Part shown: piece after piece, positions 1 through 64,000 of the stretch | Numbering within the stretch: the first letter of the stretch is position 1 | Layout: each line of letters begins with the position of its first letter | NCBI GenBank assembly: GCA_963815215.1 | Contig: CAWFFU010000003.1 | Span: forward strand, 128,001-192,000 | DNA: 64,000 bases | Source: an uncultured Trueperaceae bacterium | GTDB taxonomy: Bacteria; Deinococcota; Deinococci; Deinococcales; Trueperaceae | Direction of reading: 5' to 3' | Program-made: the position numbers and the translations under genes | The notes under the pieces: generated by a model | What the model was told of the DNA's origin: nothing | What the model saw: only the letters and a program-made list of their open reading frames with translations | The model's database searches: none

Positions 1-1538
1 TGGTCCGGGACCTGGTGCGTGACCGCGACACCGCGGTGCTCTACGTCTCGCACAGCCTGGGCGTCGTCGCTGAGCTGTGCGACCGGGTCGCGGTGCTCTA
101 CGCCGGCGAGCTGGTCGAGGACGCGCCGACCCGGGAGCTGTACGATCGGCCGCGTCACCCGTACACGCAGGGTCTGTTCGACAGCGTGCCGAGGTTGGGG
201 ACCACCCGTCGGTCGGTCTCGCTGCGACCCATTCCGGGACGCATCCCCTCGCCGTCGGCGCTGCCGCCCGGATGCGTGTTCGCGCCGCGCTGTCCGATCG
301 CGATCGACGCCTGCCGTGCCGATCAGCCTCCGCTGGAGCCCGCCGGGGAGGGCTCGGTGCGTTGCATCCGATGGCGAGACATCGAGGCTGGGAGCGTGGA
401 CCCGCATCAGAGTGCGCCCCCCTCCCGCGTCTCGATGCCCCCCGGCGAGGTCGACGCCGTGCTCGACGTCGCCGGCCTGCGCAAGTACTTTCCGCTGCGG
501 CGGTCGCTGGGCGAGTTGCTTTCGGGCGGACCGCTGCGCGCGGTGCGCGCCGTGGAGGACATCAGCGTGACCGTGAGGCGCGGCCACACGCTGGGCCTGG
601 TGGGGGAGAGTGGTTCGGGCAAGAGCACCACCGCCCGTGCCATCGTCGGTCTCGACCCCGCCTCCGAGGGCACCATCGAACTCGCCGGCAGGAGACTGGA
701 CCGTAGGCTCGGGCGCCGCTCCCAGGCCGATGTCCGTCGCCTTCAGATGGTCTTCCAGAGCTCCGACGAAGCGCTCAATCCCTACCGCACGGTCGGCGCC
801 ACCCTGCGGCGCCCCTTCCGCCGGCTGGCCGGGATGTCCCGCGCCGACGCGGCCGAACGCGTGAGGCGGTTGTTGCAGGACGTGCAGCTCACTGCCGATT
901 ACGCTGCGCGCCGACCGTCGGAGCTCTCCGGCGGCGAGAAGCAGCGTGTTGCCATCGCCCGCGCGTTCGCCTCCGAGCCGGAGGTGCTGGTCTTCGACGA
1001 GTCGGTGTCAGGGCTCGACGTGTCGGTCCAGGCCGCCATCCTCAACTTGCTCGGCGCGCTGCAGGAGGAGCGCGGCACCGGCTACCTGTTCATCTCCCAC
1101 GATCTTGCCGTGGTCAGCTTCCTGGCCGACTACGTGGCGGTGGTGTACCTGGGCCGGGTGATGGAATCCGGTCCTGCCGGGCGTGTGCTGCGCCCCCCCT
1201 TCCACCCGTACACGGAGGCGCTGCTGTCGGCGATCCCGTTGCTCGACCCCGGCGCCGAGCGTTCCCACGTGCGGCTGGAGGGGGAGGTGCCGAGCCCGGT
1301 GGATACGCCTTCAGGCTGCGTCTTCCACACCCGCTGTCCGCGCTACCTGGGCGACGTGTGCCGGGACGAGTCGCCGCCCTGGCGTGAGGCGGGTGACGAC
1401 CACGGCATCTATTGCCACATCCCGTTGGACGAGCTCGCTGCCTCCCAGGCGCCTGTCTTCCGCCTCGCGACGCGCGACCTTCCCGCGGCCGCGGGGGCCC
1501 CGCGCGCTTCCGGGGCCGAGGGCGACGACCGTGGGTAG
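1..1538 (+). CDS. Fused dipeptide/oligopeptide ABC ATP-binding protein (DppD/DppF-type), 5'-truncated by window edge
   Basis: Frame is open from the window start. End of first ATPase (SHSLGVV, HPYT, GCVFAPRC), then a second with [24 protein letters not shown] and HPYT. Confidence 0.93.
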   Translation, partial: VRDLVRDRDTAVLYVSHSLGVVAELCDRVAVLYAGELVEDAPTRELYDRPRHPYTQGLFDSVPRLGTTRRSVSLRPIPGRIPSPSALPPGCVFAPRCPIAIDACRADQPPLEPAGEGSVRCIRWRDIEAGSVDPHQSAPPSRVSMPPGEVDAVLDVAGLRKYFPLRRSLGELLSGGPLRAVRAVEDISVTVRRGHTLGLVGESGSGKSTTARAIVGLDPASEGTIELAGRRLDRRLGRRSQADVRRLQMVFQSSDEALNPYRTVGATLRRPFRRLAGMSRADAAERVRRLLQDVQLTADYAARRPSELSGGEKQRVAIARAFASEPEVLVFDESVSGLDVSVQAAILNLLGALQEERGTGYLFISHDLAVVSFLADYVAVVYLGRVMESGPAGRVLRPPFHPYTEALLSAIPLLDPGAERSHVRLEGEVPSPVDTPSGCVFHTRCPRYLGDVCRDESPPWREAGDDHGIYCHIPLDELAASQAPVFRLATRDLPAAAGAPRASGAEGDDRG

Positions 1539-2475
1539 GTTCGTGCTGCGGCGTCTGGGCTTCCTGCTACTGACGCTGCTCTTCACGTCGCTGCTCATCT
1601 TCCTGATCACGCAGGCGCTGCCGGGCGACGTGGCGCGCATCCTGCTGGGTCGGGAGGCGAGCCAGCAGGCGCTCGACCAGCTCCGCAGCCAGCTCGGGCT
1701 CGATCGGCCGTTGCCGGTGCAGTACCTGAGCTGGCTCGGCGACTTCGTCCGCGGCGACTGGGGCACGTCGTTCAGCACCGGCCAGAGCGTGCGCGCCCTG
1801 GTGCTGGCGCGGCTCGGGAATTCGCTCGAACTGGCCGGACTTACCCTCGTCATCGCCGTGCCGACCGCCGTGACGCTGGGGGTCATCGCCGCCCTGCACG
1901 AGGAGAGCTGGATCGATACCCTCATCAGCCTCGCCAGCCTTTCGGTGGTGGGTCTGCCCGAGTTCATCACCGGGCTGGTGCTCATCCAAGTCTTCAGCTT
2001 CCGGCTCGGGTGGTTGCCGGCCAACTCATCCATCGCGCCGGACACGGGGTTCATCGCCGCCTTGCCGTCGCTGGTGCTGCCCGCGCTCACGGCCACGCTG
2101 GTGCTTCTCGCCTACGTGGCCCGGTTGACGCGGGCGAGCATGCTGGTGGAGCTCAATCGCCCCTACGTGCGCACAGCCGTCCTCAAGGGCGTGCGCTGGC
2201 GGCGCGTGGTGGTGGCGCACGTGCTACGCAACGCCCTGCTGCCGACAATCACCGTGGTGGCCATCAGCTTCGGGTGGCTGATCAGCGGGCTCATCGTGGT
2301 CGAGAACGTCTTCAACTATCCGGGACTCGGCAGGCTACTGACCTTCGCCATCGCGCGGCGCGACATCCCGCTGATCCAGGCGGTGGCGCTGGTGGCGGTA
2401 CTCGGGTTCGCGCTGGCGAACCTGGTGGCGGATATCTTATACGCGGCCTTCAACCCCCGCATTACTCTGCGTTGA
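1531..2475 (+). CDS. Peptide ABC transporter permease (DppB/OppB family)
   Basis: GTG at 1531 overlaps the upstream stop; MGRFVLRRL, LPGD..LGLDRPL..QYL..GDWG, EAA-like loop (YVRTAVLKG), PRI C-terminus. Confidence 0.92.
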   Translation: MGRFVLRRLGFLLLTLLFTSLLIFLITQALPGDVARILLGREASQQALDQLRSQLGLDRPLPVQYLSWLGDFVRGDWGTSFSTGQSVRALVLARLGNSLELAGLTLVIAVPTAVTLGVIAALHEESWIDTLISLASLSVVGLPEFITGLVLIQVFSFRLGWLPANSSIAPDTGFIAALPSLVLPALTATLVLLAYVARLTRASMLVELNRPYVRTAVLKGVRWRRVVVAHVLRNALLPTITVVAISFGWLISGLIVVENVFNYPGLGRLLTFAIARRDIPLIQAVALVAVLGFALANLVADILYAAFNPRITLR

Positions 2476-2506
2476 CGGGCGCCCTCGGGCGCTGCGGAGG
2501 TGTGAT

Positions 2507-3406
2507 GTGCGACGGGCCTGGCTGCTTGCTCTGTTGGTGATCCCCCTGCTGGTGACGGCATGTGCGCCGGGTACGGAGGCGGGCATCGCGGCGCCGACGT
2601 TCACCGTGCTGCAGAGCGGGACGGGCTTCCGATCCGTTGACCCCCCCGGCGTCGGGGCGGGCGCCGCCGTGTTCGACGTCCGCCTCCGAGCAACCAACCC
2701 CAATCCGATCGGCTTCACGGTGGCCAGCCTGGACGGGGACTTCTACCTCGGCGGTCACCCGGCGGCAACAACGACGTTCCGCCAAGGGATCGAGCTGCCG
2801 GCCCACGGCAGCAGTGACCTGACCCTCGAGATCCGGGTGCCGCTGGCGCAGGCGCCCGCTCTCCTCCAGACGCTGGCGGGCCTGCTCACCGGAGCCTCCA
2901 CGGACTACCGTGTCGACGCCACGGTGGGCGTTCGGGTGTTCGGCGCGGTGCAGCGCTTCCCGCGCGCCACGCTGGCGCAGGGGCGCGTGCGATGGTCGCC
3001 GGCCTGGGTCGCGCCGCGGATCCAGCTCGCCTCATCCGGCCCCTCCTTGCACGTCGAATCGCTCACCCGTGTCACCGTGCAGATCGCAGCCACCTTGTAC
3101 AACCCGGCGCCGCTGGGCTACGTGGTGCAGGCTCCGACGGTGCATCTGGCGCTCGCCGGCACCCCGGTCGCCACCGCGCAGCTCGGCCGGGTCGTGGCGC
3201 CCGCAGGCGCCACGGTGCCCGTCAACCTGACGTTCAGCTTCAACCCCCTGCAGGTCGGTCCGGCACTGGCGGCCCAGGTCTCGGCCGTCGCTTCGGGTGC
3301 CGGCAGCCTCGCCTTCGGCGTGTCGGGGCCCCTCGTGCTGGAGGCGCCGGGGCTCGCCACCCACAACGTCGACGCCGCGGCGTTGCTGAGCGGCACGCTG
3401 CGCTGA
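2507..3406 (+). CDS. Lipoprotein with tandem LEA_2/WHy-like domains
   Basis: Lipobox LVTA-C; two beta-rich repeats with NPN/YNP motifs (VRLRATNPNPIG, ATLYNPAPLG). Confidence 0.75.
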   Translation: MRRAWLLALLVIPLLVTACAPGTEAGIAAPTFTVLQSGTGFRSVDPPGVGAGAAVFDVRLRATNPNPIGFTVASLDGDFYLGGHPAATTTFRQGIELPAHGSSDLTLEIRVPLAQAPALLQTLAGLLTGASTDYRVDATVGVRVFGAVQRFPRATLAQGRVRWSPAWVAPRIQLASSGPSLHVESLTRVTVQIAATLYNPAPLGYVVQAPTVHLALAGTPVATAQLGRVVAPAGATVPVNLTFSFNPLQVGPALAAQVSAVASGAGSLAFGVSGPLVLEAPGLATHNVDAAALLSGTLR

Positions 3407-3467
3407 CGGTCGCGCATGCCGCGTCGGCGGCGGTTCGGCCACGATCGCGCGCCGAGCGTGTCGCGGG

Positions 3468-5708
3468 TCAATCGGGACTGAGCTTGCTACGCCGCACCAG
3501 GCGCGCCAACGCCGGCGGCATCCACCAGTTCCAGCGGCCCGCCATCGTCATCACCGCGGGCACCAGCGCCAAGCGAACCAGCGTGCTGTCGAGCAGCACG
3601 GCGACCGACAAGCCGAGGCCGAGGGTGCGCACCAGCACCACGTGGCTGAACAGGAACAGCGCGAACACCGTGATCATCACGGCTGCGGCGCTGGTGATGA
3701 CACCGCCCGTGGCCGAAAGTGCGGTGGCGACCGCCTCTCGGTCGCTCGCTCCGCGGTCGTGCTGCTCCTGGATCCGCGCTACCAGGAACACCTCGTAGTC
3801 CATGCTCAGCCCGAACACGATCGCGAAGATGAACAGTGGCGCGCTGGTGTCGATGTAGCCGAGGACCGGGCCTCCACCGAAGAGCGTGGTGAGCACCCCC
3901 TGTTGGAACACCAGCGTGATGACGCCGTAGGCCGCGGCGACGGTCAGGGTGTTCAGCAAGATAGCCTTGATGGGGATGAGCAACGACCTGAAGGCCAGTC
4001 CCAGCACCACCACCGTGGCGAGGTATACCAGCAGCACGGCCCAGGGGAAGCTGCGGTAGAGCACCGCCGCCCACTCGGACTCCTGCACGTAGCCTCCCCC
4101 GACTCGCGCGTCGAGTCCGAGCGCCTTGGCGCGGCCTTCGATGGAGCGCAGCAACGAGGCGCCCTGCGCCGGGGTGAGCGTGCCCTTGGGGAAGACCCGC
4201 ACCAGCGCGTAGCGCCCGGTCGTACTGATGGTGGCTCTGGCGAGGGGCGCGATCTCGCTCTTCAACGCGATGTCCGGCGAGGCGTAGTACTGGTAGAGGA
4301 ACAGCCGAGGGACGCTGCTCACCGCCATCGGGCTGGTGATGGCCTCCACCCGGTCCAGCGCCGTCAGGCTGCGGTCGAGCTCGGAGACCTTGCGGATGTT
4401 GTCCGGCCGGTAGAAGCCCTTGGGCCCGAAGTCCAGCAGCACGTCGAAGGAACTGAGAAGGCCCTCCAGACCCAGGCTCTCCAGGGCGGTCACGGTGCGG
4501 TTGGCTTCGGTGGACTTGGAGAGCCCCCGGGGTCCGGGATCGGCCACCTGCATGCCGAGTGCCGGCAGCCCTGCCGCGATCAGCACGACGGCCCCGATCG
4601 CCGCCCACAACACGGGCCGTCGCATGATCTCGTGGGCGCGGGCGCGCCAGAAGCTGCGGCTTCGCAGCCCCGGCTCGCGGCGCGTGACCTTCAGCCAGTT
4701 CACCCGATGGCCCAGCAGAGCCAGCGCAGCCGGTAGCGCCGTGACCGATACCGAGACGCTGATCAGCAACACGATGATGGTGCCCACGCCGATGGATCGG
4801 ATGAACGCCAGCGGCGGCACCAATAGCCCGCTCAGCGCCATCACCACGGTGAGACCGCTGAAGGCGACGGCCTTGCCTGCCGTCTGCGCGGTGCGTTCGG
4901 CCGCCTGCCGCGGGTCGAAGGTATGGCGCAGCTCCTCGCGGAAGCGGTTCACCATCAGCAACGCGTAGTCGATGCCGGTCGCCAGCCCGAGCATGGTCAC
5001 GATGGTCTGGGTGAACACGGCGAACTCGACCACCTGCCCCATGGCGTACAGGGCAGCGAGCGACACGGTGATGGAGGCCAGCGCCACCAGCAGCGGCAGG
5101 GCCGAAGCGATGACGGCCCCGAAAGCGATCACCAGGATCAGCAGCGAGATCGGCAGGCCGAACACCTCGGCGCGCCGGGCATCGCGCTCGCTCACATGCT
5201 CCAACTCCTGCACGGTGGCCGGCCCGCCGGCCATGGTGAAGCTCAGGCCCGCCTCCCCGGTGAGCGCCTGTCGGATGTGGTTGGTGATGACCTTGGCCCT
5301 GCCCAGGTCGGGCGCCGCCATGCTGACCAGCGCCACCGTGAAGCGGTTGTCCGCCGACACCAGGTTCAGGCCGGTGACGCTTCGGTGGTCGCGAACCGCG
5401 GTCACGCCCGGAACCGCCTTGATGCGGTCCACCACCCGGGCGAAGGCCTCATCGAAGGCGGGCTGGCCCACGCGATCACCGACGCCGTGCGCCACCAGCA
5501 CCACGTTGTAGTCGTCGGGGAGGGCGAACTGCTGGCGCAACACGGCGCGCACCTGCCGCGCGACGCTGTGGGGCGCCATGCCGGGCTGTGCCGTCAGGAC
5601 GGTCCCGACCCTCGCTGCGAACGGGAGCGAGATCCCTGCCAGCAGCAGCCACGCGGCCAGGACCCATCTCGGGTAGCGGGCCGTGATCCGTGCCATGCGT
5701 GTCAACAT
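3468..5708 (-). CDS. MMPL family (RND) transporter
   Basis: GIDYALLMVNRFREE and FGLSMDYEVFLVARIQE motifs, C-terminal GRWNWWMP; start placed at MLTRMAR (5708). Confidence 0.92.
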   Translation of the reverse strand: MLTRMARITARYPRWVLAAWLLLAGISLPFAARVGTVLTAQPGMAPHSVARQVRAVLRQQFALPDDYNVVLVAHGVGDRVGQPAFDEAFARVVDRIKAVPGVTAVRDHRSVTGLNLVSADNRFTVALVSMAAPDLGRAKVITNHIRQALTGEAGLSFTMAGGPATVQELEHVSERDARRAEVFGLPISLLILVIAFGAVIASALPLLVALASITVSLAALYAMGQVVEFAVFTQTIVTMLGLATGIDYALLMVNRFREELRHTFDPRQAAERTAQTAGKAVAFSGLTVVMALSGLLVPPLAFIRSIGVGTIIVLLISVSVSVTALPAALALLGHRVNWLKVTRREPGLRSRSFWRARAHEIMRRPVLWAAIGAVVLIAAGLPALGMQVADPGPRGLSKSTEANRTVTALESLGLEGLLSSFDVLLDFGPKGFYRPDNIRKVSELDRSLTALDRVEAITSPMAVSSVPRLFLYQYYASPDIALKSEIAPLARATISTTGRYALVRVFPKGTLTPAQGASLLRSIEGRAKALGLDARVGGGYVQESEWAAVLYRSFPWAVLLVYLATVVVLGLAFRSLLIPIKAILLNTLTVAAAYGVITLVFQQGVLTTLFGGGPVLGYIDTSAPLFIFAIVFGLSMDYEVFLVARIQEQHDRGASDREAVATALSATGGVITSAAAVMITVFALFLFSHVVLVRTLGLGLSVAVLLDSTLVRLALVPAVMTMAGRWNWWMPPALARLVRRSKLSPD

Positions 5709-5736
5709 GCTGCCTGCCGGGGCCGCGCGGACCCGC

Positions 5737-6477
5737 TCATACCCCCACGAAGCGTTCGATGATGTCGCGGGCGTCGCTCTCGCGTGTAGCGGTCTCGCCG
5801 GACACCTGGCCGTCACGGAGGAACACGATGCGGTCGGCGTGCATGGCGGCGTTGGGGTCGTGGGTGACCATCACCACGGTCCAGCCGAAGGTGTCGACGC
5901 CGTGTCTAAGTAGCTCCAGTACCTCGGTGCCGGTGTGGGTGTCGAGATTGCCGGTGGGCTCGTCGGCCAGCACCACCACGGGGTCGTTGATGAGGGCGCG
6001 CGCCAGCGCCACACGCTGACGCTGCCCCCCCGAGAGCTGGCGGGGACGGTGGTTGAGCCGGTCGGCGATGGCCAGCTGGTCCGCCAGGTCGTGGAGCCGT
6101 TGGGCCGCCTGGGCACCGCGCCCTGCGATCTCGGCCGGCAGCAGGATGTTCTCGCGTGCCGTTAGGTTGGGGATCAGTTCGAAGCTCTGGAACAGGAAGC
6201 CTAGCTTGGTGCGTCGTAGCGCCGTCAGCGCGTCGTCGTCCAGATCCACGGTGGCCTGACCGACGACCTCCACGCTGCCGCGGTCCGGCACATCGAGCAG
6301 CCCCAGAAGGTGCAGCAGGGTGCTCTTGCCGCTTCCGCTGGGCCCCATCACCGCCAGGAACTCGCCCGCCCTGACCGCCAGGTCGATGCCCTTCAGAGCG
6401 TCGATGGTGAGGTCGCCGAGGCGGTAGCTCTTGCTCAGCTCGCGCGCGCGTAGGACTGGACTGTCGTTCGTTGCCAT
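5737..6477 (-). CDS. ABC transporter ATP-binding protein (LolD/MacB-like)
   Basis: GPSGSGKS, LSGGQRQR, LADEPTGNLD, VTHD. Confidence 0.95.
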   Translation of the reverse strand: MATNDSPVLRARELSKSYRLGDLTIDALKGIDLAVRAGEFLAVMGPSGSGKSTLLHLLGLLDVPDRGSVEVVGQATVDLDDDALTALRRTKLGFLFQSFELIPNLTARENILLPAEIAGRGAQAAQRLHDLADQLAIADRLNHRPRQLSGGQRQRVALARALINDPVVVLADEPTGNLDTHTGTEVLELLRHGVDTFGWTVVMVTHDPNAAMHADRIVFLRDGQVSGETATRESDARDIIERFVGV

Positions 6478-6479
6478 CG

Positions 6480-9047
6480 TTACTCCACGAATCCCAACGC
6501 TCGGGTGGGGGAGAGTTGAGCCGCACGTCGCGCCGGCAGGAGCGAAGCGAGCAGGCCCACCAGGGGGGATGCCACCAGGGCCAGACCCACCAGGGTCCAG
6601 TCGATCGCCGGCGTCAGCAGGAAGCCGGTCAGGGCGCTCGCGCCCGCGCTGATGACCCGCGCAAGGAGCAACCCGAAGGCCACGCCGAGCACGGCGCCCA
6701 CGAAAGTGACCACCATACCCTCGGAGGCGATGAGACGCCTCACGCCGCCGCGCGTCATCCCGACCGTGCGCAGCACAGCGATCTCATGGCTGCGGCTCAC
6801 GAGGTTCATGCCAAGCGTGTTGGCCACGCCCAGTGCGGCGACCAGCACGGCGATCAACAGCAGCATGTTGGTGGTCTGGAAGGACCGTTGGGTCAGCCGC
6901 AGGATGGCACTCCGGTAGTCGGCGTTGAGGGTGGCGTCCAGATGGAGCCCGGGGAAGGCCGACAACAGTTCCCGGCGCACCTGGTGTGGATCGGCGCCCG
7001 GCTTGTCGGCGATGACGAATAGATCGGGTGACCCGCCCCCGAACTCGGGCAGGTCGTGGATGCTGCCCACCACCGTCTCGCCGCCTCCGGTGAAGTCGAC
7101 CACCACGCCGGCCACCGGGAACTCCCGGAAGCCGTCGACCGTCCGCAGCCGGATGGTGTCGCCCTTCTTGATGCCGTACCTGTCGCGCATGGTGTTGGCC
7201 ACCAGGACCTGGCCACCCTTGGACAGAGCATGGAAGCCCTCGAGATTGTTCCCCTGGCCCTGGATGTACTGGAAGCGGCCGAAGCCGCCGTTGGGATCGA
7301 AACGCTGCGGGTCGACCAGGATCATGGCGATGGAGCGCCCGCGCCCACCTCCCTGCGGCTCGAAGCGGACCACCCGGATCCCCACACCGCTGGCCACTTT
7401 CACACCCGGAAGCTGCTGGGCCCGCTGCTCGAAGTCGTCGGGGAAGCTCACCGGCGAGGTCACGAAGACATCGCCCACGATGGTGGTGTCGACCCAGGAG
7501 GTGATGGCCCGGTTGATCCCGGCGACCATCGAGCCGACGCCGATGATCAGGCCGGTGCCCACTGCCACGGTCCCGATGGCTACCCCGTTGCGGGCGGCGT
7601 TGCGCAGGGCGAAGTTGCTTCCCAGACGGCCCGAGGTGCCGAAGAGGCGCACCAGAAGGGGAGTGAACAGCGCCAGCGCAGGGCGCAGCAGGCTGGGCGT
7701 GGCCATCGCGACGCCGACGAAGAACACGGCCATGGCGGTGCCGCTGGCGACGAGTGCCAGGTACCCCGACCACGGCAGCACACTCAGGACCACGCCCAGC
7801 GCCAGAAGGCTCCAACCGAGCACCGCCTGGCGCGGCGGGGCCGCTTCCTCCGCATTCCGACCGGCCGCGATGGGCGGTGTGCGCGAGGCGTTCCGGGCCG
7901 GAAGCACGCCGGCGGCGAGCGAGACCAGGACGCCGACGCCGGAGGCCAGGGCCACGCTCCGGACCGGGATCACCAAGGTGCGGAAATCGAACCCCAGGCT
8001 GACGGCGTTCATGCGGGTGATGACGTAGGCCAGCCCCACCCCGAGCAGCAGGCCCATCAGCACGCCCACCAGGCTCAGCGCCGCTGCTTCGTACAGCGCC
8101 AGTCGCTGAACGTCACCGCGCGTCATGCAGATGGTGCGCAGCAGGGCGTACTCGCGCGTCCGCTCCACGACCGAGGCCATGAACGTGTTGTAGGCCATGA
8201 AGCCGCCCAACGCTAGCAGCGTCACGGCCAGTACGGACAGTCCGGACTGCAAGGTATCGACGATGCCCGAGGCCACGTTGCCGGACACGGCGGGGTAGGT
8301 CACGGTCAGGTCCTGCGAAAGGGAGGGCAGGCGCGCTTCGATACGGGCCCGCACGTCCTCCACGGGAACCGACGGATCGACCAGGACCTCGATGTGCGAC
8401 GCCCGCCCCTGCATGTGCAGGATGACCCGCAAGTCCTGGATGGCGATGATTCCCACGCGTCCGCCGTTGGTGCTGGCGAGGCCGTAGCCGTCGTCGAGGA
8501 GCCCGGTCACGGTGAGTGGCACGTCGCCGAAGCTGGTCGCGAAGCGGACGGTGTCACCCACCGCGATGCCGCGCTCCTGGGCGAACCCCTGGGCGATGGC
8601 GACGCCGTCCGAGCCGGGTTGGGGCAGCGCGCCCTGGGCCAGCTTGGCCGGCAGGTCGGTCGGGACGGTGGTGACGCGGCCGCTGAGTTGGAAGCCGGTG
8701 TCGACGCCCGGGATGATCGACTTCTGGAAGTCCTGGATGGCGCGCACGGGTTCGGCGCGGGTGTTCAGAACGGGGTACGCGGCCTTCACTCCGGACATCT
8801 TGCGGACCAGGTCGAGAGCGGGACCGTCTTCGAACACGGCTCGCCCTCCCGCGCCCGGCGTCACCAGCAGGTCGGCCTTCCCCGAGGCCGCCTGCAGCGC
8901 ACCGCGCACGTTGGCCTCGACGTTGGCACCGACCGAGAGCGTGGTCAGCACCGCCGCGATGCCGATGCCCACGCCGAGGACGGTGGCAAGGCTGCGCCAG
9001 GGGTGCCGGAGCAGGTTCAGGAGGGCCAATCGACGCAGCGCGGTCAC
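6480..9047 (-). CDS. FtsX-like ABC permease (duplicated LolC/E or MacB-type, 855 aa)
   Basis: Two MacB_PCD+FtsX halves (VVERTREYALLRTICM; SRSHEIAVLRTVGM; LPARRAA). Confidence 0.9.
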   Translation of the reverse strand: MTALRRLALLNLLRHPWRSLATVLGVGIGIAAVLTTLSVGANVEANVRGALQAASGKADLLVTPGAGGRAVFEDGPALDLVRKMSGVKAAYPVLNTRAEPVRAIQDFQKSIIPGVDTGFQLSGRVTTVPTDLPAKLAQGALPQPGSDGVAIAQGFAQERGIAVGDTVRFATSFGDVPLTVTGLLDDGYGLASTNGGRVGIIAIQDLRVILHMQGRASHIEVLVDPSVPVEDVRARIEARLPSLSQDLTVTYPAVSGNVASGIVDTLQSGLSVLAVTLLALGGFMAYNTFMASVVERTREYALLRTICMTRGDVQRLALYEAAALSLVGVLMGLLLGVGLAYVITRMNAVSLGFDFRTLVIPVRSVALASGVGVLVSLAAGVLPARNASRTPPIAAGRNAEEAAPPRQAVLGWSLLALGVVLSVLPWSGYLALVASGTAMAVFFVGVAMATPSLLRPALALFTPLLVRLFGTSGRLGSNFALRNAARNGVAIGTVAVGTGLIIGVGSMVAGINRAITSWVDTTIVGDVFVTSPVSFPDDFEQRAQQLPGVKVASGVGIRVVRFEPQGGGRGRSIAMILVDPQRFDPNGGFGRFQYIQGQGNNLEGFHALSKGGQVLVANTMRDRYGIKKGDTIRLRTVDGFREFPVAGVVVDFTGGGETVVGSIHDLPEFGGGSPDLFVIADKPGADPHQVRRELLSAFPGLHLDATLNADYRSAILRLTQRSFQTTNMLLLIAVLVAALGVANTLGMNLVSRSHEIAVLRTVGMTRGGVRRLIASEGMVVTFVGAVLGVAFGLLLARVISAGASALTGFLLTPAIDWTLVGLALVASPLVGLLASLLPARRAAQLSPTRALGFVE

Positions 9048-9054
9048 GTCCTCC

Positions 9055-9137
9055 AGTGTACCGTCGCCGCGCCGCCTCCGCAGGCTCGGGGGACCGTCAC
9101 CCAGCCGAGGCGCTCCTCACGGCGCCGGCGGTAGAAT
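9055..9137. promoter_or_regulatory. Back-to-back -10 boxes for divergent, probably leaderless transcripts
   Basis: TACACT (minus, 9055-9060) lies 7 nt before GTG 9047; TAGAAT (plus, 9132-9137) lies 8 nt before ATG 9146. Confidence 0.6.
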
Positions 9138-9145
9138 CGGCCGAA

Positions 9146-10375
9146 ATGCGTATCGCTTACGTCACCGATGAGGCGTATCCCGGGTTCGGCGGGCAGGCCA
9201 CCGCCACGGAGGCGCACGTCCGGGCCCTGGCGGACCTCGGCCACGAGCTCCACGTGGTGGTCGGACGGCAGCGCGGTCAGACCGAGCCCCCTGCGGGCGT
9301 GCGGCTGTCGACCCTGCCGGTGTTCCCGTTGGGATCGCTGTCGCACATCGCGTTGCCCCGCAAGAGCGTGCTGGCCCCGGTACTGGACTGGGCCGACATC
9401 GTGCATATCAATCTTCCCGGTCCGTTGGCTGCGGCCACCATGCGTCTGGCCCGTAGACGCGGCCTCCCGGTGGTGATGGGGCTCCACATCCAGGAGCAGA
9501 ACACGTCGATGCACCTACTCGGGCCGCTGCGCCCGATCTTGGAGGGCATCCTGCATCGCTTCTACCGGAGGCTCTTCGGCGAGGCCGACTGTGTCACGGC
9601 TCCTACGGCGTTCGCCGGACGGCTCGCGGGGAGCTACGCGCCGCCCCGCATCGAAGTGGTGTCCAACGGCCTCGATCCGTTCACCGAAGGGCCCGGCTTC
9701 GACGAGGAGGTCGGTACCCTGCGACGCGAGTTGCTCGCAGGTGGCGACGACGTAGTGGTGTCGTACGTGGGCCGACTCTACCCCGAGAAGCATCCCGAAG
9801 AGCTCGTTGCGTTGCTGGCTGCCGCACGCGAGCGCGGGTCGAAGGCGGTGCTGGCGGTGGCGGGACGCGGGCCGATGAGCGAGCGCCTGGTCGAGCTGGC
9901 GCGCCGCGCCGGGGTCGCAGACCACGTGCGGCTCCTGGGCTTCGTCGAAGAACGTCGCAAACGTGCGTTACTTCGCGCCACGGATGTGTTCCTGATGCCC
10001 TCCGAGGTGGAACTCCAGAGCATCGCGACCATGGAGGCCATGAGCGCCGGATGCCCCATCCTCACCGCCGACTACCCTACGAGCGCCGTACCGGATCTGG
10101 TGAAGGAGTGTGGAGCCGGCGTCGCCTACCCGGCGGGGCGACCCGATCGAGGGGCGCAGCTGCTGGTGGAGATGCTGGCCGACGAGGGGGGGATGACGCG
10201 CTACCGGCGGGCGGCCCTCGAGTCGGCCGGCTCGTTCGAGCTACCGGCCATCGGGCGCCGTCTCGCGGCGATCTACGAGGAGCTCATCGCCGGTCACGGC
10301 ACGCCGGGCACGGCACGCCGCCCGCGGGATCGACGGTTCACCCGGGGCGAGGCGCCGCTGCCGGGACGCTCCTGA
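9146..10375 (+). CDS. Glycosyltransferase family 4
   Basis: MRIAYVTDEAYPGFGG N-terminus, YVGRLYPEK, MPSEVELQSIATMEAM (Ex7E motif). Confidence 0.9.
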   Translation: MRIAYVTDEAYPGFGGQATATEAHVRALADLGHELHVVVGRQRGQTEPPAGVRLSTLPVFPLGSLSHIALPRKSVLAPVLDWADIVHINLPGPLAAATMRLARRRGLPVVMGLHIQEQNTSMHLLGPLRPILEGILHRFYRRLFGEADCVTAPTAFAGRLAGSYAPPRIEVVSNGLDPFTEGPGFDEEVGTLRRELLAGGDDVVVSYVGRLYPEKHPEELVALLAAARERGSKAVLAVAGRGPMSERLVELARRAGVADHVRLLGFVEERRKRALLRATDVFLMPSEVELQSIATMEAMSAGCPILTADYPTSAVPDLVKECGAGVAYPAGRPDRGAQLLVEMLADEGGMTRYRRAALESAGSFELPAIGRRLAAIYEELIAGHGTPGTARRPRDRRFTRGEAPLPGRS

Positions 10376-10399
10376 CCGCGGCCCGGGGGCGATAGGCTC

Positions 10400-11389
10400 T
10401 CATCCCGTCTCCTGGGCGCGTCGCGTCACCAGGTAGCCACCGAGCAGCGGGCCGAGCAGGAAGATCGAGTAGAAGGTCACCAACCGCCACAGCAGCACCA
10501 CACCCGGGACCGACGTACCGCCCCCCCGAGCGATCAGCACGTAGGAGATGCCCAGCTCGAAGAAGCCGCTTCCTCCCGGCGTGGGGACGAAGGTCGACAT
10601 CACCACGACCACCATCTGGGCCGCTTCGATGACGGGGAGCGACACCATCACTCCCAGCCCCCGTGCGAGGAAGAACAGGATCGAGAAGAAGCTGATCCAG
10701 GAGGCGGCCGTGACGGCCTGCAGCGCGAGGTAGAAGCCGAGCGGCGCGTTCTTGAACAGCCGATTCGACTCCAACATCGTCTCTACGAACCGCAGCCCCT
10801 GCCTGCGCCAGCGGATCAGAGGGCCGCGCAGGATCCAGCGTGCGATCGGCTCCAGCCAGGCCAGGCGGAACTGCACCAGGTAGGCGACCGCCGCTGACAG
10901 AACCACGGTGAGCGCTCCCAACGCCAGCCAGGCGGCTCCCTGCGGGTACAGGCCGAGCGCGTAGAGCATCCCCAGCGCGATGGGCAGGCCCCAGGTGTGG
11001 AACAGCGCGTCGGCGCCGAACACGGCCACGCCCACCGCCCACGCGACCCCCGGTGGCAGCTTCTGGCCCTGCAGGGCCAGAGCCAGGGCGGGCGTCGAGC
11101 CGCTGCCGCCGGGCGTCACGGTGGCGCTGAACATGCCGAGGATGTGGGCGCGAAGGGCGTGGAACAGCGGCAGCCGGTAACCGAGCCGCCGGCACATGTA
11201 GATGAGGCGCACGGCGGCCATGGTGAACGCGCCCAGCAGACCTCCGAGGGCCGCCAGCGCGTACGTCCACGGGAGCTGCCGGATGATGGTCAGGTCCTGC
11301 ACCTTGCCGACGCGGAAGACGACCCAGGCGAGCCCCAACGCGCTGAGCACCATCGACACGATGAGCGAGCGCAGGACGGTCCTGTTCAA
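10400..11389 (-). CDS. Lysylphosphatidylglycerol synthase TM / UPF0104 flippase-like membrane protein
   Basis: Multi-TM; VTPGGSG, FVPTPGGSGFFE and LLWRLVTFY motifs; TTG start overlaps upstream TGA, preceded by GGAGG. Confidence 0.85.
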   Translation of the reverse strand: MNRTVLRSLIVSMVLSALGLAWVVFRVGKVQDLTIIRQLPWTYALAALGGLLGAFTMAAVRLIYMCRRLGYRLPLFHALRAHILGMFSATVTPGGSGSTPALALALQGQKLPPGVAWAVGVAVFGADALFHTWGLPIALGMLYALGLYPQGAAWLALGALTVVLSAAVAYLVQFRLAWLEPIARWILRGPLIRWRRQGLRFVETMLESNRLFKNAPLGFYLALQAVTAASWISFFSILFFLARGLGVMVSLPVIEAAQMVVVVMSTFVPTPGGSGFFELGISYVLIARGGGTSVPGVVLLWRLVTFYSIFLLGPLLGGYLVTRRAQETG

Positions 11390-12561
11390 GGAGCCTCCGT
11401 CAAGTCCGCCAGGTGCGCAGCGATGGCGAGCGTCCCGGGCCGGAACCCCAAGGCTGCGACGCGCTCCTGCCAGGTGCGAAGCGGCGCACGGTCCTCGCAC
11501 AGGGGCGCGAGCAGCGCCACGACGTCGCGCGGCCGGGGCACATAGCCGCCGATGCCGTGCTGCGTGCAGTAGTCGAGGTTGCGCTTCTCGTTCGGAGCCA
11601 CGTAGCTGGTGTGGAAGATAGGCCGTCCCAGGGCCAACGCCTCGAAGGTGGAGGCCGCGCCCGCTTTGCCGATCACCAGATCACTGGCTGCGATCCACTC
11701 GGGCATGTTGGTGGCGAAGCCCACGACCTGCAGGCGGGTCCGCCCGCCGGCCGCGGCGTGGGCGTCGGCCAGTTGCTGCAGGCGCGCTCGGAGCTGCTCG
11801 TTGCGGCCCGTCACGACCACGTACTGCAGGTCGAGATCGGCCGCGAGCACGGCGCCGGCGATGCCCTCGACGTTGCCTCCGATGCCCTCGCCTCCCGGCG
11901 TGTGGAGCACGGTGAGACGGCCGGCGTCGAGGCCGAGGCTACGGCGCGCGGCCGCGAGGGTGGGGACCTCGTCCACGAACGCCAGGCCGAGCGGGTAGCC
12001 GAAGATCCGCAGGCGCTCCGCGGGCACGCCCTTGGCGTTCAGCAGCGCGCGCGCTTCATCGCTGGCCACCACGATCTCGTCGACGTCCCGGACCGCCCAC
12101 AGGGCGTGGCCGTCGAACGGATCGGTATCGATGCCCACCAGCGTGGCATCGAACTCACCCCGACGCCGGGCCATGGCGGCCGCGAGGAGCGGCATGAAGT
12201 GCACGCCCACCACCAGATCGTAGCCCTGAGCGCGAACGAAGGCGGCCAGCCTCCGGCTGAAGCCCTTCAGCATCCATGCCTGGACCGCCTGCGTCCAGGT
12301 CACCGGGATCACGCGGTCGAGAAGGTTCTGGAGCACGAAGGTGACGCGCGGATGGGCGAGCATCCACTTCCAGCTCTGCTTGTGGCGACGATCCAACGCT
12401 TGCTCGCCGAGATGGTGCATGATGTCGAGCACGTCGATGTCGAAGCGGTCCGGCCAGCTCCGTTGGAGGGCCGCCTGCAGAGCCATGGCCGGGGCGCGGT
12501 GTCCGCCGCCGGCTTCGATCATGGCGATGAGGATGTGCGGGCGCCCGCCGCCGGGGGTCAT
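11386..12561 (-). CDS. MGDG synthase / UgtP-like glycolipid glycosyltransferase (GT28)
   Basis: EAGGGHRAPA, GGEGIG, VTGRN, KAGAASTFEA, NEKRN motifs. Confidence 0.88.
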   Translation of the reverse strand: MTPGGGRPHILIAMIEAGGGHRAPAMALQAALQRSWPDRFDIDVLDIMHHLGEQALDRRHKQSWKWMLAHPRVTFVLQNLLDRVIPVTWTQAVQAWMLKGFSRRLAAFVRAQGYDLVVGVHFMPLLAAAMARRRGEFDATLVGIDTDPFDGHALWAVRDVDEIVVASDEARALLNAKGVPAERLRIFGYPLGLAFVDEVPTLAAARRSLGLDAGRLTVLHTPGGEGIGGNVEGIAGAVLAADLDLQYVVVTGRNEQLRARLQQLADAHAAAGGRTRLQVVGFATNMPEWIAASDLVIGKAGAASTFEALALGRPIFHTSYVAPNEKRNLDYCTQHGIGGYVPRPRDVVALLAPLCEDRAPLRTWQERVAALGFRPGTLAIAAHLADLTEAP

Positions 12562-12586
12562 GGCGTCGTCTCCGGTTTCTTGCCCG

Positions 12587-13687
12587 TCACACGTCCGGCA
12601 GCGTCTCGAAGGTCTTGAGCGCCTGAGCGACCACCTGGTCCATGTTGTAGTAGCGGTACGTGCCGAGGCGGCCGGCGAAGGTGACATGCTCGAGCTCGGC
12701 GGCCATGGCGCGGTACGCCTCGTAGAGCGCCCGGTTCTCGGGTCTGGGAACCGGATAGTAGGGGTCGCCTTCGGCCCGCGGGTGCTCGTACACGAGCACC
12801 GACTTGGCGTGACGCTGGCCTGTCAGGTGCTTCATCTCGGTGCGCCGCGTGTACGCGTAGTCGTTCGGGTAGTTGGTGGTGCCGGTCTCCTGCACCTGCT
12901 CCTGGTCGTGGGTGACGAACTCGAACTCCAACGAGCGGTAGGGCAGGGGACCGAGCTCGTGTTGGAAGTAGCCGTCGATGGGTCCGGTGTAGATCAGGTG
13001 CTTGTGAGGGACGAGGTCGGCCACCTCGCGGTAATCGGTATTGAGCATGACCTTGATGTTGGGGTGCCGCAGCATGCGGCGGAACATCGCCGTGTAGCCG
13101 TGCAGCGGCATGGCCTGGTAGGTGTCCGTGAAGTAGCGATCGTCGCGATTGGTGCGTACCGGCACCCGGGCGGTCACGGAGGCGTCGAGCTCCTTGGGCT
13201 CGAGTCCCCACTGCTTCTTGGTGTAACCGCGGAAGAACTTCTCGAACAGCTCCTGGCCGACCCGGGCCACCACCACGTCCTCGGACGTCACGATGCGCTC
13301 GCGCTTGATCGCCCGGGCCGCGAAGAACGCCTCCACCTCGGGAGCCGACAGGTCGAGGTTGTACAGCGTGTTGATGGTGTCGAGGTTGATGGGGATGGGC
13401 ACCAGCTGGCCGTCGACCAGGGCTCGCACGCGGTGCTGATAGGGGCGCCAGGCGGTGAAGCCGGACAGGTAATCGAAGACGCTCTTGGCGTTGGTATGGA
13501 AGATGTGCGGCCCGTAGCGGTGGACCAGCACGCCGTCGTCGTCGTGCTCGTCGTAGGCGTTGCCCGCGATGTGATCGCGGCGGTCCACCACCAGCACGCG
13601 GCCGCCACGCTGGGTGGCGATCCGTTCGGCGAGGACGGCTCCCGAGAAGCCAGCGCCCACGATGAGGAAGTCGAATCCCTCGCTCAT
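12587..13687 (-). CDS. glf: UDP-galactopyranose mutase
   Basis: IVGAGFSG FAD motif, HIAGNAYD, YGPHIFHT, GYTKKQWG, PYYP, GRLGTYRYYNMDQ. Confidence 0.96.
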   Translation of the reverse strand: MSEGFDFLIVGAGFSGAVLAERIATQRGGRVLVVDRRDHIAGNAYDEHDDDGVLVHRYGPHIFHTNAKSVFDYLSGFTAWRPYQHRVRALVDGQLVPIPINLDTINTLYNLDLSAPEVEAFFAARAIKRERIVTSEDVVVARVGQELFEKFFRGYTKKQWGLEPKELDASVTARVPVRTNRDDRYFTDTYQAMPLHGYTAMFRRMLRHPNIKVMLNTDYREVADLVPHKHLIYTGPIDGYFQHELGPLPYRSLEFEFVTHDQEQVQETGTTNYPNDYAYTRRTEMKHLTGQRHAKSVLVYEHPRAEGDPYYPVPRPENRALYEAYRAMAAELEHVTFAGRLGTYRYYNMDQVVAQALKTFETLPDV

Positions 13688-13695
13688 GTCGCGCC

Positions 13696-13704
13696 ACCAT
13701 ACCA
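13696..13704 (-). promoter_or_regulatory. Extended -10 (TGgTATGGT) 8 nt upstream of glf ATG
   Basis: Sequence match only; no SD between box and ATG. Confidence 0.45.
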
Positions 13705-13741
13705 TCGCTGCCGACGCGTCCGCGGGGTGTGGTGGGGGCAG

Positions 13742-14728
13742 CTAGGTGGGGGTCAACGCGCCGACCGAGCGTCGCAACCCCTCGCGCCAGGACACCACCG
13801 GACGGTAGCCGAGCTCCTCCACCGCATGCCGGATGCTGAAGTGCACGTCCCGCGTCATCAGGCCGGCACGGTAGCGGGTCATGGGGGGCTCGTTGCGGGG
13901 GAAGAGGGCGCCCCAGGTCGCCTCGACACCACGCGCCAGAGCCTTGGTGGGGGTGCCCGGGAGGCGCAGCCGCGGCGGTCGCTCGCCCAACAGCCGCGCC
14001 AGTTCGGAGAGCAACTCGCGCCAGCTCGGCATGCCGTCGTCGGCGATGACGTAGGTCCGGTGGGCGGCCTCGGGCCGTTCCAACGCAAGCCGTACCCCGA
14101 GCGCGAAGTTCTCGGCATAGGCGGTGTTGATGACGCTGTCGCCGCTTCCCACCATCGGCAGCAGGCCCTGCTCGAGGGCGCGCACGACGCGGCGGAGGTT
14201 CGGGTCGCGGGAGCCGAACGGCCACAGCCCGGGACGCACGATCACACCTTCGATCCCACCGACCCCGCGGACCAGGTCCTCGGCCATGATCTTGGAGTGC
14301 GCATACGGCTCGCGGACGTTGTCGCGAGGGACCTCGCGCGGGTCAGCGTCGCGGAAGCCGCTGTAGCGATGGACGGCGACGCTCGAGATGAGCACGAATC
14401 GGCTCACGCCGACGTGTACGGCTTCCTTCAGGAGCTGCTCCGTGCCCACCACGTTGGTCCGGTAGAAGGCGTCCCACGGTCCCCAGTCGGCAACGCGCGC
14501 CGCCGCGTGCACCACGGCATCGATGCCGTCGCAGGTGCCGACGAGGGCGCCCTCTCGACTGAGGTCGGCGCGCTCGATCTGCAGGCTCCGCTCGTCGAGC
14601 ACGGCGCCAAGGTTGGCGATCGTCCCCCAGGGCGACACCAGGGCGCGCACCTGATGGCCGGCGGCCAGCAGGTGTTCGCTGATGTGGCTCCCTAGGAAGC
14701 CATGGGCACCGGTAACCAGAACGTTCAT
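13742..14728 (-). CDS. Extended SDR NAD(P)-dependent epimerase/dehydratase; candidate ceramide (3-keto) reductase
   Basis: TGAHGFLG, HAAA, ISSVAV, YAHSK catalytic motif; reductase role inferred from context only. Confidence 0.8.
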   Translation of the reverse strand: MNVLVTGAHGFLGSHISEHLLAAGHQVRALVSPWGTIANLGAVLDERSLQIERADLSREGALVGTCDGIDAVVHAAARVADWGPWDAFYRTNVVGTEQLLKEAVHVGVSRFVLISSVAVHRYSGFRDADPREVPRDNVREPYAHSKIMAEDLVRGVGGIEGVIVRPGLWPFGSRDPNLRRVVRALEQGLLPMVGSGDSVINTAYAENFALGVRLALERPEAAHRTYVIADDGMPSWRELLSELARLLGERPPRLRLPGTPTKALARGVEATWGALFPRNEPPMTRYRAGLMTRDVHFSIRHAVEELGYRPVVSWREGLRRSVGALTPT

Positions 14729-14803
14729 GTCAGCCGCCGCAGCCCAAGCCTACCAGGAAGGGGGTCCGGGCGGTCCTTCCGGGCGCGTCGGCCGGCCACG
14801 ACG

Positions 14804-15538
14804 TCAACCGTGGAACAGCAGGCCCTGGTGGTAGAGAACGAACACATCGGTGGACAGGCCGATGACCAGGTGGATGATGGTGGAGTACAGCACCGACCGG
14901 CTTCGCAGCGCCAGCACACCGAACAGCAGACTGGCGGGCAGGGCGGCCAGCAGTTCGGTCATGGGCTTGCCGAGATGGATGAGCGTGGCCGCCAGCGACT
15001 GCACCCAGATGGCTTGCGGCGCGCCCCAGGCGTCAGCGACGATGCGCTGCAGGAAGCCGCGGTAGAAGAACTCGAAGGCCACGTAGTACAGGCCGTAGAT
15101 CACGGCCCACAGCCCGATGTTGGCGAGGCTTCGACCTACCCACGCGCCAGCCCACGGGTAGGTCGCCTCGAGCCCTTTGTCGAAGCTGCCCAGGTACATC
15201 AGCGGGATGACGATCACGGCGCCGCCGAGCGCCGCCGAGAGGCCGAAGCGCACGTCGCCCAGGCGGAGCCCCACGTGCTTGAGGTCGATCCCCACCACAG
15301 CCAGCAGCAACGCGGGCAGCGCCAGCAGGAACACCAGCGACCACGCCACCGTGGTGACCCCCGTCAGCAGGGTGCGCGGTTGGAACTGCATCAGCGCAGG
15401 CCCGGGACTGGCGACGTACCAGAAGCCGGCCTGCAGGAGCACGGCGGCCGTCAGCAGGAACCACAGCCGCGCGTGCTTCCGGTCGAAGAGCTGCGCCAGG
15501 TCGGCGAACACCACACCGACCGAACGCAGCGGGTTCAC
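14804..15538 (-). CDS. CPBP (CAAX/Abi) family intramembrane protease-like protein
   Basis: Multi-TM; FEFFYRG, HLGKPMTE, IIH motifs; GTG 15538 overlaps upstream TGA. Confidence 0.78.
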   Translation of the reverse strand: MNPLRSVGVVFADLAQLFDRKHARLWFLLTAAVLLQAGFWYVASPGPALMQFQPRTLLTGVTTVAWSLVFLLALPALLLAVVGIDLKHVGLRLGDVRFGLSAALGGAVIVIPLMYLGSFDKGLEATYPWAGAWVGRSLANIGLWAVIYGLYYVAFEFFYRGFLQRIVADAWGAPQAIWVQSLAATLIHLGKPMTELLAALPASLLFGVLALRSRSVLYSTIIHLVIGLSTDVFVLYHQGLLFHG

Positions 15539-16644
15539 AGCGCCTTCTGGTACATGCGGTAGGTCTTGTAGAGCTCGGCGCCCGCCGCCTCGATCCCGCG
15601 GTTCATGGCGTCGTTGTCCTCCAGCACCCAGCTGCACTCGCCGCCGGTGTAGCCGATGGCGCGACCGCGCCTGGCCGTCTCGGCGATCATCAGCAGCTCG
15701 AAGCCCTTGTGGCGGTATTCGGGCAGCACCCCGAGGATGGCCAAGCGCCCCTGAGTGATGATCTTCTTGCGGTTGAGCAGGTGGAAGATCCCGAAGGGGA
15801 TGAGCCGGCCGTTGAACTTGGCGAGGACCTGGTTGAGGTCGGGGATGGTGATCGACAGCCCGACGGTCTCGCCCTTGTACTCCAGGAACAGCGCCAGCTC
15901 GGGCTCCATGATCATCTTGAGGTCGTTGGCCAGATAGTCGAACTCGGCGTCGGTGCCGCGCACCTGCCCCCAGTTCTCCTCCCACGCCACGGTGTAGAGG
16001 TGCTTGAGCAGGCCGACCTCGCGCTTGAACTGCTTCATGTCGGCGGGTCGCACGGTGACGTCGTAGCGTTTGCGGATGCGGTCGGCCATCCGCTCCAAGT
16101 GCTCGGTGGCGCCGTGGCGGATGTCGATCTTCCAGGCGTAGAGGTCCTTGACCTTCTGGTAGCCGGCGGCCTCCGCGAAGCCCAGGTAGTCCGCCGGATT
16201 CTGCAGCATCATGATGAACGGTCTGGTTTCGAAGGCGTCGATCTGGAAGCCCGCGCCGTCGTCCATGGTGGGGTTCGCGGGACCGCGGACGGTGTCCCTA
16301 CCGAGGGCCCGCGCCTCGGCCTCGACGGCCCCGTAGAGTGCCGAGGCGACCTCGGCGTCCTCGGCCTCGAAGAAGCCGAAGAACACCAGGTTGTCGCCGA
16401 ACTGTTCGTTGTGGGCGTCATTGTCGATACAGGCGACGCGACCGACGATGCGTCCGTCGCGTTCGGCTAGGTAGGGGGTGATCCGACCGTGCTGGAAGAA
16501 GGGGTTCTTCTTCGGATTCAGTTTGTCGAACTCCCCCATGCGGAGCGGAGGGACGAAGGTCGGATCACCCCGGTACTTGTCGTAGACATAATCAATGAAG
16601 CGACCCAGGTCGCGTTTCGTCGCGACCTTCTTGATCTCGACCAT
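15535..16644 (-). CDS. YghO-like GNAT acyltransferase; candidate bacterial ceramide synthase (bCerS)
   Basis: FVPPL..NPFFQHG, GRVA, FGFFE, RGPANP, GVLPEYRHKG, ECSWVLEDN..MN, YKTYRMY; directly downstream of spt. Confidence 0.75.
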   Translation of the reverse strand: MVEIKKVATKRDLGRFIDYVYDKYRGDPTFVPPLRMGEFDKLNPKKNPFFQHGRITPYLAERDGRIVGRVACIDNDAHNEQFGDNLVFFGFFEAEDAEVASALYGAVEAEARALGRDTVRGPANPTMDDGAGFQIDAFETRPFIMMLQNPADYLGFAEAAGYQKVKDLYAWKIDIRHGATEHLERMADRIRKRYDVTVRPADMKQFKREVGLLKHLYTVAWEENWGQVRGTDAEFDYLANDLKMIMEPELALFLEYKGETVGLSITIPDLNQVLAKFNGRLIPFGIFHLLNRKKIITQGRLAILGVLPEYRHKGFELLMIAETARRGRAIGYTGGECSWVLEDNDAMNRGIEAAGAELYKTYRMYQKAL

Positions 16645-16668
16645 GGCTGATCACCCCTTTTTCGGCTG

Positions 16669-17925
16669 TCAGATTACACCAAGCCCCTTGCCCACCGTCT
16701 CGAATGCGGTGAGCAGGAGGTCGAGCTCCTCGGCGCTGTGGTTCGCATTGACGCTGGTGCGGATGATCGAGTGCCCGGGAGCGACGCCGGGCGGGAGCGC
16801 GGGGGTGGTGAACACGCCCGCGTCCCACAGCCCCTTCCAGAAGGCCAGCGCACGGTCGTCCTCACCCACCAGCACGGGCACGATCGGCGTCTCGGAGCCG
16901 AGCGTGTCGAACCCCAGGCGCTGCATGCCGGTGCGGAAACGCTTGACGTTCTTCCACAGTTGCACGCGGTGCTCGGGCTCGGTCTCCATGATGTCGAGCG
17001 CGGCCAGTGCGGCTGCCATCTGCATGGCGGGCAGCGCGGCGGTGAAGATGAACGGGCGCGCGTGGTGCTTGACGAACTGCACCACCTTGCGGTCGCCGGC
17101 CATGAAGCCGCCCACGCTGGCGAACGACTTCGAGAAGGTTCCGATGATGACGTCGACCTCGTCCTCGAGACCGAAATGCTCGCCGGTGCCGCGGCCGCTG
17201 TCGCCCAGAACGCCGCTGGCGTGGGCGTCGTCGATCAGCAGACGCGCGCCGTAGCGGCGCTTCACATCGACCAGGCCCGGCAGGTCCACGATGTGACCGC
17301 TCATGGAGAAGACGCCGTCGGACACGATGATGCGCCCGCCCGGCTTGTCCGCGTCCGCGGCGAGCAGGCGCTCGAGGTGCTCGAGGTCGTTGTGGTCGTA
17401 CTTCCGCAACGTCGCGTACGAGAGCCGCGCGGCGTCGTACAGCGACGCGTGGTTCTCACGGTCGTAGTACAGGATGTCGTGCCGCCCTGCGAGGGCGCTC
17501 ACCACCGACAGGCAGCCCAGGTAGCCGGCGCTGAAGGTGAGGGCTGCCTCCTTGTTGAGGAAGCTCGCGAGGCGTTGCTCGAGCGTCTCATGGAGCGTCA
17601 GGGTGCCGGTCAGGAAACGCGAGCCGGTGCAGCTCGTGCCGAAGTCGTCGAGGGCGTCGCGGGCGGCGCTCTTGAGCCGTTCGTCCTGCGTGAGGCCCAG
17701 GTAGTCGTTCGAACCGGTGATCACCATCTCCCGGCCGTTGGCGCGGACGGTGCCGCCATGCTGGGCGGCGATGGGCTTGAAGTAGGGGTGCAGGCCCGCC
17801 GATTCGGCCAGTTCGGCTCGATTGAACGCGAAGGCCTTGGTGAAGGCGTCTCGAGCACGCGCCGAGCGCTGCGCGGCGTCGTCCTCGATGACCGGGTTCT
17901 GGCGGGTGTCAACGACCTCAGACAA
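16669..17925 (-). CDS. spt: PLP-dependent alpha-oxoamine synthase; probable serine palmitoyltransferase
   Basis: GLHPYF N-terminal motif, GSNDYLGL, GTSCTGSRFLTG, NHAS, DDAH, GTFSKSFASVGG PLP-lysine motif; TTG 17925 follows GGAGG. Confidence 0.8.
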   Translation of the reverse strand: MSEVVDTRQNPVIEDDAAQRSARARDAFTKAFAFNRAELAESAGLHPYFKPIAAQHGGTVRANGREMVITGSNDYLGLTQDERLKSAARDALDDFGTSCTGSRFLTGTLTLHETLEQRLASFLNKEAALTFSAGYLGCLSVVSALAGRHDILYYDRENHASLYDAARLSYATLRKYDHNDLEHLERLLAADADKPGGRIIVSDGVFSMSGHIVDLPGLVDVKRRYGARLLIDDAHASGVLGDSGRGTGEHFGLEDEVDVIIGTFSKSFASVGGFMAGDRKVVQFVKHHARPFIFTAALPAMQMAAALAALDIMETEPEHRVQLWKNVKRFRTGMQRLGFDTLGSETPIVPVLVGEDDRALAFWKGLWDAGVFTTPALPPGVAPGHSIIRTSVNANHSAEELDLLLTAFETVGKGLGVI

Positions 17926-17960
17926 GACTTCCTCCAACGCGGCTACAAGCCAATTAGGGC

Positions 17961-17969
17961 ACTATAGCA
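17961..17969 (-). promoter_or_regulatory. Extended -10 (TGcTATAGT) for spt operon
   Basis: Near-consensus match in an AT-richer intergenic patch upstream of spt. Confidence 0.55.
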
Positions 17970-18243
17970 CGCACCCGTCGGAGTCCAGCACGGGCGCGGC
18001 GGGTCGTCACACCCTACGCAAATGGACTCGAATGCGCAAGCGAGATCCGCGTCATGGCCCCGGCTCGGGCCTCGAGCGGGGGACGCCCAGAGGGCTCCCG
18101 GGTCCGGGGCCCGGGCGGATCGGCCCGCGCCCCGGCTGTGTGGGCTTGTGACCCAGTCGTCTGCGCGCGTCACGACGGGCGCGTTATACTTGCGCCGTGG
18201 CCGTCACAACCTACGTGCCGTGCATGCTTGGAGTGCCGGAAGG

Positions 18244-18780
18244 ATGAGCGCATTGAATCTGACGTCGCCCGGTGCCCTGACGCGTCCCGCCGATGCCTCG
18301 GACGCCACCTTGGTCCACCGCCTCTACGAGAAGACCCCTGGCTATTTCGACGTGATCTCCATCCCTGTCCCGACCCTGGCCGAGGTCAGGACGGACCTCG
18401 AAACCGCGGTCCGGGACGCCCGCAGGCACACCGAGCTGGTGCTCCTGCCGCCCGCTGAGCGGGCGCCGCGCGACGCGGAGCTGACGGACCCGGTGAGCGG
18501 TCGTCAGGTCGTCGGCTACCTCGATTACAAGGTCGACTACCCGGACACCGGGGACGCCACCGTCAACCTGCTCCTCATCGAGGGCGATCTGCAAGGACGC
18601 GGCATCGGCGGCCACTGCGTGCGGGATCTCGAGGGGCGCCTTCGCGGCCGCGTGCGCCGCGTGCTCGCCAGCATCTACGGGCAGAACCCACGTGCCCGCC
18701 GCTTCTGGGAGAGGCTGGGGTACGCCTTCGCGATCGATGCGAAGCCCGTGCTCGACTGGTACGCCAAGCAGCTCGTCTGA
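18244..18780 (+). CDS. GNAT family N-acetyltransferase
   Basis: LLLIEGDLQGRGIG motif A, NPRARRFWERLGY motif B; upstream TATACT and GGAAGG. Confidence 0.85.
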   Translation: MSALNLTSPGALTRPADASDATLVHRLYEKTPGYFDVISIPVPTLAEVRTDLETAVRDARRHTELVLLPPAERAPRDAELTDPVSGRQVVGYLDYKVDYPDTGDATVNLLLIEGDLQGRGIGGHCVRDLEGRLRGRVRRVLASIYGQNPRARRFWERLGYAFAIDAKPVLDWYAKQLV

Positions 18781-18858
18781 CCCCTGTCCGGTCGCGCCGG
18801 ACCGCCCTCGAGGCCGGCCGGGCATGCCGTGCGAGGGGAGCGGTGTATCCTTTCCGTC

Positions 18859-19761
18859 ATGAAGCATGTCGTGAGTGTCTCGCTCGGTTCCGCCACGCGT
18901 GACACCGACCAGACCGTGACCATCCTCGGGGAGCAGGTCCACCTTGAGCGGCGGGGGACGCAGGGAGATTTCGACGCCGCCCGCGCTCTCATCGGCGAGC
19001 TCGACGGCCGGGTCGACGCCATCGGGCTCGGCGGCATCGACCTGTTCTTGCCGGTGGGCGCCAGGCGCTACTACTTCCGCGACGCCCGCAGCCTCGCTGC
19101 GGCGGCCACGCGGACGCCCGTGGTGTGCGGCGCCGGGCTGAAGAACAGCCTGGAGCGGGCGATGGTAAGGGCGCTCGCCGGCCGGTTGTCATGGCAGGGT
19201 CGGAAGGTGTTGATGGTCTCGGCGCTCGACCGCTTCGGTATGGCCGAGGAGCTGGTGGCGCACGGTGCCCATGTGCTGTTCGGCGACTTCATCTTCTCGC
19301 TGGGGTTGCCCATCCCCCTGTACCGCCTGGGCACGCTGCACGCCCTGGCCACGGTTCTGTTGCCGGTGTTCGTCAGGTTGCCGTTCAAGTGGCTCTACCC
19401 GGTGGGCGCGAGCCAGGAGACCGAGGCGACCACCGAGCGTTTCGAACGCTACTATCGCTGGGCCGACGTGGTGGCCGGCGATTGGCACTACATCCGGCGT
19501 TACGCGCCCGCCGACCTTCATGGCAAGACGGTGCTCACCAACACCACCACCGAGGCGGACGTGGCCTTCCTGAAGGCGCGCGGCGTGCGCACGTTGATCA
19601 CCACCACGCCGCGCTTCGACGGCCGCAGCGTGGGAACGAACCTGTTGGAGGCCGCGTTCGTCGCCATCGACGGGGGCACGGGCGAGCTCTCCGCCGAACG
19701 CTACCGTGCGATGATCGAGGCCGCGGAGCTCGAGCCGTCCGTGCTCGAGCTCGCGTCCTGA
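18859..19761 (+). CDS. Conserved uncharacterised protein (family often auto-annotated quinate 5-dehydrogenase)
   Basis: MKHVVSVSLGS, AIGLGGID, GAGLKNSLER, LYP, GDWHYI, TPRFDGRSVGTN recognised from memory; function unknown. Confidence 0.6.
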   Translation: MKHVVSVSLGSATRDTDQTVTILGEQVHLERRGTQGDFDAARALIGELDGRVDAIGLGGIDLFLPVGARRYYFRDARSLAAAATRTPVVCGAGLKNSLERAMVRALAGRLSWQGRKVLMVSALDRFGMAEELVAHGAHVLFGDFIFSLGLPIPLYRLGTLHALATVLLPVFVRLPFKWLYPVGASQETEATTERFERYYRWADVVAGDWHYIRRYAPADLHGKTVLTNTTTEADVAFLKARGVRTLITTTPRFDGRSVGTNLLEAAFVAIDGGTGELSAERYRAMIEAAELEPSVLELAS

Positions 19762-19907
19762 AGGCGCCCAGCGCATGGTGTGGGCGGCACGCCACGGCGG
19801 TAGCGTTGCGTGCCCGGGTGCTACACTGTGCTGCGTCTTGAACTTCCGCGAGCGCGTGCCGCCCCATTGCGGTCGGTTCCGTGCCGTGATGCGTCGGAGG
19901 CTAGTGG

Positions 19908-20464
19908 ATGATCAGTGTGACGGACCTGCGCAACGGGACGAAGGTCGAGATGGACGGCGGCCTGTGGGAGTGCTTGGACTACCAGCACCAGAAGATCGGC
20001 AGGGGTGGCGCCAAGGTGCTCGGCAAGTTCCGCAGCCTGGAGAGCGGTTCGATCGTCGAGCGTACGTTCAGCGCCACGGAGAAGCTGCAGGACATCTTCA
20101 TCGACTATCGCCAGATGCAGTACCTGTTCGCCGACGGCGACCTGTACACCTTCATGGACATGGAGACGTTCGAGCAGCCCGTGTTGAGCCGCGACCAGAT
20201 CGGCGACACGGCCCGCTTCCTCAAGCCCAACCTGGAGGTGACGGTGGACTACTACCAGGGTAGGCCCCTCAAGGTCACGTTGCCCAACGTGGTCGAGCTC
20301 GAGATCACGAGGACCGATCCCGGCGTGCGCGGCGACACCGTGTCGGGCGGCAGCAAGCCTGCGCTGCTCGAGTCGGGGGCGAGCGTGAACGTACCCCTGT
20401 TCATCGAGCAGGGCGAGGTGATCCGCGTCGACACGCGCAGCGGCGAGTACCTGGGACGGGCCTG

Positions 20465-20465
<1 letters not shown>
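19908..20465 (+). CDS. efp: Elongation factor P
   Basis: KIGRGGA loop (Arg-type), YLFADG, PGVRGDTVSGGSKPA, VPLFI. Confidence 0.97.
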
Positions 20466-20962
<497 letters not shown>

Positions 20963-20980
20963 GGCTCGGGGACAGGCGCC

Positions 20981-22318
20981 GTGTTCCGGAAGATCCTGAT
21001 CGCCAACCGAGGCGAGATCGCCCTGCGCGTGCTTCGCGCCGCGCGCGAGCTCGGCATCCAGACGGTCGTGGTGTACTCGCAGGCCGACGAGAACTCGCTT
21101 CCCGTGTTGCTCGCCGACGAGGCGATCTGCATCGGGCCCGCGCCGGCCGCCGTGAGCTACCTCAACGTGCGCAACCTTCTCTCCGCGGCGCTGGTGACGG
21201 GTGCCGAAGCCATCCATCCCGGGTACGGCTTCCTGGCCGAGAACGCCGAGTTCGCCGAGAAGTGCGAGGAGCACAACCTCGTCTTCATCGGTCCTCGCGC
21301 CGAGACCATCCAGCGCATCGGCGACAAGGCCGCGGCCCGGCGGCTGGCTGAGGAGGCGGGGGTCCCGATCACGCCCGGCTCGCAGCCACTCAAGGACCTC
21401 GAGGCGGCGCACGCGTTCGCCCGGACCATCGGCTTCCCCCTCATCTTGAAGGCCTCGGCGGGCGGTGGCGGGCGTGGTATGCGCGTTGTCCACAGCTTCA
21501 ACGACTTGGAGCGCCAGTTCGTCAACGCTCAGGAGGAAGCGCGCGCCGCGTTCGGCAACCCCGAGCTCTACATGGAGAAGTACCTGGAGGAGCCCAAGCA
21601 CATCGAGGTTCAAGTGTTCGGGGACGGCCAGGGCAACGTCATCCACTTCTTCGAGCGCGACTGCTCGATCCAGCGGCGCTACCAGAAGATGCTCGAGGAG
21701 GCGCCGAGCATCGTCGATGACGATCTTCGAGAGCGCATCATCGAGTCCGCGGTGGCGCTGGCACGACACATCGAGTACCGCGGTGCCGGCACCTGCGAGT
21801 TCCTCGTCGATCGCGACGGCAACTTCTACTTCAGCGAGATGAACACGCGCATCCAGGTCGAGCACCCGGCGACCGAGATGGTCACCCGCTTCGACCTGGT
21901 CCAGGAGCAGTTCCGGGTAGCGGCCGGCATGGGGCTCTCGCTGGCCCAGGAGGACGTACGCCTGGAGGGACACGCCATCGAGGTGCGCGTCACCGCCGAA
22001 GACCCCGACCACGATTTCCGTCCTTCGGCGGGCATCATCAGCGACGTCCACTGGCCCGGCGGCCCCGGTATCCGCGTGGACTCGCACGTCTACGCGGGCT
22101 ACCGGATCCCGCCGAACTACGACAGCCTCATCGCCAAGATCATCGCCTGGGCGCCCACGCGGCAGGAGGCGATCGCCCGCATGGAGCGCGCTCTTCGCGA
22201 GACCGTCATCGAGGGGGTCAAGACCACCGTGCCGTTCCACCTCAAGGTGCTCGACAACGCCTTCTTCCGGCGTGGCGCGGTCTACACGAACTTCATCGCT
22301 CGGAGGATGTCCACGTGA
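20981..22318 (+). CDS. accC: Biotin carboxylase
   Basis: ILIANRGEIA, HPGYGFLAEN, GGGGRGM, ERDCSIQRR, EMNTRIQVEH. Confidence 0.97.
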   Translation: MFRKILIANRGEIALRVLRAARELGIQTVVVYSQADENSLPVLLADEAICIGPAPAAVSYLNVRNLLSAALVTGAEAIHPGYGFLAENAEFAEKCEEHNLVFIGPRAETIQRIGDKAAARRLAEEAGVPITPGSQPLKDLEAAHAFARTIGFPLILKASAGGGGRGMRVVHSFNDLERQFVNAQEEARAAFGNPELYMEKYLEEPKHIEVQVFGDGQGNVIHFFERDCSIQRRYQKMLEEAPSIVDDDLRERIIESAVALARHIEYRGAGTCEFLVDRDGNFYFSEMNTRIQVEHPATEMVTRFDLVQEQFRVAAGMGLSLAQEDVRLEGHAIEVRVTAEDPDHDFRPSAGIISDVHWPGGPGIRVDSHVYAGYRIPPNYDSLIAKIIAWAPTRQEAIARMERALRETVIEGVKTTVPFHLKVLDNAFFRRGAVYTNFIARRMST

Positions 22319-22668
22319 CCGAAGGCCCCGAAGGTCCTGACCTCGAGATCGCTGCCGACGTGCTCTACGGCATCGCTCAACTGGCGCTCGACGAGATCGA
22401 GGGACTGCGTCCCATCGTTCCGCCCGCCCGCGTCGGCGAATTCCTGAGCGGTCGTCGGGCCAAGGGGATCCAGATCGAGCGTGAAGGCCCGGACGTCTAC
22501 GTCGACCTACGCGTGGCGGTGGCCTACGGGGTGGAGATCCCCAGCGTGGCGGCGCGGGCGCAGACGGCGGTGCGGGAGGCGGTAGCTTCGATGACCGGCC
22601 TCCAGGTCCGCAGCGTCAACGTCAACGTCGAGATCGTCGACCCGCCGGAGGAACTGCTCGGTGGCTAG
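22315..22668 (+). CDS. Asp23/Gls24 family protein
   Basis: KGIQIE..VDLRVAVAYG..AQTAVREAVASMTGL..VNVNV; usual position between accC and nusB. Confidence 0.88.
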   Translation: MTEGPEGPDLEIAADVLYGIAQLALDEIEGLRPIVPPARVGEFLSGRRAKGIQIEREGPDVYVDLRVAVAYGVEIPSVAARAQTAVREAVASMTGLQVRSVNVNVEIVDPPEELLGG

Positions 22669-23116
22669 GCGGAAGGCGCGCGAGCTGGCATTCCGTACCC
22701 TGTTCCAGTCCGAGCGCGGAGGTTCTCCGGTGCTGGAGGTCTGGCACCAGGTCCGTGAGGAGGCGCTCGAGGATCCGGAGCCGGAGGCCGATGCGGCCTA
22801 CGGTGAGGGCCTCGACACGCCGTCCCTCGACTTCGCGCAGACCCTGGTGACGGCCTACGCCGAGCATCGGGATTCGATCGACGGCGAGCTCGTCGAGCTG
22901 ATCAGCGGGTGGAGCTTCGGCCAGATGGCGCAGACCGACCTCAACATTCTGCGCCTGGCCGTCACCGAGATGCGGTACGGGCCTCCCGGGCCCCCTGAAG
23001 TGGCGATCGAGATGGCGGTCCGGCTGGCCAAGAAGTTCGGCGGCGAGGAGTCCGGCCGGTTCGTCAACGGTGTGCTGGCCAAGCTGTTCCGGCGCTTGGC
23101 TGGTGAACGAGCATGA
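22661..23116 (+). CDS. nusB: Transcription antitermination factor NusB
   Basis: RRKARELAF, DLNILRLA, AVRLAKKFG, FVNGVL. Confidence 0.95.
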   Translation: MARRKARELAFRTLFQSERGGSPVLEVWHQVREEALEDPEPEADAAYGEGLDTPSLDFAQTLVTAYAEHRDSIDGELVELISGWSFGQMAQTDLNILRLAVTEMRYGPPGPPEVAIEMAVRLAKKFGGEESGRFVNGVLAKLFRRLAGERA

Positions 23117-23130
23117 GATGAGGTAGTCAG

Positions 23131-23973
23131 GTGGCGGCGATCAGACTCGACGGCAAGGTGGTCTCGGCGAAGGTGGTCGAGCGCCTCCAGGAAACGGTGG
23201 CGGCGCTCTCCTTCACGCCCAAGCTGGTGTTCGTGCGGGTGGGCGAGGATCCCGCCAGCGCCTACTACGTGCGCTCCAAGACCCGCATGGCGAAGCGCGT
23301 CGGGGTCGAGTCCGAGACGCACGTGCTGCCCGCGGACGCCGGTCAGGCCGAGCTCGAGGCCCTGATCCGAAGCCTGAACCAGGATGCCGGGGTCGACGGC
23401 ATCCTGCTGCAGTTGCCCTTGCCCGACGGTCTGGCGGCGCAGCCGGTCCTCGACCTCATCGATCCCGACAAGGACGTCGACGGGCTCCACCCGGTGAACG
23501 TGGGACGGCTGTGGACCGGCCGCCCCGCGCTGGCGCCGGCCACGCCACGCGGTCTGCTCGCGTTGCTCGACCACTACGAGGTAGCGATCGAGGGACGTCA
23601 CGTGGTCATCGTGGGCCGTTCGAACCTGGTCGGCCGGCCGGCGGCGGCGCTCTTCCAACACCGCAACGCCACCGTCACCATGGCTCACTCGCGCACGAGC
23701 GACCTCGCCGGGGTGGTCCGTCAGGGGGACATCGTGGTGGCGGCTGCGGGCCGTGCCCGCATGATCACCGCAGCTATGGTGAAGCCGGGAGCGGCGGTGC
23801 TGGACGTGGGCATGACGCGTGAGGAGGAGGGGATCGTGGGGGACGTCGCGCCGGATGTCGCCGAGGTCGCCGGCCACCTGACCCCGATGCCGGGGGGCAC
23901 GGGCCTGATGACGGTGGCGATGGTCATCGATACCACCGTGGAGGCAGCCCGGCGCAGGCGTTCGGGCGGATGA
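23131..23973 (+). CDS. folD: Methylenetetrahydrofolate dehydrogenase/cyclohydrolase
   Basis: VGEDPAS..YVRSK, GILLQLPLP, KDVDG, GRSNLVGRP, TPMPGG. Confidence 0.96.
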   Translation: MAAIRLDGKVVSAKVVERLQETVAALSFTPKLVFVRVGEDPASAYYVRSKTRMAKRVGVESETHVLPADAGQAELEALIRSLNQDAGVDGILLQLPLPDGLAAQPVLDLIDPDKDVDGLHPVNVGRLWTGRPALAPATPRGLLALLDHYEVAIEGRHVVIVGRSNLVGRPAAALFQHRNATVTMAHSRTSDLAGVVRQGDIVVAAAGRARMITAAMVKPGAAVLDVGMTREEEGIVGDVAPDVAEVAGHLTPMPGGTGLMTVAMVIDTTVEAARRRRSGG

Positions 23974-24413
23974 ACACGGTCCTTGCGAACAGCGGGTTGT
24001 TGACCGCACTGATCGCGACCGTGTCTGCGCAGGTCCTGAAGGTGCTGCTCGTCGTGGTGACGGAACGGCGCCTGGCGCTCGGCCGCCTGCTGGAGACGGG
24101 AGGCATGCCCTCGTCGCACACGGCGGCCGTCACCGCCCTGGCAACCTCGCTCGGCCTCCACTTCGGCTGGGCGAGCGCGCAGTTCGCCATCGCGGCGGTC
24201 TTCGGTTCGATCGTGATGTACGACGCCACCGGGATCCGCCGGGCGGCCGGCGTGCAGGCCGAGTTGATCAACGATCTCGTGCAGGAGCTCGCCCACCTGT
24301 TCGACGAGGGATTCCAACCCCAGGCGCTCAAGACGCTTCTCGGGCACACCTATCCGCAGGTGGTCGTGGGGGCGGCGGTGGGCATCACCACGGCCCTCCT
24401 CGTCGCCCTCTGA
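23970..24413 (+). CDS. Divergent PAP2 family protein (DUF212)
   Basis: AQVLK, GGMPSSH, VMYDATGIRR, LLGHT. Confidence 0.9.
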   Translation: MNTVLANSGLLTALIATVSAQVLKVLLVVVTERRLALGRLLETGGMPSSHTAAVTALATSLGLHFGWASAQFAIAAVFGSIVMYDATGIRRAAGVQAELINDLVQELAHLFDEGFQPQALKTLLGHTYPQVVVGAAVGITTALLVAL

Positions 24414-24474
24414 GCACGGGCACGTGCGCCCAGAGGGGTGCGGGGCGTGCCGCGGCACAGGTACGGGCACCTGA

Positions 24475-25104
24475 TCAACGTTCGGAGCGGGCGATGACGG
24501 CCACGCGGACCTCGAGGGCGCCAGCGGCCAGCAGCGCGTCGCGGCAGGCGCCGGTGGTGGCGCCGGTGGTGAGCACGTCGTCCACCAGCAGGATGACGGC
24601 GCCGGGTACCGGTGTGGCGACGAATGCGCCGGCCACGTTGCTCATGCGAGCGGCGCGGCTCAACCGGGCCTGTGGTCGCGTGGGCCGGACCCGCGCCAGC
24701 AGGGAGCGGCAAGGAAGGCCGAGCGCGGCGGCCGCTCCGCGAGCGAGCAGCAGCGCCTGGTCGTAACCGCGCTCGCGGTGACGGGCCGGGTGCAGGGGGA
24801 CCGCGCACACGACGGTGGGGTGCCAGGAGGCCGCGGCGACCTCGCGGGCGAGCGCCGTAGCCAGCCAGCCTGCCAGGCGGGTGGCGCCGCGGTACTTGAG
24901 CGCGCGCACCGCCCTGCCCAGCGGCCCGGCGTACGGTCCCAGCCACAGTGTGGGGCCCAGGCGCCCCGGGCGGACCGCGAGGCGCCGGCACGGCGCGCAG
25001 CAACCCCGGGCGCCGGCCGGCCGCACGCCGCAGGCGGGGCAGGGCAGGAGCGCCCCCAGCAGGGCATCGCGCACGGCCCGGAGCGCCCGCAGGAGGACGG
25101 CCAT
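24475..25104 (-). CDS. comF: ComF family phosphoribosyltransferase-like competence protein
   Basis: CPAC..CAPC zinc ribbon, ERGYDQ, LLVDDVLTTGAT. Confidence 0.88.
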   Translation of the reverse strand: MAVLLRALRAVRDALLGALLPCPACGVRPAGARGCCAPCRRLAVRPGRLGPTLWLGPYAGPLGRAVRALKYRGATRLAGWLATALAREVAAASWHPTVVCAVPLHPARHRERGYDQALLLARGAAAALGLPCRSLLARVRPTRPQARLSRAARMSNVAGAFVATPVPGAVILLVDDVLTTGATTGACRDALLAAGALEVRVAVIARSER

Positions 25105-25186
25105 GGCCGACGCTAGCCCACGCGCGCCGTTGGGGGGAACGGCGGCCGGGCAGGAGCCGGGCGGGTCTAGGGAGGCGCCGGTCGCC

Positions 25187-26203
25187 TCAGGTGGAGCGGA
25201 GCGCGAGGGAGCGAAGGAGGCTCTCCAACTCGCGAGTGGCCGCGCGTCCGGGGAGCGCCTTCAAGGCCTCGGCGAGTCGCTCGAGCCCGCGCCGTGCGCG
25301 CTGCTCCGCGACCGATTGGGCGTAGGCGAGCGAACCGTGCCGCTCGATCGCCGCGAGCACATCGCGCACCCCCTCCGGTCGCCTGGCGTCACGCGGCCGG
25401 GTCAGCTCTTCCCGGATCGCCTCACCCTCGTCGCGCGAGGCGTGCGCCAGCAGGTGCGCGAGGATCAGGGTGCGCTTGCCTTCGTACAGGTCGCCGGCGA
25501 ACTCCTTGCCGTAGGCGACCCCCGGTGTCAGGTTGAGGACGTCGTCGCGGATCTGGAACGCGATCCCCAGGTCGATGCCGGCCGCCTCGAAATCGGGGGA
25601 GGGGTCGACGCCGGCGCAGGCGGCGCCCAGCCGCAGCGGACAGACGACCGTGTAGTAGGCCGTCTTGAGCGTCACCATGGTGAGGTAGTCCTCCTCGGTG
25701 ACGTCGAACCGGCCGGCGGCGACCCAGCTCAGGTCGAGGTGCTGTCCCTCGGCGGTCCGTTCGATCATCCACAGGAACTCGTGCAGCACAGCCTCGCGAT
25801 CGAGGCCGTCGGACGAGGCCGCGGGCAGCGTCATCAGCAGACGCCACATCGCCACGTGAAGGGCGTCACCGACGTTGATCGCGATCGGTGAACCGACGAG
25901 GCGATGTAGCGCCGGCCGGCCCCGGCGCTCCTCCGAGTCGTCCTCGATGTCGTCGTGGATCAGCACCCAGTTCTGGAACAGTTCCACGCCCGCGGCGGCG
26001 GTCAGTGCCGCCCGCTCGTCGCCGCCGTGGGCCTGCGCCGAGAACACCACGATCTGCCCGCGCAGCGTCTTGCCGGCCCGGCCAGGGTAGTCGCGCAGGA
26101 GCGAGGCGAAGCGCCGGAGCTCGGGATGGCCGTTGCCTTCGGGCAACGCCGACAGCACGGTCTGTCGGATGCGGGTGGAGAGGTCTCCGACGGCCTGGCT
26201 CAT
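25187..26203 (-). CDS. Polyprenyl diphosphate synthase (GGPP synthase-like)
   Basis: GKTLR, LIHDDIED..RRG, GQHLD, KTA, FQIRDD. Confidence 0.92.
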   Translation of the reverse strand: MSQAVGDLSTRIRQTVLSALPEGNGHPELRRFASLLRDYPGRAGKTLRGQIVVFSAQAHGGDERAALTAAAGVELFQNWVLIHDDIEDDSEERRGRPALHRLVGSPIAINVGDALHVAMWRLLMTLPAASSDGLDREAVLHEFLWMIERTAEGQHLDLSWVAAGRFDVTEEDYLTMVTLKTAYYTVVCPLRLGAACAGVDPSPDFEAAGIDLGIAFQIRDDVLNLTPGVAYGKEFAGDLYEGKRTLILAHLLAHASRDEGEAIREELTRPRDARRPEGVRDVLAAIERHGSLAYAQSVAEQRARRGLERLAEALKALPGRAATRELESLLRSLALRST

Positions 26204-26252
26204 GCTGCGGCCTCGGCGCCCGACGCCGGCCGGACCACGACAGGCGGCACCC

Positions 26253-27266
26253 TCAGGGCCGGCGGATGCAGGCTTTGAAGTGCCCGGGGCTCACCTCTTC
26301 GAGCGGCGGCACCACGTGGGCGCAGTCGTCCACAGCGATCGGGCAGCGCGTGCGGAACACGCAGCCCGAAGGCGGGTTGATGGGGCTGGGGATATCGCCC
26401 TGGAGGAGGACACGCTCGCGTTTGATGGTGGGGTCCGGGATGGGCACGGCCGACAGCAGCGCCTCGGTGTACGGGTGCACCGGGTTCGCGTACAGGTCCT
26501 TGGAGGGAGCGACCTCCATGACGCGACCCAGGTACATCACCACCACGCGGTCGCTGATGTACTCGACCACGCCCAGGTCGTGGGCGATGAACAGCAGCGT
26601 CAGGCCCAGCTCCTCCTTGAGATCCTGGAGGAGGTTGACGACCTGCGCCTGGATGGATACGTCGAGGGCCGACACCGGCTCGTCGGCCACGATGAACTGC
26701 GGGTCGACGGCGAGAGCGCGGGCGATGCCGATACGCTGCCGCTGCCCGCCCGAGAACTCGTGGGGGTAACGGCGCATGTGGTTCGGGGACATGCCGACGC
26801 GATCCAGCAGGTCCGCAACACGCTGTTCCTTGGTCTTGCCGCGGGCGAGGTTGTGGATGGTCATGGCCTCGCCGATGATGTCGCCCACCGACATGCGCGG
26901 GTTGAGGCTGGCGAAGGGGTCCTGGAAGATGATCTGCATCTCCTTGCGGTACTCCCGCATCTTCCCCTTGGGCAGCTTGGCGATGTCGACGCCGTTGAAC
27001 AGGATCTCGCCTGCGGTGGGCTCGATGAGCCGGAGGATGCTGCGGCCGGCGGTGGTCTTGCCCGACCCCGACTCGCCCACGAGTCCCACGACCTCGCCCT
27101 TCTTGATCTCGAAGGACACGTCCTCCACGGCCTTGACGTTCGCCACCACACGGGAGAAGATGCCGCCGCGGATGGGGAAGTACTTCCGCAGGTTGCGGAC
27201 CTCGAGGAGGTTCTCCTTGGCGTCGCGGATCGCTTCGGTCTGCACGCGGGTCGTCGACGACGTCAT
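26253..27266 (-). CDS. oppF: Oligopeptide ABC ATP-binding protein
   Basis: [34 protein letters not shown] overlaps oppD stop. Confidence 0.92.
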
Positions 27267-28276
27267 GCCACCATCTCCTGCTTGAGATCGAGGTCCTTCC
27301 AGCGGATGCAGCGCACCATGTGGCCGTTGCCGGTGTCCTCGAGCGCCGGGATGGCTTGCTTGCACTCGTCGGTGGCGAAGCGGCAACGGGGGTGGAAGGC
27401 GCAACCCTCCGGCAGGTAGAGCGGGTTGGGGACGTTCCCGGGGATGGCTTCGAGGCGGTCCTGGTGTTCGGCGGCGCGGTCGACGCGCGGGATGGAGTTC
27501 ATCAGGCCCAGCGTGTAGGGCATCTGCGGACGGGCGAAGATGTCGTTGACATCGCCTTCCTCGACGGCCCGCCCGGCGTACATCACCACCACGCGATCGG
27601 CCACCTCGGCGACCACGCCCAGGTCGTGGGTGATGAACAGGATGGACATGCCGATCTCGCGCTGGAGCTTGCGCATCAGGTCGAGGATCTGCGCCTGGAT
27701 GGTGACGTCGAGGGCCGTGGTGGGCTCGTCGGCGATGAGCAGCTTGGGCCCGCAGGACAGCGCCATGGCGATCATCACGCGCTGCCGCATGCCGCCCGAC
27801 ATCTGGTGGGGGTAGTTCTTCACGCGCTTGGCGGGCTCGGGGATGCCGACCAGGTCCAGCATCTCGATCGACAGCTTCATGGCGTCGCGATAGCTCTTGC
27901 CCTGGTGCAGCACGATCGCTTCGGCGATCTGATCGCCCACCGTGTAGACGGGATTGAGGCTGGTCATGGGCTCCTGGAAGATCATGGAGATCTCGTTGCC
28001 CCGGATGCGGCGCATATCGCGCTCACTCTTGCCGACCAGATCCTCACCTTCGAACAGCATCCGGCCCGAAGCGATCCGTCCCGGAGGGGTGGGGATGAGG
28101 CGCATGACCGAGAGGCTGGTCACGGACTTGCCGGAGCCGGACTCGCCAACCACGGCCAGCGTCTCGCCGCGATCGAGGTGGAAGCTCACTCCGTCGACGG
28201 CCTTCACGACGCCTTCGTCGGTGTCGAAGTAGGTCTTGAGGTCCGTGACCTCGAGTAGCCGGTCGGAACTAGGCAT
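27263..28276 (-). CDS. oppD: Oligopeptide ABC ATP-binding protein
   Basis: [34 protein letters not shown]. Confidence 0.92.
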
Positions 28277-28604
28277 CAGCGCGTACACTCCTCACAAGGT
28301 TCGATTCTACCCGAATACGTCGGGCTCGGACGGGAGCCAAACCCCTGTCCGGGACGCGGTGGATCCCACGCAAGATGGTGAGACGCCGCTGCGTCCAGTG
28401 AGATACCCCCATTGCAAGGAAATACCGGTTCCCGCCCGCGACTGCTCCCGGATACGGAAGCGCCGTGATTGCGGCGGCGCCGAGCCCCGATCGGGCGACG
28501 CCCGCCCGCGATCGGGAGTGCCGGACTGGCCGAGGTGTGGATCGAGCTCGGGGTGCGCTCCGCGGGGGAGCGGCCCGCTCGTGTTCGGCGTGCCGGTCCC
28601 CGAG

Positions 28605-28633
28605 AGAATATAGCGCGCGCGCGCGTAGGTCAA
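28605..28633 (-). promoter_or_regulatory. Sigma70-type promoter TTGACC-N17-TATTCT between oppC and oppD
   Basis: -35 at 28628-28633, -10 at 28605-28610; 17-nt spacer is almost entirely alternating CG. Confidence 0.65.
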
Positions 28634-28684
28634 ATGCCGGGCCCACCCCGCCGCCGGCACGTTGGGGCGGCGGCGTGAAGCGCG

Positions 28685-29896
28685 TCAACGTCGGCTCTTC
28701 GGGTCGAAGGCGTCGCGCAGCCCGTCGCCCAGCAGATTCCAGGTGAGCACGGCGATGAAGATGGCGACGCCGGGCGTGAAGATCCACCAGCGGTCGCCGA
28801 GGCCCGTGACGCCGGCGAACGACTGGGCCGTTGACAACATCAGCCCCCAACTCGTCGAGGGGGGCTGGATCCCCAGCCCGAAGAAGCTCAGGACCGACTC
28901 GGCCAGGGTGTACTCGGGGATCTGGATCGACAGCGAGATGATGATGAAGCTGAGCGTCTGGGGGAGCAGGTGACGGGTGATCACGCGCATGTTGCTCGCC
29001 CCCAGCGCCTGGGCGGCCACGGTGAAGTCGCGCTCGCGCAGGCTGAGCACCTGGCCCCTGACCGCGCGCGCGATCTGTCCCCAGCCGATGACCGAGAGTG
29101 CCACGATGATCACCATGAACTGCGTGGTGGAGGGAAGATGAAGCGGATAGAAGACCGCGGAGAGGGTGAGCAGCAGGAACAGGAAGGGGATGGCTGAGAG
29201 GGCCTCCACGAAACGTAGGATGACCTCGTCGAGCCAGCCTCCGTAGAAGCCCGCCAGCCCCCCCATGAGCATGCCGATGACGATGGCCACGAGGCTCGCC
29301 AGGATGCCGATGGTGAGGCTGATGCGCGCACCGAACATGAGCTTGCCGAAGACGTCGGCGCCCAGGTCGTCGGTGCCCAGCAGATGGATCTGGGCCTGGT
29401 CGCCGGCGTCCGCCACGCCGAACAGGTGGAGCGTCGCCCAGGGCCGGATGCCCAGCACCTGGCGGAGCTGCACCGGGATGAGATTCACCGGGAAGGGGAC
29501 GTAACGGTCGCGCAGGCCGGTGCGGCGCACGAAGAAGCGGACGCGGTAGGCGTGCGCGGTGTCCGTCGTCCATACCGACGCGAAGGTCGTCATGTTGATC
29601 GACTTCTTCATGCCGAAGACGTAGGGCCAGGTGAGGTGACCGCGCGCGTCGAGGAAGTGGACGACTGTCGGCGGCTCGAAGGTGGCGTTGGGGTTGATGT
29701 CGTGCTCGGGGTAGGGGGCGAAGAAGTCCGCGAAGGCGGCAAGCAGGTACATGATGCCCAGGATGACGAGCGCCGTGCGTGCCAGCGGGTGCTTCTTGAA
29801 CTGCTGCCAGGCGATGGTGGTGAGGCTGGCGCCCTTCACGACCTGCCGGTCGGCGGTGTCGACGGCGCCTCCGGCGTCCGGGTTCACGGGCTCCAT
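28685..29896 (-). CDS. oppC: Oligopeptide ABC permease
   Basis: HLLGTDDLG, GARISL, EAA-like loop AAQALGAS, SFFGLG, GDGLRDAFDP. Confidence 0.92.
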   Translation of the reverse strand: MEPVNPDAGGAVDTADRQVVKGASLTTIAWQQFKKHPLARTALVILGIMYLLAAFADFFAPYPEHDINPNATFEPPTVVHFLDARGHLTWPYVFGMKKSINMTTFASVWTTDTAHAYRVRFFVRRTGLRDRYVPFPVNLIPVQLRQVLGIRPWATLHLFGVADAGDQAQIHLLGTDDLGADVFGKLMFGARISLTIGILASLVAIVIGMLMGGLAGFYGGWLDEVILRFVEALSAIPFLFLLLTLSAVFYPLHLPSTTQFMVIIVALSVIGWGQIARAVRGQVLSLRERDFTVAAQALGASNMRVITRHLLPQTLSFIIISLSIQIPEYTLAESVLSFFGLGIQPPSTSWGLMLSTAQSFAGVTGLGDRWWIFTPGVAIFIAVLTWNLLGDGLRDAFDPKSRR

Positions 29897-29897
29897 G

Positions 29898-30878
29898 TCA
29901 GTACCGGATCCTGGGGTCGATCATGGCCAGTGCCAGGTCGGACAGGAGGTTCCCCACCATCAGCAGCAGCGTCAGGATGGTGAGCAGGGCCATCACCACG
30001 TAGACGTCCTGCGCGAAGATGGAGCTGATGAACAGGGGCGTGATGCCGGGCCAACCGGTCACGTACTCCACCGACCCCGCGCCCGAAACCAGGCCGGGCA
30101 AGGTGGAGCCGATGATCGCGACGATCACCAGGATGGCGTTGCGCAGCGCGTGCTTCACGTTCACCGTGCGCTCCGACAGGCCCTTGGAGCGGGCGGTGCG
30201 GATGTAGTCCTGGCTGAGCACCTCGAGCATCTCGCCGCGCATGACGCGGCTGACGAACGCCAGCGACGACAGCGTCACCACGGTCACCGGTCCGATCAGG
30301 TGCCACCCGACGTCCAGGACCTTCCGGAGCGGTCCGAAGCTGCTGAAGTCCGTGCTCGTCATGCCGCCGGTCGGGATGAGGAACCAGTGGTGGAAGTGGA
30401 ACCACTGGACGCTGAGGGCCAGGATGATCAGGGCGAGGAAGAAGTTGGGGACGGCCAGACCGAGCAGGCTGAACACGGTGAGGATGCGGTCGGCCAGGGA
30501 GTACTTGTGCAGCGCCGAGTACACCCCGATGGGGATGGCGATAGCGAAGGCCAGCACGGTAGCCGGGATCAACAGCACCATGCTGTTGCGCATCAACGGC
30601 AGGATCAGCGCGGTCACGCTGGCCTTGCTCGTCATGCTGGTACCGAAGTTGAAGTGCAGGACGACGTTGCGAAGCCAGTACAGGTAGCGGATGTACCACG
30701 CCTGGTCGAGCCCCAGCAGCTGGCGGATGCGCTCGGCCTTGTTGGGGTCGACCTGGTCGAAGGCGAACTGGGTGGCGAAATCCCCGGGGGCTGCCTGGAT
30801 GATGCCCCACGCGAGGAAGGTCGCGATGACGAAGGTGGGGATGAGGTTGAACAGCCGGCGAACGATGAACGGCAGCAT
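29898..30878 (-). CDS. oppB: Oligopeptide ABC permease
   Basis: MLPFIVRRL, APGD, DYIRTARSKG, HALRNA, DPRIRY. Confidence 0.92.
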   Translation of the reverse strand: MLPFIVRRLFNLIPTFVIATFLAWGIIQAAPGDFATQFAFDQVDPNKAERIRQLLGLDQAWYIRYLYWLRNVVLHFNFGTSMTSKASVTALILPLMRNSMVLLIPATVLAFAIAIPIGVYSALHKYSLADRILTVFSLLGLAVPNFFLALIILALSVQWFHFHHWFLIPTGGMTSTDFSSFGPLRKVLDVGWHLIGPVTVVTLSSLAFVSRVMRGEMLEVLSQDYIRTARSKGLSERTVNVKHALRNAILVIVAIIGSTLPGLVSGAGSVEYVTGWPGITPLFISSIFAQDVYVVMALLTILTLLLMVGNLLSDLALAMIDPRIRY

Positions 30879-31007
30879 CGTGAAGAGGGGCCTCCGGGGT
30901 CGGTTTCTTGGGCGTGCCCTGACGACTGGGGGCATCTGCCCGGCGATGCAATGGAGCATTCTATGCCACACGGACCGGCGACCGGGAGCGAGAAACGCAC
31001 CACGGTC

Positions 31008-31039
31008 CGGGGGCCCCGGCCTTGCGGTCGGAGCCCCCG
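31008..31039 (-). terminator. GC-rich stem-loop (GCAA loop) after oppA; terminator or mRNA-stabilising hairpin
   Basis: Minus strand CGGGGGCTCCGACC-GCAA-GGCCGGGGCCCCCG; no U-tract. Confidence 0.5.
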
Positions 31040-31069
31040 TCCCTCGTCAGGGATTGCCTCTCGAACGCC

Positions 31070-32884
31070 TCAGCGGACGGTCAACAACTCCCGGTAGCTG
31101 CCCGGGTTGTAGGGCGACTGGATGCTGTTGGCGTCGAGCGCGGACTTGGGCCAGGTGTTGCCCAGGTCGGTGTAGAAGCTGAAGGCCTGGCTGATGAGCG
31201 GCGTGATCGGCAGCCACTCGCGCATCAGGGCGGCACGCTCGTCGTAGAGCTGCACGCGCTTCTGCAGGTCGAGCGCCGAGTTCATGTCGACCGTGTACTG
31301 GCCCATCAGCGTTTCCCAGGGCTTCAGGTCGGTCTTGCTCTTGTTCCAGGAGTTGAGGTTGGTGCCCGGACGCAGGCCGTTGTCGAAGCTGGGGTTGTCC
31401 ACGTCGCCGCCGGCGAGGCCCCAGATCTGGGCGTCGTAGTTGACCTTGCGGCCCTTGGCCGGGTCGTAATCGGCGCTGGTGCCGACGATCGAGTTGGCCC
31501 AGATCTCGGTGGAGACCTCACGCGGGTTGATCTTGACGCCGTAGGGCGCGACCGTCTGCGCGATGACCTGAGCTTCCTGGCCGCGACGCGTGTTGCCGCT
31601 GTTGTACTGCAGGTCGAACGCCACCTTGCAGCCGGTGGTGGGGTTCATCAGCACCCCGTCTTTGTCCTTCTGCGTGAAGCCGATGTTGTGCAGCAGCTGG
31701 ACGCCCTGCTCGGGGTCGAAGGCGAACGGCTTGAGGTTGGGCGCGTTGAACGGCTTGGCCGCCTCGCTGTTCCAGTCCTTGGCCGGGAAGCCGAGGCCGC
31801 CCAGGGCGGCGTTCACCAGCGCGTTCCGGTCGATCATGTCGCTGATGGCGCGCCGGAAGTAGACGTTGCTGAACATGTCGGCCTTGCACTTGTCGGTGTT
31901 GTTGAAGTTGTAGGTGATGAAGTCGACGGCGCTGCTGGGGCCGATGTTGGCGTACAGGTCGCCCTTGATGGTGCCCTTGTCGATGGCGTCCTTGACGGCC
32001 TTGACCTGGTCGAGGTTGACCGGCCAGTAGAAGTCCGATTGCCCGGTCACGGCGCGGCTCAACACCTGGTTGGCGTCCTTCACCAGCGTCACGACCCAGC
32101 GATCGGGTCCGGGAATGCCGCTGCCGTCGGCGGCCTTGACCTGCTCGGCGTACTGCGGGTTGCGGACCAGCACCAGGCGCTCGCCGGCTCGGAACTCCTG
32201 CAGCTTGTAGGGGCCGCCCGAGACGATCTTGCTGACGTCGGCGTCGACGCCCCACAGCGCCTTGACGCCGGCGGCGCCCTTGGCCTTGTAGACGGGCATG
32301 AAGATATGGGCCGGGATCAGGCCGTTGAGCGTCACGCAGTCATTGATCGCCAGCGCGTTGACCTGAGGCTCGGGCAGGGTGATCTCGTACTGGTACTTGC
32401 CGAGGATCTTGAGCTGGACCTTCTTGTCGCCGACGACCGAGCAGGAGTAGTTGTTCGATTCCACCTTGGGGTCGCCGACGATGTCCCAGGTGGCCTTCAC
32501 GTCGTCCGTCGTCATCTCGACGCCGTCGGACCACTTCCAGCCCTTGCGCACCGTGATGATGAACTGCTGGTCCTTCTTGAGGACCTGGATGTCCTTGGCC
32601 CACTGCATGTTGTAGCTGCCGTCGGGCTTCTGGAAGGAGCGGTTCCCGACCCAGTCGCGGTAGATCGCGGCCGGACCGGCGTACATCCCGATGATCGCCG
32701 CTTCGTTGGCGCTGGACGTGAGCACGGGGTTCAGGGTGGTGATATCGCCGAACAGCGTTTCGTTGACGGTACCGCCGCTCTTGACCGTTGGCGCGTAATC
32801 CTTCGGCCAGGTGAACGTCTCTACCTGCGCGGATGCCGCGGCCAGGAGCGCTGCCGCGACGACGAACAACAGAGTTCGCTTCAC
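31070..32884 (-). CDS. oppA: Peptide ABC substrate-binding protein (SBP family 5)
   Basis: Signal peptide, TLNP, RKGWKWSDG..T.DDV, SGGPYKL, FRRAIS; SD GGAGGAGG. Confidence 0.9.
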   Translation of the reverse strand: MKRTLLFVVAAALLAAASAQVETFTWPKDYAPTVKSGGTVNETLFGDITTLNPVLTSSANEAAIIGMYAGPAAIYRDWVGNRSFQKPDGSYNMQWAKDIQVLKKDQQFIITVRKGWKWSDGVEMTTDDVKATWDIVGDPKVESNNYSCSVVGDKKVQLKILGKYQYEITLPEPQVNALAINDCVTLNGLIPAHIFMPVYKAKGAAGVKALWGVDADVSKIVSGGPYKLQEFRAGERLVLVRNPQYAEQVKAADGSGIPGPDRWVVTLVKDANQVLSRAVTGQSDFYWPVNLDQVKAVKDAIDKGTIKGDLYANIGPSSAVDFITYNFNNTDKCKADMFSNVYFRRAISDMIDRNALVNAALGGLGFPAKDWNSEAAKPFNAPNLKPFAFDPEQGVQLLHNIGFTQKDKDGVLMNPTTGCKVAFDLQYNSGNTRRGQEAQVIAQTVAPYGVKINPREVSTEIWANSIVGTSADYDPAKGRKVNYDAQIWGLAGGDVDNPSFDNGLRPGTNLNSWNKSKTDLKPWETLMGQYTVDMNSALDLQKRVQLYDERAALMREWLPITPLISQAFSFYTDLGNTWPKSALDANSIQSPYNPGSYRELLTVR

Positions 32885-32972
32885 TGACGTACCTCCTCCG
32901 AGTCGTTGCGAATGGCGGTACCAGCGAGACCATACGCGGGGAGCCGGCTCATCCGTTGGGGCTTCGCCAGCA

Positions 32973-33002
32973 AGACTACCCGCTCGTTGTGCGATGCATC
33001 AA
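32973..33002 (-). promoter_or_regulatory. Putative oppA promoter TTGATG-N18-TAGTCT
   Basis: Sequence match only. Confidence 0.45.
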
Positions 33003-33152
33003 GAGGATGTCTCATGCAGCGCGGTATCGCGGCGGTCCGACGGAGTGCCGTTCGGATGCCCGCGCCGGGGCCGACGGGTTCCACGCCACGAGCCTTCGCG
33101 GCGTGGAGACGCGCGATCGTGGGTTCGGGTCGGCGTTCGCCTGTGGCCGGCC

Positions 33153-33392
33153 TCAGGCCCGGGGGATCACCTGCAACGCCAGTGCCAGCACGCCCCAGAT
33201 GGTGCCCATCCAGATGGTGAGCCGGTGCAGGCCCCCGGCGGTGCCGCCCATCGTCCCGAAGTCGCCGCCGCCGCCCCCGCCGCCGCCCCCGAGGGCGTCG
33301 CCGAGGCCTGACTGCTTGGGCTCCTGCATCAGGATGACGACGGTCACCAGGATCGAATCGATGACGAACAGTATGAACACAATCCAGAACAT
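33153..33392 (-). CDS. secG: Preprotein translocase subunit SecG
   Basis: Two TM helices, ILMQEPK..GLGDALGG, LHRLT; GGAGG SD. Confidence 0.88.
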   Translation of the reverse strand: MFWIVFILFVIDSILVTVVILMQEPKQSGLGDALGGGGGGGGGDFGTMGGTAGGLHRLTIWMGTIWGVLALALQVIPRA

Positions 33393-33462
33393 GCTTCCTC
33401 CGCGGCGAACGGGAGCGGACCGAAGGGTCCGCCCACGTCTCGCGCCGATCCAACGGCCAGGG

Positions 33463-33547
33463 TGGTGCCGAGAGCGGGACTCGAACCCGCACGGGTTGCC
33501 CCGGTAGATTTTGAGTCTACTGCGTCTACCGATTCCGCCATCTCGGC
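33463..33547 (-). tRNA. tRNA-Leu (CAA)
   Basis: GCCGAGA/TCTCGGC acceptor stem, GTAGA-CTCAAAA-TCTAC anticodon arm, long variable arm, GGTTCGAGTCC T-arm, encoded CCA. Confidence 0.96.
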
Positions 33548-33578
33548 CCGGGTGGGCGGCACAGGCCACCCGTAGCCA

Positions 33579-33608
33579 AGCGTAACGGTAGGGGCGTGTC
33601 TCCGGCAA
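33579..33608 (-). promoter_or_regulatory. Putative tRNA-secG promoter TTGCCG-N18-TACGCT
   Basis: Sequence match about 30 nt upstream of the tRNA. Confidence 0.45.
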
Positions 33609-33644
33609 GGGCCTGTGCTGGGACGGGGCCTCAGGGCGTAGCGC

Positions 33645-33905
33645 TCAGGGCTCCGCTCGGTCGGCGTAGCCCTCGATACGCAGGAGCGCCTCGCCGACGG
33701 CGTCGAGCAACATGCCCAGGCTGCCGGTGATGAACAGCCAGGTGCCGGCTTCCTTGAGGTCCGCGAACAGGAAGAAGATGCTGCCCACGAAGAAGGTGGT
33801 GTTCCCGACCAGGCCCAGGCCGGTGTGGATCCAGGGATAGTCCCGGGCGATGCGTTTGAGCGGCACCAGGTGCGGCAGGTTGGCGACCCTGCGAAGCAGC
33901 GTCAT
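33645..33905 (-). CDS. Small membrane protein, YrhK-like
   Basis: FFVGSIFF..GTWLFITGS pattern; GGAGG SD before ATG 33905. Confidence 0.7.
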   Translation of the reverse strand: MTLLRRVANLPHLVPLKRIARDYPWIHTGLGLVGNTTFFVGSIFFLFADLKEAGTWLFITGSLGMLLDAVGEALLRIEGYADRAEP

Positions 33906-34037
33906 GTTGCCTCCTTCCGTGCGCCCCTCGTGGGCCTCGGCGCCGCGCCCACCCCCCTCCGGCGGCCGGTGGTACAGTACGCGCGTCGCAGGGCCGCCGG
34001 CTCCAGTCGGCGGGCACCGTGCGCCCCCAGGACTACC

Positions 34038-34748
34038 ATGACGATCGCAGTTGTCCGTTTCCCAGGCAGCAATTGTGACGACGACGCCCGGCACGCGTTC
34101 GAGTTCGTTCTCGGCGCCCCGGTGCGCTTCGTGTGGCACCGCGACACCTCTCTCGGACGCGCGGACGCCGTGGTCCTGCCGGGCGGCTTCAGCTTCGGCG
34201 ACTACCTCCGTGGCGGGGCCCTGGCGGCGCTCAGCCCGGTGATGGGGGCGGTGCGCGCCTTCGCCGGGCGCGGCGGGCCCGTTCTCGGGATCTGCAACGG
34301 CTGGCAGATCCTCACCGAGGCAGGCCTGCTACCGGGCCAGCTCGCGCGCAACCCTTCGCTCCACTTCCTGTGTCAGGACGTCCACCTTCGCGTGGAGCGC
34401 GACGACCTGTCGTTCACGCGCCGTTTCGAGCGCGGCCAGGTGCTGCGCATCCCCATCGCTCACAACGAGGGCAGGTTCTATGTCGACGACACTAGCCTCG
34501 AAGAACTCGAAGGCGAGGGCCGGGTGGTGTTCCGCTACGTCGATGAGCAGGGGCGGCAGACGCCCGAGTCCAATGTCAACGGCAGCGTCCACGCCATCGC
34601 CGGCGTCGTCAACGACCGCGGCAACGTGCTCGGCATGATGCCCCATCCCGAGCGGGCCGTCGAGCCCTTGCTGGGCTCGAGTGACGGCGCGGAGCTGCTG
34701 CGCGGCATGCTGGAGCACCTTCACGACGGGGCGGCGAGGGCGTCGTGA
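34038..34748 (+). CDS. purQ: FGAM synthase glutaminase subunit
   Basis: [31 protein letters not shown]. Confidence 0.96.
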
Positions 34749-34791
34749 GCTCCCGACACCGTCGGGGCCGCGAGGGCCCCCGGAGCGCGCC

Positions 34792-37014
34792 ATGACCGAC
34801 AGCCTGCGCGCCTCGGCCGCTACCTTCGGTCTGAGCGAAGCCGAGTTCGACGAGGTCGTTCGGCAGCTCGGACGCGAGCCCAACGCGCTCGAAGCCGGCG
34901 TGTTCGGAGCCCTGTGGAGCGAACACTGCGGTTACAAGAACTCGCGCCCGCTGCTGAGGCGTCTGCCGACGAGCGGTCCGCAGGTGCTGCAGGGCCCCGG
35001 GGAGAATGCCGGCGTCGTCGACATCGGCGACGGCTGGGCGGTGGCGTTCAAGATGGAGAGCCACAACCACCCCAGCGCCGTGGAACCCGTCCAGGGCGCG
35101 GCCACCGGCGTGGGGGGCATCCTGCGTGACATCTTCGCCATGGGCGCTCGTCCGGTGGCGGTGCTGGACTCGCTTCGCTTCGGCGACCTCGGTGAGGCGC
35201 GCACCCGCTACCTGCTAGCCGGAGTCGTCCACGGCATAGCACTCTACGGCAACGCCATCGGCGTTCCGACCGTCGGCGGCGAGATCGCGTTCGATCCGTG
35301 CTACCAGGAGAACCCGCTGGTGAACGTGATGGCGCTGGGCTACCTTCGTCACGACGAGCTCAAGCGAGGCACCGTGGGCTCGGTCGGCAACAGCATCATC
35401 TACGTGGGCTCGAAGACCGGTCGAGACGGGCTCGGCGGCGCGGTGTTCGCGTCGGCCGATCTGAGCCAGTCCTCCGACGCCGACCGGCCGGCTGTGCAGG
35501 TCGGCGACCCGTTCATGGAGAAGCTGCTGCTCGAGGCCTGTCTGGAGGCGTACGGGCGCGGGCTCGTCGCCGGTGTGCAGGACATGGGTGCGGCGGGACT
35601 CAGCAGCAGCATCGCCGAGATGGCGCATCGTGCAGGTCTCGGCGTGGATCTGGACCTGGAACGGGTGCCCAGGCGCGAGCAGGGCATGAGCGCGCTCGAG
35701 GTGATGCTGTCGGAGTCGCAGGAGCGCATGCTGCTGACCGCCACGCCGGGCCGCGAGAAGGAGTTGTTGGAGCTGCTGGAGCGTTGGGAGCTCGACGCCC
35801 ACGCCATCGGCATGGTGCGCGACCACGGGCGACTGCGCCTGTTCGAGGGCCGCCGGCTCATCGGCGACCTGCCGGTGGCCGCCCTGAACGAGCCCCCCAC
35901 CTACACCCGCGACGGGGTCGAGGCCCTCGAGACAGCGGCGTTGCGCCGCCGCAGCATCGACGTGCCCGAGACCTCCGACCCGGCGGGCGCGCTGCTGACG
36001 CTGCTGGCGAGCCCGACCATCGCCAGCAAGGAGGCCGTCTTCCGGCAGTACGACCACCAGGTGATGACCAACACGGTGGTACTGCCCGGTCGCGGCGACG
36101 CCGCGGTGCTGCGCGTGAAGGGGAGCCCCCTGGGGGTGGCGGCGACGGTGGACTGCAACGCCCGCTACGTGCGGCTCGCACCACGGCTCGGCGCTGCCCA
36201 CGCCGTCGCCGAGGCCGCCCGCAACCTCACCTGCGTGGGCGCCACACCTCTCGGTGTGACCGACAACCTCAACTTCGGCAACCCCTACCTCCCCGAGGTC
36301 TACTACCAGCTCGAGCAGGCGATCGAGGGGCTCAAGGAGGCGTGCCTCGCCCTGGGCACGCCGGTCACCGGGGGCAACGTCAGCCTCTACAACCAGTACC
36401 GGTCGGACGACGGCTACCACGCCATCGACCCGACGCCCACGGTGGGCATGGTGGGGGTGCTCGCGGACGTCGAACGCCGCGCGGACATGGCACTCAAGCG
36501 CCAGGGGGACGTGCTGCTGCTCGTCGGCGAGGTGGCCGGAACGTTGGGAGCGAGCGAGATGCTGGCGGCCCTGCACGCTACCGTCGCCGGCGCGCCTCCG
36601 CCGCTCGACCTGGAGCGAGAGGTGGCGGTGCAAGGCGTGGTGCGTTCGTTGATCCAGGAGGGGCTGTGCGACACCGCCCACGACGTCTCGGAAGGGGGGC
36701 TGGCGGTGGCGCTCGCCGAGATGGCGATCGCCGGCGGCATCGGGCTCGACGCCACCCTCCCGGGCATGCCCGGCATACGCGATGATGCGGTGCTCTTCGG
36801 AGAGGGCGCGGCACGCATCGTGGTCGCGCTGAGCAGCGACGAGCGCGCTACTACGGCGCTCCAGCGGTGCTCGGCGGCGGGCGTTCCGTGCCTCCGGCTG
36901 GGGTCGAGCGGCGGCGATGAGGTCCGCATGCGGACCGTCCGCGGCGCCTTCGCCGTGCCCCTGTCGAACCTCCGGACCGCTTACCATCGGCCGCTGGCGG
37001 AAGCGCTACGCTGA
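34792..37014 (+). CDS. purL: FGAM synthase large subunit
   Basis: [45 protein letters not shown]. Confidence 0.97.
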
Positions 37015-38477
37015 TGGCGATGGACGGAACCCCCTGGGACATCCTCGGCGAGGACAAGATGCACGAAGAGTGCGGGGTGGTGGCGGCCCACCTGCCGAAC
37101 GCGGCGGACATGGCGTCGCTGCTGCACATCGGGCTGTTCGCGCTGCAACACCGCGGGCAGGAGTCCTGCGGCATCTGCGTGGCTTCGGACGACGAGATCC
37201 GGATCGAGAAGGACATGGGTCTGGTGAGCGCCGTGTTCACCGAGGACCGGCTCGACAAGCTGCGCTTCGCCGGCGCGCGCACCGGCATCGCGCACACCCG
37301 CTACTCGACCACGGGCTCGAGCCTGCGCTTCAACGCGCAACCCATCACGGTGCGCTCCAACAAGGGCCTGCTGGCGCTGGCCCACAACGGCAACTTCACC
37401 AACGCCAAGTCGATGCGGGAGCGCATGCTCGATGAGGGCGCGGTGTTCCAGACCACCAACGACAGCGAGGTGATGATCAACCTCATCGCCCGCTACAGCC
37501 ACCTCAGCCTGCGCGACGCGACCGCGCAGGTGATGGGGGAGCTCGAGGGCGGCTTCGCGGTGGTGCTCATGGACCGCCACCGCATCCTGGGTCTGCGCGA
37601 CGCCAACGGCGTGCGGCCCCTGGTGATCGGCGAGATCGAGGGGGGCTACGTCTTCGCCTCCGAGCCGTCGGCGCTCCACGTGATGGGGGCCACGTTCCTG
37701 CGCGACGTCCGGCCGGGTGAACTGGTGATGGCGGACGACGAAGGGCTGCACAGCTTCCAGGTGCTCACGCCGCAGCCCACCCCCTGCGCTTTCGAGTGGA
37801 TCTACTTCGCGCGCGGGGACTCCGTGCTCGACGGCGTCGAGGTTCACGCCGCGCGGATCCGCATGGGCGAGGTGCTGGCCGAGGAGGAACCGGTCTCGGC
37901 CGACGTGGTGGTGGGCGTGCCGGACTCAGGCGTCGCCGCCGCCATCGGCTACGCGCGCGCCTCCGGCATCCCGTTCGACATGGGGCTGTACAAGTCGCCC
38001 TACGCAGGCCGCACCTTCATCCATCCCACCCAGCGCCTGCGCGACCAGAAGGTGAAGCTGAAGCTGGCGCCCACGCCGGCCGTACGCGGCAAGCGGGTGG
38101 TCCTGGTCGACGACTCGATCGTGCGCGGCACGACCTCGGGTCGCATCGTGCAGCTGTTGCGCGAGGCGGGAGCGACGGAGGTCCACTTCCGGGTGTCGAG
38201 CCCGCCGATCCGCTTCCCGTGCTACTACGGCATCGACACCGCGGCCCGCAAGGAGCTTGCCGCCGCCACCATGACCATCGACGAGATCCGTCAGCGAATC
38301 GGCGCCGACACCCTGCACTTCCTGTCCGAGCCGGGCCTGGCACGGGCCATCGCGCTCGGCCGCACCTGTCTGGCCTGCTTCGACGGCCGCTATCCGGCCG
38401 GGCATCCCGGCGAAGAAGTGGAGAAGGACGGTCTGGACGCCGAGAACGAGCGGCCGGTCGAGATCGCGCCGGTCTGA
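37014..38477 (+). CDS. purF: Amidophosphoribosyltransferase
   Basis: EECGV propeptide/Cys, QHRGQE, RYST, HNGN, VDDSIVRGTT. Confidence 0.97.
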   Translation: MAMDGTPWDILGEDKMHEECGVVAAHLPNAADMASLLHIGLFALQHRGQESCGICVASDDEIRIEKDMGLVSAVFTEDRLDKLRFAGARTGIAHTRYSTTGSSLRFNAQPITVRSNKGLLALAHNGNFTNAKSMRERMLDEGAVFQTTNDSEVMINLIARYSHLSLRDATAQVMGELEGGFAVVLMDRHRILGLRDANGVRPLVIGEIEGGYVFASEPSALHVMGATFLRDVRPGELVMADDEGLHSFQVLTPQPTPCAFEWIYFARGDSVLDGVEVHAARIRMGEVLAEEEPVSADVVVGVPDSGVAAAIGYARASGIPFDMGLYKSPYAGRTFIHPTQRLRDQKVKLKLAPTPAVRGKRVVLVDDSIVRGTTSGRIVQLLREAGATEVHFRVSSPPIRFPCYYGIDTAARKELAAATMTIDEIRQRIGADTLHFLSEPGLARAIALGRTCLACFDGRYPAGHPGEEVEKDGLDAENERPVEIAPV

Positions 38478-38499
38478 GGAGTTGTCCCGAGCGGCCCCG

Positions 38500-39228
38500 T
38501 CAGGCCCCGCGGACCACCATCCACGCGAAGCGCACCAGCCGGGGGAGCCGGCGCCACCGCTTGGGATCGAGCGCTACGCGCAGCACCCACTCCACGCCGA
38601 GCCTGCTGCTCCACGCCGGCATACGGCGCACCTCGCCGGCGAGCACGTCGAGGGTGCCGCCCACTCCGATCGCCACGGCCGTGCCGAGCTCGGCCTCGTT
38701 CTCCCACAGGAAGCGTTCCTGGCCCGTGCCGAGCCCGGCCAGCAGCAGCTGGCAACCGCTCTCCGCGACCTCGCGGCAGACTTCGGGGACCTCCTCGGGA
38801 CGCCGGAAATAGCCGTGATGCACGCCACCGACCTGGCAGCCGTAGCGGCGCCTGATCTCGGATGCGGCGCGTTCGGCCACCCCGGGGCGGCCTCCCAGCA
38901 GGAACACGCTCAACTCGGGGCCGCCCGAGCGCAGCACCTCGGTGACGAGGTCGACCCCGGGCACGCGCCCGGGCAGGCGCTCGCCCCGGCGACGTGCGGC
39001 CCAGGCGATGCCGACGCCGTCGGCCACGCTGAGGTCTGCGGCGCGCAGCGCGCGCCGTAGTCGAGGGTCGTCGTGCGCGCCGACCGCGATCTCGGGGTTG
39101 AGCGTCACCACCAGCTTGCTCTGACGGCCGCGCGCGGCCGTCAGCACCCAGGCGGCGGCCTCCGCTAGCGTGAGCGCGTCCACCGGAAGGCCGAGCAACC
39201 AGATGCGCCGGCCCGCGTCGGGCTGCAT
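38500..39228 (-). CDS. WecB/TagA/CpsF family glycosyltransferase
   Basis: TLNPE, ADGVG, RVPGVDL, HGYF, GVGGTLD, GVEW. Confidence 0.9.
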   Translation of the reverse strand: MQPDAGRRIWLLGLPVDALTLAEAAAWVLTAARGRQSKLVVTLNPEIAVGAHDDPRLRRALRAADLSVADGVGIAWAARRRGERLPGRVPGVDLVTEVLRSGGPELSVFLLGGRPGVAERAASEIRRRYGCQVGGVHHGYFRRPEEVPEVCREVAESGCQLLLAGLGTGQERFLWENEAELGTAVAIGVGGTLDVLAGEVRRMPAWSSRLGVEWVLRVALDPKRWRRLPRLVRFAWMVVRGA

Positions 39229-39962
39229 CAGTCCGTGCGGGGAGCGGGCGCGAACAGGTAGAGCGGTGCGCTGCCGGCCGCGGGCTGGCGACCCACCAGC
39301 TGGGGTACCACGCTGCTGCCGGAGATCTGGGCGGAGAACGCCAGATCGCGCTCCATCCCGAGGCGCCGCAGGTAGTGCCCGGAGACCGACTGCCACAGCG
39401 CTTCCATCGGGTCGGGGAAGGCCCGCAACAGGCTGAGCGCGAAACGCGTGGCGCCGCTGCGCGCGGCGGTCGGGAGCCGCTCGGCCACCATCGCCGCCAG
39501 CAGGCCCGCGCCCAGGGTGTCGTCGAGGTCGGGTTCCCCTTCGAACCCGGCGCCGACCAGATCGATACTCTCGAGCGCCTGCCGCGAAGCCAGCTCGGCC
39601 ACCGCGGCGGCGTTGTAGAGCGAACCGAGCAGCACGCGCCGGGCGTCGGCCAGCTGGGGCAGCCAGCGGGGAGCATTCTCCGACACCAGCACGGCGCGTC
39701 GTCCCGTCAGGTCGACGGTGGCGAGCTCGGCCGGCGAGTTGCCGAAGTTGAAGCCCTCCGCCGGAACGCCCTCGCGCTCGCCCAGCAGCAGCCAGCCGTC
39801 TTCGGCCGCCGCCCTCGCGCTGCGTAGGCTGGGCGTCAATGCCAGCTCGGTGAGTCCGCGCTCGAACAGCAACGGCGCCACGGTGCAGGTGCGCAGGACG
39901 TCGATCAGGACGACAACGTCCTGGTAGCTTCCGGTAGGGGTGAGATCGGTGTGGATGCGCAT
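39228..39962 (-). CDS. 2-phosphosulfolactate phosphatase-like protein (ComB family)
   Basis: VVLIDVLRTCT, GEREG..GFNFGNSP, GSLYNA, LDDTLGAG. Confidence 0.82.
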   Translation of the reverse strand: MRIHTDLTPTGSYQDVVVLIDVLRTCTVAPLLFERGLTELALTPSLRSARAAAEDGWLLLGEREGVPAEGFNFGNSPAELATVDLTGRRAVLVSENAPRWLPQLADARRVLLGSLYNAAAVAELASRQALESIDLVGAGFEGEPDLDDTLGAGLLAAMVAERLPTAARSGATRFALSLLRAFPDPMEALWQSVSGHYLRRLGMERDLAFSAQISGSSVVPQLVGRQPAAGSAPLYLFAPAPRTD

Positions 39963-40109
39963 GTTGGGGGGGTTGTGCCAGTCGCGCCCGGCGCGCCAGA
40001 CCGCGCTGGCGCACGCTGCGAAGTCTACCACGCGGGGCGTGTACCTCCACATGCCCGGAGTGCGTAGCAGGCGACTCCCTCCCTCACCGGACGGAGGGTA
40101 AGCTGACGC

Positions 40110-41693
40110 GTGCCCCGCGACGATGCGCCGCCGTCCCGTACGAGCTTCCTGGACCACTACCGGTCCGGCGACCTGAGTGAGTTCTTCGACCTTGCTGCCG
40201 GCGACGTCGATGGCGCCCTGCGGGTGCCGCGCCCCGCCGAGCGCGCCGCCCTGGCCGAGGCCATGCGCGGGCACGCCCGCGCGCTGGGGGCGCCGCAGGC
40301 CGTGTTCGACAGCCTCGAGCGGCTCGAGCACCCCGCCTCCCGTGCCGTCGTGACAGGCCAGCAGACGGGTTTGCTGCTTGGCCCCGCCTACACCCTCTCC
40401 AAGGCGATCACCGCCGTGAAGCTCGCCCGTCGCCTCGATCGCGACGAGCGCCCGGTGGTGCCCGTGTTCTGGCTCGCGAGCCAGGACCACGACACCGCTG
40501 AGATCGACCACGCACACTTGCTGGACGGCGAGGAGCGCCTGCATCACGTAGGCGTCGACCTTCCCGCGGACGTGCCCGCAGGACGGGCGCGCCTGAGTGG
40601 AGCCATGGTGGACGGCGTGGTGCGGGCGATCGACGAACTGAGCCCGGCATCCCCGTTCCGCGACGAGGTGGTGGCGCTATTGCGGGACGCGGCCGAAGGC
40701 GGCGTGACGTACGCCGACTGGTTCGCGGGGCTGCTCTATCGCCTGCTAGGCGAGCAGGGCCTGACGCTGTTCGATCCCATGCACCCGGCGGCCGCGGTCC
40801 TGTTGCGGCCGGTGCTGGAGCGCGAGCTGGAACGTCCGGAGGAGAGTGTCGCCGAGGTCAACCGGGCCGCGCGTCGGCTGCGGCATCTGGGCTTCGATCC
40901 TCAGCTCGGACGAGGTGCCGACGCCACCAACCTGTTCCTGGAGGTGGGCGATCGCGAAGTTCCCCGTCGCGTGCTCCTGCGGCACGAAGGCCGCAACTTC
41001 AGGCTGGAGGGCCGGGTGCTCTCGACCGAGGATGTGCGCCATCACCTCGACCTGGATCCCGCCTCGCTCACCCCCGCTGCCGGGCTGCGCCCGGTGGTTC
41101 AGGACGCCGTGCTGCCCACCGCCGTGGTGGTCCTAGGTCCGGGGGAGCTGCGCTACTTCGCCCAGCTCCGCGGGGTGTACGCGCGTCACGGCGTGCCCAT
41201 GCCGCTGGTGTGGCCCCGCGCCACGGCCACCGTGGTCGAGCCGCCGGTGGCGCGCATCCTCGACAAGTACGGGCTCGACGTGGGCGCCTTCCAGAACGAT
41301 CCGGACGGGTGCCTGAAGCACGTGCTGCTCGAGCGCAGCGGGTACGGGGAGCGCTTCCGCACCACCGCCGATGAGGTCGAGCGGTCGATGGACCGGCTGC
41401 TGGAGGCCGTGGAGGGGATCGACCCGACCCTGCAGGGGACGGTCGACCGGGGGCGCGGCTACCTGCTGAGGACGCTGGAGCGACTCAGGAGCAAGTCGGC
41501 GGCCGCCCTGGCGCGCGAGGACGCCATCACGGGCGCACAGTTCGAACGCCTGCGAGCCCACCTGCTACCGCTCGGGCAGCCCGCCGAACGCGTGCTCAGC
41601 CCCTTCAGCCCGTTCCTGAAGTTCGGCATCGCCCCCACCATGGCCGCCTACGCCTCGATCGAGGCCGAGGGCGCGTTCACGCTGCGCATCTGA
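40110..41693 (+). CDS. bshC: Bacillithiol biosynthesis protein BshC
   Basis: VVTGQQTGLLLGPAYT..KA, PVFWLASQDHD, LRPVVQD..LPT..GPGELRY, ERV. Confidence 0.92.
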   Translation: MPRDDAPPSRTSFLDHYRSGDLSEFFDLAAGDVDGALRVPRPAERAALAEAMRGHARALGAPQAVFDSLERLEHPASRAVVTGQQTGLLLGPAYTLSKAITAVKLARRLDRDERPVVPVFWLASQDHDTAEIDHAHLLDGEERLHHVGVDLPADVPAGRARLSGAMVDGVVRAIDELSPASPFRDEVVALLRDAAEGGVTYADWFAGLLYRLLGEQGLTLFDPMHPAAAVLLRPVLERELERPEESVAEVNRAARRLRHLGFDPQLGRGADATNLFLEVGDREVPRRVLLRHEGRNFRLEGRVLSTEDVRHHLDLDPASLTPAAGLRPVVQDAVLPTAVVVLGPGELRYFAQLRGVYARHGVPMPLVWPRATATVVEPPVARILDKYGLDVGAFQNDPDGCLKHVLLERSGYGERFRTTADEVERSMDRLLEAVEGIDPTLQGTVDRGRGYLLRTLERLRSKSAAALAREDAITGAQFERLRAHLLPLGQPAERVLSPFSPFLKFGIAPTMAAYASIEAEGAFTLRI

Positions 41694-41723
41694 GGTCCCG
41701 GCCGCCCGCGTCGGCGGCGGAGC

Positions 41724-43229
41724 TCAGCGGCCGCCCTTGAGCGAGTAGTTGGGCGCGTCCTTGGTGATGGTCACGTCGTGCGGGTGGGACTCCACGAGGC
41801 TCGCCTGGGTGATCTGCACGAAACGCCCAGAGCTCTGCAGGGCGGGGACGTCGGGAGTGCCGCAGTAGCCCATCGCCGAGCGCAGCCCGCCGATCATCTG
41901 GTACAGCACGTCCTCGGCCGGACCCTTGTAGGAGACCATGCCCTCGATGCCTTCCGGGACGTGCTTCTTGGCGTCCTCCTGGAAGTAGCGGTCGGCGCTG
42001 CCACCCGCCATGGCACCGAGGCTGCCCATGCCGCGGTAGGCCTTGTAGCGGCGCCCGTCGCGCAGGATGTCCTCGCCGGGCGCTTCGCTGGTGCCGGCCA
42101 GCAGCGAGCCCACCATCACACTGTCGGCGCCCGCCGCCAGCGCCTTCGGGACGTCGCCGGTCAACTTGATGCCGCCGTCGGCGATGAGCGGCACGCCGGC
42201 GGCGCGCGTCTCCTCGGCGATGGCGAGGATGGCGCTGAGCTGGGGCATTCCCACGCCCGTGACCACCCGCGTGGTGCAGATGCTGCCGGGCCCGACACCG
42301 ACCTTGACCGCGTCGGCGCCCCGCTCGATCAGGTCCGAAGCCGCCCCGGCGGTGGCGATGTTGCCGGCCACCACGTCGACGTCGAAGGACTCCTTGAGGT
42401 AGACCAGTGCGTCGAGGATGCCCTGGGAGTGGCCGTGCGCGCTGTCGAGCACCAGCGCGTCGACGCCTGCCTCGACCAGGGCGGTGCTGCGCGCTTCCAG
42501 GTCCTGGGAAACGCCCACTGCCGCGGCGACCCGTAGACGCCCCAGGCCGTCCTTGGTGGCGTAGGGGTAGTCGAGCTTCTTCTGGATGTCCTTGATGGTG
42601 ATGAGGCCGCGCAGGACGTTGGCGTCGTCGACGACCAGGAGCTTCTCCACCTTGTTCTCGCGCAGCATCTCGCGCGCATTCTCGAGGGTGGTGCCCACGG
42701 GCACGGTCACCAGGTTCTGCGAGGTCATCAGTTCCTCGACGCGGCGTCCGAAGTCGGTCTCGAAGCGCAGGTCGCGGTTGGTCAGGATGCCGAGGAGGTG
42801 GCCCGCCGGATCCACGATGGGGACCCCGCTGATGCGGTACTCGCTCATCAGGTGCTCGGCCTGTTCCAGGGTGGCGCGCGGACCCAGAGTGATGGGGTCG
42901 ACGATCATGCCGGACTCGGAGCGCTTGACCTTGCGCACCATCTCCGCCTGGGCGTCCACCGTCATCTTCTTGTGGATCACGCCGATGCCCCCCTGGCGCG
43001 CCATGGCGATGGCCATCTTGGTCTCGGTGACGGTGTCCATGGCGGCGGAGACGACCGGGATCTGGAGCTCGATGGTGCGCGAGAAACGGGAGGCGACCGA
43101 AACGTCGCGGGGCAGGACGGCCGAGTGCGCGGGCACCAGCAGTACGTCGTCGAAGGTGAGGGCCTCACCGATGATCTTGGCGGAGCGGGTGCGCTCGCGG
43201 CTCGTTACGGTCGGCGGTGTCTCGGTCAT
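41724..43229 (-). CDS. guaB: IMP dehydrogenase with CBS pair
   Basis: [35 protein letters not shown]. Confidence 0.97.
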
Positions 43230-43319
43230 GGGTCACCTCGCGGTCGCGCGCTTCGCGAGCGCGGCATTGCGACAGTATACGGGCGCCTCACGCCCGCGCC
43301 GGTAGGGTCGGAGCGGCGC

Positions 43320-43760
43320 TCAGGACGGCGGCTCGACCAGGGCCGCGATCGGCGTGAGCCACGCCTCGGGGAGCCGCACCGCACGTCCGCGCCGGTCGGT
43401 GGGGACGTGGACCGAGGCGCCGGTCGCGAGCAGCGCGGCGTCGTCGGCGCGCTCGAGCCGGTACTCGAAACGCATCGACCGGCTGCGCGCCACCCGCAGG
43501 TGGGTGTGCACGGCGATGACATCGTCGAAGCGCGCGGCCTGCCGGTAGCGCACCTCGATACCGGACACCGCCAGCGACACGCCGCTCTCCTCGATGCTGC
43601 GGTAGGACAGGCCGTGCGCCCTGAGCCACTGCACGCGGCCGGCCTCCATCCACACCGGGTAGTTGGCGTGGTGGGCGATCCCCATCTGATCGGTCTCGGC
43701 GAAACGCACGCGCAGGTGCAGGACGGGACTCTCCTCGGGCGTCCGGGCGCTCGCGGTCAT
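43320..43760 (-). CDS. Acyl-CoA thioesterase (YbgC/4HBT hotdog fold)
   Basis: RVRFAETDQMGIAHHANY..EAGR. Confidence 0.9.
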   Translation of the reverse strand: MTASARTPEESPVLHLRVRFAETDQMGIAHHANYPVWMEAGRVQWLRAHGLSYRSIEESGVSLAVSGIEVRYRQAARFDDVIAVHTHLRVARSRSMRFEYRLERADDAALLATGASVHVPTDRRGRAVRLPEAWLTPIAALVEPPS

Positions 43761-43763
43761 GGC

Positions 43764-44921
43764 TCAGCTTACCGCCGCTCCGGGCAGCAATGCCGCCTCC
43801 CGGAGGCGCTCGAGCACCCGCAGGTCCACCCCCGACAGGGCTAGGGTGCTGAGATCGCCGATGTGCTGGGGGGCCGCGTCCCGCCCGCGGTCCAGCTCGG
43901 GATGCCCCGGCTCGACGAGCACCGGCACCAGCTCGAGGCGGAAGTGGCTGTAGGCATGGTGCACCGGACGCAGCGGGCGCCCGCCTTCGGGAGGGTTCGC
44001 ACTCTGCGGGAAGCCCCAAAGGCCGCTCAGCATCTCCGTGCGAGTGCGCCGGCGTAGCCACAGGTGGTCGGCCTCCAGCGCCACCAGGGCGTAGCGCCGG
44101 ATCCGGGGCGGCGCCATACGGGCGCGTGGAGTAGGGAAGGCCTCGGGGGCCCCTCGCGCGGCGGCGCTGCAGCCCGCTCGCAGCGGGCACGCTCCGCAGC
44201 GCGGCGCGCGGGGCGTGCACACCAGTGCGCCGAGCTCGATCAGCGCCTCGGCGAGCGGCGGCTGCGGCGCTCGGCCTGCGCCGCCGCGGGCGTCGCCGGA
44301 ACGGCCGCCGGGTCCTCGGCGGACGTCCTGCGGGCGCCTACCGCGCCGGGACGGAGGCGCATCTGCCGCCGCCGTTCCCGCCGCCGGCGCGTCCGCCAGC
44401 CGCTCGGCGAGCGCCCGCTCGACCTCGCGGTCGGACGGCGGGACGTCCCACGCCAGCAAGCGCGCCGCCACCCGGCGCACGTTGCCGTCGACGGCGATCT
44501 CGTCGTGCCCGAATGCCAGCGACGCGATGGCGGCGCCGGTGTAGGCGCCCACCCCGGGCAGCGTCTCGAGGCCGGCGCGCGTGTCGGGGAAGGCGCCTCC
44601 ATGGCGTTGTGCGACCACGCGGGCGGCCTCGAGCAGGCGCAGCGCACGGCGGTAGTAGCCGAGCCCCTGCCAGAGTTTGAGGACCTCGTCCTCGTCGGCG
44701 CCGGCCAGGCTGCGGACGTCGGGGAAGCGGCGCATCCAGCGCTCGAAGTACGGCACGACCGTATCGACCCGCGTCTGCTGCAACATCACCTCGGACACCA
44801 GCACGGTGTACGGGTCACGCGGCGCGCCCCCGTCGCGAACGCCGCCGCTCCCCGCGCCGACAGGACGCCACGGGAGCGCCCGACGGTGCTCGGTGAACCA
44901 GCTCTCGAGCGCGTCTCTCAC
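43764..44921 (-). CDS. mutY: A/G-specific adenine glycosylase
   Basis: LPWR, VSEVMLQQT, WQGLGYY, LPGVGAYT, VDGNVRRV, C-x6-C-x2-C-x5-C cluster, HAYSHF; start placed at GTG 44921 after TACCCT. Confidence 0.93.
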   Translation of the reverse strand: MRDALESWFTEHRRALPWRPVGAGSGGVRDGGAPRDPYTVLVSEVMLQQTRVDTVVPYFERWMRRFPDVRSLAGADEDEVLKLWQGLGYYRRALRLLEAARVVAQRHGGAFPDTRAGLETLPGVGAYTGAAIASLAFGHDEIAVDGNVRRVAARLLAWDVPPSDREVERALAERLADAPAAGTAAADAPPSRRGRRPQDVRRGPGGRSGDARGGAGRAPQPPLAEALIELGALVCTPRAPRCGACPLRAGCSAAARGAPEAFPTPRARMAPPRIRRYALVALEADHLWLRRRTRTEMLSGLWGFPQSANPPEGGRPLRPVHHAYSHFRLELVPVLVEPGHPELDRGRDAAPQHIGDLSTLALSGVDLRVLERLREAALLPGAAVS

Positions 44922-45040
44922 CAGGCCAGGGTACAGTCTGTGCGCCGGGCGGGCGCACCACGCGCGGCGCTGTAGCGCGTACCGATCCGAGGTCGCCCAG
45001 GGAGCGCTGCGCCGGGTGCTAGACTCGGCTGGGAGCACCT

Positions 45041-45754
45041 GTGGCTCACAGCCGTGACAAGTCGATCGGGGCGGAGTTCCATGCCCAAACGAAGTACCGC
45101 CGCGGGAATGTGCCGCGCACGCGTACGCGTGTGGCGCCGCCGTACAAGGTGTACGCCAACCCGCGCGAGGTCGCGGCGCTGCCGGTACCGCAGCTCCGTG
45201 GGGGCTCGGGACTGTGGACGGTGCTGTCGAGCGCGCGCGACGGCGTTGCGGAGGGCGGCCGCCTCAAGCAGGCGCAGCTGTCGCAGCTCCTGTGGGGGTC
45301 CGCCGGCTTCACCTTCGGCTTCGAGCGCACCCACCTCTCCGCGGTAGGGATCTCGAGCCTCGAGACCTACGTGGTGGCACGTCAGGTCGAGGACCTCTTC
45401 GCCGGCGTGTACCACTACAATCCACGCGACCACACCCTGGAGCACCTGTCGACCGGGGACCCCACGGCCGGCTTCAGCGCCAGCCTGGTGGGTGAGGTGG
45501 ACGTGGACGCCCAGGCGGTGGCGCTGTGCTTCACGGGGATCTTCGCGCGGCACGGGGCGGGGAGCAACGGGCGCGCCTTCCGTTACCTCTGCCTCGACGT
45601 GGGCGCGGCGGCCCAGGCAGTGGTGCTGGGGTGTTCCGGCATGGGGCTGGCGGCGCAGTTCCTCGCCGACTTCTACGACGACGAGCTGTCGGAACTGCTG
45701 CAGGTCGACGGTCGCGGTGAGGTGCCGCTGGGCATGGTGCTCATCGGCGCGTGA
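45041..45754 (+). CDS. SagB/ThcOx-type nitroreductase family protein
   Basis: LSQLLW, GVYHYNP..HTLE, RAFRYLCLDVGAAAQ, FYDDEL. Confidence 0.8.
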   Translation: MAHSRDKSIGAEFHAQTKYRRGNVPRTRTRVAPPYKVYANPREVAALPVPQLRGGSGLWTVLSSARDGVAEGGRLKQAQLSQLLWGSAGFTFGFERTHLSAVGISSLETYVVARQVEDLFAGVYHYNPRDHTLEHLSTGDPTAGFSASLVGEVDVDAQAVALCFTGIFARHGAGSNGRAFRYLCLDVGAAAQAVVLGCSGMGLAAQFLADFYDDELSELLQVDGRGEVPLGMVLIGA

Positions 45755-45899
45755 ACGATGTGTTTCGAATCGAAAGCATAACCTGATCGGGGCCGGCCAA
45801 TCCCAAGCCGCCGCCGGCCGTCGTGTGGCGATCCTCGGCGAGGCGCGCCGGACCCCTTGGAATCGATAGGAGCGCCCATTCTCATCGTATTCTGTTGAC

Positions 45900-45929
45900 T
45901 TGACAGTCCGCCCGGGGCCTACGTAGGAT
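45900..45929 (+). promoter_or_regulatory. lys operon promoter TTGACA-N18-TAGGAT
   Basis: Perfect -35 hexamer; palindrome CCTACGTAGG (45918-45927) overlaps the -10. Confidence 0.65.
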
Positions 45930-45961
45930 GCCTCTCGGGCGGCGGCGCTCGGAAGCGATAG

Positions 45962-48533
<2,572 letters not shown>

Positions 48534-48537
<4 letters not shown>

Positions 48538-49076
48538 GCGAGGGCAACCGGGTCTGGCGCTTCGGCGACGCGGTGAATACCGACGACATCCTCCCGGGCA
48601 AGTACGCTCCCCTCATGGTCGGGGAGGAGGTCTTCCACCGCTACGCCTTCGCGCACCTGCGGCCGGAGTTCGCCGCCGGGGTGGAGCCGGGCGACGTGCT
48701 GGTCGGCGGCCGCAACTGGGGCCTGGGCTCGAGCCGCGAGTACGCTCCACAGGCCCTCAAGCGCCTGGGCGTGGGCGCCATCGTGGCGCGCTCGTTCGCA
48801 CGGATCCACTACCGCAACCTCCTGAATCTCGGCATCCCCGCTTTCGCTGCCCCCGACCTCGTGGACGCGTTGAACGACGGCGACCGGGTGCGGCTGGAGA
48901 TGGCACGCGGGTGCATCGTCCGGCTCGGGGACGACGCCACGGAACAGAGCCTCGGGTTGCCGCCGGTGCCCGAGTTCCTGCGGGAGGTCCTGAGCGAAGG
49001 GTCTGTGCTGGCGTTCTTCAAGCGGCACGGCCGTTTCCCGGGCGAGGACGCTTCCTCGAGGGAGCGTCCCGACTGA
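48534..49076 (+). CDS. lysU: Homoaconitase small subunit
   Basis: VNTDDILPG, NWGLGSSRE, SFARIHYRN; ATGA overlap with lysT. Confidence 0.88.
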
Positions 49077-49192
49077 GTCGACCTTTCCCCGCGCACGTCC
49101 GCCGCCGGCCCGAGGCGGAAGCGCAGCGAGCAGACTACACGGGCACCAACCCCGCGGCAGAGTCAGCGCCGCACCCCTAAGGAGAGCCAGGC

Positions 49193-49357
49193 ATGCAGAC
49201 GATCGACACACCCTATGGTCGCGTGGACGTGGAACCGGAGAACCTCACCCTCGGCGAGCTGGTGGTCACCGACGAAGGCACCGAGCTCGAAGTCGTCGGG
49301 CTCGAGCCCCTGCGCTTCGAGCCGGCCCCCGAGGAGGACGAGGACTGGGGCGAGTAG
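49193..49357 (+). CDS. lysW: Amino-group carrier protein LysW (54 aa, absent from ORF track)
   Basis: Translation MQTIDTPYGRVDVEPENLTLGELVVTDEGTELEVVGLEPLRFEPAPEEDEDWGE with C-terminal EDWGE; SD AAGGAG; directly upstream of lysX. Confidence 0.93.
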   Translation: MQTIDTPYGRVDVEPENLTLGELVVTDEGTELEVVGLEPLRFEPAPEEDEDWGE

Positions 49358-49360
49358 GTC

Positions 49361-50227
49361 TTGAGCGAGGTTGCCGCCCACCCCCGGATCGCCGTGGTCT
49401 ACGACCGCCTGCGTCCCGAAGAGCGCATGCTCTTCGAGGCGTTCGAGCGCAGTGGAGTGCCGTTCGAGCAGGTCTACGCGCCGCATCAGGCGGTAGACTT
49501 CAGCCGCTTCGAGCTTTCGCCCTTCGACGTCGTGATGGAGCGCTGTCTGTCGCAGACGCGAGGGCTCGCCTTCAGCCGCCTCTACACGGCGGCGGGCGCG
49601 CAGGTCATCAACCGGCCCGAGGTGATCGAGACCTGCGGCGACAAGCTCGCCACCAACGCCGCTCTGGCCGCGGCCGGGGTGCCGGCGCCGCGGACCGGGG
49701 TGGCATTCACGGCCGAGGCCGTGCTGGAGCTGTGCGAGCGCTTCGGCTATCCGGTGGTGCTCAAGCCGGTGGTCGGGAGCTGGGGGCGCATGGTGTCGAA
49801 GCTCTCCGACCGCGATGCGGTCGAGGCGGTGCTGGAGCACAAGGAGGTCCTGGGAGGCCCCCAGCACAAGGTCTTCTACGTCCAGGAGTTCGTCCGCAAG
49901 CCCGGCCGCGACATCCGCGTCTTCGTGGTCGGCGACGAGGTGATCGCCGCCATCTACCGTTCGAGCGAGCACTGGATCACCAACACCGCGCGCGGCGGCA
50001 GCGCCAGCAACTGTCCGCTCACCGACGATCTGGTGGACGTGGCGTCTGCCGCCGCGCGGGCGGTCGGCGGGGGTGTGCTGGCGGTCGACGTCATCGAATC
50101 CGAGCGGGGCCTGCTGGTCGTCGAGGTGAACCACACCATGGAGTTCCGGAACTCGGTATCCACCACCGGGGTCGACATCCCGGCACGGGTGGTGCGCTAC
50201 GCCGCCGAGCGCGTCGTGCCGGTCTGA
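49361..50227 (+). CDS. lysX: LysW-AAA ligase (ATP-grasp, RimK family)
   Basis: [36 protein letters not shown]. Confidence 0.95.
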
Positions 50228-52610
<2,383 letters not shown>

Positions 52611-52614
<4 letters not shown>

Positions 52615-53045
52615 GCCGATGGCGCCGCGGCGAGGCCGTGGTCGACACCGACCGTGAGCGGCTCGACCTGGGCATGATGCACGCCTTCCTGACCGAGAGC
52701 TACTGGGCGCGCGGCCGGACGCTCGAAGAGCTGCGGCGGGCGGTCGAGCACAGCCTTCCCTTCGGCCTGTACCTTGGCGAACGCCAGGTTGGGTTCTGCC
52801 GGGTGGTGACCGATCGACTCGAGTTCGCCTACCTCGCCGACGTCTTCGTACTCGAGCCGGAACGGGGCAAGGGACTGGCCGGCTTCATGGTGGAGTGCGC
52901 GCTGGGCTGCGACGAGCTGCGGACCGTGCGTCACTGGACGCTGTTCACGCGGGACGCGCACGCCCTCTACCGGCGCCTGGGGTTCGGTGCCGTGGAGGGC
53001 GAGCGGCTCGAGCGCTTGATGTACCGCCCCGGGGGCCGGCCGTGA
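52611..53045 (+). CDS. GNAT family N-acetyltransferase
   Basis: SYWARGR, QVGFCRVVTD..FAYLADVFV..RGKGL, TRDAHALY. Confidence 0.9.
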
Positions 53046-53863
53046 GCGTCGCTCGCGGGCTGGTGGTCGTCAAGGTCGGCGGTTCCGAGGGTATCGACTA
53101 CGACGCGGTGTGTGACGACATCGCGGCCCTGCACCGCGCCGGCCGGCGGCTGGTGCTGGTACACGGCGGCAGCGCCGAGACCAACCGGGTGGCCGCGGCG
53201 CTCGGTCATCCGCCCCGTTTCGTGACCAGTCCGAGCGGCTTCACCAGTCGCTTCACCGATCGGGAGACGCTCGAGATCTTCGAGATGGTCTACTGCGGCA
53301 AGATGAACAAGGGCCTGGTCGAGAGGCTGCAGCGCCGCGAGGTGAACGCGGTCGGGCTCTCGGGGCTCGATGGCCGCGTGTTCGAGGGCAAGCACAAGAC
53401 GAGCGTCCGGAGCGTGGAGGGGGAGCGCACCGTCATCCTGCGCGGCGACCATACCGGTACGGTGGAGCGCGTCAACGACGGGTTGCTGCGGCTGTTGCTG
53501 GATAACGGATACCTTCCCGTGCTCACGCCGCCGGGGGCCAGCTACCAGGGCGTCGCCGTGAACGTCGACGGCGACCGCGCCGCTGCCGCCGTTGCCACCG
53601 CACTCGGCGCCGAGGCGCTGGTGCTGCTGTCCAACGTGCCCGGTCTGCTCGCCGACTTCCCGGACGAGGCCAGCCTCATCCGCGAGATCCCGGCCGGTAG
53701 GGTCGCAGACTACCTGGAGGTGGCCCAGGGGAGGATGAAGAAGAAGGTACTGGGAGCCGCGGAGGCGGTCGCCGGCGGGGTGGGCCGCGTGGTGTTCGCC
53801 GATGCGCGCGTGACCGCCCCCATCGAGCGCGCCCTCCGGGGCGAGGGCACGGTCGTCGCCTAG
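53042..53863 (+). CDS. lysZ: LysW-AAA kinase (ArgB-like)
   Basis: VVKVGGS, VHGGS, TSRFTD, NVDGDRAA, GRMKKK. Confidence 0.93.
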   Translation: MSVARGLVVVKVGGSEGIDYDAVCDDIAALHRAGRRLVLVHGGSAETNRVAAALGHPPRFVTSPSGFTSRFTDRETLEIFEMVYCGKMNKGLVERLQRREVNAVGLSGLDGRVFEGKHKTSVRSVEGERTVILRGDHTGTVERVNDGLLRLLLDNGYLPVLTPPGASYQGVAVNVDGDRAAAAVATALGAEALVLLSNVPGLLADFPDEASLIREIPAGRVADYLEVAQGRMKKKVLGAAEAVAGGVGRVVFADARVTAPIERALRGEGTVVA

Positions 53864-53903
53864 ACGGCCGGACGCCGGCGTAGCCGAGGAAGGAAGGGAC
53901 CGC

Positions 53904-55100
53904 ATGACCGACATCGAGGAACGCAGCCAGGGCGGGGCCAGCGCCGAGCTACTGGCGCGCGATGCCGAGCACCGCTCGGGATTGTGGGAGCCGGACACCG
54001 TGTTCGTGCGCGGTGACGGTGCGCTGCTGTACGACCTGGAAGGCAACGAGTACCTCGACTGCATGGCCGGGATCGCCGTGGCCAGCGTCGGACACGCCAA
54101 CGCCAGGCTGGCGAGCGCGCTGGCCGACCAGGCCCAGCGGCTCATCGTGTGCCCGCAGAACCTCGGTAACGACACCCGCACCGCCTTCGTGGAGCGGCTG
54201 TTCACGCACGTGCCGGCGCCGCTGAACCGGGTGTTCCTGTGCAACTCGGGCAGCGAGGCCAACGAGGCGGCCCTGAAGTGGGCGCGCGCCGCCACCGGTC
54301 GGAACCGCTTCGTGGCCGCCAAGCGTGGCTTCTCGGGGCGGACGCTGGGCGTGCTCCCCATGACCTGGGAGCCGAAGTATCGTGAGCCCTTCGGTCCGTA
54401 CACCATGGACGTGACGTTCATCCGATACAACGACGTCGAGGAGCTGCGTGCCGCGGTCACCGAGGATGTGGCGGCGGTGTTGCTCGAGCCGGTGCAGGGC
54501 GAAGGAGGCATCCATCCGGCCGACGAGGCCTTCCTGCGCGCCGCCCGGGAGGCCGCCAGCGCCGCCGGAGCGCTGCTGGTGTTCGACGAGATCCAGTGCG
54601 GCGTGGGGCGCACCGGTACCTTCCTTGCCAGCGAAGCCTACGGCGTGGAGGCGGACATGGTCACGCTCGCGAAGGGGCTGGCGGGCGGCGTGCCCATCGG
54701 TGCGCTATTGATGACCGACGCGGTGGCGGCCACCATGCCCAAGGGGGGTCACGGGACCACCTTCGGCGGCAACCCGCTGGCCAGCGCAGCGGGCCTGGCC
54801 GTGTTGCAGGAGATCGAGGAACGCGGCTTGATGGAGCATGCGCGGACGATGGGGGAGCGTCTCATGGATGGGCTGCGTCGCATCGGCGGCGACCGCGTGC
54901 GCGAGGTGCGCGGGCGCGGGCTCATGATCGGCGTCGAGCTCAAGGAGAAGGCGGCGCCGGTGATCGCCGCGCTGAAGCGCGAAGGCGTGCTCACCATCGC
55001 CGGAGGGGCGACGGTCGTCCGCTTCCTGCCTCCCCTGGTCATCGATCAGGCGCAGATCGACGAGGTCCTCCTGCGGACGGCGCGTGTGCTGGCGTCGTGA
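53904..55100 (+). CDS. lysJ: LysW-AAA semialdehyde aminotransferase (ArgD-like)
   Basis: NSGSEANE, EPVQGEGG, DEIQCG, AKGLAGG, HGTTFGGNP. Confidence 0.9.
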   Translation: MTDIEERSQGGASAELLARDAEHRSGLWEPDTVFVRGDGALLYDLEGNEYLDCMAGIAVASVGHANARLASALADQAQRLIVCPQNLGNDTRTAFVERLFTHVPAPLNRVFLCNSGSEANEAALKWARAATGRNRFVAAKRGFSGRTLGVLPMTWEPKYREPFGPYTMDVTFIRYNDVEELRAAVTEDVAAVLLEPVQGEGGIHPADEAFLRAAREAASAAGALLVFDEIQCGVGRTGTFLASEAYGVEADMVTLAKGLAGGVPIGALLMTDAVAATMPKGGHGTTFGGNPLASAAGLAVLQEIEERGLMEHARTMGERLMDGLRRIGGDRVREVRGRGLMIGVELKEKAAPVIAALKREGVLTIAGGATVVRFLPPLVIDQAQIDEVLLRTARVLAS

Positions 55101-56191
55101 GTCCCGCGCCGCTCGACCCCATCGCGTTGCTCGAGCGCGCGGTCGCAACGCCGAGCCCCTCGGGCCGGGAGGGGGCGGTGGCTGCGGTGCTGGTCGATGC
55201 GATGGCGGGCTTCGCCGACGAGGCCTTCGTCGACGATGCGGGCAACGCGGTGGCTGTGTGGGGACGCGGCGACCTGACGGTGACGGTGCTCGGCCACATC
55301 GACACCGTACCAGGGGACATCCCGGTGCGACGGGAGGACGGCGTGTTGCACGGCAGGGGCGCGGTCGACGCCAAGGGCAGCTTCTGCGCGGCCGTGGCCG
55401 CGGTCGCCGGGCTGCCCGCCTCCTTCAAGGACGCGCTGCGGGTACGGCTCATCGGCGCCGTCGAAGAGGAGTCCGCCAGCAGCAAGGGCGCACGCTACGC
55501 CGTGCGCGCCTACGAGGCGCCGGATCTGGTGATCATCGGGGAGCCCAGTGGATGGGACGCCTACACCCTGGGCTACAAGGGCCGACTGCTGGCGCGGTTG
55601 ACGGCCGAACGCCCCAACGCCCACTCGTCTCGCGACGAGCCGAGCGCCGCCGAGCTCGTGGTGACGGCCTTCGCGGCGGTCCGGGCCTTCGTTCAGGAGG
55701 ACAATCGCGGCGTGGATCGACGCTTCGACGCCCTGCAGCTGTCGCTGCAATCGCTCGACTCGGACAACGACGGGCTCGTGCAGCGCTGTGACGCGGTGCT
55801 CGGCTTCCGGCTGCCGCCGCGCTGGCCGGCCGCGGCGCTGAGCGAGGGCCTTGGGGCCCTGGCGCTGCCCCACGGGGTGCGCCTGTCGCTGACCGGGCAG
55901 GAGGAGGCCTATCGCGGTCCGAAGGATTCGGTGCTGGCCCGGGCCTTCAGGGTAGCGATCCGGGGCGCCGGGGCGCGGCCCCGTTCCGTCGTCAAGACGG
56001 GGACGTCGGACATGAACGTCGTGGCGCCCCATTGGACGGCTCCGATGGTGGCCTACGGGCCCGGCGACGCTGCGCTGGACCACACGCCGGACGAGCGCTT
56101 GGAGTTGGCGGAGTACCTGCGGGCGGTGGAGGTGTTGGGTGCGGTGTTCGGCCAGCTCGCCGACGGGCGCAGCGGGACATCGGCGAAGTGA
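55097..56191 (+). CDS. lysK: LysW-lysine hydrolase (M20, ArgE-like)
   Basis: GHIDTV, GRGAVDAKG, VEEE, GEPSG, KTGTSDMN, YGPGD..LDH. Confidence 0.92.
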   Translation: MSPAPLDPIALLERAVATPSPSGREGAVAAVLVDAMAGFADEAFVDDAGNAVAVWGRGDLTVTVLGHIDTVPGDIPVRREDGVLHGRGAVDAKGSFCAAVAAVAGLPASFKDALRVRLIGAVEEESASSKGARYAVRAYEAPDLVIIGEPSGWDAYTLGYKGRLLARLTAERPNAHSSRDEPSAAELVVTAFAAVRAFVQEDNRGVDRRFDALQLSLQSLDSDNDGLVQRCDAVLGFRLPPRWPAAALSEGLGALALPHGVRLSLTGQEEAYRGPKDSVLARAFRVAIRGAGARPRSVVKTGTSDMNVVAPHWTAPMVAYGPGDAALDHTPDERLELAEYLRAVEVLGAVFGQLADGRSGTSAK

Positions 56192-56286
56192 TCCGGGCTC
56201 GTGTACGTTCGTGCGTCCAGGACGGTTGGGCTGCGTGAGGTTTCCGCCAGTGCCTGTCTGCGGCGCAGCCGTATACTGGAAGCCGT

Positions 56287-58176
56287 ATGTTGAAATTGGA
56301 GAGCGTTGCCCTCGAGCTGCTGGAATACAAGGTGTCGGAGTTCCGCGCCACCCGGCAGGTTCGCGGCGGCGTCTCCGGCATGTGGGAGCTATACGGGCAC
56401 CTCGGTCGGCAGATGGCGGCGCTGAACCAGGAGGAGCGCGAGCGGTTGTCGGCCGTGTCGCAGAGCCTCAAGCTCATCTCCGACGGCGCGCAAGGCTCGG
56501 CGAAGCGCGCGCCTGACATCGACGCGCTGGTCCTGGGCGACGAGTTCGGCGTCGAGCTCGATAGTCCGGAGGCGGTGTCGATCGCCACGCCGGCCGCGCT
56601 GCCGGAGGAACGTGACGAGCAGGCGGTCCTCCAGCGCCTGGCGCAGCGCGTGTGGTGGGAAGAGCTCGACGAGTTCGTGCTGAAGGTCGCGGCGGGCTGG
56701 CGGGCGGAGCGCGAGCGGCAGACCGCGCGCTTGGTGTACGCCACGCTGCAGAACCTGCAGCGCAACAGCGCCAAGAAGACCTTCGCGCAGGACGTGAACC
56801 TTCGCGGTTTCCGGGTCCTGGAGGCGATCCCGGAGGTCAACGATCCGCTGGTGTCGCTCTCCGACCTCGATGCGCTGGCCGAGCTCGTGCGTGAGCTGGT
56901 CAACGCCATCATGACGCTCGGGAAGCGGGGCGGCACCTACGCGGACCTCGAGGTGCGCGAGGCGAATGCGCTGGGCTTCGTGCGCCAGGCGGCGGCGGCG
57001 GTCGCGGCCGATCCCTACGCCGGGAAGCTGTCGTTGGTCGAGCACCGGGGTCCGAGCAGCAAGCAGCTCCGCCTCGCGATCCAGGAGATCGCCAAGGAGC
57101 GGCTCCCTGAGGGGCAACGTGCGACGCACCGTAGGGAGCTGGAGAAGCGACTCGCCGAGACGCTCGCGTTCGAGCGCAACCAGCGGCAGCTCTTCCAGCA
57201 TGACGTGCTGCAGTTCACCGATCTGGTCCACGCCTTCTTCGAGCGACTCGCCGACTACCTGCCGACCTCGGTGGGTGGACACGCGAGTGGGCCGCAACTC
57301 GAGGGCGGGGTGCTGTTCGCCGTGAACCCTGCGCTCCGCTGGGAGACCGTGCCTCCGGGCACGACGGCGCTGACGGTGCGGCTGGTCGGTCCGCTGCGGT
57401 TCGAGCTGGCAGGGCACGATATCGCGGTGATGGGAGCGGGCCCGTCGCGCTCGCTGTTCGTCGGTGAGCAGGAGGTGCCGCTCCAGGGTCGGTTGGTACT
57501 CGATCTCGGACGCAGCAAGCTGAGCGTGTTCAGTGAGAGCGACTACGTCCACTTCCGCTACCGGGACGAGGGGCGATCACTGGCCGTGCGCCTGGCCCAG
57601 GCTCTGGTTGTGCTGTTCGTGCTGGCTGATCGCCGGCGTGAGGACCTGTTGACGGTGCTGAAAGTCGTCGCCAGCTCCGTGCAGGGCGACCCACAGGATC
57701 TGGTCGCCAGGGCGGTCGCGCGCGCCGGCAGCGTCAGCGCACGCGCGCCCAACCGGCGCCAGGCGGTGGAGGGCCTGTTGCGGGGCGCCGCCCGCGCGGC
57801 CGGCATCACTCTCGATGACAATTCCGTGCTGGGCCTGGTTCAGCGCTTCGTCGACGCCATGACGGTGGATGCCAACGATGTCTCCAACGTCCTCGAGCGC
57901 GTGCCCGGCGCGGAGTCCAACGTCTACCAGCTCACCGGCGAGCCGCTCACGATCGATCTGGGGGGACAGAAGATCACCGTTCGGCAGTACCGCGGGCGCA
58001 GCCTCGAGTCGCAGGAGAGCCTGGTCGCCATGCTGCCGGGTCAGGTACTGGGCTCGTTCACGGATTACCTGATCGCCCCGCTCGGCAACGGTACGGTGAC
58101 CCTGGTGCGCGGCGAGCAGGAACTGGCCGTGGTCTACGTTCCGGAACTGATGACCGGCAACGGGCAGGCCCTCTGA
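56287..58176 (+). CDS. Hypothetical protein (629 aa)
   Basis: Long ORF with genome-like codon pattern; TATACT 9 nt before ATG; no family recognised. Confidence 0.8.
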   Translation: MLKLESVALELLEYKVSEFRATRQVRGGVSGMWELYGHLGRQMAALNQEERERLSAVSQSLKLISDGAQGSAKRAPDIDALVLGDEFGVELDSPEAVSIATPAALPEERDEQAVLQRLAQRVWWEELDEFVLKVAAGWRAERERQTARLVYATLQNLQRNSAKKTFAQDVNLRGFRVLEAIPEVNDPLVSLSDLDALAELVRELVNAIMTLGKRGGTYADLEVREANALGFVRQAAAAVAADPYAGKLSLVEHRGPSSKQLRLAIQEIAKERLPEGQRATHRRELEKRLAETLAFERNQRQLFQHDVLQFTDLVHAFFERLADYLPTSVGGHASGPQLEGGVLFAVNPALRWETVPPGTTALTVRLVGPLRFELAGHDIAVMGAGPSRSLFVGEQEVPLQGRLVLDLGRSKLSVFSESDYVHFRYRDEGRSLAVRLAQALVVLFVLADRRREDLLTVLKVVASSVQGDPQDLVARAVARAGSVSARAPNRRQAVEGLLRGAARAAGITLDDNSVLGLVQRFVDAMTVDANDVSNVLERVPGAESNVYQLTGEPLTIDLGGQKITVRQYRGRSLESQESLVAMLPGQVLGSFTDYLIAPLGNGTVTLVRGEQELAVVYVPELMTGNGQAL

Positions 58177-58234
58177 GTCAACCCTCCCGCCGCGAGACCA
58201 GGTCGGACCTACGACTCGAGAAGGGAGCAGCAGC

Positions 58235-58516
58235 ATGGCGCACACGCTTGACGACTCCACCATCGGCGAACGGCTGGGAGAGCTCGACGGTTGGCGTTTG
58301 CAGGGGGGCAAGCTCCGCCGGGAGTACCGCTTCGATGACTTCTCGGCGGCCTTCGGCTTCCTGAGCCGCGTGGCGCTGCTGGCCGAGAAGCGCAACCACC
58401 ACCCAGACATCTGGAACAGCTACCGACAGGTGGTCATCGAGCTGATGAGCCACGACGCCGGAGGCGTGACCGAGGCCGACCTGGAGATGGCGGCGGCCAT
58501 CCAGGCGCTGTCCTGA
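58235..58516 (+). CDS. phhB: Pterin-4-alpha-carbinolamine dehydratase
   Basis: F..AFGF..VA..AE..NHHPD, SHDAGGVT..D. Confidence 0.9.
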   Translation: MAHTLDDSTIGERLGELDGWRLQGGKLRREYRFDDFSAAFGFLSRVALLAEKRNHHPDIWNSYRQVVIELMSHDAGGVTEADLEMAAAIQALS

Positions 58517-58600
58517 TCAGGGGGCTTTGCCACCCGAGGTGCCACCGGAGGTCCCACCCGTGCTCGGCGCGGTGCCGTCCGACGGGGTGCCCGTCGTGCC

Positions 58601-58645
58601 CGTTCCCGGTGTCGTCGTTCCCGGTGTCGTGGTTCCCGGCGTAGG
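58601..58645 (-). repeat. 15-nt coding tandem repeat (TTPGT)
   Basis: cgttcccggtgtcgt twice plus a degenerate third copy. Confidence 0.8.
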
Positions 58646-59339
58646 TGTTCCGGCGCCGTCCGCGCCGGTGGCGGACGGCGCCGTACCTGGAGCCGTCTTG
58701 GACGGCGGCGAGAAGGTGTAGGCCTGCTCCAGCAGGGCCAGATCCTTCCGGTCGACGCGGCCATCGCCGTTGAAGTCGGCCGGCATGTTCACGCCTTGCT
58801 TCCCGAACGCCTGCCCGAACAGCACCAGGTCGTAGAAGTCGACCGTGCCGTCGTGGTTCAGATCCTCGCGAGCGTACGTGCGCTGGGCCTGCAGGGTCTG
58901 CACGTCCGTGGCGGTGGGCGTGTCGGGCTCGCCGGTCGCGGGCACGGCGAACGCCATGACGCCGCGACCCCCCTCGGGCAGTCCGAGCAGGACGCCGACT
59001 TCGTGGAGGAGGACCATGGGATGCTTGGCGACCGCGCCGGACGCGACCCGGACCTCGACGCCGTTCTTGCCCGGGACACGCAGATCCAGCGACAGCGTGT
59101 CGGGACCGAGCTGGGCGGGAGCCGCGTAGCCTAGGCTGGAGGCCGCTTTGGCGTCGATCTGGAGCGCCACCAGATCAGGCGCCGCTTTCGTCCAGGCGTC
59201 GATGGCGGCCTTGAGATCGTCCTCCAGCGTGGAGGGGCCGCCGCTGGCGTCCACGGCAACCGTCCTGACCGGTGCGGCGGTCGGGACGGCGGACCCCGGC
59301 GCGCCGGCGGCGTCGGTCGGGGTACTCGGGGCAGTCTTC

Positions 59340-59425
59340 GGGGGCGTCGCTGCCGGGGGCGTCGCGGCCGGTGGGGTTGCGTGCCGGTGGGGTTGCTGTC
59401 GGTGGGGTGTCGGCCGGCGGCGTGG
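59340..59425 (-). repeat. Degenerate 15-nt coding tandem repeat (TPPAA-like, about 6 copies)
   Basis: Units such as ACC CCA CCG GCA GCA and ACG CCC CCG GCA GCG on the minus strand. Confidence 0.75.
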
Positions 59426-59506
59426 AGGGGGCCGGCTGGGCCGAGACCGCCACGCCCAGCACGAAGATCAGCACCACTACCGTCCGGCGCACGCGGGCGA
59501 CCGGTC

Positions 59507-60178
59507 TCACGGCGTCCCCCCCGGTGTTCCCCCGGTCGTTCCGCCGGTCGTTCCAACCGCGCCGGAGAGTGCGTCGCGGATGGCCTTCACGATGCTGTCC
59601 AGTGGAGCTCCCGAGCCGCCCGCCACCAGGGTGCCGGCGCCGGACACCGACAGCACGGTGCCGTCTTCATCCTGCAGGCCCGCCGGCGTCACTCGCCACA
59701 GGCCCTGGCGGAACCCGACGATGGGTGAGGCGTACGACTGGTCGTAAGCGAACACCAGCACCTGCTCGCCGACCTTGAACTGCGGCATGCCGCTCACCGT
59801 GAGGGCCGGGCCGCCGGGGACTGCGCCGCCGAGGAAGGCGAGGTCGACGGGTCCCGTCGGCTGGCCCTGGGCGTCGACGGGCACCCCTTCGAGAGCCGTG
59901 TCGACGGTGAACCGCACGTGCGTCCAGGGCGTACCGCCGTCGTTGGCGACGCGAACGTCCTCGACGGTGCCGACGAACACCAGGCCCGCCCGCTCGAGCA
60001 TGGCCTGGGGAGTCAGCTGCAGGTAGGTGGTGGCGGAAGCGGGTGCTCCCGCGAGCAGCAATCCGAGCAGCGCCGCGGTCAGGCGCCATAGGGGTGCCGG
60101 CAGCGAACGGCGACTGGGGGTGCGGTTGCGGGAGGGGTGGTGGCCGGACGGGTGCCCGAAGCCGTGGCGTGAGCTCAC
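59507..60178 (-). CDS. Secreted protein, TIMP/NTR-like OB-fold candidate
   Basis: Signal peptide ending ASA-TT; AGLVFVGTVEDV..T.V.F.V..ALEG..P.FKVGEQVLVF pattern; GT-rich tail. Confidence 0.6.
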   Translation of the reverse strand: MSSRHGFGHPSGHHPSRNRTPSRRSLPAPLWRLTAALLGLLLAGAPASATTYLQLTPQAMLERAGLVFVGTVEDVRVANDGGTPWTHVRFTVDTALEGVPVDAQGQPTGPVDLAFLGGAVPGGPALTVSGMPQFKVGEQVLVFAYDQSYASPIVGFRQGLWRVTPAGLQDEDGTVLSVSGAGTLVAGGSGAPLDSIVKAIRDALSGAVGTTGGTTGGTPGGTP

Positions 60179-61032
60179 GGTATCCCCTTGCCGGTACCCG
60201 GCAGGCCGGGGAAGCCGTTGCCCGGAACGGGCGCGGGGGCGGAGTCCGTCGTGCCCGCCGAGGAGGGGGAAGTGGCCGAAGCCGGCGGGCGCCCCTCACT
60301 GGTCTGTGCGAAGTCGTGACCCCCGCTCGACATGAACTCCGTCTCGGCATCGAGCTTCAGGTAGCTCGCGCCCGCCGTGGGCTGGAGGTCGAACTGGAAG
60401 AGGCCGGCCTCGCCGTCGAGGGTAGTGCCCAACGGTGCCAGCGCTACCTGGAGCTGCCCGTCGGACGCCTGTTCGAGCAGCGCCAGCCCCTGGCGGCTGG
60501 CCCGCACGCTGCCCTGGACCAGTTGGAAGCGCTTGGGGTCCCAACGGACTTGCGTGCGCAGCCCTTCGAATCCGCGAGCATTGCGCAGCTGCACGCGCAG
60601 CGTGATGCGGTGGTCGACCTCGGTGTTGGGCGCATTGAAGGTCACGCTCGGGGGCGGCAGCTCGGACACCGTCAGCGTGTACTTCTGCACCGTCTTCGAG
60701 AGATTGGCGTCGGTGACCTGCAGCGAGAAGCTGTATCGACCGGTCTTGCTAGGGCTTCCGCGCAGGGTTCCGCCCTGCAGCTGGATCCCCGGCGGCAGCT
60801 GCCCGTCGGCGAGCGCGAAGTCGTAGGGTCGCAGGCCACCTGTGGCCTGAACCGGTTCGTTGTAGGGCTCCGCGAGGTAGGCCTGCGGCAGGGAGGTCCC
60901 GAGGATCCGCAGCGCCTCGCCCGGGGTGTTGAGGTCGCCCGTGCAGCCGCTCAGGAGCAACGCCGTCGTCAGCGCGGCCACGAGCACTGTCGGTGCCCTG
61001 GTCCAGCGAACGGTCCGGTAGGCTCCCTGCAT
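60175..61032 (-). CDS. Lipoprotein with putative Ig (He_PIG) domain and cohesin-like domain
   Basis: Lipobox LLSG-C; LPQAYL..Y...QATGG..PY.F....G.LPPG....G.L.G.P...G.YSF..QVTD; then beta-sandwich with VRWDPKRFQLV and LDGEAGLFQFDLQ. Confidence 0.7.
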   Translation of the reverse strand: MQGAYRTVRWTRAPTVLVAALTTALLLSGCTGDLNTPGEALRILGTSLPQAYLAEPYNEPVQATGGLRPYDFALADGQLPPGIQLQGGTLRGSPSKTGRYSFSLQVTDANLSKTVQKYTLTVSELPPPSVTFNAPNTEVDHRITLRVQLRNARGFEGLRTQVRWDPKRFQLVQGSVRASRQGLALLEQASDGQLQVALAPLGTTLDGEAGLFQFDLQPTAGASYLKLDAETEFMSSGGHDFAQTSEGRPPASATSPSSAGTTDSAPAPVPGNGFPGLPGTGKGIP

Positions 61033-61314
61033 GCGCGGCGTGGCGATCGGCTCCTCTCGGGTTCGGGCTCGTTGACGGCCGATGACAGGGATTGTACCCG
61101 CGCGACCCGCCGACCGGCAATGGAGTGCCCACGGTTGAGGCGTCGGTGACGCTATCAGCGTCCCTCGAAGGACGTCTGGCGCGCGACACGCGTGCTAAGC
61201 TCCGAAGAACCACGAGGAAGCGCGTGGGTCCGGTTGCGGCCCCGCGCGGCGACGCCGCGTCCCGGGGGCGGAGCGGCGTGATCGGCGTCCAGAGTCCCCC
61301 GGGAGGGCGAGACC

Positions 61315-64000
61315 GTGAAGCCATGCAATGACATCCGCCGCCTGGGGCGTGCCGGAGCCGCGGGGCTGTGGACGCGTCATCTCCATGTGGCGCTGGAGGC
61401 GCGGCGACGCTACCGCATCGAGGGCGAGCTGTTCGGGGTGCGCGGACGGCTGATGTTCGGCGATCTGGCGACGGCCCACCAGCTGGCGGCACGGATGAAT
61501 AAGGTCCGCGATTCGGAGCGCTACCCCGAGCTGGCGCTCGGCGGCAGCGAACTGTACGGAGCGGCGCTGCTGCACGAGCTGATGCACGCGCTGGTGCAGG
61601 TGGCGTCCGAGCGGTCGGGCGGGAGCGTGGTGGATCGCGCCGCGGACGGTCTCGAGTCGGCCCTCGGCGCTCAGGCGCTGGCGTCGACTCTGCTGGCGTT
61701 CGTCGAGCGCTTCCCGGCGCCCGTCGTGGCGGACGGTTGGGAGGATGCTGCGCGTTACCTGGCGGGATCGACGGAGGAGACCCCCAATCGCGCTGTCGTG
61801 CTGGAGGAGGCGTTGCTGCTATGGCTGGCGAACGCCAACCCGGCACTGGAACGCCTGCAGGAGCTCTTCGACGACGCGCCCCTGCGGCGCACGAGCGATT
61901 ACCCCCGAGCGCTGTCCCTACTGGAGGAAGGCCTGCGCGAGCACGGGCCCGCGCTCGCCGGCGGCATGTCGTTGATCGACCTGCTGTGGGCGCCGCAACG
62001 TCACAGCCCGACCTCGCTCGAAGGGCAGCTCAGGGTGGCCGAGGAGATGTGGGGGACGGTGCTGGGTGAGCGCTTCTCAGGCCTGCTGGCACGGCTCTTA
62101 CGCTCGCTCGACGCCCTCGGCGAGGCCCGAGGGCGCGGCCCGGGGGGCCCCGGGCCGGCGCCGATCCTCGACGCCGAAACGCTCGCGCGGCCGGGTGAGG
62201 TCGAGGCCTTCAGCCCCGACAGCGACTGGATGCCCCGTGTGGTGCTGATCGCGAAGAGCACGTACGTGTGGCTCTCCCAGCTGGAGCGCCGCTTCGGCCG
62301 TGAGGTCAGGCGGCTCGATCAGATCCCCGACGAGGCCCTCGACGAGCTTGCCGCCCACGGGTTCAACGGTCTGTGGCTGATCGGCCTATGGGAGCGCAGC
62401 GAAGCTTCGCGCCGCATCAAACAGCGCCGCGGCCAGGCCGACGCGCTCGCCAGCGCCTATGCGCTGTACGACTATGTGGTCGCCGACGATCTGGGTGGCG
62501 AAGCGGCGCTGCGCGATCTCGAGGGGCGGGCGGCCAGCCGGGGCATCCGCTTGGCCGGTGACATGGTTCCCAACCACGTCGGCATCGACGGCAAGTGGGT
62601 CGCCGAGAATCCGGACTGGTTCATCCAGCTCGATCACCCGCCCTACCCGGGCTACCGCTTCGACGGTCCGGATCTGTCGTCCAATCCCGCCATGGCCGTG
62701 ATGATCGAGGACCACTATTGGGACGACAGCGATGCCGCGGTAGTGTTCAAACGTGTCGACCGCGCCGGCGGCGAGGCGCGCTACATCTACCACGGCAACG
62801 ACGGCACCACCATGCCGTGGAACGACACCGCGCAGCTCGACTACCTCAAGCCGGAGGTGCGTGAGGCTGTCATCCAGACCGTCCTCCACGTCGCACGGAC
62901 GGTGCCGATCATCCGCTTCGACGCCGCCATGACGCTCGCCAAGCGGCATATCCAGCGGCTCTGGTATCCGCCCCCCGGGCACGGTGGCGCCATCCCCTCG
63001 CGCAGCGCCTACGGAGGCATGAGTGCCGAGGCGTTCGAGCGCAGCATGCCGGTCGAGTTCTGGCGAGAGGTCGTGGACCGGGTCGCGCGCGAGGCTCCCG
63101 GCACGCTCCTGCTCGCCGAGGCGTTCTGGATGATGGAGGGTTACTTCGTCCGGACCCTCGGGATGCACCGGGTGTACAACAGCGCGTTCATGAACATGCT
63201 GAAACGCGAGGAGAACGCGGACTATCGATTGTTGATGAAGAACGTGCTGGCGTTCGATCCGCGCATCCTGGGCCGTTTCGTCAACTTCATGAACAACCCC
63301 GACGAGGAGACCGCCATCGCGCAGTTCGGGGACGGCGACAAGTACTTCGGTGCCGCGGTGATGATGGCCACGCTGCCCGGCCTGCCGATGTTCGGGCACG
63401 GTCAGGTGGAGGGCTTCCGCGAGAAGTACGGCATGGAGTACCGTGCGCCGACGTTCGACGAGGAAGCGGACGAACGCATGGTGCAACGCCACCGGCGAGA
63501 GATCGCACCCCTGCTCCATCGGCGCTCCCAGTTCGCCCCTGCCGAGACCTTCCGGCTGTACGACGTCTTCGGGGACGACGGGTCGGTGCGCGAGGACGTC
63601 TACGCCTATAGCAACCGCGCCGCGGGCGGCGCCTCGCTGATCCTGTTCAACAACCGCTACCCGCGCAGCGACGGCACCATCCACCGCAGCGTCCCCTTCG
63701 CCGAGCCCTGGTCGAACGGCTCCATGCGTGACGAGGCGATCCACGAGGCGCTCGGCATCGCAGGGGGCGAGCAACGCTTCACCGTCCTGCGGGAGCGGCT
63801 CGCCGGCCTCGACTACCTGCATCGCTCCGACGACCTGATCCGGCAGGGATTGCGCTTCAGCCTCGACGGCTTCCAATCGCGTGCGTTCACCGAGATCCGG
63901 GAGGTGCGTGACGAGGACGGCAGCTACGCCGGACTCCATGCCCAGCTCGCCGGGGCCGGCGTTCCCGACGTGGACGAGGCCCGGCTCGATTGGTCGTTGC
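61315..64000 (+). CDS. Large GH13 alpha-amylase-family protein, 3'-truncated by window edge (absent from ORF track)
   Basis: GTG 61315 after GGGAGG; frame appears open to the window end; GH13 regions DMVPNH, IRFDAAM, LAEAFW, FMNNPDE. Confidence 0.88.
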   Translation, partial: MKPCNDIRRLGRAGAAGLWTRHLHVALEARRRYRIEGELFGVRGRLMFGDLATAHQLAARMNKVRDSERYPELALGGSELYGAALLHELMHALVQVASERSGGSVVDRAADGLESALGAQALASTLLAFVERFPAPVVADGWEDAARYLAGSTEETPNRAVVLEEALLLWLANANPALERLQELFDDAPLRRTSDYPRALSLLEEGLREHGPALAGGMSLIDLLWAPQRHSPTSLEGQLRVAEEMWGTVLGERFSGLLARLLRSLDALGEARGRGPGGPGPAPILDAETLARPGEVEAFSPDSDWMPRVVLIAKSTYVWLSQLERRFGREVRRLDQIPDEALDELAAHGFNGLWLIGLWERSEASRRIKQRRGQADALASAYALYDYVVADDLGGEAALRDLEGRAASRGIRLAGDMVPNHVGIDGKWVAENPDWFIQLDHPPYPGYRFDGPDLSSNPAMAVMIEDHYWDDSDAAVVFKRVDRAGGEARYIYHGNDGTTMPWNDTAQLDYLKPEVREAVIQTVLHVARTVPIIRFDAAMTLAKRHIQRLWYPPPGHGGAIPSRSAYGGMSAEAFERSMPVEFWREVVDRVAREAPGTLLLAEAFWMMEGYFVRTLGMHRVYNSAFMNMLKREENADYRLLMKNVLAFDPRILGRFVNFMNNPDEETAIAQFGDGDKYFGAAVMMATLPGLPMFGHGQVEGFREKYGMEYRAPTFDEEADERMVQRHRREIAPLLHRRSQFAPAETFRLYDVFGDDGSVREDVYAYSNRAAGGASLILFNNRYPRSDGTIHRSVPFAEPWSNGSMRDEAIHEALGIAGGEQRFTVLRERLAGLDYLHRSDDLIRQGLRFSLDGFQSRAFTEIREVRDEDGSYAGLHAQLAGAGVPDVDEARLDWSL

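Follow-up and report, generated by a model that had tools for sequence, protein, structure and literature searches.

A Trueperaceae operon for the probable synthesis of a glycosylated ceramide-type membrane lipid

Gene content of the locus

The window analyzed here is a stretch of 64,000 nucleotides from an uncultured relative of Truepera (Deinococcus-Thermus group); its nearest named loci come from Trueperaceae or Deinococcales MAGs, in line with the Deinococcota host proposed by an earlier reading made from the sequence alone (the sequence-only reading). Seven tightly packed minus-strand genes occupy positions 10400-17937. In order of transcription these encode an Spt-like alpha-oxoamine synthase (AOS), a GNAT-type N-acyltransferase, a CPBP membrane protein, an extended SDR, a UDP-galactopyranose mutase (UGM), a GT28 glycosyltransferase and a flippase-like protein. 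Gaps within the run are 24, 75, 36 and 25 nt, and the two other junctions are start/stop overlaps; the 36 and 25 nt gaps and one of the overlaps lead from the SDR gene to the UGM, GT28 and flippase-like genes in turn. The sequence-only reading had placed a putative four-gene ceramide operon at 13742..17925. All four of its genes (AOS, YghO-like GNAT, CPBP and extended SDR) are real, co-oriented and on the minus strand, but the lower boundary has to be moved, as the three further same-strand genes past the SDR gene take the run to 10400. It was right that bio and tdh genes are missing nearby (none among the 52 window ORFs scanned) and that the operon has no dedicated ACP gene, the intergenic gaps being too small to hold one. 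We found no promoter or terminator signals above chance at the operon ends.

The alpha-oxoamine synthase

The PLP-dependent AOS (16669..17937, minus strand) starts either at a TTG at 17937 or at an in-frame TTG at 17925, the latter preceded by a Shine-Dalgarno-like GGAGGA. It matches Pfam Aminotran_1_2 with 194.9 bits, and the translation contains all three motifs quoted in the sequence-only reading: GLHPYF (residues 48-53), GSRFLTG (105-111) and GTFSKSFASVGG (266-277). Among NCBIfam models SerpalmtaseCFB scores highest (424 bits), ahead of bioF (381) and Kbl (348); the AOS falls under the cut-offs of all three curated serine palmitoyltransferase (SPT) models (424 versus 640, 377 versus 500 and 294 versus 670). 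In the PDB, the Sphingobacterium multivorum SPT comes out on top with 349.5 bits; other scores are Thermus BioF/KBL (288), cysteate acyltransferase (262), E. coli KBL (235) and BioF (199).

In a tree of 82 rows (from a rapid search, with SH-aLRT as the sole support measure, long branches and no ALAS, CqsA or cysteate-acyltransferase references), the AOS belongs to a 61-row clade (SH-aLRT 99) nested in a 72-row clade (95) that also holds Prevotella, Roseomonas and E. coli sequences passing NCBIfam SPT cut-offs. Inside this SPT-holding clade the AOS forms a separate clade with sequences from Rubrobacteraceae, Acidobacteriota and family f5; rows for BioF, Kbl and BioF/Kbl are placed outside it (SH-aLRT 98). 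At 22 active-site positions compared, the AOS shows the SPT pattern, unlike Kbl and BioF (TGSR at 104-107, A238, S269, A300). NCBIfam, PDB, tree and active-site pattern support the earlier view that the nearest kin of the AOS are serine palmitoyltransferases, above all the Bacteroidota-type ones, and not BioF or Kbl.

The N-acyltransferase

The second gene (15535..16644, minus strand) encodes a tandem-GNAT protein of 369 aa and is our candidate for a ceramide synthase. Its score against Pfam Acetyltransf_1 (19.8 bits) is under the 20.7 cut-off. The earlier label "YghO-like" is correct because the protein shares 31% identity with E. coli K-12 YghO over the full length (E 5e-61); it also has full-length homology, at 37% identity, to a Roseomonas GNAT whose gene takes the cerS position in a sphingolipid locus. 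The loci of the Roseomonas GNAT and E. coli yghO also carry spt, ACP, fatty acyl-AMP ligase, SDR and lptF/lptG genes, and PMC11324152 describes the same layout for Caulobacter CC_1152-CC_1168, in which CC_1154 is cerS. An AlphaFold model (pLDDT 86.5) has tandem GNATs as its top fold matches. Relatives in plasmid-collection records come from Sphingomonas, Bacteroides, Phocaeicola and Prevotella. Taken from homology and predicted fold, assignment as a YghO/bCerS-type protein is supported.

The SDR and CPBP genes

The CPBP (Rce1-like) polytopic membrane protein (14804..15538, minus strand; Pfam Rce1-like 40.8 bits, cut-off 22.4) has a GTG start overlapping the GNAT stop codon (GTGA), and its residues E156, R160, H188 and H223 do not vary among 17 sequences. 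The extended SDR (13742..14728, minus strand; Pfam Epimerase 98.3 bits) belongs to a YbjS/OleD/HpnA-like branch and is a candidate 3-keto reductase. It scores 154 bits with NCBIfam OleD and 131 with HpnA, each under cut-off; its NAD-binding and YxxxK motifs are intact, GxxGxxG and Y142/K146 being invariant.

The sequence-only reading had called this protein CerR-like. With the Roseomonas CerR-like SDR it shares 28% identity, and no other protein of this genome matches that SDR better. It fails the reverse test, however, and is not a CerR ortholog: against an E. coli genome with an spt-cerR-yghO locus, YbjS ranked first and the CerR-like gene second. All 35 loci with a window-type SDR pair it with a CPBP gene, and a further 35 loci carry a CerR-type SDR but lack CPBP. 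The CPBP and SDR genes are a two-gene cassette occupying the place of the CerR-type SDR of other lineages.

Predicted head-group genes

The UDP-galactopyranose mutase (12587..13705, minus strand), which makes UDP-galactofuranose, is recognized by TIGR00031 (386.6 bits, cut-off 303.75) and Pfam GLF (255.7 bits). The GT28 protein (11386..12561, minus strand, ATG start at 12561) is of the MGDG-synthase/UgtP type and a candidate lipid glycosyltransferase, with hits to Pfam MGDG_synth (36.7 bits, cut-off 25), Glyco_tran_28_C (35.7, cut-off 22) and, in the PDB, plant MGD1 (E 1e-28). A second MGDG_synth copy elsewhere in the genome scores higher, the operon copy being the divergent one. The flippase-like membrane protein (10400..11389, minus strand) belongs to the LPG_synthase_TM family (92.3 bits, cut-off 33.4; TIGR00374 81.3, cut-off 43.2); it begins at a TTG that overlaps the stop codon of the GT28 gene and has a GGAGG site upstream.

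Conservation and distribution

Synteny was examined in 80 related loci from other genomes, counting only loci with room for the gene in question. The gene immediately preceding the GNAT gene encodes an AOS in 57 of 72, and an SDR gene lies downstream in 57 of 63, so the AOS-GNAT-SDR arrangement exceeds chance. GT28 and flippase-like genes follow in 32 and 28 of 58 loci, respectively, and are absent from about half; only 3 of 58 have UGM at this point. The GNAT is present in 23 of 24 genomes of the host's own family and in none of 12 genomes from three sister families of the same order (f2-f4), where none of 75 genomes had an AOS of at least 57% identity. The block AOS-GNAT-SDR(-GT28-flippase) is common to the host family and the Rubrobacteraceae and was not found in those sister families. 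In Acidobacteriota-labelled loci an AOS gene lies close to the same GNAT-SDR pair; two such AOSs were scanned, and the complete one passes the SerpalmtaseBetaP cut-off (506 versus 500).

Comparison with known systems

The ceramide genes of Caulobacter crescentus are given as Spt (CC_1162), CerS/bCerS (CC_1154), CerR (CC_1164), AcpR and AasR in PMC11324152 and PMC11087976. Shared with the window are an AOS, a GNAT-type N-acyltransferase and an NAD-dependent extended SDR, and the window order AOS-GNAT-reductase matches the proposed sequence of condensation, acylation and reduction. We draw this link through GNAT homologs that occupy the cerS position in loci of Caulobacter-like layout from Roseomonas, Diaphorobacter and E. 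coli. Unlike the Caulobacter set, the window operon has no genes for ACP, acyl-ACP synthetase, lptF2/lptG2, ceramide kinase or CDP-alcohol transferase; it has UGM, GT28 and flippase-like genes instead, and its reductase is no CerR ortholog and is paired with a CPBP gene. The E. coli yghO locus likewise links an AOS and an SDR to a homologous GNAT; in strain PN43, genes for a fatty acyl-AMP ligase, epimerase-type SDR, ACP, AOS and LptG/LptF adjoin yghO, whereas in K-12 yghO abuts IS5. This proteobacterial layout differs in being ACP-dependent and in having an AOS that passes the SerpalmtaseBetaP cut-off, and the window SDR is closer to YbjS than to the SDR of that locus.

The Bacteroidota-type SPT of S. 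multivorum (PDB 3A2B/8GUH; NCBIfam NF047600), the best PDB and NCBIfam match of the AOS, is a stand-alone soluble enzyme that also lacks an ACP partner gene. Its residues Asn52, Tyr54, Gly80, Ser81, Phe83, His138, Ser185, Asp210, Ala212, His213, Thr241, Ser243, Lys244 and Ala274 are kept in the AOS, but Ala79 is replaced by Thr, as in proteobacterial SPTs, and the AOS differs further in its sub-cut-off score and separate clade. Rubrobacteraceae operons, such as those of Rubrobacter radiotolerans RSPS-4 plasmid 1 and R. taiwanensis, keep the gene order (AOS 66-72% and GNAT 52-58% identical), with GT28 and flippase-like genes downstream in 5 of 9 loci with room; in the R. radiotolerans and R. 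taiwanensis examples the AOS, GNAT and SDR are annotated only as PLP aminotransferase, hypothetical protein and oxidoreductase. Unlike the window operon they lack CPBP and UGM genes, and their SDR is of the CerR type (37-39% identical to the Roseomonas CerR-like SDR, with the CerR-like gene as top E. coli match).

Proposed pathway and alternatives

What we observe is the set of genes, their packing and homologies, the predicted fold, the conserved synteny and the distribution; from these we infer the chemical steps, substrate, sugar and step order that follow. The operon at 17937-10400 probably serves the synthesis of a glycosylated ceramide-type membrane lipid (an N-acyl long-chain amino-alcohol), and the route is most likely the known bacterial one, with an unusual reductase and with sugar, transferase and flippase genes attached. 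In the first step the AOS would condense a long-chain acyl-CoA and an amino acid (most likely L-serine) into a 3-keto long-chain base; as in the Bacteroidota type, ACP and acyl-ACP synthetase genes are absent from the operon. The GNAT would N-acylate this base, and the cytoplasmic SDR, co-encoded with the CPBP protein and replacing the usual CerR, would reduce the 3-keto group. GT28 would then add a hexose, probably galactofuranose in this genus, supplied through the operon's UGM, and the flippase-like protein would carry the glycolipid across the inner membrane. The GT28 acceptor could alternatively be diacylglycerol. The sequence-only reading had the host making ceramides; its AOS and GNAT assignments are supported, but because the operon includes the UGM, GT28 and flippase-like genes, the predicted product is a glycolipid, perhaps of a galactofuranosyl dihydroceramide type, and not a bare ceramide.

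It is possible, if rather unlikely, that enzymes and logic are as proposed and only the amino acid differs: from glycine or alanine the AOS route would give a 1-deoxy(methyl)-ceramide analog, from cysteate a sulfonolipid-type base. Such a lipid would resemble ceramide without being a true serine-derived sphingolipid. The AOS does stand apart from the three curated SPT models, in clade as in score. SPT itself takes alanine and glycine (PMC10196870), 1-deoxyceramides have been reported from bacteria (PMC11334938), and first-shell residues do not settle amino-acid specificity within the AOS family (PMC13692747). Yet AOS position 106 is Ser, as SPT Ser81, where the cysteate enzyme has Ala82 (PMC13692747); the PDB score for cysteate acyltransferase is below that for SPT; the signature positions agree with sequences above SPT cut-offs; and GT28 requires a hydroxyl acceptor, which serine would give at C1.

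We consider it improbable that the cluster feeds lipids typical of the Deinococcus-Thermus group, whether glycolipids linked to long-chain 1,2-diols or the alkylamine part of N-glyceroyl-alkylamine phosphoglycolipids; the sequence-only reading had offered an amine- or diol-based lipid as its alternative. Peaks consistent with iso-C18 and iso-C15 1,2-diols have been reported for T. radiovictrix (PMC3072082), PMC9636437 describes the genes behind the alkylamine phosphoglycolipids as not known, and our literature search on their biosynthesis found no paper. However, an AOS with an N-acyltransferase would produce an amide-linked amino-ketone, neither a diol nor a simple alkylamine; Rubrobacteraceae and Acidobacteriota carry the same block; and GNAT and high-identity AOS were missing from the sister families sampled, so that if these include Deinococcus, Thermus and Meiothermus, the lipids of those genera would need no such cluster. 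A housekeeping BioF or Kbl function for the AOS, with unrelated neighbors, we find scarcely credible: its bioF score comes close to the model's cut-off (426 bits), but the genome has a distinct Kbl (671 bits, cut-off 460) adjoining a Zn-ADH tdh-like gene, tree and signature positions set the AOS apart from BioF and Kbl, and its linkage to GNAT and SDR genes is kept across phyla.

Further genes that may bear on a glycosylated ceramide-type lipid lie beyond the operon. A GT4 glycosyltransferase gene convergent with it (9056..10375, plus strand; Glycos_transf_1 96.9 bits, Glyco_transf_4 77.7 bits) may encode a second-sugar transferase, its operon membership being uncertain; some Trueperaceae loci have a relative on the opposite strand. 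A MacB/LolCE-like duplicated FtsX permease (6480-9047, minus strand; two stretches each of Pfam FtsX and MacB_PCD) and an ABC ATPase (5737-6477, minus strand; Pfam ABC_tran) may form a lipid exporter, again with uncertain membership of the cluster; many Trueperaceae-type loci have the permease gene downstream of the cluster and in the same orientation.

Seven genes of a candidate ceramide operon

We found seven closely packed minus-strand genes (17937-10400), encoding in order an alpha-oxoamine synthase (AOS, gene 1 of 7; 16669-17937), a GNAT-like protein of 369 aa (15535-16644), a CPBP/Rce1-like membrane protein (14804-15538), an extended SDR (13742-14728), a UDP-galactopyranose mutase (UGM; 12587-13705), a GT28 glycosyltransferase (11386-12561) and a flippase-like LPG_synthase_TM protein (10400-11389). 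The intergenic gaps are 24, 75, 36 and 25 nt; the GNAT stop and CPBP start overlap (GTGA), and the GT28 stop is overlapped by the TTG start of the flippase-like gene, which has GGAGG upstream. The AOS may start at TTG 17937 or at TTG 17925, the latter preceded by GGAGGA. No space is left within the operon gaps for an ACP gene. A promoter/terminator consensus scan of 8800-19000 gave one promoter-like and two terminator-like sites, not above the yield from shuffled sequence; the single-operon reading rests on the tight packing and the conserved gene order. A search for sequencing runs with this sequence listed 20 of DNA type and none of RNA.

An Spt-like AOS with a YghO/bCerS-type GNAT is the known bacterial ceramide gene pair, and the chemistry proposed for the window operon is entirely inferred. 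The pair is reported as widespread: a Black Sea survey raised the number of phyla from 9 to 40 (PMC11334938), and Deinococcota do not figure in the main text of that paper. A literature search on Deinococcus and Truepera found nothing in print tying either to sphingolipid synthesis, and the polar lipids of T. radiovictrix are undefined (PMC3072082). The window operon departs from the known bacterial ceramide pathway in three ways: a cassette of CPBP and a YbjS/OleD-like reductase stands where CerR does, genes for ACP and acyl-ACP synthetase are absent from the operon, and mutase, GT28 and flippase-like genes are added.

The window, of approximately 70% G+C, belongs to contig C3 of a 3.3-Mb genome that is 97% complete. 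Among the best 80 related loci from named public genomes, Trueperaceae/Deinococcales MAGs lead, with GNAT identities of 74-98%. These top-ranked loci bear out the Deinococcota host supposed in a sequence-only reading and place it in a Trueperaceae-like family; all three AOS motifs quoted in that reading are present in the translation.

The AOS groups with serine palmitoyltransferases

The best NCBIfam model for the AOS was the Bacteroidota-type serine palmitoyltransferase (SPT) at 424 bits, ahead of bioF (381) and Kbl (348), with scores that fall below all three curated SPT cut-offs (NF047600, NF047599 and NF047603; 424 vs 640, 377 vs 500 and 294 vs 670 bits). The closest solved structure found in a PDB search was the SPT of Sphingobacterium multivorum (349.5 bits), followed by Thermus BioF/KBL (288 bits), Sphingomonas SPTs (approximately 258-270) and a cysteate acyltransferase (262), with E. 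coli KBL and BioF at 235 and 199 bits. The genome has one other AOS, 36% identical to that of the operon, which NCBIfam calls as Kbl (671 bits, cut-off 460) and which adjoins a zinc alcohol-dehydrogenase-family gene, the arrangement seen in kbl-tdh pairs.

For a tree of 82 AOS rows, reference rows were labeled by their passing of curated NCBIfam cut-offs: SerpalmtaseCFB was passed by the Prevotella AOS, SerpalmtaseBetaP by those of Roseomonas and E. coli PN43 and by one Acidobacteriota AOS (506 vs 500), and the Kbl, BioF or BioF/Kbl models by E. coli Kbl and BioF and by paralogs from sister families. Nine of the 90 extracted rows were omitted, either as the source genome itself or its close kin (loci L001-L006 and L092) or as truncated (L053 and L075), and the window AOS was re-added. 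The window AOS fell inside a 61-row clade (SH-aLRT 99) of Trueperaceae, Rubrobacteraceae, two Acidobacteriota rows and a further Deinococcales family; this is nested in a 72-row clade (SH-aLRT 95) that holds every SPT-labeled row, and the BioF, Kbl and BioF/Kbl rows lie outside the latter (98). The phylogeny thus sides with the proposal of an Spt rather than a BioF or Kbl enzyme, within what an IQ-TREE quick search can say: support was SH-aLRT only, the run raised a long-branch warning, and the comparison spans sequences other than ALAS, CqsA and cysteate acyltransferase.

Active-site residues were mapped through the printed PDB alignment and a 19-row alignment, with those of the S. multivorum SPT as described in print (PMC10196870). 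AOS residues K270, H163, D236, H239, T267 and S269 align with K244, H138, D210, H213, T241 and S243 of that enzyme, and the Asn, Tyr, Gly-Ser-Arg, His, Ser, Asp, Ala-His and Thr-x-Ser-Lys elements are all kept. G105, S106 and A300 match the SPT-labeled rows, where Kbl has S, V and N; BioF and BioF/Kbl have T in place of A300. Thr104 stands against Ala79 of the Bacteroidota enzyme, and the proteobacterial SPTs share this Thr. The amino-acid substrate cannot be fixed from the AOS sequence; swaps of first-shell residues in a cysteate enzyme did not convert it to serine use (PMC13692747).

The GNAT as candidate ceramide synthase

The GNAT family is large and well conserved, with at least 3779 proteins at E <=1e-5 among 8000 candidates scored, and its members are named 'GNAT superfamily' at most. 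For the window protein the Pfam GNAT match was sub-threshold, and NCBIfam and PDB sequence searches gave nothing useful. It is, over its full length, 31% identical to YghO of E. coli K-12 (E 5e-61), a name for which a literature search found no mention, and 37% identical to the product of a Roseomonas mucosa plasmid gene (E 8e-72). AlphaFold models it as a tandem GNAT (pLDDT 86.5), and the best Foldseek matches of this model are likewise tandem GNATs (E down to 2.5e-14). These homologies, the model and the 24-nt distance from the AOS gene uphold the earlier description of the protein as bCerS/YghO-like. Relatives in plasmid-collection records come from Sphingomonas, Bacteroides, Phocaeicola and Prevotella, with more remote ones (26-28%) in Ensifer, Rhizobium and Shinella.

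The Roseomonas gene comes after two lptF/lptG-family genes. Further genes of this locus encode a PLP aminotransferase-family protein (an SPT by NCBIfam), an ACP, a fatty acyl-AMP ligase with an adjoining SDR, a diacylglycerol-kinase-family protein and CDP-alcohol transferases. In E. coli PN43, yghO adjoins ligase-epimerase-ACP-AOS-lptG-lptF; in K-12, IS5 occupies that spot, and yghO has no spt operon beside it. Both the Roseomonas and PN43 loci have the layout reported for Caulobacter CC_1152-CC_1168, which comprises aasR, cerR, acpR and spt and where lptF2/lptG2 adjoin cerS (CC_1154) (PMC11324152). Locus position and homology tie the window GNAT, as a candidate, to the characterized Caulobacter ceramide synthase.

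A CPBP/SDR cassette where CerR would stand

The operon SDR carries the Pfam Epimerase domain, and its NAD-binding and Ser/YxxxK residues (G7, G10, G13, S115, Y142 and K146) do not vary across 17 sequences. The CerR-like SDR of Roseomonas finds it as best match in the source genome (E 4.4e-8, 28% identity). In the reverse direction the test fails, since E. coli H240, which carries a yghO-spt locus, gives ybjS first (5.4e-20) and the CerR-like gene second (1.6e-13). Orthology to the proteobacterial spt-locus SDR, as implied when the window gene was called CerR-like, is thus not borne out by reciprocal best match. The SDR that occupies this slot in the Rubrobacter operon passes the reverse test, with the CerR-like gene as its best E. 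coli match, and shares 37-39% identity with the CerR-like protein of Roseomonas. All the SDRs compared in these tests have sub-threshold HpnA/OleD matches.

The SDR gene comes just after the GNAT gene in 70 of the 80 related loci, which are kin and not independent samples. Half of these 70 have the window-type SDR, and all 35 have a CPBP gene; the other 35, at least four of them Trueperaceae-labeled, have the CerR-type SDR, and none has CPBP. In many related loci the stop codon of the CPBP gene and the start of the SDR gene overlap. We take CPBP and SDR as a two-gene cassette that would have taken CerR's place in one Trueperaceae lineage. The CPBP protein has an Rce1-like Pfam domain above cut-off, with E156, R160, H188 and H223 invariant; the CPBP family motif EExxxR carries two Glu, and a single Glu is found at its place here. 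A complex prediction for CPBP and SDR from two alignments scored 0.00, which is evidence neither for nor against binding. Loci L016 and L024, with an in-frame stop in their ORF calls, were left out of alignments A2 and A3. The cassette would be a natural alternative to CerR, whose periplasmic location and source of reducing power are an open problem in the published pathway (PMC11087976).

Proposed head group and export, and neighboring genes

The UGM passes the curated equivalog TIGR00031 (386.6 bits, cut-off 303.75) and suggests galactofuranose as the sugar, but for this genus alone. The GT28 protein has an N-terminal MGDG_synth and a C-terminal GT28 Pfam domain, each above cut-off, and its homologs include plant MGD1 (E 1e-28) and processive diacylglycerol glucosyltransferase. 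The genome has two MGDG_synth copies, and since the operon copy is the weaker of the two, a dedicated acceptor fits this candidate lipid glycosyltransferase, though the acceptor may instead be diacylglycerol.

Beyond the operon lie a convergent GT4 gene and, on the minus strand, genes for a duplicated MacB/LolCE-like FtsX permease (6480-9047), an ABC ATPase (5737-6477) and an MMPL-family transporter (3468-5816). The permease may export the lipid, because it recurs as a frequent same-strand neighbor downstream of the cluster in Trueperaceae-type loci.

Divergent from the operon are plus-strand genes for a small GNAT (Acetyltransf_1; 18022-18780) and for a 310-aa protein without Pfam or NCBIfam match (18829-19761); many loci of Trueperaceae type conserve both here (48-98% identity), but those of Rubrobacteraceae and Acidobacteriota do not. 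At 2507-3406 (plus strand) lies a gene of the LEA_2 (late embryogenesis abundant type) family, which is often tied to desiccation tolerance.

An LpxC match that exceeds the Pfam cut-off (212 bits) lies elsewhere in the genome, beyond the window (G000:C3:909867-910613). Since the control genomes of Deinococcus radiodurans and Thermus thermophilus gave no LpxC match, the Trueperaceae-like source organism may, unlike these two, make lipid A. A glycosphingolipid serving as LPS replacement was rejected on account of this match.

Distribution and possible exchange between phyla

Synteny was counted by tblastn with the window proteins (E <=1e-8), taking loci with room for the gene as denominator. The AOS lies directly upstream of the GNAT gene in 57 of 72 loci (unlabeled 16/16, Deinococcota 25/28, Actinomycetota 13/14, Acidobacteriota 2/13, Ignavibacteriales 1/1), and nine more Acidobacteriota-labeled loci hold an AOS elsewhere. 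Downstream of the GNAT gene, the SDR is found in 57/63 (unlabeled 13/13, Deinococcota 22/27, Actinomycetota 11/11, Acidobacteriota 11/11), GT28 in 32/58 (11/13, 16/25, 5/9 and 0/10 for the same four groups), the flippase-like gene in 28/58 (7/13, 16/25, 5/9 and 0/10) and UGM in only 3/58 (2/13, 1/25, 0/9 and 0/10); the single Ignavibacteriales locus has none of these four (0/1 each).

Among 120 further genomes of the order, a high-identity AOS (>=57%) is present in 22 of 26 from the window's own family and in 19 of 19 (one partial) from the further Deinococcales family; the 75 genomes of three sister families have none, only BioF/Kbl-type paralogs at 34-43%. The GNAT is found likewise in 23/24 and 4/4 genomes of the first two groups and in 0/12 of the sister families. 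AOS and GNAT genes are unlinked in the further family: in its genome G052 the Spt-like AOS (C1:1243138-1244331) and the YghO-type GNAT (C1:336387-337475) are approximately 0.9 Mb apart, so the two genes are not linked throughout the order.

Trueperaceae sequences are nearer to Rubrobacteraceae (AOS 66-72%, GNAT 52-58%) than to this further family of their own order (AOS 57-61%, GNAT 39-41%), which suggests exchange of AOS and GNAT between phyla; the AOS tree gives no resolution to the branching order of the three groups.

The most far-reaching reading is a tentative one, which we consider rather unlikely as a whole. One Trueperaceae lineage would have rebuilt the ceramide pathway, swapping CerR for a translationally coupled CPBP and a cytoplasmic YbjS/OleD-like reductase. 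Joining of the core to galactofuranose-donor, GT28 and flippase-like genes would yield a galactofuranosyl-(dihydro)ceramide envelope lipid, of a class undescribed for Deinococcota, and core pathway genes would have passed between this lineage and Rubrobacteraceae, which tolerate desiccation and radiation equally well. Confirmation of the lipid would extend ceramide-type lipids to the Deinococcus-Thermus group, within which only Trueperaceae and one other Deinococcales family seem to have them. Cultured relatives exist in Truepera radiovictrix and Rubrobacter species, whose glycolipids are poorly defined. A MAG locus labeled as T. radiovictrix (L065) has AOS-GNAT-CPBP-SDR, and R. radiotolerans and R. 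taiwanensis are further cultured carriers. The ceramide-type reading would better the annotation of the core genes across several phyla.

An AOS-GNAT-SDR operon is also found in a cultured organism, on the 191-kb plasmid 1 of Rubrobacter radiotolerans RSPS-4 (L089, record 14230-17597), with an LTA-synthase-family gene and a type I-D CRISPR-Cas locus as neighbors; for its three genes, annotation goes no further than aminotransferase, hypothetical protein and oxidoreductase.
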